Part shown: piece after piece, positions 1-28,822 of the stretch
Numbering within the stretch: the stretch's first letter is position 1
Layout of the letters: the number at the start of each line of letters is the position of its first letter
Source of the DNA: Oscillospiraceae bacterium
Lineage (GTDB): Bacteria > Bacillota > Clostridia > Oscillospirales > Acutalibacteraceae
Direction of reading: 5' to 3'
DNA: 28,822 nucleotides
Assembly (NCBI GenBank): GCA_902766855.1
Contig: CACXFE010000212.1
Coordinates: forward strand, 1-28,822
Program-made: the position numbers and the translations under genes
The notes under the pieces: generated by a model
Seen by the model: only the letters and a program-made list of their open reading frames with translations
Told to the model about the DNA's origin: nothing
Database searches by the model: none

Positions 1-1
1 G

Positions 2-1150
2 CGTTCGGTCATTCGGGAGATTTTTGAGTATTCCAAGGTGCGGAAGGCGGAAATCGGGGCGGAAAATGTGTTTGATTTCAGCATTGGCAACCCGAGTATC
101 CCAACGCCCGAGGCGGTAACCGAAACGATGAAAACCTTATTGCGGGAGTGTGATCCCGTTGCTTTGCACGGGTATACCTCCGCTCAAGGGGACGCGGGTG
201 TGCGAAAAGCCATCGCCGCCGATATTGAAAAGCGGTTTGGCGCGGCGGCTTCTCCCGATCTGATTTATATGACCTGCGGCGCGGCGGCTTCGCTGACGAT
301 TACCTTAACGGCGCTGGTCAATCCGGGGGATGAAGTGATTTTGCTGGCTCCGTTTTTCCCGGAATACCGTGTGTTTGCCGAAAAAGCGGGGGCAACGGTT
401 GTGGTAGTGAATTGCCGGGAAGGGGATTTCCAAATTGATCCCGTGGCTTTGGAACGGGCGATCACGTCCAAAACCAAAGCCGTGATCGTGAATTCCCCCA
501 ACAATCCGACCGGGGCGGTCTTCTCCGAAGAAACCGTTCAGGCGGCGGCGGAAGTTCTTTCCCGCAAGCAGCGGGAATACGGGCAGGATATTTTCCTGAT
601 TGCCGATGAGCCTTACCGTGAGTTGGTTTACGGGGTGGAAGTGCCGTATCTTCCGCTTTTTTATCAGAATACCGTTGTTTGCTATTCGTACAGTAAATCC
701 CTTTCCCTTCCGGGGGAGCGGATCGGCTATATTTTTGTTTCCCCAAAAGTGCGGGAGTGCCGCGATGTTTATGCCGCGGTTTGCGGGGCGGGGCGGGCGC
801 TCGGCTTTGTTTGCGCCCCGAGCCTGTTACAGTATACGGTAGGGCGCTGTGTGGATGTCCGCCCGGATCTGACCGTGTATAAGCGAAACCGCGATCTCTT
901 TTATGAAAGCCTTACGGCATATGGGTATACCGTGGTTCCGCCGGACGGGGCGTTTTATCTCTTCGTGAAATCGCCGGAGCCGGACGCTGCGGCCTTCTGT
1001 GAGCGGGCCAAAAAATACGAATTGCTTTTGGTGCCGGGGGATGATTTCGGCGGCGCGGGGTATGTGCGGATCTGCTATTGTGTGACCACTGAACAGATCG
1101 AGCGATCTTTGCCGAAATTCAAGGCATTGATGGAAGAATATACGAAGTAA
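2..1150 (+). CDS. PLP-dependent aminotransferase class I/II (aspartate/aromatic aminotransferase), 5'-truncated by the window
   Basis: The frame is open from base 2 (RSVIREIFEYSK...), so the true start is upstream. Motifs NSPNNPTG, DEPY, SYSKSLSLPGERIG (PLP lysine). Confidence 0.9.
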   Translation, partial: RSVIREIFEYSKVRKAEIGAENVFDFSIGNPSIPTPEAVTETMKTLLRECDPVALHGYTSAQGDAGVRKAIAADIEKRFGAAASPDLIYMTCGAAASLTITLTALVNPGDEVILLAPFFPEYRVFAEKAGATVVVVNCREGDFQIDPVALERAITSKTKAVIVNSPNNPTGAVFSEETVQAAAEVLSRKQREYGQDIFLIADEPYRELVYGVEVPYLPLFYQNTVVCYSYSKSLSLPGERIGYIFVSPKVRECRDVYAAVCGAGRALGFVCAPSLLQYTVGRCVDVRPDLTVYKRNRDLFYESLTAYGYTVVPPDGAFYLFVKSPEPDAAAFCERAKKYELLLVPGDDFGGAGYVRICYCVTTEQIERSLPKFKALMEEYTK

Positions 1151-1152
1151 GG

Positions 1153-2265
1153 GTGAATACAGTGAACGAACTGGAAAAGGCCAGAGAACAGATCAATGAG
1201 ATCGACCGGCAAATGGCGGCGCTATTTGAAAAGCGCATGGAAGCGGTAGGGCGCGTGGCGGCATATAAACAGCAACACGGGCTTCGCGTATTCGATCAGG
1301 CGCGGGAGGCCGAGGTGATCGAGCAGAATGCGGCGCGGATTAACAAAGAGGAACTTCGCTCGCATTATATTCGCTTTTTACAGAACAATATGGAAATTTC
1401 CAAAGCCTATCAACACCGCCTGCTGGAAGGAATGCGGGTGGCATACAGCGGCGTGACGGGCGCCTTTGCCAATATCGCGGCAAACCGGATTTTTCCCGAT
1501 GCCGCCGCCCTTCCTTATCCCGATTTCAAGGCGGCTTATGACGCGGTGGTAAACGGGGATTGCGATTGCGCCGTGCTTCCTGTTGAAAACAGCAATAACG
1601 GCGATGTGGGGCAGGTTATGGATCTGGCATTTTTCGGCCCGCTTTTTATCAACGGCATCTATGAATTGGAAATCGTGCAGAATCTGTTGGCGGTCAAGGG
1701 CACCACAATGGATGAGATCAAAACCGTGATCAGCCATGCACAGGCGTTCGGACAGTGCGCCCCCTATATCCGCAAACACGGTTTTGAAGCGGTGGAAGAA
1801 GTCAATACCGCGGTGGCGGCGAAGCGCGTAGCGGAAGCGGGGCGGCATGATCTGGCCGCCATCGGCAGTGAAGAAGCCGCCAAACAGTTCGGCCTGAAAA
1901 AATTGGAAGCCCATATCAATGAAAAAAGCGGAAACACTACCCGTTTCGCGGTGTTTTCCCGTGTTGGGAAAAACCCCTCTTTGCAGGACGATCGGTTTAT
2001 CCTGCTGTTTACCGTTTCAAACGAGGCGGGCGCGTTAAGCGCCGCGATCGCCGCGATCGGGCGGTACGGTTTCAATATGCGCGCACTCAAAAGCCGCCCC
2101 ACCAAAGAACTGACCTGGAATTATTATTTTTACGCCGAGGCGGAAGGCAATATTCATAGTGAGCGCGGCGAAGCGATGTTGGCGGAGTTGCGCAAAAATT
2201 GCCGGAGCGTGCGGGTGGTCGGCAGTTTTGAAAAAGAAATCATGTTACATGAAGATTCGGAGTGA
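1153..2265 (+). CDS. pheA: Bifunctional chorismate mutase/prephenate dehydratase with ACT domain
   Basis: N-terminal AroQ-type CM (LEKAREQINEIDRQMAALFEKR), PDT motifs LPVENS, SHAQA and NTTRF, C-terminal ACT (NEAGALS, LKSRP). GTG start 2 nt after the previous stop. Confidence 0.93.
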   Translation: MNTVNELEKAREQINEIDRQMAALFEKRMEAVGRVAAYKQQHGLRVFDQAREAEVIEQNAARINKEELRSHYIRFLQNNMEISKAYQHRLLEGMRVAYSGVTGAFANIAANRIFPDAAALPYPDFKAAYDAVVNGDCDCAVLPVENSNNGDVGQVMDLAFFGPLFINGIYELEIVQNLLAVKGTTMDEIKTVISHAQAFGQCAPYIRKHGFEAVEEVNTAVAAKRVAEAGRHDLAAIGSEEAAKQFGLKKLEAHINEKSGNTTRFAVFSRVGKNPSLQDDRFILLFTVSNEAGALSAAIAAIGRYGFNMRALKSRPTKELTWNYYFYAEAEGNIHSERGEAMLAELRKNCRSVRVVGSFEKEIMLHEDSE

Positions 2266-2271
2266 GTAAAG

Positions 2272-3276
2272 ATGGTTCTTCCCGTGAAAACTTCCACAGG
2301 GCAATATGACATTTTGCTTCAAGAAGGGGCGCTGCAAAACGCGGGCGATTTTTTGCGGCTGGATCGGCGGGTATTGATCGTAACCGACAGCGGCGTTCCC
2401 GCGCACTATGCGCAAAGGTTGGCGGCGCAATGTGAAACGCCGGTGATCGTGACGGTAGAACAAGGGGAACCTTCCAAATGTATGGCAACTTATGAAGCGA
2501 TCCTTCGCCGCATGGTGCAGGAAAACTTTACCCGGAGCGACTGTGTTGCGGCAGTAGGCGGAGGCGTTGTGGGGGATATGGCGGGTTTTGCCGCCGCCAC
2601 CTATATGCGGGGAATTGATTTTTATAATCTTCCCACCACGGTGCTTTCGCAGGTGGATTCTTCGATCGGGGGAAAAGTGGCGATTGATTTTTGCGGCTTT
2701 AAAAACCTGGTAGGGGCGTTTTATCCGCCGAAGGCGGTGCTGATCGATACCGATACATTGCGCACGCTTCCCCCGCGGCAAATTGCAAACGGGTTGGCGG
2801 AAGCGGTTAAGATGGCGGCCACATGCGACCGGGAATTGTTTGAACTTTTCGAGGCGGGCAATCCGCCGATCGGGCGGGTGATCGAGGCGTCGCTTCGTAT
2901 CAAGCGCAGCGTGGTGGAGCAGGATGAAAAAGAAACCGGGCTTCGGCGGGTGCTGAATTTCGGCCATACGCTGGCGCACGCCATTGAAAGCGAAAATCAA
3001 ATGCAGGCGCTTTATCACGGGGAATGCGTGGCGCTTGGGATGCTGCCGATGTGCGCAAAGCCGGTGCGGGAGCGATTGGTCAAGGTGTTGGCAGGGTTAG
3101 GGCTTCCCACCAAGATGCAAGCCGATCCGGACAGGATCATCGCCGCATGCCGGCATGATAAAAAATGTGCGGGAAACGCGATCACGGTGGTTTATGTGCC
3201 CGAAATCGGGCAATACGAGATGCGGACGATGCCGTTTGAAGAATTTGAAAAAAATATTCGGGAGGCGTTAGCATGA
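2272..3276 (+). CDS. aroB: 3-dehydroquinate synthase
   Basis: GGGVVGD, PTTVLSQVDSSIGGK, LNFGHT and HGE motifs. Confidence 0.95.
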   Translation: MVLPVKTSTGQYDILLQEGALQNAGDFLRLDRRVLIVTDSGVPAHYAQRLAAQCETPVIVTVEQGEPSKCMATYEAILRRMVQENFTRSDCVAAVGGGVVGDMAGFAAATYMRGIDFYNLPTTVLSQVDSSIGGKVAIDFCGFKNLVGAFYPPKAVLIDTDTLRTLPPRQIANGLAEAVKMAATCDRELFELFEAGNPPIGRVIEASLRIKRSVVEQDEKETGLRRVLNFGHTLAHAIESENQMQALYHGECVALGMLPMCAKPVRERLVKVLAGLGLPTKMQADPDRIIAACRHDKKCAGNAITVVYVPEIGQYEMRTMPFEEFEKNIREALA

Positions 3277-4367
3277 AAAACACATTCGGAAACCATGTGG
3301 CGGTCACCCTTTTCGGGGAGAGCCACGGGAAGGCAATCGGCGCGGTGATAGACGGATTGGCCCCCGGGATCCCGGTGGAAGAAGAGTTCCTTCGCTTTCA
3401 GTTAGGGCTTCGCCGCCCGACGGGAGAAATCTCCACCGCAAGAAGCGAACCGGATCGTTTTGTGATCGAGAGCGGCGTGTTGGAGGGAAAAACCACCGGA
3501 ACCCCGATATGTATTTTGATTGAGAATGAAAACGCCGAGTCCAAAGATTACAGTTCCATGGTGGGAAAGGCGCGCCCCGGGCATGCCGATTATACGGCCT
3601 ACGCCAAGTACCACGGCTTTGAAGATGGGCGCGGCGGCGGGCATTTCAGCGGCCGGATCACCGCGGCATTGGTAGCGGCGGGCGCGATTGCGATCGCGGC
3701 GCTGAAAGAAAAAGGCGTGCTGATCGGCACCCATATCAAAAAGATTGCCGAAGTGGAAGACCGTGCATTCGGCGAATTGCCTGCCGATCTTGCCCTATTG
3801 GCGCGGAAACCGTTCGCTGTGCTGGACGCGCGGGCTTCCATGCAGATGATTTCGGCCATTACGGCGGCGAAAAAGCAGGGCGACAGTGTCGGCGGCGTGT
3901 TGGAAACGGCGGTTACGGGGCTTCCGGCAGGCGTGGGAGAGCCTTGGTTTGATACGGTGGAAGGAATGTTGGCGCATGCACTGTTTTCGGTGCCGGCAGT
4001 CAAAGGCGTTGAATTTGGCGACGGCTTTGCCCTTGCGGGCATGAAGGGCAGCGAGGCGAACGATCCGTTCCGAATGGCAGGGGATCGGGTGATAACCGTA
4101 AGCAATCATAACGGCGGGATCAACGGCGGGATCACCAATGGAATGCCGTTGCTTTTCCGTTGCGCGGTCAAGCCCACCCCCACGATTTTTCAACCACAGC
4201 AAACGGTGGACTACCGAAAAGGGGAAAATATCGAATGGCAGGCGGCAGGGCGGCATGATCCCTGTATCGTACACCGGGCGCGTGTGGTGATCGACAGTGT
4301 AACGGCGCTGGTATTGTGTGATTTACTGGCGGGGCGCTTTGGCACGGATTGGCTGGCAAACCTATGA
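3273..4367 (+). CDS. aroC: Chorismate synthase
   Basis: FGESHG, RPGHAD, GGGHFSGR, NHNGGINGG and GRHDPC signatures. ATGA overlap with aroB. Confidence 0.96.
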   Translation: MKNTFGNHVAVTLFGESHGKAIGAVIDGLAPGIPVEEEFLRFQLGLRRPTGEISTARSEPDRFVIESGVLEGKTTGTPICILIENENAESKDYSSMVGKARPGHADYTAYAKYHGFEDGRGGGHFSGRITAALVAAGAIAIAALKEKGVLIGTHIKKIAEVEDRAFGELPADLALLARKPFAVLDARASMQMISAITAAKKQGDSVGGVLETAVTGLPAGVGEPWFDTVEGMLAHALFSVPAVKGVEFGDGFALAGMKGSEANDPFRMAGDRVITVSNHNGGINGGITNGMPLLFRCAVKPTPTIFQPQQTVDYRKGENIEWQAAGRHDPCIVHRARVVIDSVTALVLCDLLAGRFGTDWLANL

Positions 4368-5626
4368 AATACGGATTGATCGGGGAAAAACTGGGACACA
4401 GTTTTTCCAAAACCGTGCATCGCCGCCTGTTTGATTATGAATACGAATTAAAAGAAATTCCCCCTGACAAACTGGATGACTTTTTGCGCAGGGCGGATTT
4501 TAAGGCAATCAATGTCACGATCCCTTATAAGCGGGCGGTCATTCCCTATCTTGACGAAATCGAAGAAACGGCCGCGCGCATCGGTGCGGTGAATACCATC
4601 CTCAATCAGGGCGGCCGCTTGATCGGGTTTAACACCGATTTATCCGGGATGCAGGCACTTCTTGCAAAAAACGGGATCGTTTTGCGGGGCAAGAAAGTGT
4701 TGATTTTGGGAAGCGGCGGCACATCGGCAACGGCGGCGGTGCTGGCGGAACTGCTTGGCGCGCATAAGGTTGTACGGGTATCGCGCAGCGAAAAACCGGG
4801 TTTTGTTACCTATGTACAGGCCGCCGAACAGCATCGTGACGCACAGGTGATCCTCAACACCACCCCTTGCGGGATGTATCCGCAGATCGGGGAAACGCCG
4901 ATCTCGCTTGACGCTTTTCCCCGCCTTGAAGCGGTGGCGGATGCGATCTATAATCCACTCTGCTCCGCACTGATAGTGCAGGCAAAGGAAAAAGGAATCC
5001 GTGCGGTAGGCGGGTTGTATATGCTGGTGGCGCAAGCCGCTTTTGCGGCGGAAAAATTCACCGGCATCGCTGTGCCGGGTGAAAAGATCGACCGCATTTG
5101 GCGCGAAATAGAAGCCGAAAAGAAAAACGCGGTCTTGATCGGGATGCCGGGCAGCGGGAAAACCACCATCGGCAAATTGCTTGCCAAGGACGAGGGAAAA
5201 CGGTTTTTGGATACGGATGAGGAGATCCGGGCGGAAACCGGCATGGAAATCCCGGACATTTTTCGCCTGCGGGGAGAAAAGGGTTTTCGCGCGGTGGAAC
5301 AGGGCGTGATCCGGCGAGTGGCGGCGGAGCAATCCGTGGTGATCGCAACCGGCGGCGGTGCCGTTTTGAACCGGGAAAACATCCGGCTTTTAAAAGAAAA
5401 CGGGACAGTGATCTGGCTTGACCGACCCCTCGAAACATTAGCGGCAACGGCGGATCGTCCGCTTTCTTCAAGCCGCGAACAGTTGGAACAACGCTATCGG
5501 GAGCGGTACGCGCTATACCGGGAAGCGGCAGATATCAGAATCGGCGCGGCGGGGGATATTCCAAAAACCCTCCGTGCGGTAAAAGAGGCGATTGAACATG
5601 AAAATTTTGGTTTTGAACGGGCCTAA
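4364..5626 (+). CDS. aroE: Shikimate dehydrogenase-shikimate kinase fusion (AroE-AroK), 420 aa
   Basis: N-half: GHSFS, NVTIPYK, GAVNT, NTD, GLYMLVAQA. C-half: Walker A IGMPGSGKTT, DTD, GEKGFR, ATGGG. Start moved to ATG 4364 (ATGA overlap with aroC). Confidence 0.92.
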   Translation: MKYGLIGEKLGHSFSKTVHRRLFDYEYELKEIPPDKLDDFLRRADFKAINVTIPYKRAVIPYLDEIEETAARIGAVNTILNQGGRLIGFNTDLSGMQALLAKNGIVLRGKKVLILGSGGTSATAAVLAELLGAHKVVRVSRSEKPGFVTYVQAAEQHRDAQVILNTTPCGMYPQIGETPISLDAFPRLEAVADAIYNPLCSALIVQAKEKGIRAVGGLYMLVAQAAFAAEKFTGIAVPGEKIDRIWREIEAEKKNAVLIGMPGSGKTTIGKLLAKDEGKRFLDTDEEIRAETGMEIPDIFRLRGEKGFRAVEQGVIRRVAAEQSVVIATGGGAVLNRENIRLLKENGTVIWLDRPLETLAATADRPLSSSREQLEQRYRERYALYREAADIRIGAAGDIPKTLRAVKEAIEHENFGFERA

Positions 5627-6038
5627 TATCAATATGTTAGGAATCAGGGAACCGGGAATTTACGGGCAGGACTCCTTTGAAACGCTGTGTGATACCGTTC
5701 GGGCTTATGCCGCGGAACACGGAATAGAAGTGAAACTGTTTCAATCCAATCACGAAGGGGCGCTGGTGGATGAAATTCAGGCGGCGTGGCGCGTGTTTGA
5801 CGGGATCGTGATCAACCCCGGCGCGTACACTCATACCAGCATCGCTTTGCTTGACGCCTTAAAAGCCGTTTCCATCCCTACGGTGGAAGTGCATATTTCC
5901 GATGTAAGCCGCCGGGAAGAATTCCGACAGATCAGTTATGTACGGCAGGCGGCGGAGAAAACGATTTGCGGGCACGGCATTGCGGGATATACCGAGGCCA
6001 TGGCATATTTGGCGGAACGGTACGGTGAAAAGCGATGA
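5598..6038 (+). CDS. aroQ: Type II 3-dehydroquinate dehydratase
   Basis: NGPNINMLG.REP.IYG, QSNHEG, INPGAYTH and EVHIS motifs. ATG 5598 follows a GAGG RBS and overlaps the aroE-aroK end by 29 nt. Confidence 0.95.
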   Translation: MKILVLNGPNINMLGIREPGIYGQDSFETLCDTVRAYAAEHGIEVKLFQSNHEGALVDEIQAAWRVFDGIVINPGAYTHTSIALLDALKAVSIPTVEVHISDVSRREEFRQISYVRQAAEKTICGHGIAGYTEAMAYLAERYGEKR

Positions 6039-7255
6039 TTGTGCAAATCGAAAAAGGAACGGCGACCGGCCGGATCACCGCGCCGCCTTCCAAAAGCATG
6101 GCGCACCGTTATTTGATTTGTGCGGCACTGTCAGGCGGCAGCACGGTCAAAAGAGTAGAAAAGTCAGATGACATCAACGCAACGCTCGGCTGCCTGTCGG
6201 CCCTCGGTGCGGAGATTGAGGCGGCCGGGAAAACATTCCGGCTTGGCGGGCTTTCGCCGGAGCATTGCCCGCCCGCGGCGGATCTTTTGTGCGGGGAAAG
6301 CGGCAGTACCTTGCGGTTTATGCTTCCGCTTTGCTTGCTTACGGGGAATCCAATCACCTTGCATGGCAGTAAGCGGCTGATGCAGCGCTCTCTTACGGTA
6401 TATGAAGAACTTTGTGCCGCACAGGGCATCGCCTTTGCGCAGTTGCCCGATCGTGTGGCCGTGCGGGGGCGGTTGACACCCGGAAAGTATGCGGTGCGGG
6501 GCGATATTTCCAGCCAGTTTATCAGTGGACTGCTGTTTGCGCTCCCTCTGCTTCCAGGGGATAGCGTGATCGGGATTACCGGCGGCCTTCAAAGCGCGCC
6601 GTATCTGCAAATGACCATAAAAGCCTTGGCGGATTTCGGGGTGTGGGTGCGCCGGCAGGATGAGAACACAATCCTTGTGCCGGGCGGACAAACCTATAAA
6701 AAACGCGCGGTGACGGTGGAAGGGGATTATTCGAACGCGGCCTTTTTTGAAGCACTGAATACGCTTGGCGGGAATGTGATGGTGGAAGGCTTGCAGAGTG
6801 ATACCTTGCAGGGCGACGCGGTTTATTTGCGGCTTTTGCCGCTTTTAGCACGGGGAACCCCCACGATCGACCTTGCCGATTGCCCCGATTTGGGGCCGGT
6901 GTTGATGGCGGTTGCCGCCGCGCAACACGGGGCGGTTTTTACGGGAACGAAACGGCTTAAAATCAAAGAAAGCGACCGGGGCGCCGCCATGGCGGAAGAA
7001 CTGTTGAAATTCGGGATCAAAACGCGGCTTGAAAACGATTGCATCACGGTGGAGGGCGGCACCTTGCACCCGCCGGTCAGCCCGCTTTCCGGGCATCGGG
7101 ATCACCGGATCGTGATGGCGCTGGCGGTACTATGCACCTGCACGGGCGGCACGATCTGCGGCGCACAGGCGGTGGCAAAAAGTTTCCCGGATTTCTTTCG
7201 GAAATTGGGAAAACTCGGAATCAAAATCAAAGCGGTGAAGGAAAATGAAACTTGA
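6035..7255 (+). CDS. aroA: EPSP synthase (3-phosphoshikimate 1-carboxyvinyltransferase)
   Basis: PPSKS, ESGST, SSQF, KESDR and DHRIVM motifs. ATGA overlap with aroQ. Confidence 0.95.
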   Translation: MIVQIEKGTATGRITAPPSKSMAHRYLICAALSGGSTVKRVEKSDDINATLGCLSALGAEIEAAGKTFRLGGLSPEHCPPAADLLCGESGSTLRFMLPLCLLTGNPITLHGSKRLMQRSLTVYEELCAAQGIAFAQLPDRVAVRGRLTPGKYAVRGDISSQFISGLLFALPLLPGDSVIGITGGLQSAPYLQMTIKALADFGVWVRRQDENTILVPGGQTYKKRAVTVEGDYSNAAFFEALNTLGGNVMVEGLQSDTLQGDAVYLRLLPLLARGTPTIDLADCPDLGPVLMAVAAAQHGAVFTGTKRLKIKESDRGAAMAEELLKFGIKTRLENDCITVEGGTLHPPVSPLSGHRDHRIVMALAVLCTCTGGTICGAQAVAKSFPDFFRKLGKLGIKIKAVKENET

Positions 7256-8105
7256 TCAATCACAACATATTTTAATTGTCGGGCTTGGGTTGCTCGGCGG
7301 CAGTTACGCCATGGCGCTGAAAAAACAGGGGTTTCATGTGGCGGCGCTGGCCAGGCGGGAGGAAACGGTGCAATATGCGCTGGAAAACGGCATCATTGAT
7401 GAGGGAAGCGCCCGGATCGACCGGGATCTGATCGGGCAGGCGGATCTGGTGATTTTTGCACTTTATCCGCATGTGTTTTTAGAGTGGATCACCCAAAACC
7501 AATCGTATTTGAAAAGCGGTGCGATTTTAACCGATGTGACCGGCGTGAAAGGCTGTATCGTGGGGAAAATCCAGTCGATCCTGCGGCCGGATACGGAATT
7601 TATCGCCGCCCATCCGATGGCGGGCAGGGAAGTATGCGGAATTGAAAACAGTTCGGATGAGATCTTCAAAGGCGCGAATTATCTGGTGGTACCTACGGAA
7701 AAGAACACCCCGGGCGCGATCGAACTTTGTACAGATTTAGGTGAGAAACTCGGGTTTAAGCGGGTGGCGCAACTTTCGCCCGCCCGGCATGACGAGATGA
7801 TCGCCTTTTTATCACAGTTGACGCACTGTATCGCGGTTTCCCTGATGTGCTGCAACGATACGCCCGGCATGGAGGCCTATACCGGCGATTCTTTCCGGGA
7901 TCTTACACGCATCGCGCGCATCAATGACGAGATGTGGAGCGAATTGTTTTTGGATAACAAGCAAGCGCTTCTCGCCCAAATGAAGCGTTTTCAAGCAGAA
8001 TTTGACAACCTGTATCATAAAATCGAAACCGGCGACCGGGAAGGCATCCGTGAGATGATGCGTTGCTCTACCGAGCGGCGGAAGCGGTTCGATAAAATCG
8101 GATAG
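7245..8105 (+). CDS. tyrA: Prephenate dehydrogenase
   Basis: Rossmann GLGLLGGS, TDVTGVK, HPMAG, HDEMIAFLSQLTH, DLTRIA. Confidence 0.92.
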   Translation: MKLDQSQHILIVGLGLLGGSYAMALKKQGFHVAALARREETVQYALENGIIDEGSARIDRDLIGQADLVIFALYPHVFLEWITQNQSYLKSGAILTDVTGVKGCIVGKIQSILRPDTEFIAAHPMAGREVCGIENSSDEIFKGANYLVVPTEKNTPGAIELCTDLGEKLGFKRVAQLSPARHDEMIAFLSQLTHCIAVSLMCCNDTPGMEAYTGDSFRDLTRIARINDEMWSELFLDNKQALLAQMKRFQAEFDNLYHKIETGDREGIREMMRCSTERRKRFDKIG

Positions 8106-8115
8106 GAGCACGGCT

Positions 8116-9147
8116 ATGAACTTGGATTTTAAACGAAAACTGCCCATCCCGCAGCAAATCAAAAAACATTACCCGATCACGGCGGAAATGAACAAGAAAA
8201 AGCAGGAACGGGCGGAAGAACTGCGTAAAATTTTTATGGGCGAATCGGATAAATTTATTCTGATCATCGGGCCTTGTTCAGCCGACAGCCGCGAGCCGGT
8301 CTTAGAATATATTTCCCGCTTATGCCGCGTTCAAGAGCAGGTAAAAGAAAAACTGTTTTTGATCCCCCGGATCTACACCAACAAGCCCCGCACCACAGGG
8401 GACGGATATAAGGGGATGCTTCACCAACCAAACCCGGATGAAACGCCCGATATGCTGAAAGGGATCGTGGCGATCCGCGATTTGCATATGGAAGCCCTGC
8501 GGGATTACGGATTTACCTGCGCGGATGAAATGCTTTACCCTGAAAATCACCGGTATCTTTCCGATTTACTGGCTTATGTGGCGGTGGGGGCGCGTTCGGT
8601 GGAAAATCAGCAACACCGATTGACTGCAAGCGGCCTGGATGTGCCGGTGGGCATGAAAAATCCGACCGGCGGCGATCTTTCGATCATGATGAATTCCATC
8701 ACGGCCGCCCAGCATTCACACACATTTATTTACCGCGGATGGGAAGTGACAAGTCACGGAAATCCGCTTGCGCATGCGATCATGCGGGGGTATGTGGATT
8801 ATGCGGGAAAATGCGTATCCAATTATCATTATGAAGATTTGCTGAAACTCTTCACCCTGTATTCCGAAAGGGGGCTTTCCAACCCCGCCGCGATTGTGGA
8901 TACCAATCATGCCAATTCGGGCAAACAGTATTTAGAACAGGTGCGGATCGCCAAAGATGTGATTTACAGCCGCAATCATAACCGGGATATTCGCGGGATG
9001 GTGAAAGGGCTGATGATCGAAAGTTATCTGGAAGACGGCGCCCAAAAAATCGGGGAGCATATTTACGGAAAGTCGATCACCGATCCCTGCCTCGGATGGG
9101 AAAAAAGTGAAAAATTGATTTTGAATATTGCGGATTCACTGGAATGA
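8116..9147 (+). CDS. aroF: DAHP synthase (class I alpha)
   Basis: GPCS, KPRT, GARS, GMKN, DTNHANS, GLMIES and SITDPCLGWE motifs. The feedback-effector isoform cannot be read from sequence. Confidence 0.92.
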   Translation: MNLDFKRKLPIPQQIKKHYPITAEMNKKKQERAEELRKIFMGESDKFILIIGPCSADSREPVLEYISRLCRVQEQVKEKLFLIPRIYTNKPRTTGDGYKGMLHQPNPDETPDMLKGIVAIRDLHMEALRDYGFTCADEMLYPENHRYLSDLLAYVAVGARSVENQQHRLTASGLDVPVGMKNPTGGDLSIMMNSITAAQHSHTFIYRGWEVTSHGNPLAHAIMRGYVDYAGKCVSNYHYEDLLKLFTLYSERGLSNPAAIVDTNHANSGKQYLEQVRIAKDVIYSRNHNRDIRGMVKGLMIESYLEDGAQKIGEHIYGKSITDPCLGWEKSEKLILNIADSLE

Positions 9148-9149
9148 TC

Positions 9150-9200
9150 AAAAAACCGCCTTGCTGTTCTTACAAGAGCAGCAAGGCGGTTTTGTTTTTT
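9150..9200. terminator. Bidirectional intrinsic terminator between the convergent aro and ychF operons
   Basis: 20-bp inverted repeat 9152-9171/9174-9193 (one G-U pair), with an A-run on the left and a T-run on the right. Confidence 0.9.
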
Positions 9201-9210
9201 GCGGATGCCG

Positions 9211-10131
9211 TTATGATTCGATGAATTGCAAAAGATCCCGAAGCATTTCTTCCCGGCAACGATCGTTATGGATCTCATGGCGGCAGCCGTCATATAGTTT
9301 GAGCGTCACGGCGGTATGCCCGGCGGCGCGTAATTTGCGGTATACGGTTTCCACGCCTTTGCCATAATCCCCAACGGGATCGTCACGCCCGGAAATCAGC
9401 AGGATCGGCAAATCTTTGCGGAAAGAATCCGCCCATTTTGCACGATTGCTTCGGGCGTTGAGTTTTACAAGATCGTGCATGCCCGAAACCGTGAACAGAT
9501 AATGACAAAACGGATCGGCTATATACCGATTGATCACGGCACGGTCATTTGTAAGCCACTCATAATCGGTGTTGCCTTCAAAATGCTTATTGTATGCACC
9601 GAATGCTAATTGATTGATCAGGGTGGAGCGGTGCTTTTCCCCTTTGAACAAGCGCACCAGATCCGCGGCAAGAAGCCCTGCCGGAGAAGCGGGATTCGGG
9701 CCGCCTGTGCCGCAAATGATCAGTTTTTCAATGCGGTCGCCAAGGGTTTCCGCCGCTAACCGCACAATGAAGGAACCCATCGAATGCCCCATCAAAAAGA
9801 CGGGCTTTCCGGGGTATTGCTGTGTCACGGCGCGCTCGAAAACCTCTACATCGTTTACTAAAATCTTCCATCCGTCCCGATGGGCGATAAAACCCAGTTC
9901 TTCCGGCCCGCAAGCGGTTTTGCCATGTCCTAAATGATCATATCCGCAACAGAGGTATCCCTCGTTTGCCAGGGCGGAAAACAGTGCATCATATCGCCCG
10001 ATGTATTCGCACATGCCGTGTACCAGGTGAAAAATGCCTTTGATTTCGCCTTCCGGTATCACCAAAACGCCTTTTAAGGTGTGAATCCGATCACTGCTTA
10101 AAACATCGAAAGATTGTATTTGAACAGACAT
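9211..10131 (-). CDS. Alpha/beta hydrolase, lysophospholipase/monoacylglycerol lipase-like
   Basis: HGMCEY, DHLGHG, nucleophile GHSMG, DDPVG and HEI. Start moved to ATG 10131, which follows a GGAGG RBS. Confidence 0.85.
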   Translation of the reverse strand: MSVQIQSFDVLSSDRIHTLKGVLVIPEGEIKGIFHLVHGMCEYIGRYDALFSALANEGYLCCGYDHLGHGKTACGPEELGFIAHRDGWKILVNDVEVFERAVTQQYPGKPVFLMGHSMGSFIVRLAAETLGDRIEKLIICGTGGPNPASPAGLLAADLVRLFKGEKHRSTLINQLAFGAYNKHFEGNTDYEWLTNDRAVINRYIADPFCHYLFTVSGMHDLVKLNARSNRAKWADSFRKDLPILLISGRDDPVGDYGKGVETVYRKLRAAGHTAVTLKLYDGCRHEIHNDRCREEMLRDLLQFIES

Positions 10132-10145
10132 AGAATGCCTCCCGT

Positions 10146-11633
10146 TTATTCGGTAAAAGCGGAGGCACTGCGCACCGCCCGCTTCCAACCGGCGTTATAT
10201 TTTGCGGCGTCTTCCCGGCTGATTTGCGGGAAAAACACGGTATGACTTTCGTCAAGGGCTTTGATTTCTTCCTCGCTTTTCCAAAAACCGCAGGCAAGCC
10301 CCGCCAAATAAGCCGCACCCGCGGCAGTGGCTTCGATTCCGGCCGGACGAATGACATCGATCCCCGAAATATCGGCTTGGAACTGCATCAGGAATTGGTT
10401 GGCGGCGGCACCGCCGTCTACCCGCATGGAAGAAATGGCAAGCCCGGTATCGGATTGCATGGCGTTGATCAGATCATTGGTTTGATAAGCGATGGATTCA
10501 AGCGCGGCGCGGATGATGTGGTATTTGTTGCTTCCGCGGGTCAAACCGCAGATCGTCCCGCGGGCGTACATATCCCAATAGGGGGCGCCAAGCCCCGCGA
10601 AAGCGGGTACAATGTATACGCCGCCGCTGTCTTTCACTTTTAAGGCGGATTTTTCACTGTCCGCCGCTTTGGTGATCAGTTTCATTTCGTCGCGCAGCCA
10701 CTGTACCACCGCGCCGCCTACAAACACACTGCCTTCCAACGCATACTGCACTTTGCCGGGATCGCAGGAGGCGGCGATCGTCGTTAATAATCCGTTTTCA
10801 CTGGTATAGGCGGTGCTGCCTGTGTTCATCAGTAAAAAGCAGCCGGTGCCGTAGGTGTTTTTGATGTCGCCTTCGGCAAAACAGGTTTGCCCGTAAAGCG
10901 CGGCTTGCTGATCTCCGGCGATCCCGCCCACGGGTACCGTGGCGCCCAATAAAGAAACTTCGCCGTAAATTTCGCAGCTGGATCGCACCTGTGGCAACAT
11001 CGAGGAGGGGATCCCGAGCAAGGCAAGCAAGTCTTCATCCCAACACAGGGAATGGATATTGTACAGCATGGTGCGGGAAGCGTTGGTGCGGTCGGTCACA
11101 TGAATACTGCCGCCGGATAATTTCCAGATCAGCCAGGTGTCTACCGTGCCGAATAGGAGTTCGCCCCGCTCGGCCTTTTCGCGTGCGCCCGGCACATTGT
11201 CAAGAATCCATTTGATTTTGGTGGCGCTGAAATACGCGTCGATCCGAAGCCCGGTTTTTTGCCGGATCATTTCTTCCGCATGGTTTGCTTTTAATTGCTC
11301 GCACAGGTCTGCTGTGCGGCGGCATTGCCATACAATGGCGTTATATACGGGCTCGCCGGTCGCCTTGTCCCATACAATGGCGGTTTCGCGTTGATTGGTC
11401 ACCCCGATCGCCGCGATCTCTTCCGGGCGGGCGTTGACTCGCAAAAGCGCCTCGGTAATGGCAGAGTATTGCGCGGAAAACAGTTCGAGCGGATCATGCT
11501 CCACCCAACCGGGTTGGGGATAAATCTGTGTAAACTCATGCTGGGCGGAGGAAACGATCTTGCCGGCATGATCGAACAAAACCGCGCGTGCGCTGGTGGT
11601 TCCTTCATCCAGAGAAAGTATGTATTTCTTCAT
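10146..11633 (-). CDS. glpK: Glycerol kinase
   Basis: [41 protein letters not shown] and DGGAAAN. Start moved to ATG 11633 (MKKYIL). Confidence 0.95.
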
Positions 11634-11643
11634 AATGCACCGC

Positions 11644-12777
11644 CTATTCGGATTTGATGATAACACGGGGAACGCGGGGCGAGATCCCGCAAACGATTTC
11701 ATAATTGATCGTACCGCAAAGAGCGGCCATTTCTTCTACGGGCAGTTCTTTCCCGAACAGGATCACTTCATCACCCTGCCGCACTTGCCCGATTTCGGAA
11801 ACATCCACCGTCATCTGATCCATGCAGATGCGGCCGATGATGGGCGCGCGTTTGCCGTGCAGCAGCACCTGCCCCCGATTGGAAAGCAGGCGCGGCACCC
11901 CGTCGGCATAGCCGGCGGTTACGGTGGCGATGGTCATATCCCGCTTTGCGGTGAAGGTTCTGCCGTAACTGACCGTGTCGCCCTGATGGATGGTTTTTAC
12001 CATGGATACTACGGATTTTACCGTCATCACCGGGATCAGATCCGCGTTCAGCGGCAAGCCCGGAGCCGGCGTCAACCCATACAACACGATCCCGGGGCGA
12101 CAGAAGTCAAAATGTTTTTGCCGATCAAGAAACAGCGCCGCCGAATTGCAACAATGGCATACGGCCGGCGGAAGCCCGGCGGCTTTGAAATGTTCGACCG
12201 CGGCAAAGAAACGGTCATACTGTTCGTCGGTAAATCCGTCATCTTCTTCCGGGGTGCGATCTGCCACGGAAAAATGGGTGAAAAGCCCTTTAAAAACAAA
12301 CCCGGGAAGCCGCGCCGCGGTGATCGCGTCGGTAATGCCGTCTAACGACGCGCGCCGGCAATCGAAGCCGATCCGGCTCATCCCCGTATCCAGTTTGATA
12401 TGAATATTCAGGCGGATCCCGTCCTGCACGGCGCGCTCGGAAAGGGCGGCGGCATATTCGGGGGAATAAACGCTTTGGGTAATGTCATTCAGGTATAATT
12501 GGGAGGCGCAGGCGGGCGGGGTGTAGCCTAAAATCAAAATCGGCCGTGTGATGCCGCATCCGCGCAGGGTGATCGCCTCTTCCAAATTGGAAACCGCAAA
12601 GGCTTCCGCGCCGCATTCTTCCAATACCGGGGCAATGTGGCAAGCGGAATGCCCGTACGCATTTGCTTTGACGACCGCCATCAACGCCGTGCCGCCGGCG
12701 GCACGCTTGATTTCTTTGAAATTATGTACCAGGGCGTCTAAATCAATTTCCGCCCATGTTCTGTGCAACAAATCCAT
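11644..12777 (-). CDS. alr: Alanine racemase
   Basis: VVKANAYGH (PLP Lys), [37 protein letters not shown]. Confidence 0.96.
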
Positions 12778-12781
12778 ACTG

Positions 12782-13162
12782 TCAATCCTTTCCTAACCGG
12801 CGGTGCATCATGCCCGCAAAGGGAACTGCCGCGGAACTGAGAAGAAACCACAAGCCGGAATATAACGGGCAGATCTGCCCGATGATATGAAAAGGCATTT
12901 TGCTGTAATCCCAAATGCCTTTCTTTAAAATGATATTAAAAATCACACCGAATATGAATTCGACCGATGTGATCAGCGCGCACCCAAGCAGGCTTTTTAC
13001 GAATAGCCCCGCCTGGCGGAATCGGTTGCCCAACCAGCCGAAAGCCGTGAAGCAAATGCCGCCCGCAGTCAGCATAGACCAATGGGTACGCCCGCGCCAT
13101 GCCAGTTCCAAAAGCCCGTATCCGCACGCCCCGATCGAAAACATTACCATTTTTCTTTTCAT
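12782..13162 (-). CDS. Small membrane protein, putative ABC-transporter permease-like (CmpB/TMEM229-like)
   Basis: Four hydrophobic segments with ELAWRGRTHWSM, EFIFG and WDYS..PFHIIGQICP motifs. Start ATG 13162 preferred. Confidence 0.65.
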   Translation of the reverse strand: MKRKMVMFSIGACGYGLLELAWRGRTHWSMLTAGGICFTAFGWLGNRFRQAGLFVKSLLGCALITSVEFIFGVIFNIILKKGIWDYSKMPFHIIGQICPLYSGLWFLLSSAAVPFAGMMHRRLGKD

Positions 13163-13210
13163 GCCCTTCACCGCTATTAGTATGCGGGAAAGACCGGGCA
13201 ATTATTCTCT

Positions 13211-13906
13211 TCAGCGTTTGCGGTTGGAAATAGCGATCAGGCGGATCAGTTGCGCCAGTGAAACCAGCAACGCGGCAACATAGGTCATCGCGGCGGCGGA
13301 AAGCACTTTTTTAGCGCCACGGATATCCGCTTCGTCGGATAAAATGCGATCCGCCCGGATGGCGGAAATCGCCCGGCGGGAGGCGTCAAACTCAATCGGC
13401 AGGGTTAAAAGTTGAAAAAGCAGCGCCAGGCAAAAGAAGATAACGCCTAACTTCATCAGAAAAGCAAATTGAAAAATCAACCCGATCACCAAAAGCGGCA
13501 TAGAGAGTTGTGAACCGAGATTGCAAATCGGTAAAATCACCGCGCGCAGATGAATCGGGCGGTACTCTCTGGCATACTGTACGGCGTGTCCCGCTTCATG
13601 CGCCGCCACGCCGACCGCCGAAATGGTGCGGGAATCGTACACCGTGTCCGATAAGCGGATCACATTGGTTTTCGGATCGTAATGATCGGTCAGATTGCCG
13701 GAAACCCGCTCAATGCGCACATCGGTCACGCCGTTGGCGATCAACACCCGGTGCGCCGCTTCTGCCCCGCTTAAAGAGGCGGAGCGCCCGCTATACTTGG
13801 CAAAAGTGGATTTTACTTTAAATTGCGACCATACCGCGATCAAAATCGCCGGAACGACCAGATATAGATACAGTGAGTCAAATCCATAATAAAAGAATTG
13901 GTTCAC
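13211..13906 (-). CDS. Neutral zinc metallopeptidase (YugP/Zn_peptidase_2-like), membrane-associated
   Basis: LTDHYDP, AAHEAGHA (HExxH), EFDASRRA and AAAMTYVA. GTG start after a GGGGTGA RBS. Confidence 0.88.
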   Translation of the reverse strand: MNQFFYYGFDSLYLYLVVPAILIAVWSQFKVKSTFAKYSGRSASLSGAEAAHRVLIANGVTDVRIERVSGNLTDHYDPKTNVIRLSDTVYDSRTISAVGVAAHEAGHAVQYAREYRPIHLRAVILPICNLGSQLSMPLLVIGLIFQFAFLMKLGVIFFCLALLFQLLTLPIEFDASRRAISAIRADRILSDEADIRGAKKVLSAAAMTYVAALLVSLAQLIRLIAISNRKR

Positions 13907-13937
13907 GCGATCACCCCATTACGCTTATGGTATAGAA

Positions 13938-15041
13938 TTAAACATTGAAACGGAAAAGAACAATGTCGCCGTCCTTCATCACATAGTCTTTTCCTTCGCT
14001 TCTCACAAGCCCTTTTTCTTTGGCTGTGACCATACTGCCGCCGCAGACATCCATAAATTCGTCAAACCCGATGACTTCCGCGCGAATGAAGCCCCGTTCG
14101 AAATCCGAGTGTATTTTGCCGGCCGCCTGGGGGGCTTTGGTGCCTTCCCGGATCGTCCATGCACGCACTTCGGGTTTTCCCGCGGTCAGATAGGAGATCA
14201 GACCTAATAAGTGATAGCATTTTTGGATCATGCGGTCAAGCCCCGAGCGCTCCAATCCCAAATCTTCCAAAAACAGGGCCTTTTCTTCATCGCTTAAAGA
14301 AGAAATTTCTTCTTCCAGTGCCGCGCAAATCGGTAAGATTTCGGCTTTTTCTTTTTCAGCTAAAGCCTTTACGGCAAGGTAATTTCGGTTGGAATCTATG
14401 CCGTTTCTGAAATCATCTTCGCTCATATTGCAGGCATAGATCACCGGCTTTGCGGAAAGCAGGGCGGTAGTATCCAAAATTTCCTGCTCACTTTCGTCCA
14501 GCAGTTCGATGGAGCGGGCGGGCAGACCGCTTTCCAAATGCGCGATCAGTCGTTTTAAAAAGTCCGCTTCCCCTTGTAATTTTTTATCGCCTTTCAATGC
14601 CTTCAAAGTGCGGTCCAAGCGGCGCTGCGCCATTTCTATATCGGAAAAAATCAATTCCAGATTGATGGTTTCTATATCCCGCAGGGGATCGACCGAGCCT
14701 TCCACATGAATAATGTCATCGCTTTCAAAACAACGCACAACATGCACAATGGCGTCCACTTCCCGAATATGAGAAAGGAACTTATTGCCAAGCCCTTCTC
14801 CTTTGGAAGCGCCCTTCACAAGCCCGGCAATATCGACAAATTCGATCACGGCGGGAGTGAATTTGTCCGGCTTGTAAATCGCGGCCAGTTTTTCCAGCCG
14901 TTCATCCGGCACACTGACCATCCCGACATTCGGTTCAATGGTGCAGAAGGGGTAATTGGCGGATTGCGCGCCGGCGTTGGTGATTGCGTTGAACAAGGTC
15001 GATTTCCCGACATTGGGAAGACCTACCATTCCTAGTTTCAT
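13938..15041 (-). CDS. ychF: Obg-family ATPase YchF
   Basis: GLPNVGKS, NYPFCTIEPN, DIAGLV, IHSDFERGFIRAEV and EGKDYVMKDGD. Confidence 0.97.
   Translation of the reverse strand: MKLGMVGLPNVGKSTLFNAITNAGAQSANYPFCTIEPNVGMVSVPDERLEKLAAIYKPDKFTPAVIEFVDIAGLVKGASKGEGLGNKFLSHIREVDAIVHVVRCFESDDIIHVEGSVDPLRDIETINLELIFSDIEMAQRRLDRTLKALKGDKKLQGEADFLKRLIAHLESGLPARSIELLDESEQEILDTTALLSAKPVIYACNMSEDDFRNGIDSNRNYLAVKALAEKEKAEILPICAALEEEISSLSDEEKALFLEDLGLERSGLDRMIQKCYHLLGLISYLTAGKPEVRAWTIREGTKAPQAAGKIHSDFERGFIRAEVIGFDEFMDVCGGSMVTAKEKGLVRSEGKDYVMKDGDIVLFRFNV
15004..15019. other. Candidate att core (crossover site) inside the ychF 5' end
   Basis: TTCCC-GACATT-GGGAA is a 5-bp inverted repeat around a 6-bp spacer. 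It lies where ychF codons switch from A/T-ending (CTA GGA ATG GTA GGT CTT) to mostly G/C-ending. Confidence 0.5.
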
Positions 15042-15105
15042 AATTCTTCATATCTCCTTTAAAATCCTTTATTTATAGGGGTTATCGGTGTCGTGAAATT
15101 GTGAA

Positions 15106-15127
15106 CTTCACCATTTCTTCACCATTT
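15106..15127. repeat. Perfect 11-bp tandem direct repeat, putative integrase arm-binding sites
   Basis: CTTCACCATTT x2 (15106-15116, 15117-15127) directly after the integrase stop codon, ~90 bp from the candidate core. Confidence 0.7.
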
Positions 15128-15128
15128 T

Positions 15129-16310
15129 TTAAGCAGTCGAAAGGCTTTCAAACTGTCGAACTGCATTTAACAAGGAATCTTCCGTTACATGAACGTAACG
15201 ATCCATAGTTGTTTTTATGCTACCGTGACCAAGTAATTTTTGTAATACTTTTGGTTGCATTCCGCTTTCAATAGCTCTTGTAGCGTATGTATGTCTCAAA
15301 GCATGCATACAAAAGCGTTTGATTTTTGCTTCATCGCATAACTTGTAAAGATGGGTGTCATAAGAACTGTTCTTTGCAGGTTCTCCCGTTCTCCAATTGA
15401 TGAAAACAAGGTCTCGCATAACTAATGTTGATTTTTGGCCTGTATGTCTATCCATATAATCCAACGTTTGAGACAAAGTTTCTGATTCCTTTCGGAATTT
15501 TCTGTTTTGATATAATTCCAAAAGAATATCATATGCTTTGTTTGTTAATGGAATAGTGCGGTAGCTATGTTGAGTTTTTGGTGGACCTGCACGCCAATAG
15601 CCTTGTTTGTGTCTGTATTCCAAGGTTTTATTTACTGTGAGAGTTCGTTTTTCAAAATCAATTGTATCCCAGGTTAATCCAATTAGTTCTCCAGTTCGAA
15701 GTCCAGTTTCAAGAAGCAAAGCGTATTGTTTATAATTATGTGAACGTTTTGCAGCTTCTAAAAATTTTTTCTGTTCTTCTATGGTAAGGAACTTTATATC
15801 GTTTGGAGCACGAACTGGTTTGGTGTAACGTACTCCGTCCATAGGATGCTTTATTATTAAATCATTCATCAAAGCAGACTTAAACATTGTGCCCATACAG
15901 ATAAAACATTGTCGTATTGTAGAACCAGCATATCCGTCATTCATCTTATTTAAAACCATTTTGCAATGCAAGGGTTTAACATCGGATAATAACATACGTC
16001 CTACAACAGGTTTTACATTAATGGTATATCTTTCCCTGTAGTTTCGTAGAGTGTTAGGAGCAAGGTCTCCAACTATATTATCAATCCAATAGTTAAACCA
16101 ATCATCAACAGTCATATCAGAAGGTGCAAATACATTGTCGTGCTTATCTACATATTTTGCTTCTTCTAACCAATTGCGGGCTTCTGGTAAAGTGGGGAAC
16201 AGTTTTTCTTGTCGTTTACCATACTTATTTACAAATCTTGCGGAATAGAATCCATCCTTTCTTTGGCAGATACCTTTGCCACATTCTTTGCCTTTTAGGT
16301 TTTTACCCAT
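15129..16310 (-). CDS. int: Tyrosine recombinase/integrase with Tn916-type N-terminal arm-binding domain
   Basis: N-term [15 protein letters not shown]. Catalytic GLRTGE (R), PPKT (K), HALRH (HxxR), LGH, TTMDRY (Y). RBS GGAAAGGAG. Confidence 0.95.
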
Positions 16311-16359
16311 TATATTGAACTCCTTTCCACACTAAGAAAAGAGCCAATGCAACTATTAT

Positions 16360-16388
16360 AGTATAACTCATTGACTCAATATTTTCAA
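16360..16388 (-). promoter_or_regulatory. Sigma-A-like promoter of int
   Basis: TTGAAA-N17-TATACT on the - strand. A 9-bp imperfect inverted repeat (16341-16349/16369-16377) brackets the -10. Confidence 0.65.
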
Positions 16389-16417
16389 TAAAAAATCTAA
16401 AATTATATAGTATAATA

Positions 16418-16624
16418 TTAAATAATCAAATTGTTGCTTATAAAATCCTCAAACTCCTTACGTTTGACTAACTTTTTTGTTCCTACAAACAGAACAAACG
16501 GACAATTTGGGGCTCGTAATAAAGCATCAATTTTGTTTATACCGATATTACTGTACTCGGCGGCTTCTTTAATTGTTAATGTCAGCTTTTCGTTTATGGG
16601 TATTTGTTTTGAATTTTCAGGCAT
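16418..16624 (-). CDS. xis: Excisionase (Tn916 Xis-like winged HTH)
   Basis: 68 aa, LTIKEAAEYSNIGINKI...KKLVKRKEFE, immediately upstream of int. RBS AAGGAGA. Confidence 0.88.
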   Translation of the reverse strand: MPENSKQIPINEKLTLTIKEAAEYSNIGINKIDALLRAPNCPFVLFVGTKKLVKRKEFEDFISNNLII

Positions 16625-16724
16625 TTTTTATCTCCTTTATAATTTTTTGAATAGGAAGAAACAATATAAAGACAAATTTATGATAAGAAAAAGGTTTTTA
16701 TAGAATAATATATCCAAATACAGA

Positions 16725-16856
16725 CCATTTCCTGCATTTTGCGTATTTTCAGGTAGTGCTGTGCACGGTTTGATTTGCAGGCATGCTCAATCTTCATCGC
16801 ATACTATCTGCAAAACCTGTATAACTTCTGTAAAAGGATTCAATTTTCAAGGTTCA
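16725..16856 (-). ncRNA. Putative structured leader RNA upstream of xis, with a boxA-like 5' element
   Basis: TGAACCTTGAAAATTGAAT (16856-16838), then stem GGUUUUGCAG/CUGCAAAUCAAACC with an inner UAUGC/GCAUG helix, then a GUGC-ACA-GCAC hairpin. Confidence 0.45.
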
Positions 16857-16937
16857 AAATAACGGTATTTGCGTCCGTTGTAAAATTAAATACGGATAAA
16901 ATGATATTTCTTCTTCACAATAATGAAAATTTTTCTT

Positions 16938-16953
16938 AAACCATATATTGTTT
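16938..16953. promoter_or_regulatory. Putative NrdR box 1
   Basis: AAACCATATATTGTTT against consensus acaCwAtATaTwGtgt: all capital positions match; mismatches at positions 2, 5 and 15. Confidence 0.5.
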
Positions 16954-16970
16954 TAAAATCAAAATAACGC

Positions 16971-16999
16971 TTGACAACCACAACATATTGTGGTAATAT
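16971..16999 (+). promoter_or_regulatory. Near-consensus sigma-A promoter of the rightward operon
   Basis: TTGACA (16971-16976), N17, TAATAT (16994-16999), with an extended -10 TGn. Confidence 0.85.
16978..16993. promoter_or_regulatory. Putative NrdR box 2 (operator in the promoter spacer)
   Basis: CCACAACATATTGTGG lies within the 7-bp palindrome ACCACAA-N4-TTGTGGT and matches acaCwAtATaTwGtgt at 13/16 positions, including all capitals. Confidence 0.65.
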
Positions 17000-17004
17000 A
17001 GCTT

Positions 17005-17352
17005 TGTAATTGATTTTTGTGCATGCCCTTGAGGGGCAATCGTAATACTTTTTGTATTACATCGCACACACACGTTGAGTTTGTAATTGAGTGCTGACAG
17101 AATAATTCTGCCCTTTTAAAGGTAAGAATAAATGTCAGCACTTTTTATATAGATATTAACGCCTTCGGGCAGAAAGGAGAAAGAAGACCAAGATTATTGT
17201 TATCTTTAAGGTAACGGACACGGGGAGGTAAAGCAAGTTAATGCTTTGTTTCTAAAACAATCATAAAAACAGAAGAAATACTGCTGATAATGTTTCAGCT
17301 TTTTGAGGAATCGTATGTGTTTTAAGAGAAATACAACGATTCCTCTTTTTTT
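17005..17352 (+). ncRNA. Putative ~345-nt structured leader/sRNA (5' end inferred from the promoter)
   Basis: No credible CDS. Hairpins at 17024-17038 and 17042-17060, a 10-bp perfect stem 17090-17099/17133-17142, a GCC-UUCG-GGC tetraloop at 17161-17170, and a terminal terminator. Confidence 0.6.
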
Positions 17353-17358
17353 GTTTTT
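17305..17358 (+). terminator. Intrinsic terminator upstream of the first operon gene
   Basis: GAGGAATCGT/ACGATTCCTC perfect 10-bp stem plus a 7-bp inner stem, followed by TTTTTTTGTTTTT. Confidence 0.85.
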
Positions 17359-17390
17359 ATGGCCATTTTTTAAATGAAAGGAAGAAATTT

Positions 17391-18182
17391 ATGAGAAGAT
17401 TTCAAAAACTGAAAAGCTCGGCAGTTACACTATTGATTGCAGTTTTAGCAATCACTTGTTTTACGAGAGGTGTTTTACAATTGTCTCTTTATATTGCGGC
17501 ATTTGTGGCATGGGGTATATATGCCTTCATATCATTTGTTGTGCCGATAATAAAGAGACACAACTATCGCCGTGAGGTAAAACGGATTGTGAACGAAAAG
17601 CCATGTAAAGATGCAAATGATGATAATTATGAAAGATTAAGTTACTTGTTGCTTTGTCATGTCAATCACAGAATTACCGGTTATATTCAAAGTACATATC
17701 CCGATGCAACATGGGCTTGGCGAACGGATAAACCTGCATATATTATGGCAAACGGTGGTACTGGCAGAATAGAGCTTTTCGGTGTTAAGGAATATAATTT
17801 TGCTGACATATCTTTTGATAATGATGCAAATATTGATTGTTCCTTGCTTAAAATTGTAAGTCTTAAACAGGCGGCGCAAACCGAATGTAAGGATGCATCT
17901 GCCGATGTTACAAAATCGGAAATTGACCCGCAAGTATGGTTTGAAAAAAGCGGTCGTGTAATCCTTAAAAACCTTATTGCAGAATTAGGCTCAAGAGGAC
18001 ACAATACACTTACTATACGAGATGATGGAAGCTGTGTTGTGAAACAGGGTGAAAAGGAAATTGAGGTATCTCATCTTGAGGCGTTTCCTGAAAGAGTGTA
18101 TCATCCCAAGCTTATTAAGGTTTTTGCAGGAGCAGGTATTGCCGCAAAAACTGTGGATGCGGGATTGGCTGTTAATTGGTAG
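17391..18182 (+). CDS. Hypothetical protein with two N-terminal transmembrane segments, 263 aa
   Basis: RBS GAAAGGA, hydrophobic residues ~10-45, stop overlapping the next RBS. Confidence 0.75.
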   Translation: MRRFQKLKSSAVTLLIAVLAITCFTRGVLQLSLYIAAFVAWGIYAFISFVVPIIKRHNYRREVKRIVNEKPCKDANDDNYERLSYLLLCHVNHRITGYIQSTYPDATWAWRTDKPAYIMANGGTGRIELFGVKEYNFADISFDNDANIDCSLLKIVSLKQAAQTECKDASADVTKSEIDPQVWFEKSGRVILKNLIAELGSRGHNTLTIRDDGSCVVKQGEKEIEVSHLEAFPERVYHPKLIKVFAGAGIAAKTVDAGLAVNW

Positions 18183-18192
18183 GTGATGCCTT

Positions 18193-19263
18193 ATGAAAAA
18201 AGGAATTTCCATCAATGAATTAGCGGCTGAAATTTCCCGACAAAAGGATGCTATGGCAGATTATGTGATTGCTCCGTCAAGGCTTTTAATGGACACTTTG
18301 ACAGATACACCGAAGTTAAGGGTGCTCGATGAAGAAGGCAACGACCGTATAAATCCTTTGGACATTGGTGTATATGCGCATAGACAGATAGCGGGTTATC
18401 TTAACATACCGCAAGCATATTACGATCTGATGTTGGATAAAAACCCTGACCTTTTAGGTATAAATGTCAATGACTGGTTGTATCGCACCGAAGATAGGCG
18501 ACTGCTTCGAACACTTGACGGTGAAGCTCGTGCTTTTTTAAGTGACAGATATAAGCGAATTGATAATTACGATATTGCTCAGGCAACCCTACCAGCTATC
18601 TTGGAAATACCGAATGTGGAATTTGTGAGCTGTAATTTAACGCCCGGCAAAATGTATATTAAGGCAATAAATCCTCGGCTGATGGATGATGTTGTACCCG
18701 GTGACACAGTTCAGGCGGGTATTATTATCAGTAACAGTGAGGTTGGCTTAGGTGCAGTAAATATACAACCGCTTATATACCGACTAGTTTGTGAAAACGG
18801 TATGGTTATAAATGATGCTGTTACTCGCAAAACCCATCTCGGTCCTACGATTTCTGATGAAAATATATTCTTATATTCAAAAGAAACGGTAGAAGCCGAC
18901 GATAAAGCCTTTATCCTAAAAATACAAGATACAGTAAGGGCGGCGGTTGATGAAGCAAAATTCCGTACAGTTGTAGGTCAAATGCGCGAAGCGAAAGAAG
19001 CGCAGATGAACACCGCAAATGTACCTGAATTTGTAAGGCTTGCAAGCCGCAGTTTTGGTATTACAGAAAATGAAGAAAAAGGTGTATTACAACATCTTAT
19101 TGAGGGCAAAGATTTATCTTTATACGGTCTTTCTAATGCAGTTACACGGTTTAGTCAGGATGTTGAAAGCTATGACCGTGCCACAGATTTAGAGGGTATC
19201 GGTTATAAGATACTTACTATGCCTAAAAAACAATGGAACAGAATAAATTCAATGGCAGCATAA
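18193..19263 (+). CDS. DUF932-like phage/plasmid protein
   Basis: RAFLSDRY..IDN and AGIIISNSEVGLGAVNIQPLIYRLVCENGM resemble DUF932 signatures. RBS AGGTGA. Confidence 0.7.
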   Translation: MKKGISINELAAEISRQKDAMADYVIAPSRLLMDTLTDTPKLRVLDEEGNDRINPLDIGVYAHRQIAGYLNIPQAYYDLMLDKNPDLLGINVNDWLYRTEDRRLLRTLDGEARAFLSDRYKRIDNYDIAQATLPAILEIPNVEFVSCNLTPGKMYIKAINPRLMDDVVPGDTVQAGIIISNSEVGLGAVNIQPLIYRLVCENGMVINDAVTRKTHLGPTISDENIFLYSKETVEADDKAFILKIQDTVRAAVDEAKFRTVVGQMREAKEAQMNTANVPEFVRLASRSFGITENEEKGVLQHLIEGKDLSLYGLSNAVTRFSQDVESYDRATDLEGIGYKILTMPKKQWNRINSMAA

Positions 19264-19295
19264 TGCTGACCTATTAAAATTTGGAGGAAATAAAA

Positions 19296-20099
19296 ATGAC
19301 AAACGAAAATACTTTAGCAGTAATGGATAACTTTACTATTCAACCTTTAACAAATGCATCTCCTAATACCGTAATAGATGACCTCGATGATTTTGAGGGA
19401 ATTATGATGACCTTCCCCCGAATTAAAATACCGGGCGGTGGTTCGACGGTTTTTGAGGTTCCAAGCGATGATCCTCAAAAGCCAAATAATGTTCCTGCTA
19501 TTGAAGGTATTATCTTGTATAATCATAATACCAATGCTTATTGGGAGGAAGGTTCGGAATATGATATGAATACATCACCTGTTTGTACCTCTGTTGATGG
19601 TAAAACGGGTTATGGAGATCCCGGCGGTGCTTGTGCGGAATGTCCGTTCAATCAGTACGGAACTGATACTAACGGCGGAAAAGGTAAGGCTTGTAAGAAT
19701 ATGCGTAGCCTATATATCTTACAAAACAATGCACCGTTGCCTATAAATCTGTTACTGCCGCCTACAAGCTTAAAGGCATTCAATGATTTCACACGAAATG
19801 CCTTTATAATGAGGAATCGTAAGCCTTGGGGTTCTCTTGTTCGTATTGAACTTCGTAAAGAGAGTAACGGTTCAAATAACTATGCTGTTGCAACCTTTAA
19901 ACTTTTGGGTGATTTTACCGGAGAAAAGTTAGCCGAGGTTATTGAGTATGCAAAAGTTGCCCGTGCAGGTATTAATGAAATGTTAAAGCAACGCGCTATA
20001 AATGTTGAAGAATTAAAAGAGCCTACTGAAACATTTACTGAAATCGTTGATGATGGAAGTGAACCTAATGGCGACCCATTTAGCGCTGTAGAAGTTTAA
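19296..20099 (+). CDS. Cys4 putative Zn-binding protein, candidate ssDNA-binding protein, 267 aa
   Basis: C-x15-C-x2-C-x16-C cluster and an acidic tail ending DDGSEPNGDPFSAVEV. ATG 19296 follows GGAGG. Confidence 0.5.
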   Translation: MTNENTLAVMDNFTIQPLTNASPNTVIDDLDDFEGIMMTFPRIKIPGGGSTVFEVPSDDPQKPNNVPAIEGIILYNHNTNAYWEEGSEYDMNTSPVCTSVDGKTGYGDPGGACAECPFNQYGTDTNGGKGKACKNMRSLYILQNNAPLPINLLLPPTSLKAFNDFTRNAFIMRNRKPWGSLVRIELRKESNGSNNYAVATFKLLGDFTGEKLAEVIEYAKVARAGINEMLKQRAINVEELKEPTETFTEIVDDGSEPNGDPFSAVEV

Positions 20100-20129
20100 A
20101 AATGACCGTGCAGTGTTGCACAAAATTAT

Positions 20130-20170
20130 AAAAGAGATGCTGTAGCAATACGGCATCTCTTTTGCTATTT
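20130..20170 (+). terminator. Internal terminator-like hairpin before the sigma factor gene
   Basis: 15-bp stem 20130-20144/20149-20163 with a GCAA tetraloop, ending TTTT then GCTATTT. Confidence 0.7.
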
Positions 20171-20188
20171 AAGGAGGAAAAATATGCG

Positions 20189-20719
20189 ATGAAACCGTTA
20201 ACGGGAGAGCAGAAACACTTGGCTGAGCTTAATCATGACCTTGTGTATAAATTTTTAAATAAAAATAATTTGTCTGAAGCGGAATATTATGATGTTGTTG
20301 TTTTCGGCTATCTTTGCGCCGCGCAAGAATATTGTGAAAATGCGAAGCTTCAAAAGTTTTCATTTGCAACGGTTGCTTGGAAGATGATGCGTAGAGAATT
20401 ATCAAATCATATTAAATATCTTGATAGAAAAAAACGTGATTTTCCAACGATTAGTTTATCCGAGATACTTAGTGATTCTGATTCGTTGCATTACGAGGAT
20501 GTAATAACACTGGAAAATCAGTTAATGGAAGAATTAAGACTGAATTTGTTATTACATACCCTTGCCGCAAAAATAACCAAAAAGCAAATGCGTATCATAC
20601 GTATGCGTCTTGATGGTTTCAGGATGCACGATATAGCAAGTGCGGAGAAAATGACATTTAAGGATATCAACCGTATGCTTGATGATACCTACCATAAAAT
20701 AATGGAAATCTTAATTTAG
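20189..20719 (+). CDS. Sigma-70 family RNA polymerase sigma factor-like protein, 176 aa
   Basis: Region 2-like DVVVFGYLCAAQEY...FSFATVAWKMMRRELSN and region 4 HTH-like TKKQMRIIRMRLDGFRMHDIAS. RBS AAGGAGG. Confidence 0.75.
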   Translation: MKPLTGEQKHLAELNHDLVYKFLNKNNLSEAEYYDVVVFGYLCAAQEYCENAKLQKFSFATVAWKMMRRELSNHIKYLDRKKRDFPTISLSEILSDSDSLHYEDVITLENQLMEELRLNLLLHTLAAKITKKQMRIIRMRLDGFRMHDIASAEKMTFKDINRMLDDTYHKIMEILI

Positions 20720-20741
20720 TTGTTTTACGGAGGAATGTTTT

Positions 20742-20954
20742 ATGAAATACGAAATTGTTTTATCAATAGAAATTGATATTGATAAAAACGAGTATCCTGA
20801 TGTGACCGATAAGGATGTTGTAGAAGGTTTGATTATTCAAGATTCGGATATTGTTGATGGATTTGAATTGACTACAGCAGTCAGGGGTTATGACAATACG
20901 AAAGATTATTTTCTTAAAAATGCAAAAATTATAAATAAAAATACAATCTTATAA
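20742..20954 (+). CDS. Small acidic hypothetical protein, 70 aa
   Basis: RBS GGAGG; 15 of 70 residues are D/E. Confidence 0.7.
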   Translation: MKYEIVLSIEIDIDKNEYPDVTDKDVVEGLIIQDSDIVDGFELTTAVRGYDNTKDYFLKNAKIINKNTIL

Positions 20955-20988
20955 TATGCGTTTTTAAGGGAAGAAAGGAATGCTTTAT

Positions 20989-21213
20989 ATGAAAAAAACA
21001 GTAGAAATAAGTGGACATATCGTGTTTCCGTTAAAGGAAGGTGTTTCCGCATACATAGCTTGCTCCAAAGGTATAGTACAAACCTCTAAGGTTGTAAGTG
21101 TTAAAAATGATACAAAAGAATTTGCACACTTTGAAACTATGAATTCGGAGTATAAGGTAACACTTGAGAAAAGTCCTGTGGAATTGGCTCAGGCATTGCC
21201 TAAATGTGCATAA
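20989..21213 (+). CDS. Small hypothetical protein, 74 aa
   Basis: RBS AAAGGA is well spaced to ATG 20989 (zero spacing to ATG 20980). Confidence 0.7.
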   Translation: MKKTVEISGHIVFPLKEGVSAYIACSKGIVQTSKVVSVKNDTKEFAHFETMNSEYKVTLEKSPVELAQALPKCA

Positions 21214-21227
21214 AATTATAATTTAGT

Positions 21228-21263
21228 AAAGGGCACAGTGAGAACAATCTTGCTGTGCTTTTT
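21228..21263 (+). terminator. Internal terminator-like hairpin
   Basis: 16-bp stem (several G-U pairs) with an ACAA loop, ending in TTTTT directly before the next RBS. Confidence 0.6.
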
Positions 21264-21278
21264 AGGTAGGTGATTAAA

Positions 21279-21419
21279 ATGAAAGATTTTATAAAAAATA
21301 TAGTTCTTAAATTCCGTTTATGGTTTAAGCGGGATAAAAGATGTCCGCATTGTTGTGTTACCTGTAGATTTTTCAATGATTGTATAGAAGAAATGAGGAA
21401 CGCAAATGAATTTAGCTGA
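21279..21419 (+). CDS. Cys-rich small protein, 46 aa (absent from the ORF track)
   Basis: RBS AGGTGA 5 nt upstream. MKDFIKNIVLKFRLWFKRDKRCPHCCVTCRFFNDCIEEMRNANEFS*. Overlaps the next start by 14 nt. Confidence 0.65.
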   Translation: MKDFIKNIVLKFRLWFKRDKRCPHCCVTCRFFNDCIEEMRNANEFS

Positions 21420-22317
21420 TAAATTAGCCAATGTGGATATGACTGAAGATAAGCGTATATCTGCAGAAGACCGCAAATATTGTGAAGCTCATCAAAAGGC
21501 GTATGAACTGGCTATTGATAATCTAAAAAATCTTGTTTTCTTTTGGGAATGTACCGAAGCCGAACAAGATGCAATTCTCGGTGATTACGACGCCTATACA
21601 CGGAAGTACAGTAGTTATATCTCAATAGAAGATTTTTCTATACGCAAGGTTGAAGATAATATTATGCATACTCATGAGAAATTTGTCAGATATTTAGTCA
21701 ATTATTTTGATAGGACTTATCATATTGAACTCGATGTCGATAAAATCATAAAATTTCTGATTCCTCAAAAACCCGAATACGATTATTCTGACCGTATAAA
21801 TTATGAAAAAAGGGTTGAAGAATGGGAAAAAGAAATGGAAGAAGTATCTTTGCAATTTGAGGATGTATTAGATCAAATTCTTATACAACTTGATGGAAGA
21901 ACATTTATTGAGCGAGCTATTGATGAAATTATTGCGAATTGCCGTCAGCATGCTTGGTTAAACGGTGAGCCATATTTTGAAGTTAAAGGTGACACTATTC
22001 GTTTTCAAGATTATTTCTGCAGTCATGAGTATTGGATTAGCAGAGATAGATGGACATTTACAAGCAGAATGAAAAGTATCGTACCCGCAATTTATCATTA
22101 TGAAACGAACTGTATTGGTAATTATCCGCATTTATTCAATAGACTGTTTAATGACTTTAGTTATCCCGAACTCGATTTTGATAATGATAATAAGCTTATG
22201 TCTATTAAGTGTTTCAAAAAGGGAAGAGTAGATGTCAAATTCAAAAGCAAAACATATGCTACAGAATTTGCGGATAAATATCTCGGTTGGGTTGCGAACG
22301 GAGGTATAACAGAATGA
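21406..22317 (+). CDS. Hypothetical protein, 303 aa, translationally coupled to the MTase-helicase
   Basis: RBS GAGG; its TGA overlaps the downstream ATG (ATGA 22314-22317). Confidence 0.8.
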   Translation: MNLADKLANVDMTEDKRISAEDRKYCEAHQKAYELAIDNLKNLVFFWECTEAEQDAILGDYDAYTRKYSSYISIEDFSIRKVEDNIMHTHEKFVRYLVNYFDRTYHIELDVDKIIKFLIPQKPEYDYSDRINYEKRVEEWEKEMEEVSLQFEDVLDQILIQLDGRTFIERAIDEIIANCRQHAWLNGEPYFEVKGDTIRFQDYFCSHEYWISRDRWTFTSRMKSIVPAIYHYETNCIGNYPHLFNRLFNDFSYPELDFDNDNKLMSIKCFKKGRVDVKFKSKTYATEFADKYLGWVANGGITE

Positions 22318-25300
22318 AATATAAAATATATCCCCGTCCACCAAAACAGGAAGAACGTGCAGAATTCAACCGCAAACTTTTAAAGCTCATAGACAACAAA
22401 GAAACTGAAAAATATAAGATTTCAAGAGATGATGTCTATAACGCCTATACGGGTGATGGAGGTTTGCATGGACTTAAGCGTGAGAACTATGACAATTATC
22501 ATTCCTACAGTAAAGAAAAAAAGGAAATTGAAAACGGTCAGGTATTTACACCGCCTAAGCTTGCAAAATTGATAGTTGACTGTGTAAGTCCGGCGAAGGA
22601 TGAAACCGTCGCAGACCTTACTTGCGGCGCAGGTGCATTCTTTAATTTTTTGCCAAATGAGAAAAACATATACGGTTGTGAAATTGATATTAAGGCTTAT
22701 AAAGTTGTAAAATTCTTATATCCCGATGCAAACATAGAGAATAAAGATATACGCTCATATAAGCCGATGCTTCGTTTTGATTATGTTATTGGCAATCCGC
22801 CTTTTAATCTTAAATGGTGGGTTGATAATGATGAAGAAATGAAGTCGCAACTGTATTTTTGCAAAAAAGCAGCAACGCTTTTAAAACCTAAAGGAATAAT
22901 GGCGATAATTGTACCTGCATCCTTTTTAGCAGATGATTTTGCCAATGGTTCAGATATTGCTTTAATGGAAGAAAATTTTAATTTTTTAGGGCAAATATCT
23001 TTACCTACTGATTCTTTTACGGCGATGGGTGTAGAAGCTTTTGATACCAAATTACAGTTTTGGCAGAAAAAATCCGAATCCGATACCCAGGCAATGCCTT
23101 ATAAAAAAGATATGGCATTTACCGTTCTTAAAAGTAGTAATTATGATGAAATTGCTGTTTGGGTTGGAGAAAATCTTTTATCCAAAGCCAAGGCAGATTT
23201 AAAGCAAAATAAGTACGGAATTTTAAGAGAAATTGCAAAGGAAGGTACGTTATCTTCAGATTTTGAATACAAGGTTAAAAGTATGCTTTATCAGATAAAG
23301 TGCCATCCAAAACTTTCGGAGCATTACAACAAATGCAGTGAATATCTTTACCGTTTTGCACATCAAACTCAGCCTCCCGATATGGACTATAAGGAATGGT
23401 GTAAGCACAAAATAACAGAGAATAAGGTTATAGCATACCTTAAAAATGTTATTTCAAAGCAAAATGCACCTATCCCACAAGACAAAATTGCACTCGTTAA
23501 GCAGAAATACAATTTTGTTTATAAGGGTTATAGTTCAAAATCAAAAGCGGGCTTAACTGAAGAACAGAAAAAGCCGGTGCCGATTTACGATATTGTTTCA
23601 GGTGCTTGTTTTGATGAATTCCCCAGATATGAAAAATTTATCCGTAAAAAGCAAAATGAATATGCCAGAGAAAATGCTCAATTTGAAGATATGACCGAGG
23701 ATGCTGAAATTAAGAATTGGCTTGATAATTTTACTTTATGGGATTCTGAAAATGAAGAGGATATTTATCTTAATCCTATCCAAAAGCACGACCTTAATTT
23801 AATGCTGCAAAAGCGTTACGGACTTCTTCAATGGGAGCAAGGTTCAGGTAAAACTCTTGCGGGTATTGCTGTAGGTAAATACCGTATGGAAAAACAGAAT
23901 ATTCATCATACATGGGTAATTTCTTCTGCTATTTCTATCAGAAATAACTGGGACGTTGTTTTGGAAAATTATGGACTATCTTATGTTTTTGTAGAGAAGC
24001 TTACTGATTTACAGCGTATTAAAAATGGTGATTTTGTAATTATCACGCTTAATATGCTTAACAAATACCGTAAGCAAATAAAACGGTGGGTTCGTATTCA
24101 TAACCAGAAAATACAGCTTGTTTTTGATGAAAGCGATGAGATGTCTAATCCTAATACTGCAACTGCAAAGAGCGTACTTGATTGCTTTAGAAGATGCAAA
24201 TCAAAACTACTTACAACGGGTACGAGTACAAGAAATAATATAGTTGAATTTGCACCCCAATTGGAGCTTATGTATAACAATTCGGCTAATATGATTTCTT
24301 GGTGCGAAAATACATACTCATACGATTATGACCTTGGTGAAGCTTATCTTTGTAATGACGATAATGTTTATTACGGAAAGCCTATTCCTGCATACTCAAA
24401 AGGATATAACCTGTTTAAAGCATCTCACTTGCCCGGCAAAGCTACAGTATTCGGTGTAGAAAAAATGACACAGGATATTTACAATGCTGCCGTGCTTGAT
24501 GAAATACTTGGTAAAACAGTTATAACCCGTACTTTTGAGGAAATTGTCGGCAAGGAGATTCGCAGAATACATCAAATACCTGTAGCAATGTCTGATGCGG
24601 AAAGAGAAGTTTATGAGATTGCTATGAAAGAATTTTATAAGCTTCGTGACCGTTATTATGCAAGTACGGGCAATGGACGCAAGGATGGAATGCTTATCCT
24701 TATGCAGCAGATAAATATGCTTCTTAAGATAAGCGCTGCTCCTAATACGCTTAGTGAATATACAGGTGGTCTTCCTACTAAGATTTCTAAAATCATAGAT
24801 ATGGTAGGGGAGAGTCCTGATGAAACGGTGGCTATAGGTGTTCGCCATCTTGACGTTCTTGCTGTATACAAGGAAGCGTTAGAAAGCGCTTACCCTGACA
24901 GACAGATATTTGTTGTGAGCGGAAAAATGTCTTTTGCAAATCGTAAAAAGCTTCGTAAAACACTCAAAGAAAGCAAAAACGGTATATTGCTTTGCACTCA
25001 GCAGAGTCTGCCGTCAAGTGTAAACTTTGAGTATGTGAATAAGATTTTTCTGCCCGAACTTCATTACAACAATGCAAGAATGAGCCAGTTTTATATGCGT
25101 TTCATTCGTTATACCTCAACCGATTACAAGGATATATACTTTGTAACCGCAGAGGATAGCATTGAGGCAAATCTGCTTATGATGGTTATGTGCAAGGAAA
25201 AGATAAATTTATTTATGAAAGGCAAAAAGATCAACCTCGATGAAATATACGAGAAATTCGGCGTTGACTATGACCTTGTAAATCAAATTATGGTTAAGGA

Positions 25301-25355
25301 TGTAGATGAGAACGGAAAATCGTATGTTCGATGGGGAAGTCAAAAGGTGGCTTAA
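22314..25355 (+). CDS. N6-adenine DNA methyltransferase-SNF2-like helicase fusion (DarB-like order), 1013 aa
   Basis: MTase: GQVFTP, DLTCGAG, VIGNPPF, IVPASFL. Helicase: EQGSGKT, FDESDE, TTGT, QFYMRFIR. Start ATG 22314 with a GGAGGT RBS. Confidence 0.88.
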   Translation: MKYKIYPRPPKQEERAEFNRKLLKLIDNKETEKYKISRDDVYNAYTGDGGLHGLKRENYDNYHSYSKEKKEIENGQVFTPPKLAKLIVDCVSPAKDETVADLTCGAGAFFNFLPNEKNIYGCEIDIKAYKVVKFLYPDANIENKDIRSYKPMLRFDYVIGNPPFNLKWWVDNDEEMKSQLYFCKKAATLLKPKGIMAIIVPASFLADDFANGSDIALMEENFNFLGQISLPTDSFTAMGVEAFDTKLQFWQKKSESDTQAMPYKKDMAFTVLKSSNYDEIAVWVGENLLSKAKADLKQNKYGILREIAKEGTLSSDFEYKVKSMLYQIKCHPKLSEHYNKCSEYLYRFAHQTQPPDMDYKEWCKHKITENKVIAYLKNVISKQNAPIPQDKIALVKQKYNFVYKGYSSKSKAGLTEEQKKPVPIYDIVSGACFDEFPRYEKFIRKKQNEYARENAQFEDMTEDAEIKNWLDNFTLWDSENEEDIYLNPIQKHDLNLMLQKRYGLLQWEQGSGKTLAGIAVGKYRMEKQNIHHTWVISSAISIRNNWDVVLENYGLSYVFVEKLTDLQRIKNGDFVIITLNMLNKYRKQIKRWVRIHNQKIQLVFDESDEMSNPNTATAKSVLDCFRRCKSKLLTTGTSTRNNIVEFAPQLELMYNNSANMISWCENTYSYDYDLGEAYLCNDDNVYYGKPIPAYSKGYNLFKASHLPGKATVFGVEKMTQDIYNAAVLDEILGKTVITRTFEEIVGKEIRRIHQIPVAMSDAEREVYEIAMKEFYKLRDRYYASTGNGRKDGMLILMQQINMLLKISAAPNTLSEYTGGLPTKISKIIDMVGESPDETVAIGVRHLDVLAVYKEALESAYPDRQIFVVSGKMSFANRKKLRKTLKESKNGILLCTQQSLPSSVNFEYVNKIFLPELHYNNARMSQFYMRFIRYTSTDYKDIYFVTAEDSIEANLLMMVMCKEKINLFMKGKKINLDEIYEKFGVDYDLVNQIMVKDVDENGKSYVRWGSQKVA

Positions 25356-25423
25356 ATCTATGCAGTATTAGTTATGTCATATGGGGGTGCAAATCCTCTT
25401 TCACATAGGAAAGGAATAGAAAA

Positions 25424-25630
25424 ATGGTAAGATTTACACAGAGTTTCAGCCATTGGCTGTTTGAAAATCATAAAGATATATATGCACTTGTTCTATTAGG
25501 ACATACCGAGCTTGTTACGGAAGAAATGTGGAATAAATATATAGAGTGGTGCAATACAGATGATGGCAAGCAATATCTAAAGGGCGGCAGTAAATATGAC
25601 CCCGATTTTGATGAAAGGAAAAGATTATGA
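25424..25630 (+). CDS. Small hypothetical protein, 68 aa
   Basis: RBS AGGAAAGGA; ATGA overlap with the next gene. Confidence 0.7.
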   Translation: MVRFTQSFSHWLFENHKDIYALVLLGHTELVTEEMWNKYIEWCNTDDGKQYLKGGSKYDPDFDERKRL

Positions 25631-26406
25631 AAAAAGAATATTATCCCTCTTTGAAATTAGAGTTAGGTAAGGTTTCGTATTACCTGCAAAAAATAATATC
25701 CGAAATACTCAATAGAAATATTGTCTGTGCAGCTAAGGTTGAAAGCAATGATTTTTGGGGTGTTTGTATTGTTAATACCAGGTTATCTTTATCTGATTTG
25801 AAGTTGTTGTTATCCTTTGTGAATGCGGATGACAGGACAGTAGAGGAAACGATGCCTGAAGATGCCAAAAGCACTCATTCTTTAGGTATGCTATTATCCT
25901 CAAAGCTTCTTCAAAAAGCGTTAAATGCTTCTTGGAAAGAGGAATATGTAACCGAAAAAGATCTTTGGCTTATAGATGTAGAATACATAGTTTTAAGCAA
26001 TACCGAAATAGACTCTAATATTTGCTTCGTTTGTAATCGTGCTGTTGATACAAGAGATTTGTTATCCCAGCAGGATATTAAATCGGGTCTTGAGACAGGC
26101 GGTGCAGATTACAACACCTTAGTTAATTTGTGTGAAGAACACCAAAAGAAATACGGAGATCATTTGTTTTGGCGTTATCCTATTTCTGATGGTGAGCACA
26201 CCGGGGTTTATTTTGTTCTTGTAAAGGAAGGAGTTATGGCGATTCCATATAACAGTGTGGATAACGACTGTTTTGAATGGTTCGTTTTATCTGACATTAA
26301 GCTGTGTAGTCATTTGGATATGATTGATTTTATATCCGAATGGGAGGAATATTCCAATAGGCTTGAAAACCAAATGGCATCCTTTAAAGATTTTCTTGGA
26401 GGATAA
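25627..26406 (+). CDS. Hypothetical protein, 259 aa
   Basis: Long ORF in operon orientation, coupled to the upstream gene. Confidence 0.75.
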   Translation: MKKEYYPSLKLELGKVSYYLQKIISEILNRNIVCAAKVESNDFWGVCIVNTRLSLSDLKLLLSFVNADDRTVEETMPEDAKSTHSLGMLLSSKLLQKALNASWKEEYVTEKDLWLIDVEYIVLSNTEIDSNICFVCNRAVDTRDLLSQQDIKSGLETGGADYNTLVNLCEEHQKKYGDHLFWRYPISDGEHTGVYFVLVKEGVMAIPYNSVDNDCFEWFVLSDIKLCSHLDMIDFISEWEEYSNRLENQMASFKDFLGG

Positions 26407-26416
26407 GTAACTAAAA

Positions 26417-26446
26417 TTTCAGCAGGGTTTCAATGCCCTGCTGAAA
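26417..26446 (-). terminator. GC-rich hairpin with a U-tract only on the minus strand
   Basis: TTTCAGCAGGG/CCCTGCTGAAA perfect 11-bp repeat. On the - strand it is followed by TTTTAGTT; on the + strand by GAAAGG. Confidence 0.45.
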
Positions 26447-26484
26447 GAAAGGTTCAGTTATGTGCGTAAAAAGGAATGGTTTAT

Positions 26485-26949
26485 ATGGATAAACTTGATG
26501 CAGAAAAAATGCTTTGCTTTATAGAAAAATATGAGGCAATTAGTCGTAATAACCTTGCTTTAAATATTAGAAATGCAATGAAAAAAATTACAACAACACA
26601 TAAATTGCAGGAATATTGGTTAGCGGAACTTTGCGGCACAAAAAGAGATTCTGTATATGCTTGGCTAGGACCGAGTAGGACGCTTAAAGCACCGTTAAAG
26701 GTAGTGGTTTTACTTTCTTTGAAATTAAATATACCAATTGATAAATTATTAGAAATCACAGACCAAAGTTCGGACGAATTAAGACATGGAGCTGTTCAAA
26801 AAATTTCTAATGCAACAAGGATAATAGAATACCACAATAAATACCCTGAAAAATCTTTTAAAGAAATAGCAGAATATTTGAGAATTTCAGAAAATACGGT
26901 GCGAAGACATTTGAAAATATATTCTGAAAGGAAAAATGATATTTTATGA
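26485..26949 (+). CDS. Transcriptional regulator with two HTH domains (XRE-like plus C-terminal HTH), 154 aa
   Basis: LQEYWLAELCGTKRDSVYAWL...LSLKLNIPIDKLL and SFKEIAEYLRISENTVRRHL. ATG 26485 fits the RBS spacing better than 26476. Confidence 0.7.
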   Translation: MDKLDAEKMLCFIEKYEAISRNNLALNIRNAMKKITTTHKLQEYWLAELCGTKRDSVYAWLGPSRTLKAPLKVVVLLSLKLNIPIDKLLEITDQSSDELRHGAVQKISNATRIIEYHNKYPEKSFKEIAEYLRISENTVRRHLKIYSERKNDIL

Positions 26950-27365
26950 AATCGATTCTTGATGAACTTAAAACCGAATGTCCGTTTTCTGATATTTTGG
27001 AAGATAAAGAGTTGGTTGACGGTCATATTGTTTTTAAAAAGAAATTTATGCATATAAGGGCGGATTTTGACGGCTATCGTTGGCAGAACACCATTTGGCC
27101 GTATAACAACAGAACCTGCCCCGAAGGCGTAGATGCAAAGGAAATCGACGAGGTTTATTCCCGTCTTGTAAGTTCTAATGGTTTTGAAACCCTAAAAGAT
27201 ATGACAGAGTTTTGTTATCAGCATCCCGAAGCTAAGGTCAACGAACATAGCGATCAGGAATATAACTTTTATTTTGTGGGTAAAACATGCAATTTTTGGA
27301 TTCGCTTAATTACCCGCCGAGGTGACTATAACATTTACCTTCACGCTTTTGAAAAGGATGTGTAG
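26946..27365 (+). CDS. Hypothetical protein, 139 aa
   Basis: ATGA overlap with the upstream gene. Confidence 0.75.
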   Translation: MKSILDELKTECPFSDILEDKELVDGHIVFKKKFMHIRADFDGYRWQNTIWPYNNRTCPEGVDAKEIDEVYSRLVSSNGFETLKDMTEFCYQHPEAKVNEHSDQEYNFYFVGKTCNFWIRLITRRGDYNIYLHAFEKDV

Positions 27366-27367
27366 TT

Positions 27368-27580
27368 TTGGAAAATAAAATTCGGCATGCTGAAAAAGGT
27401 GTTTCTTACTGCAAAAGTATAAAAGATGCCATAAATGGTCTCTGTTCAATGATGGATATTGCTGATGATACTTTTGGAGAAACCGATAGAATCACAGATT
27501 ATAAAAGTATTTTTAGTAAAGCTGATGCTTGGGAAAAGCAATATGAAAATTATATTAAAAAGGCAGGAAATAGCAAATGA
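27368..27580 (+). CDS. Small hypothetical protein, 70 aa
   Basis: TTG start 9 nt after AAAGGA; ATGA overlap with the next gene. Confidence 0.6.
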   Translation: MENKIRHAEKGVSYCKSIKDAINGLCSMMDIADDTFGETDRITDYKSIFSKADAWEKQYENYIKKAGNSK

Positions 27581-28446
27581 TTATAAATAAGCAAGGTGCT
27601 AAATATGATGCTGACGGCAAAATTTTTGTTGTTGGTGAGCCGATATATGTAACTGATGATAGTGATTATAAAGGCTTATTCGGTATAGTAACCGAAATCA
27701 GAGATGGTAAGGATAAGGAAACAGATAATGATACAGTAGATATTTACTGTACTTTGGACGAACCTGTTTTGCCGTTTGATAAAGAACAATTAGAGGGTCG
27801 TTTTTCTCAACTTTATGGAAATAAAATTACTTTAGAAAACATTGCCCTTGATTATGTCATTCTTTCTCCCGATATGTTAACGCCTGTAAAATCAGATGAA
27901 GAAAATACAGATAAAATTGAACTGTATATTGTTCAGGAGGAATACTTCGATGATGAATTCGGTGTAAATAATTATTACTTTACCGACTACATATTGGCAA
28001 AGCAAAAATTAAATGAAATAGTCGCAGAAGATTTTCGAAACGGTTGTGTAAAGGATTGGCAGGAATATAAGGAATTTAAGTTTGAGAGTGGTAAGGATTA
28101 CTACGAGGCTTGGATAGACGGACGCCACTGTGAGAAGCATTATACTGCACAGATTTTTCATGAATTCCTTTGTTTATCTAAAGATACTTTTGAAACGATT
28201 GGTGAAGCTTATATCAACGAATGCTTGCGAGCTGTGTTTATAGATCGAACGGCGCGATTGGATGGTCTTGATGCTTTAGATGAAGGTGATTATGAAAAGT
28301 TGATTAACTCTAACGAATTGCCAAATATAATCAAAGGAAAATTAGTAAACGACAATTCGTTTTTTCAGAAATTTTGTGAAGTTTTCTCAAATGTCAGTTT
28401 TGAAATCGTTAAAGAAATAGGTGTAGTTGAAAATGAAAAGAAATAA
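27577..28446 (+). CDS. Acidic hypothetical protein with an N-terminal KOW/SH3-like motif, 289 aa
   Basis: FVVGEPIYVTDDSDYKGLFGIVTEIRD near the N-terminus; coupled to the upstream gene. Confidence 0.7.
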   Translation: MIINKQGAKYDADGKIFVVGEPIYVTDDSDYKGLFGIVTEIRDGKDKETDNDTVDIYCTLDEPVLPFDKEQLEGRFSQLYGNKITLENIALDYVILSPDMLTPVKSDEENTDKIELYIVQEEYFDDEFGVNNYYFTDYILAKQKLNEIVAEDFRNGCVKDWQEYKEFKFESGKDYYEAWIDGRHCEKHYTAQIFHEFLCLSKDTFETIGEAYINECLRAVFIDRTARLDGLDALDEGDYEKLINSNELPNIIKGKLVNDNSFFQKFCEVFSNVSFEIVKEIGVVENEKK

Positions 28447-28738
28447 AACAAAAGGCATTTTAAAAAGCGGTAAAATTTACAGCGCTCAGGCATATCTCGA
28501 ATTGGTGTTGGGTGAGGCATATATACTCGACCATCAAAAACCGGTGCTTTCTCAAATTGAAAGGCTGTTAATATTCAATCGTAAGCCATATGGCAGTTTT
28601 AAACTCGAAGATACGCAAAAAGCTCTTAATCACAAAGGTAATTATGTACTTGTAAATTGCTGTGATTTAACGGAAGATTTAATGCCATACGAAGAATATC
28701 GTTGGTTTAGAGTTCCTGAAGGTTTCAGCGAAATTTAA
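28433..28738 (+). CDS. Hypothetical protein, 101 aa
   Basis: RBS TAGGTG is better spaced to ATG 28433 than to TTG 28427. Overlaps the upstream stop. Confidence 0.65.
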   Translation: MKRNKTKGILKSGKIYSAQAYLELVLGEAYILDHQKPVLSQIERLLIFNRKPYGSFKLEDTQKALNHKGNYVLVNCCDLTEDLMPYEEYRWFRVPEGFSEI

Positions 28739-28747
28739 AATAAAACC

Positions 28748-28797
28748 TGCCAATAAAAGTCAAGAGTAAATTTTGAGCAAAACAATTTTTGTTGGCA
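28748..28797. repeat. Inverted repeat after the last gene (hairpin or operator)
   Basis: TGCCAATAAAA/TTTTGTTGGCA, 11 bp with one G-U pair, plus an inner TCAAGA/TTTTGA helix. Confidence 0.45.
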
Positions 28798-28822
28798 TAG
28801 AAATTTAGGCATGACGAAAAAA

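Follow-up and report, generated by a model that had tools for sequence, protein, structure and literature searches.

A putative NrdR operator on the promoter of a DNA-handling module carried by mobile elements of gut Clostridia

Which repressor, encoded by the element or by its host, governs the promoter from which a mobile element would transcribe its early DNA-handling genes, when no gene for a regulator can be recognized beside that promoter? The question is raised by a 28,822-nt stretch of DNA from an Oscillospiraceae bacterium (hereafter the window), which corresponds to an entire contig of a 1.48-Mb host genome (51% GC, 97% complete). Bases 1-15100 of the window are host DNA with 54% GC, and from about position 15100 on the GC content is 35%. 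This second part carries an integrase and an excisionase gene at its end and is of foreign composition (35% versus 54% GC), as expected of a mobile element. The tyrosine integrase gene (15129..16310, minus strand; Pfam Phage_integrase, E 1e-29) forms the left end of the element, where it adjoins the host ychF gene, and is accompanied by a Tn916-type excisionase gene (16418..16624, minus strand; Pfam Tn916-Xis, E 7e-32) that is divergent from the promoter studied here. A gap of 766 bp separates xis from a co-directional operon on the plus strand (17391..28738). No genes for type IV secretion, a coupling protein or a relaxase were found in the 13.7 kb of the element that lie within the window, where the contig ends. 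A pattern search of 400 genomes of the same order returned one further copy, indicating that the element is rare among species representatives.

The promoter is located in the gap between xis and the operon. Its -35 hexamer TTGACA (16971..16976, plus strand) and its -10 hexamer TAATAT (16994..16999, plus strand) are separated by 17 nt (TTGACA-N17-TAATAT); in a promoter scan they match at 10 of 12 positions and are accompanied by an extended -10 TG. Two 16-bp palindromes are arranged around these hexamers on the plus strand. Box 1, or box A (AAACCATATATTGTTT, 16938..16953), is at a distance of 314 bp from the start codon of xis, and box 2, or box B (CCACAACATATTGTGG, 16978..16993), fills the promoter spacer, its last bases providing the extended -10 TG (16991-16992). 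The linker between the boxes measures 24 bp (16954..16977, plus strand) and contains the -35, and the boxes are 40 bp apart from center to center. Each of them differs from the published NrdR-box consensus, ACACWATATATWGTGT, at three positions. The original prediction had interpreted these sites as tandem NrdR-box matches within the promoter, and the coordinates, sequences, 13/16 matches, N17 spacing and 40-bp distance on which it was based were all reproduced. Its further statement that no repressor gene lies between xis and the operon is in agreement with the three small ORFs of the gap, none of which holds a Pfam-recognizable regulator. Because box 2 spans the -35/-10 spacer, the operator overlaps the binding site of RNA polymerase. 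A promoter placed inside a long hairpin, in the manner of the single-strand promoters of plasmid leading regions, was also considered and discarded, the inverted-repeat scan around the promoter having returned only the box palindromes.

Loaded with ATP and dATP, NrdR forms a tetramer that binds its boxes, and it is released from nrd promoters as dATP drops (PMC9110341, PMC12051234). A 2026 study identified by mutation C4, A6, A8, T9, T11 and G13 as the critical positions of the box and reported that both boxes are required and that the linker counts by its length alone (PMC13584703). All six positions are intact in both boxes of the element. In a 2025 study, four NrdR proteins were measured on linkers of 12-27 bp and bound well when the linker was 14-17 bp long and again, one helical turn further, at a second optimum of 24-27 bp; linkers of this longer class were bound by all four proteins tested, and streptococci mostly use linkers of 25-26 bp (PMC12051234). 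The original prediction had noted as a caveat that a spacing of 40 bp departs from the commonly cited 31-32 bp. This concern is removed by the observed linker of 24 bp, which is within the documented optimum of 24-27 bp, and by the nrdD promoter of the host itself, in which the linker measures 25 bp.

A suitable repressor is encoded by the host. Its nrdR gene (contig C26:1401-1856) specifies a protein of 151 aa with a zinc ribbon and an ATP-cone, and the zinc ribbon keeps Asp15 and Arg17, the residues that contact C4 and G13, which answers the objection that the host might lack nrdR. The genome's only ATP-cone matches are those of host nrdR and nrdD, both on contigs other than the window, and an NrdR borne by the element was thus rejected as a candidate. 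The sole reductase of the host is of class III and is encoded by nrdD, the promoter of which (contig C105:3143-3199, locus L005) presents two boxes with the six positions intact, the proximal one overlapping the -35. Given the 25-bp linker of this promoter, the host NrdR must already work across a long linker. The nrdD linker is of 26 bp in the nearest relative, whose NrdD is 94% identical, and of about 16 bp in other members of the genus, and the presence of a long linker in both the element promoter and the host nrdD promoter may or may not be a coincidence. The host nrdD gene is divided between two contig ends, C105 carrying residues 1-354 and C72 the C-terminal part, and this split would seem to stem from a break in the assembly and not from a broken gene. 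Hydroxyurea, which had been proposed as a means to challenge the promoter, acts poorly on class III reductases, and it is therefore probably unsuitable for disturbing dNTPs in a host that has no reductase of another class.

In order to assess the strength of the sites, a symmetric position weight matrix (PWM) was derived from 25 nrdD promoter boxes in a set of about 25 related genomes, with the host and the element excluded to avoid circularity. Scoring of both sites against nrd boxes had been suggested in the original prediction, and the boxes of these relatives were used for the purpose. Box 2 reaches 21.3 bits and is the second best site in the whole genome, and box 1, with 17.6 bits, is the sixth. 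Taken together at an allowed linker, the two boxes add up to 38.9 bits and constitute the top pair of the host genome, ahead of a runner-up at 28.1 bits and of the host's own nrdD pair at 21.7 bits. In a simulation of 1000 sequences of 13.7 kb, the length of the element, with the AT-rich composition of the gap between xis and the operon (31% GC), the best pair had a mean of 10.3 bits and a maximum of 23.7 bits. By simple consensus matching, the window holds exactly two matches with at most three mismatches, and 0.22 are expected from shuffled sequences; there are 15 such matches in the complete 1.48-Mb genome. No further pair of at least 20 bits was detected in 420 kb of related element DNA.

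The genes downstream of this promoter, all of them on the plus strand and assigned by Pfam and PHROGs scans, appear to form a DNA-handling module. The first intact gene (from 17391 onward) encodes a 263-aa protein of no assigned function in either database, and it is followed by a DUF932 gene (18193-19263), a gene for a 272-aa protein of no assigned function, a gene for an ECF-like sigma factor (20162-20719), several small ORFs with a gene for a 303-aa protein, an N6-methylase/SNF2 helicase fusion (22287-25355) and an HTH protein (26476-26949), among others. PHROGs returned no function for the uncharacterized proteins of the operon. Gene order (ssb, 263-aa protein, DUF932, 272-aa protein, sigma factor, methylase/helicase) is the same in 55 related loci and in a record of the cultured strain Vescimonas fastidiosa MM35, and the module is reminiscent of the genes that plasmids carry in their leading or establishment regions. 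As the original prediction had stated, the scans found no nrd gene downstream of the promoter in the window, and the same is true of the 55 syntenic loci, which places the promoter outside the classical NrdR regulon.

The cultured relative is informative about the nature of the element. In V. fastidiosa MM35 the same promoter and module lie on pMM35_02 (NZ_AP023417.1, loci L150/L151, about 27.8-81.3 kb), and the promoter there consists of box 1 TATCTATATATAGAAT, a 15-bp linker, box 2 TCGCAATATATAGTGC and a TACAAT hexamer. The region also holds PrgI-family (T4SS-associated) and VirD4-like genes, pilins, sortases, ParM and an integrase, and the location of the module amid transfer genes indicates that it belongs to conjugative elements. 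Housekeeping-like genes (purA, purB and a thioredoxin system) are present as well in this 142-kb record, which, judging by its gene content, appears to be a secondary replicon into which a conjugative element has integrated. In most relatives the promoter is preceded by co-directional genes for a DUF3268 zinc-finger protein, a sigma-70-type factor and two uncharacterized proteins, and not by xis-int. A divergent xis-integrase pair beside the NrdR-like promoter was seen only in the window and in one related locus (L037), and a tblastn comparison of the two regions (window 15129-16624; L037:623-2231) revealed no detectable homology between their integrases, which suggests that one recombination module was exchanged for another next to a promoter module that remained in place. 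The original prediction had extended the putative control by NrdR to the divergent xis-int genes. This part of it is not supported, since the boxes belong to the conserved ssb-DUF932-sigma-methylase module and xis-int is not found upstream in most relatives, and we consider a link of the boxes to xis-int unlikely.

Between the promoter and the first intact gene lies a region of considerable structure. A conserved structured leader RNA (17006..17180, plus strand), the start of which was placed from the position of the -10, comprises an outer stem (UGUGC...GCACA), variable hairpins and a long terminator-like hairpin, T1, followed by a U-run (17090-17142, plus strand). It is completed by the invariant motif TTTTTATATAGATATT...GGCAGAAAGGAGA (17142-17180, plus strand), which ends in a ribosome-binding site. 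Compensatory changes are seen in 8 of the 24 predicted pairs of the leader (alignments A1 and A2), which is present in more than 100 metagenome contigs. Rfam yielded nothing at the gathering threshold for this leader and, at E values up to 1, one chance eukaryotic hit. In the window the leader is followed by the remnant of an ssb-like gene (17181..17290, plus strand), which according to the alignment has lost its start codon and about 270 nt, and then by a second terminator-like hairpin, T2 (17305..17352, plus strand), with a perfect stem of 10 bp and a T-run some 40 nt before the first intact gene. The ssb deletion is common to the window, L035 and L037; the gene is intact, with a Pfam SSB match, in L036, L038, L039 and Vescimonas, and in most relatives it comes directly after the ribosome-binding site. 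From two metatranscriptome runs only short pieces were recovered, all of them within the DUF932 gene, and the remaining runs had the appearance of DNA.

It may be argued from this leader that NrdR does bind the promoter and yet controls mainly a short, terminated leader RNA with the role of a riboregulator, with a separate antitermination signal switching the operon and dNTP status alone being insufficient. Such an arrangement is compatible with a conserved leader that ends in a long hairpin and U-run about 140 nt after the promoter and with the second terminator before the first intact gene, whereas the invariant ribosome-binding site and the position of ssb directly after the first hairpin argue for read-through, and we regard it as a possible but somewhat unlikely account of the locus. 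With two terminator-like hairpins between the promoter and the first intact gene, release of NrdR alone may in any case not be enough for expression of the operon, and output may depend mainly on something other than NrdR. The leader itself may act as a second regulatory gate or as a small RNA.

If the boxes are operators, they should recur in homologous elements, as the original prediction had pointed out, and both boxes and their layout do recur. A homologue of the 263-aa protein was identified in five genomes (41-70% identity), and in all five of them the spacer of a TTGACA-N17-(-10) promoter is occupied by an NrdR-like box, with another box 14-17 bp upstream of it; one of these boxes is a perfect match to the consensus. 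The invariant leader motif retrieved 102 metagenome contigs, of which 80 were used, and 57 distinct promoter regions were assembled in this manner from the five genomes, about 50 metagenome variants and the window, the Vescimonas record being examined separately. The TTGAC[AG]-N-box-(-10) layout is common to all 57 distinct promoters, which share ancestry, were retrieved via a conserved leader motif and are not independent samples. The linker to the best upstream box among these 57 promoters measures 14 bp in four cases, 15 bp in 31, 16 bp in 17, 17 bp in two, 21 bp in two and 24 bp in the window, and we suspect that a box with a linker of about 15 bp was missed in the two 21-bp cases. Of 32 distinct box 2 sequences, 30 retain all six critical positions, as do 20 of the 23 distinct sequences of box 1. 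When 54 distinct promoters are aligned, their -35 is invariant, and the information content amounts to 1.96 bits per column at the critical positions, 1.06 at the remaining box positions and 0.50 in the linker beside the -35, a profile that parallels the NrdR logo at each position. Since the 263-aa protein shows identities of only 29-70% among related elements and yet the critical bases are kept, this conservation points to selection on the bases that NrdR reads rather than to recent common descent. The nrdR gene is present in each of the five other host genomes of related elements that were checked.

In most homologues box 1 has weak flanks (4-7 bits), and in two lineages (L037/L061 and L105) it lacks C4/G13 or falls below zero bits. 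The closest relatives of the window (L037 and L061) have a degenerate box 1 at a 17-bp linker; in the window the box at this distance has been lost and a strong box is found one helical turn further out, which looks like turnover of box 1 within the geometry that NrdR allows. The 24-bp arrangement is not confined to the window, for a contig from an independent public run (X4) is about 98% identical to window positions 16300-17656, covering int, xis, promoter and leader, and has the same linker. Its box 1 differs from that of the window at positions 5 and 14 only, and the critical positions are spared. Other contigs of the same public runs have the leader joined to different promoter variants, also with NrdR-like boxes.

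The architecture of these promoters is that of nrdD promoters in the order to which the host belongs. There, the two boxes of a typical nrdD promoter enclose a linker of 15-16 bp with the -35 in it, and the second box lies between the -35 and the -10. Two nrdD promoters (L023 and L031) have the form TTGACA-N-box-TAACAT/TAATAT in a register identical to that of the element, and about seven others present a weaker spacer box in a register that agrees within about one base.

These comparisons bear on the proposal that the palindromes serve an element-encoded regulator (HTH, zinc-finger or sigma-associated) or another host factor as operators, their likeness to NrdR boxes being a matter of coincidence or mimicry. 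AT-rich palindromes are indeed a common operator shape, and the element family offers DNA-binding candidates in the HTH protein at 26476-26949 and two sigma-like factors, to which the DUF3268 zinc-finger protein and a weak winged-helix protein encoded upstream in most relatives may be added. However, only the positions critical for NrdR remain constant while flanks and linker drift, the spacing falls into the two classes measured for NrdR, and the layout copies the nrdD promoters of the same order. Moreover, the upstream zinc-finger and sigma genes are absent from the window, where the boxes are strongest, the gap beside the promoter holds no recognizable regulator gene, as seen above, and the DUF3268 protein, when considered as an NrdR in its own right, was found to have no likeness to it. 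We thus judge this proposal to be improbable. A last proposal, that the module once followed an nrd gene and the boxes are left over from its captured promoter, or that they merely belong to a strong AT-rich promoter, NrdR having no present role in either case, is very unlikely. In its favor, the promoter is nrdD-like in every respect, no nrd gene is now present and the end of box 2 doubles as the extended -10 TG, so that the polymerase explains part of the conservation. Against it, the critical positions of a relic would be expected to decay and not to be kept as they are among elements with such divergent proteins, and in the window box 1 has given way to a strong new one at a distance that NrdR accepts. 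Moreover, RNA polymerase is not known to require particular bases at spacer positions 4-13, nor a second palindrome located 15 bp upstream of the -35.

From the observed boxes, with their genome-wide rank and their conservation and spacing in the element family, and from the NrdR proteins of the hosts, we infer that host NrdR likely binds and represses the element promoter. All the computational checks that had been proposed along with the original prediction spoke for an NrdR operator. On this reading, the two 16-bp palindromes would make up a complete NrdR operator on the sigma-70 promoter of the early DNA-handling module. In the presence of ATP plus dATP, NrdR would occupy both boxes as a tetramer, and its presence on box 2, which covers the whole -35/-10 spacer, would exclude RNA polymerase. 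A decrease of dATP relative to ATP would shift NrdR to forms that do not bind DNA, and the promoter would then fire together with host nrdD. Transcription would next have to pass the structured leader with its two terminator-like hairpins, and NrdR would probably be the first of two gates.

The element family thus probably ties its early DNA-handling genes to the dNTP status of the host. That dNTP depletion is the true induction signal for the element is a more tentative proposition, to which we would give rather less than even weight. Equally tentative is the broader scenario, to be taken as a whole, in which a widespread family of conjugative elements of gut Clostridia would rely on host NrdR in place of a dedicated master repressor and would wake as dATP falls, be it through replication demand, nucleotide-depleting defenses or phage attack, independently of the SOS response and in any host that bears NrdR, and in which the operator of the window would have been rebuilt with the long-linker geometry of the host nrdD operator.

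Control of this kind can be compared with several known systems. In LexA-dependent SOS induction, prophages and SXT-type elements respond to a host repressor, and here, too, a stress-sensing repressor of the host would gate the early genes of an element; unlike in the SOS response, the signal would be the balance of dATP and ATP instead of RecA-activated cleavage, and the host repressor would sit directly on the promoter, with no intermediate repressor of the element. In Tn916, translation-coupled attenuation operates upstream of tetM, and transcription continues into xis-int. The element described here shares with Tn916 a Tn916-type Xis and a tyrosine integrase at its end, as well as a leader with terminators ahead of its genes, but its promoter faces away from xis-int and carries a predicted site for a host repressor. 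The closest parallels to the operator itself are those of Bacillota nrdDG genes, such as Listeria monocytogenes nrdDG and the long-spacer sites of Streptococcus pneumoniae, which have the same paired 16-bp boxes with the same six critical positions and, as here, overlap the RNA polymerase site with a linker of 15-16 bp or one turn more (PMC12051234, PMC13584703). In contrast to those operators, the genes downstream in the element are an ssb-DUF932-sigma-methylase module and not a reductase, and NrdR binding is predicted. An NrdR box on a DNA-metabolism gene outside the nrd operons has been documented in Pseudomonas aeruginosa topA by a reporter and box mutation; this is a single chromosomal box with an activating effect, whereas the element, which moves horizontally, has a predicted tandem operator inside the promoter core, where NrdR would repress (PMC4409342).

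NrdR is regarded as a specific repressor of ribonucleotide reductase genes, and the single box of topA is the one well-tested target outside this set that we found. A search for NrdR in connection with conjugative elements, plasmids, prophages, phages and ssb found no report of such wiring in the literature that it covered. What would be new, if our reading of these promoters is correct, is the use by a mobile element of a known operator-repressor pair on genes unrelated to ribonucleotide reduction. Mobile DNA would then plug directly into the dNTP sensor of its host, and conjugative elements of gut anaerobes would gain an induction signal other than DNA damage. The conservation of NrdR boxes across phyla would, in addition, provide a reason for a broad host range. 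The idea is testable, given that the same promoter exists in the cultured V. fastidiosa MM35 and that NrdR proteins are reported in published work to bind sites of other species.

Finally, several high-scoring NrdR-like boxes were noted elsewhere in the host genome, and they suggest an NrdR regulon in the host lineage that extends beyond the nrd genes. A pair with a 16-bp linker lies upstream of purB (C162:2842-2889), its upstream box in a -35/-10 spacer, and a near-perfect box is found just upstream of recJ, at a contig edge (C164:9-24). Single boxes are also located in the promoter spacer of host nrdR (C26:1897-1912) and just 3' of the -10 of a promoter-like site that precedes a GGDEF gene (C180:894-909).

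Follow-up and report, generated by a model that had tools for sequence, protein, structure and literature searches.

How does transcription reach the genes of a mobile-element operon when its strong promoter is separated from the first of them by several hundred bases of structured leader ending in a terminator? The question is raised by one contig of a 1.48-Mb Clostridia genome, analysed here over its full 28,822 nt (hereafter the window), for which an earlier note, made from the letters of the sequence, had described a leader of about 345 nt (17005-17390) and proposed that it is a cis-regulatory RNA gating a long operon. Our analysis supports that general idea, as a conserved and covarying RNA is indeed followed by terminators, and it redraws the unit: what is functional appears to be the first ~142 nt, which end in a terminator of their own, and not the 345-nt stretch as such. 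The reading that we tentatively prefer is that this unit may act in cis as an antitermination leader.

The locus and the anatomy of its leader

The last host gene in the window is ychF (13938-15041, minus strand), beyond which Pfam searches identified a tyrosine integrase (15129-16310, minus strand) and a Tn916-type excisionase, xis (16418-16624, minus strand). Divergent from this xis-int pair, a plus-strand operon of at least 11 kb begins with the ATG at 17391, which together with its Shine-Dalgarno sequence, AAAGGAAG, occupies 17377-17393 on the plus strand. The operon encodes a 263-aa protein of no Pfam family, a DUF932 protein, a 272-aa protein, a sigma-factor-like protein, several small ORFs, a 303-aa protein coupled to a 1022-aa N6-methylase/SNF2-helicase fusion, and an HTH protein, and it is of the establishment and anti-defence kind. 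A related element in the Vescimonas fastidiosa record pMM35_02 also adjoins ychF, also has xis-int at its end, and carries genes for a VirD4-like coupling protein, sortase-dependent pilins, an AcrIIA9-family protein, PcfJ and LigA; judged by this relative, the window element is an integrative conjugative element (ICE).

A promoter scan located a sigma-70-type promoter at 16971-16999 (plus strand), consisting of TTGACA, a 17-bp spacer and a TG-extended TAATAT, in agreement with the strong promoter that had been claimed ahead of the leader. The predicted transcription start is G17006, 7 nt past the -10 element, and the spacer contains a palindrome, CCACAACATATTGTGG, that is kept across the family described below. 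The same scan, applied to the interval from the second terminator to the first gene (17350-17391), returned no promoter-like site, which bears out the statement that no promoter fits between the terminator and the ATG.

The whole leader (17005-17395) folds at -119.2 kcal/mol, far below its shuffles (z -7.97; matched by 0 of 100), and the hairpins that had been described are all present, at 17024-17038, 17042-17060, 17089-17099/17133-17143 and 17161-17170 (GCC-UUCG-GGC). The claim of a structured leader thus holds overall, but the structure is uneven: the excess is confined to the conserved core with its terminator (17006-17147, z -5.07) and to the terminal stem (z -6.61), and the interval 17148-17297, which includes the UUCG hairpin and a mini-ORF, shows no structure beyond that of shuffles (z -0.73, 43 of 200). 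The conserved core lies at 17005-17146 on the plus strand. It opens with block A, TGTAATTGATTTTTGTGC (17005-17022), which begins at the predicted transcription start; the fold then places two variable hairpins (17024-17038 and 17042-17060) at 17024-17060, inside a predicted helix that we call P1, and these are followed by block B, CATCGCACACACACGTTGAGTTTGTA (17060-17085), delimited by near-invariant alignment columns and by the covariance-model alignment. Relative to the family consensus, CAUUGCACACGYUGUUAAGUUUGUA, block B of the window has a 4-nt CACA insertion.

The perfect 10-bp stem pointed out by the earlier note closes this core. It is there, with 9-11 perfect base pairs (17089-17099/17133-17143), but it is not an ordinary hairpin: it belongs to a long and, by prediction, strong bipartite intrinsic terminator, T1 (17089-17146, plus strand), made up of a hairpin at 17089-17141 and a U5 tract at 17142-17146, with a predicted energy of -20.4 kcal/mol. 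Since a U5 tract directly follows this hairpin, the leader contains two predicted terminators in tandem. The second, T2 (17305-17352, plus strand), is the long T7-tailed stem that had been noticed close to the first gene; its 18-bp stem (10 + 8, with one bulge) spans 17305-17345 and its U7 tract 17346-17352, it folds at -22.2 kcal/mol (z -6.61), and it ends 38 nt upstream of the ATG. In T1 and T2 alike a GC-rich stem-loop runs directly into a U-tract, the arrangement by which intrinsic terminators are predicted.

The stretch between the two terminators has a different history from either. Comparison with blastn showed that 17142-17180 is homologous to the block that, in relatives carrying ssb, joins T1 to the ribosome-binding site of that gene; within it (17147-17179) lie the GCC-UUCG-GGC hairpin (17161-17170) and the Shine-Dalgarno sequence AAAGGAG, which those relatives have ahead of ssb. 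At the other end, 17305-17357 is 83.6% identical to the post-ssb terminator of one relative, L119 (E 7.6e-11, blastn). The 125 nt between the ribosome-binding block and T2 match only the nearest relative, L044, and a tblastn search of 17181-17304 for a remnant of ssb coding sequence gave no significant match, so that homology to ssb carriers is found in the flanks only. By the homology of these flanks, the region from 17147 to 17304 (plus strand) is the relic of a lost gene, in which the post-T1 block is followed by filler: the middle of the leader is the decayed start of ssb and T2 the former ssb terminator. The 345-nt leader accordingly divides into the core with T1, the gene relic, and T2.

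Two further elements that had been singled out within the leader fared less well. The mini-ORF MLCF* (17241-17255) exists, but it is not conserved, and we rejected it as a functional element, given that L044 and another relative, L080, carry unrelated short ORFs at that place. By eye, the short ORF of L044 resembles a truncated ssb start. Likewise, the proposed pairing of ACACACACG (17066-17074) with the left arm of T2 (17312-17320) is real at 8 of 9 positions but lies at chance level, its energy of -8.1 kcal/mol being equalled by 25% of shuffles (mean -6.5 kcal/mol). This pairing was also dropped as an antiterminator candidate, as it is kept only in L044 and is absent from L065, L067, L073 and L080.

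A leader RNA family of gut Clostridia

The first ~60 nt past the promoter matched two related genomes, and their alignment showed compensatory hairpins. Exact-pattern scans with the first 18 transcribed bases gave at least 120 matches in species-representative genomes, and scans with a downstream conserved block gave at least 120 in metagenome contigs and 10 contigs in IMG/VR. The matches listed place the core in over 100 genome contigs and over 120 metagenome contigs, and the filtered set holds at least 212 instances with at least 151 distinct sequences. Carriers belong to the Lachnospiraceae, the Oscillospiraceae and other Clostridia that live in the guts of humans, mice, rabbits, chickens, ruminants and termites, with cultured strains in Pseudoflavonifractor, Enterocloster, Hungatella, Lacrimispora, Allofournierella, Angelakisella and Anaerocolumna.

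The order of parts is the same throughout the family: the same promoter, block A (UGUAAUUGAUUUUUGUGC) at +1, one to three hairpins of free sequence, block B, a linker of 3-12 nt, and T1, which takes the form of a long two-part hairpin with a run of 5-7 U. All copies stand directly behind this promoter with block A at +1. A consensus of 148 upstream regions has TTGAC in 142 of them, a conserved C-ATAT-TTGTG spacer and a TAnAcT -10 element, and five variable bases separate that element from block A. Because a seed made from block B only recovered the exact 18-nt block A in 97 of 118 copies (the remainder having 1-5 substitutions), the conservation of block A is not a mere artefact of the search. 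Among the 151 distinct members listed, the hairpins between the blocks number three in 125, two in 22 and one in 4, the distance from A to B varies from ~20 to 90 bp across the family without helical phasing, and T1 is present in 140 (93%). A covariance model, R1, trained on 54 members, gives 95.5 bits for 17005-17146 and finds no other match in the window. In most members the 5' flank and base of T1 repeat part of block A as UUUUUGUGC, for which the window has UUUGUAAUUGA..GUGC; this repeat is missing from a diverged subfamily, of which seven copies lie on two contigs of one genome (G208) and one copy in another (G113).

Searches against Rfam 15 with the whole window at gathering thresholds gave no match, in line with the earlier note, which had claimed no homology to known systems; a permissive search of 16300-18000 gave only chance-level matches (E at least 1.7), and six other members, the diverged subfamily included, had no match at E up to 1. 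A full-text literature search with the sequences of blocks A and B found no paper, and a keyword search for RNA motifs in Clostridia ICEs returned nothing relevant. On these sequence searches, the leader RNA is new as a family, and probably of a kind already known, namely leader RNAs that control termination in mobile elements.

We then considered the fold that the family has in common. In the RNAalifold consensus, helix P1 joins block A to block B through two short pairings, UGUGC(G) with (U)GCACA and UUGAU with GUUAA, thereby enclosing the variable hairpins. Covariation was evaluated on 40 members less than 90% alike, in which 96.8% of cells form standard pairs; changes on both sides of a pair affect 44 cells compared to 14.8 in shuffles, with none of 500 shuffles reaching 44, and in a control in which partners were slid by 1-3 columns pairing fell to 26-47%. 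The alignment of homologues that the earlier note had recommended thus places the compensatory changes in T1, where they affect 5 of the 8 stem pairs, and in the middle hairpin of three-hairpin members. P1 shows no both-side variation in the main family, and its single covarying position changes from G-C through G.U to A-U across three subfamilies; it is almost without covariation support because both of its strands are near-invariant. The many G.U pairs point to selection on the sense strand, and this selection, taken together with the promoter and the U-tracts, argues that the core acts as RNA.

This evidence bears directly on a reading at the level of DNA, in which block A (+1 to +18), possibly with block B, would be a binding or pause site for a Q-like regulator that loads onto polymerase, or a set of repressor operators, with T1 in the role of lambda tR' and the hairpins incidental. 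Such a reading would suit a block A that always sits at the transcription start and that is conserved unchanged instead of covarying, and a strong promoter with a terminator ~145 nt downstream does resemble the PR'-tR' arrangement of lambda. The establishment genes of plasmid p576, moreover, share a repeated operator cassette (PMC6294495). We nonetheless regard it as very improbable, given that the hairpins between A and B are kept by compensatory changes and G.U pairs, which implies selection on RNA, that the spacing of A and B ranges over ~20-90 bp without helical phasing, and that the searches for antiterminator proteins, Q-like or of another known type, were negative.

The same alignments speak to the suggestion that the leader is a classical attenuator or riboswitch platform. 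RNAalifold runs on alignments from which block A or the 3' arm of T1 had been removed gave only a 4-bp local hairpin and no competing fold, and pairing of block B with the 5' arm of T1 is no better than chance (-10.1 compared to -9.5 kcal/mol in shuffles; 140 members). As no conserved fold competes with T1, local refolding is unlikely to be the switch, and this argues against the classical form of the suggestion. A broader version would be a local, signal-dependent attenuator, in which the A:B core binds a protein of element or host, or a small ligand, and modulates T1 only; the ligand could be related to nucleotides, in view of the DNA-metabolism genes and the NrdR-like box of the promoter, and T2 and the later terminators would merely tune the relative expression of genes. 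About 40 invariant nucleotides in two blocks, joined by interchangeable hairpins and followed by a terminator, are indeed the layout of a riboswitch or protein-binding leader, and the repeat of block A at the base of T1 could be a second binding site that overlaps the terminator. Set against this, no alternative pairing between core and T1 is conserved, one to three hairpins inside P1 would be unusual for a ligand pocket at a junction, and the repeat is absent from the diverged subfamily.

Operons behind the core and their further terminators

The conjugative elements concerned usually carry two to four cores, co-oriented with the genes that they precede, and the cassette heads at least four types of operon. 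The first, to which the window belongs, has the order [ssb], 263-aa protein, DUF932 protein, further genes, sigma-like protein, further genes and methylase/helicase; the second begins with a YqaJ-type exonuclease and a RecD2 helicase; the third with a 401-aa protein of no known family; and the fourth with two proteins that belong to no known family, ahead of an NAD-dependent ligase. The presence of two to four copies per element ahead of different operons suggests a shared cis-regulatory cassette. Upstream of the core lies either xis-int, as in at least 20 of the 64 loci compared, or a Zn-finger/sigma-factor operon, and among the 64 loci there was no neighbouring regulator gene that is universally linked to the core.

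T1 is regularly not the last terminator that polymerase would meet. In relatives of the window's operon type (the post-T1 sequences compared were L009, L076 and L119), ssb stands immediately past T1 and is followed by a very strong terminator at ~+650 to +700, and in the other operon types a different conserved structured terminator lies at ~+240, so that a second terminator always follows T1. Farther into the window operon, a terminator-like hairpin with a weak U-tract (about 20133-20163, plus strand) stands immediately before the sigma-factor-like gene, where L050, L076 and L094 have strong terminators at the equivalent place, ~+3.6 kb. Another terminator-like hairpin (11 bp including wobbles) with a U5 tract lies inside the operon at about 21233-21263 (plus strand); it directly abuts the Shine-Dalgarno sequence and start of a 46-aa Cys-rich ORF, leaving no space for a promoter. 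Its counterpart in the Vescimonas element is a perfect terminator of 16-20 bp (L257:19600), and L050 and L076 have corresponding terminators at ~+4.5 kb.

The genes behind the core also allow a further possibility to be weighed, namely that promoter, core and T1 together form a gene for a standalone, trans-acting RNA of ~140 nt, directed at other copies, a protein or host targets, with downstream expression reflecting only leakage. With its strong promoter, its conserved and structured body and a terminator that looks efficient, the unit would have all the parts of an sRNA gene, and several copies per element would raise its dose. All 104 genome-contig copies examined, and the diverged copies as well, are nevertheless co-oriented with an operon and directly upstream of it; where ssb is present, its Shine-Dalgarno sequence lies in the conserved block ~30 nt past T1, a gap that leaves no space for a promoter, and in scans between T1 and the next gene no promoter passed; in the window there is likewise none past T1 or T2; and a search of the window and of 50 kb of the Vescimonas element gave no site with complementarity to either block A or block B. 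We therefore consider a standalone sRNA improbable.

For the local attenuator, the distribution of the cassette cuts both ways. One cassette at the head of functionally related operons would be regulon-like, as expected of a common signal; after relief at T1, on the other hand, the operon would still be blocked by the strong second terminator, behind which there is no promoter, and no RNA-binding regulator was recognised nearby. Weighing these points with those from the alignments, we judge the attenuator unlikely.

Proposed antitermination in cis and its relation to known systems

The order of a conserved RNA first and at least two strong terminators next, with no promoters behind them, is what antitermination in cis would lead one to expect. 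The explanation that we tentatively put first is therefore that the core is a cis-acting antitermination leader, probably a processive one. Transcription would begin at ~17006, and block A would pair with block B so that P1 closes around one to three interchangeable hairpins. T1, a long intrinsic terminator some 5-10 nt past block B, would by default halt the polymerase, giving an RNA of ~140 nt, or the polymerase would be halted at T2. The folded A:B core, acting either alone (as HK022 put, EAR and Tn916 canT do) or with a factor, would modify in cis the polymerase that has just transcribed it, and the modified polymerase would pass T1, T2 and the later terminators of the operon. Read-through would thereby switch on the early genes for DNA handling and anti-defence. 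That the terminators function, that the core relieves them and that this relief is processive are steps that we infer from sequence.

Cis-acting RNAs with processive antitermination have precedents in Gram-positive conjugative elements, in canT (PMC11658703) and conAn2 (PMC8191782). Several considerations nonetheless weigh against the antitermination leader. An invariance of ~40 nt suggests recognition by a protein or a ligand equally well; the core is always fixed at +1, unlike known RNA antiterminators; T1 follows within ~10 nt, and the stems of T1 and T2 are very long, when in the conAn system of pLS20 stems of at least 14 bp, a length that T1 and T2 reach, resist processive antitermination (PMC10325885). 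A terminator right behind a constitutively active core would moreover seem pointless unless a factor is needed, and no partner protein was recognised in the window. On account of this invariance, the position at +1, the closeness of T1, the stem lengths and the missing partner, we give the antitermination leader a probability of only about 0.4.

With regard to a possible factor, Pfam and profile searches of the window recognised no known antiterminator protein. Antitermination by a NusG paralogue of the RfaH/LoaP type was considered and rejected: PF02357 detected one NusG in each of three carrier genomes (G000, G208 and G061), either on a different contig from the core copies or at a long distance from them, and none in the Vescimonas record that holds the element, so that no element-encoded paralogue was present in these four.

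Among known systems, canT offers a close setting, since it too belongs to a Gram-positive ICE whose Xis (of Tn916 type) and tyrosine integrase fall into the same Pfam families as those of the window. Wirachman and Grossman (2024) describe canT as a cis-acting, orientation-specific RNA that carries transcription from one promoter past several intrinsic terminators and that requires no other Tn916 gene (PMC11658703). It measures 341-452 nt, lies between orf8 and xis, is co-oriented with xis, has no defined conserved fold and occurs once per element, whereas the core comprises ~85 nt plus its own terminator, begins at +1, is divergent from xis and occurs in two to four copies; the position of the core is therefore not that of canT. 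The conAn system shares with the core a leader-encoded RNA antiterminator at the head of long conjugative-element operons with many internal terminators (PMC8191782). It differs in that conAn2 (260-600 nt) lies 3' of conAn1 and depends on the ConAn1 protein for its action at a distance (PMC8191782, PMC10325885), whereas there is no ORF between the promoter at 16971-16999 and T1, either in the window or in 104 relatives. As no protein gene precedes the RNA, the locus is not a conAn system.

Other likenesses are more partial. Both put and EAR are small folded RNAs that work on polymerase in cis and need no dedicated protein, put being present in two copies, one behind each early promoter, and EAR being an Rfam family. 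The core, by contrast, matched no Rfam family, and neither put nor EAR is known to be immediately trailed by a terminator of its own or to be fixed at +1. Two kinds of cassette from the leading regions of plasmids, the single-stranded-DNA promoters Frpo/ssi and the Reg576 operators of p576, resemble ours in position and copy number, as repeated, co-oriented non-coding units ahead of ssb, anti-restriction and establishment genes (PMC11541004, PMC6294495); compared to Frpo/ssi, the cassette has an ordinary duplex -35/-10 promoter on one strand instead of a hairpin-formed one, and its conserved part lies past the start and ends in a U-tract terminator. In the attenuator prgQ/IRS1 of pCF10 and in the countertranscript systems of pT181 and pIP501, a strong promoter yields a short terminated RNA by default and extension turns on transfer genes, as might occur here, but these systems work through alternative folds and an antisense RNA whose promoter overlaps the leader, and our family shows no conserved antisense promoter or alternative fold. 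The Rfam model ctRNA_pT181 gave the window only a weak score, 24 bits against a gathering score of 56, over T2 only.

A wider proposal, which we consider less likely than not, is that the core represents an RNA antiterminator of a new class, or a sensor RNA of a new kind, at the extreme 5' end of the transcript and that, together with a putative NrdR-type operator in the promoter, it would form a two-layer switch, present in two to four copies per element, over the early establishment, recombination and anti-defence genes of a large family of conjugative elements in human and animal guts. In gut Clostridia, genes for resistance and fitness travel from species to species on such elements. The cassette of promoter, ~85-nt core and tandem terminators ranks among the most conserved non-coding sequences of the elements that carry it, and it heads the genes that a newly arrived element needs first, those for SSB, exonuclease, helicase, ligase and an orphan methylase-helicase; in one relative a cassette-headed operon includes an AcrIIA9-family anti-CRISPR. 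If the core is an antiterminator, it would add a compact member to the very short list of RNA-based antitermination systems and provide a means of turning such elements on or off; should it sense a ligand or bind a protein instead, it would be a new regulator of horizontal transfer. Either way, the core merits an Rfam entry and would be a useful marker for such elements in metagenomes.

Promoter spacer and diverged copies

The 17-bp spacer of the cassette promoter holds a palindrome-like sequence (window 16979-16994; family consensus aCaCaATATaTTGTG), which is conserved in promoters from 148 members of the family and is also kept by the diverged subfamily. A single genome, G208, has seven diverged cassette copies, on contig C9 (56-74 kb) and on contig C15 (32-53 kb) (loci L261-L270), all of them co-oriented and amounting to three or four copies per element. 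One of the seven heads an operon that includes the gene for an NAD-dependent DNA ligase; next to this operon, on the opposite strand, is a Y-family polymerase gene.

Apparent deletions and a second module around the first terminator

In two genomes, block A, the first 18 nt of the leader RNA, is joined directly to the intrinsic terminator T1, without the hairpins and block B (L057:2840-2931, minus strand; L079:4509-4600, plus strand). One copy of the direct repeat UUUUUGUGC lies in block A and the same sequence recurs at the foot of T1, and both short forms look like the product of a deletion between these repeats. A second conserved structured module was detected 3' of T1, at approximately +160 to +300 after block A, in seven relatives (L021, L022, L025, L041, L013, L071, and L074) whose operons are of the exonuclease/helicase and 401-aa protein types. 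Its long-range hairpin (GCGAGGAUGAC ... GUCAYCCUCGC) has a U-run, and a conserved GCCCAAAUGCCG segment comes next; the module may represent a separate RNA element.

Gene content on either side of the cassette

The gene ssb comes first in the window's operon type in most relatives; in the window it is absent (interval 17147-17304), and only its ribosome-binding block and terminator remain. Comparable losses were seen in the relatives L044, L080, L065, L067, and L073, and L044 retains at the ssb position a short ORF that, by eye, resembles a truncated ssb start. Farther into the window operon, a 46-aa Cys-rich ORF (CPHCC..C..C; window 21279-21419) with a good Shine-Dalgarno sequence begins directly 3' of the internal terminator and extends into the beginning of a 303-aa gene, which is coupled to the methylase-helicase gene. 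On the upstream side, we surveyed 64 loci of the family, each with 2.5 kb or more of sequence 5' of the cassette; at least 20 of these have the cassette adjoining a divergent xis-int pair at the element end, as does the window, and in others the cassette comes after an operon whose products are a Zn-finger protein, a member of the sigma-70 family, and two proteins without known family.

Cassettes on contigs classed as viral

The cassette or its promoter is present in ten IMG/VR contigs classed as viral (L127-L136) and in GenBank MT835653.1 ('Bacteriophage sp.'), and several of the operon proteins matched PHROG families. The elements that bear the cassette may have been misclassified as phages, or they may be related to phage-like elements.
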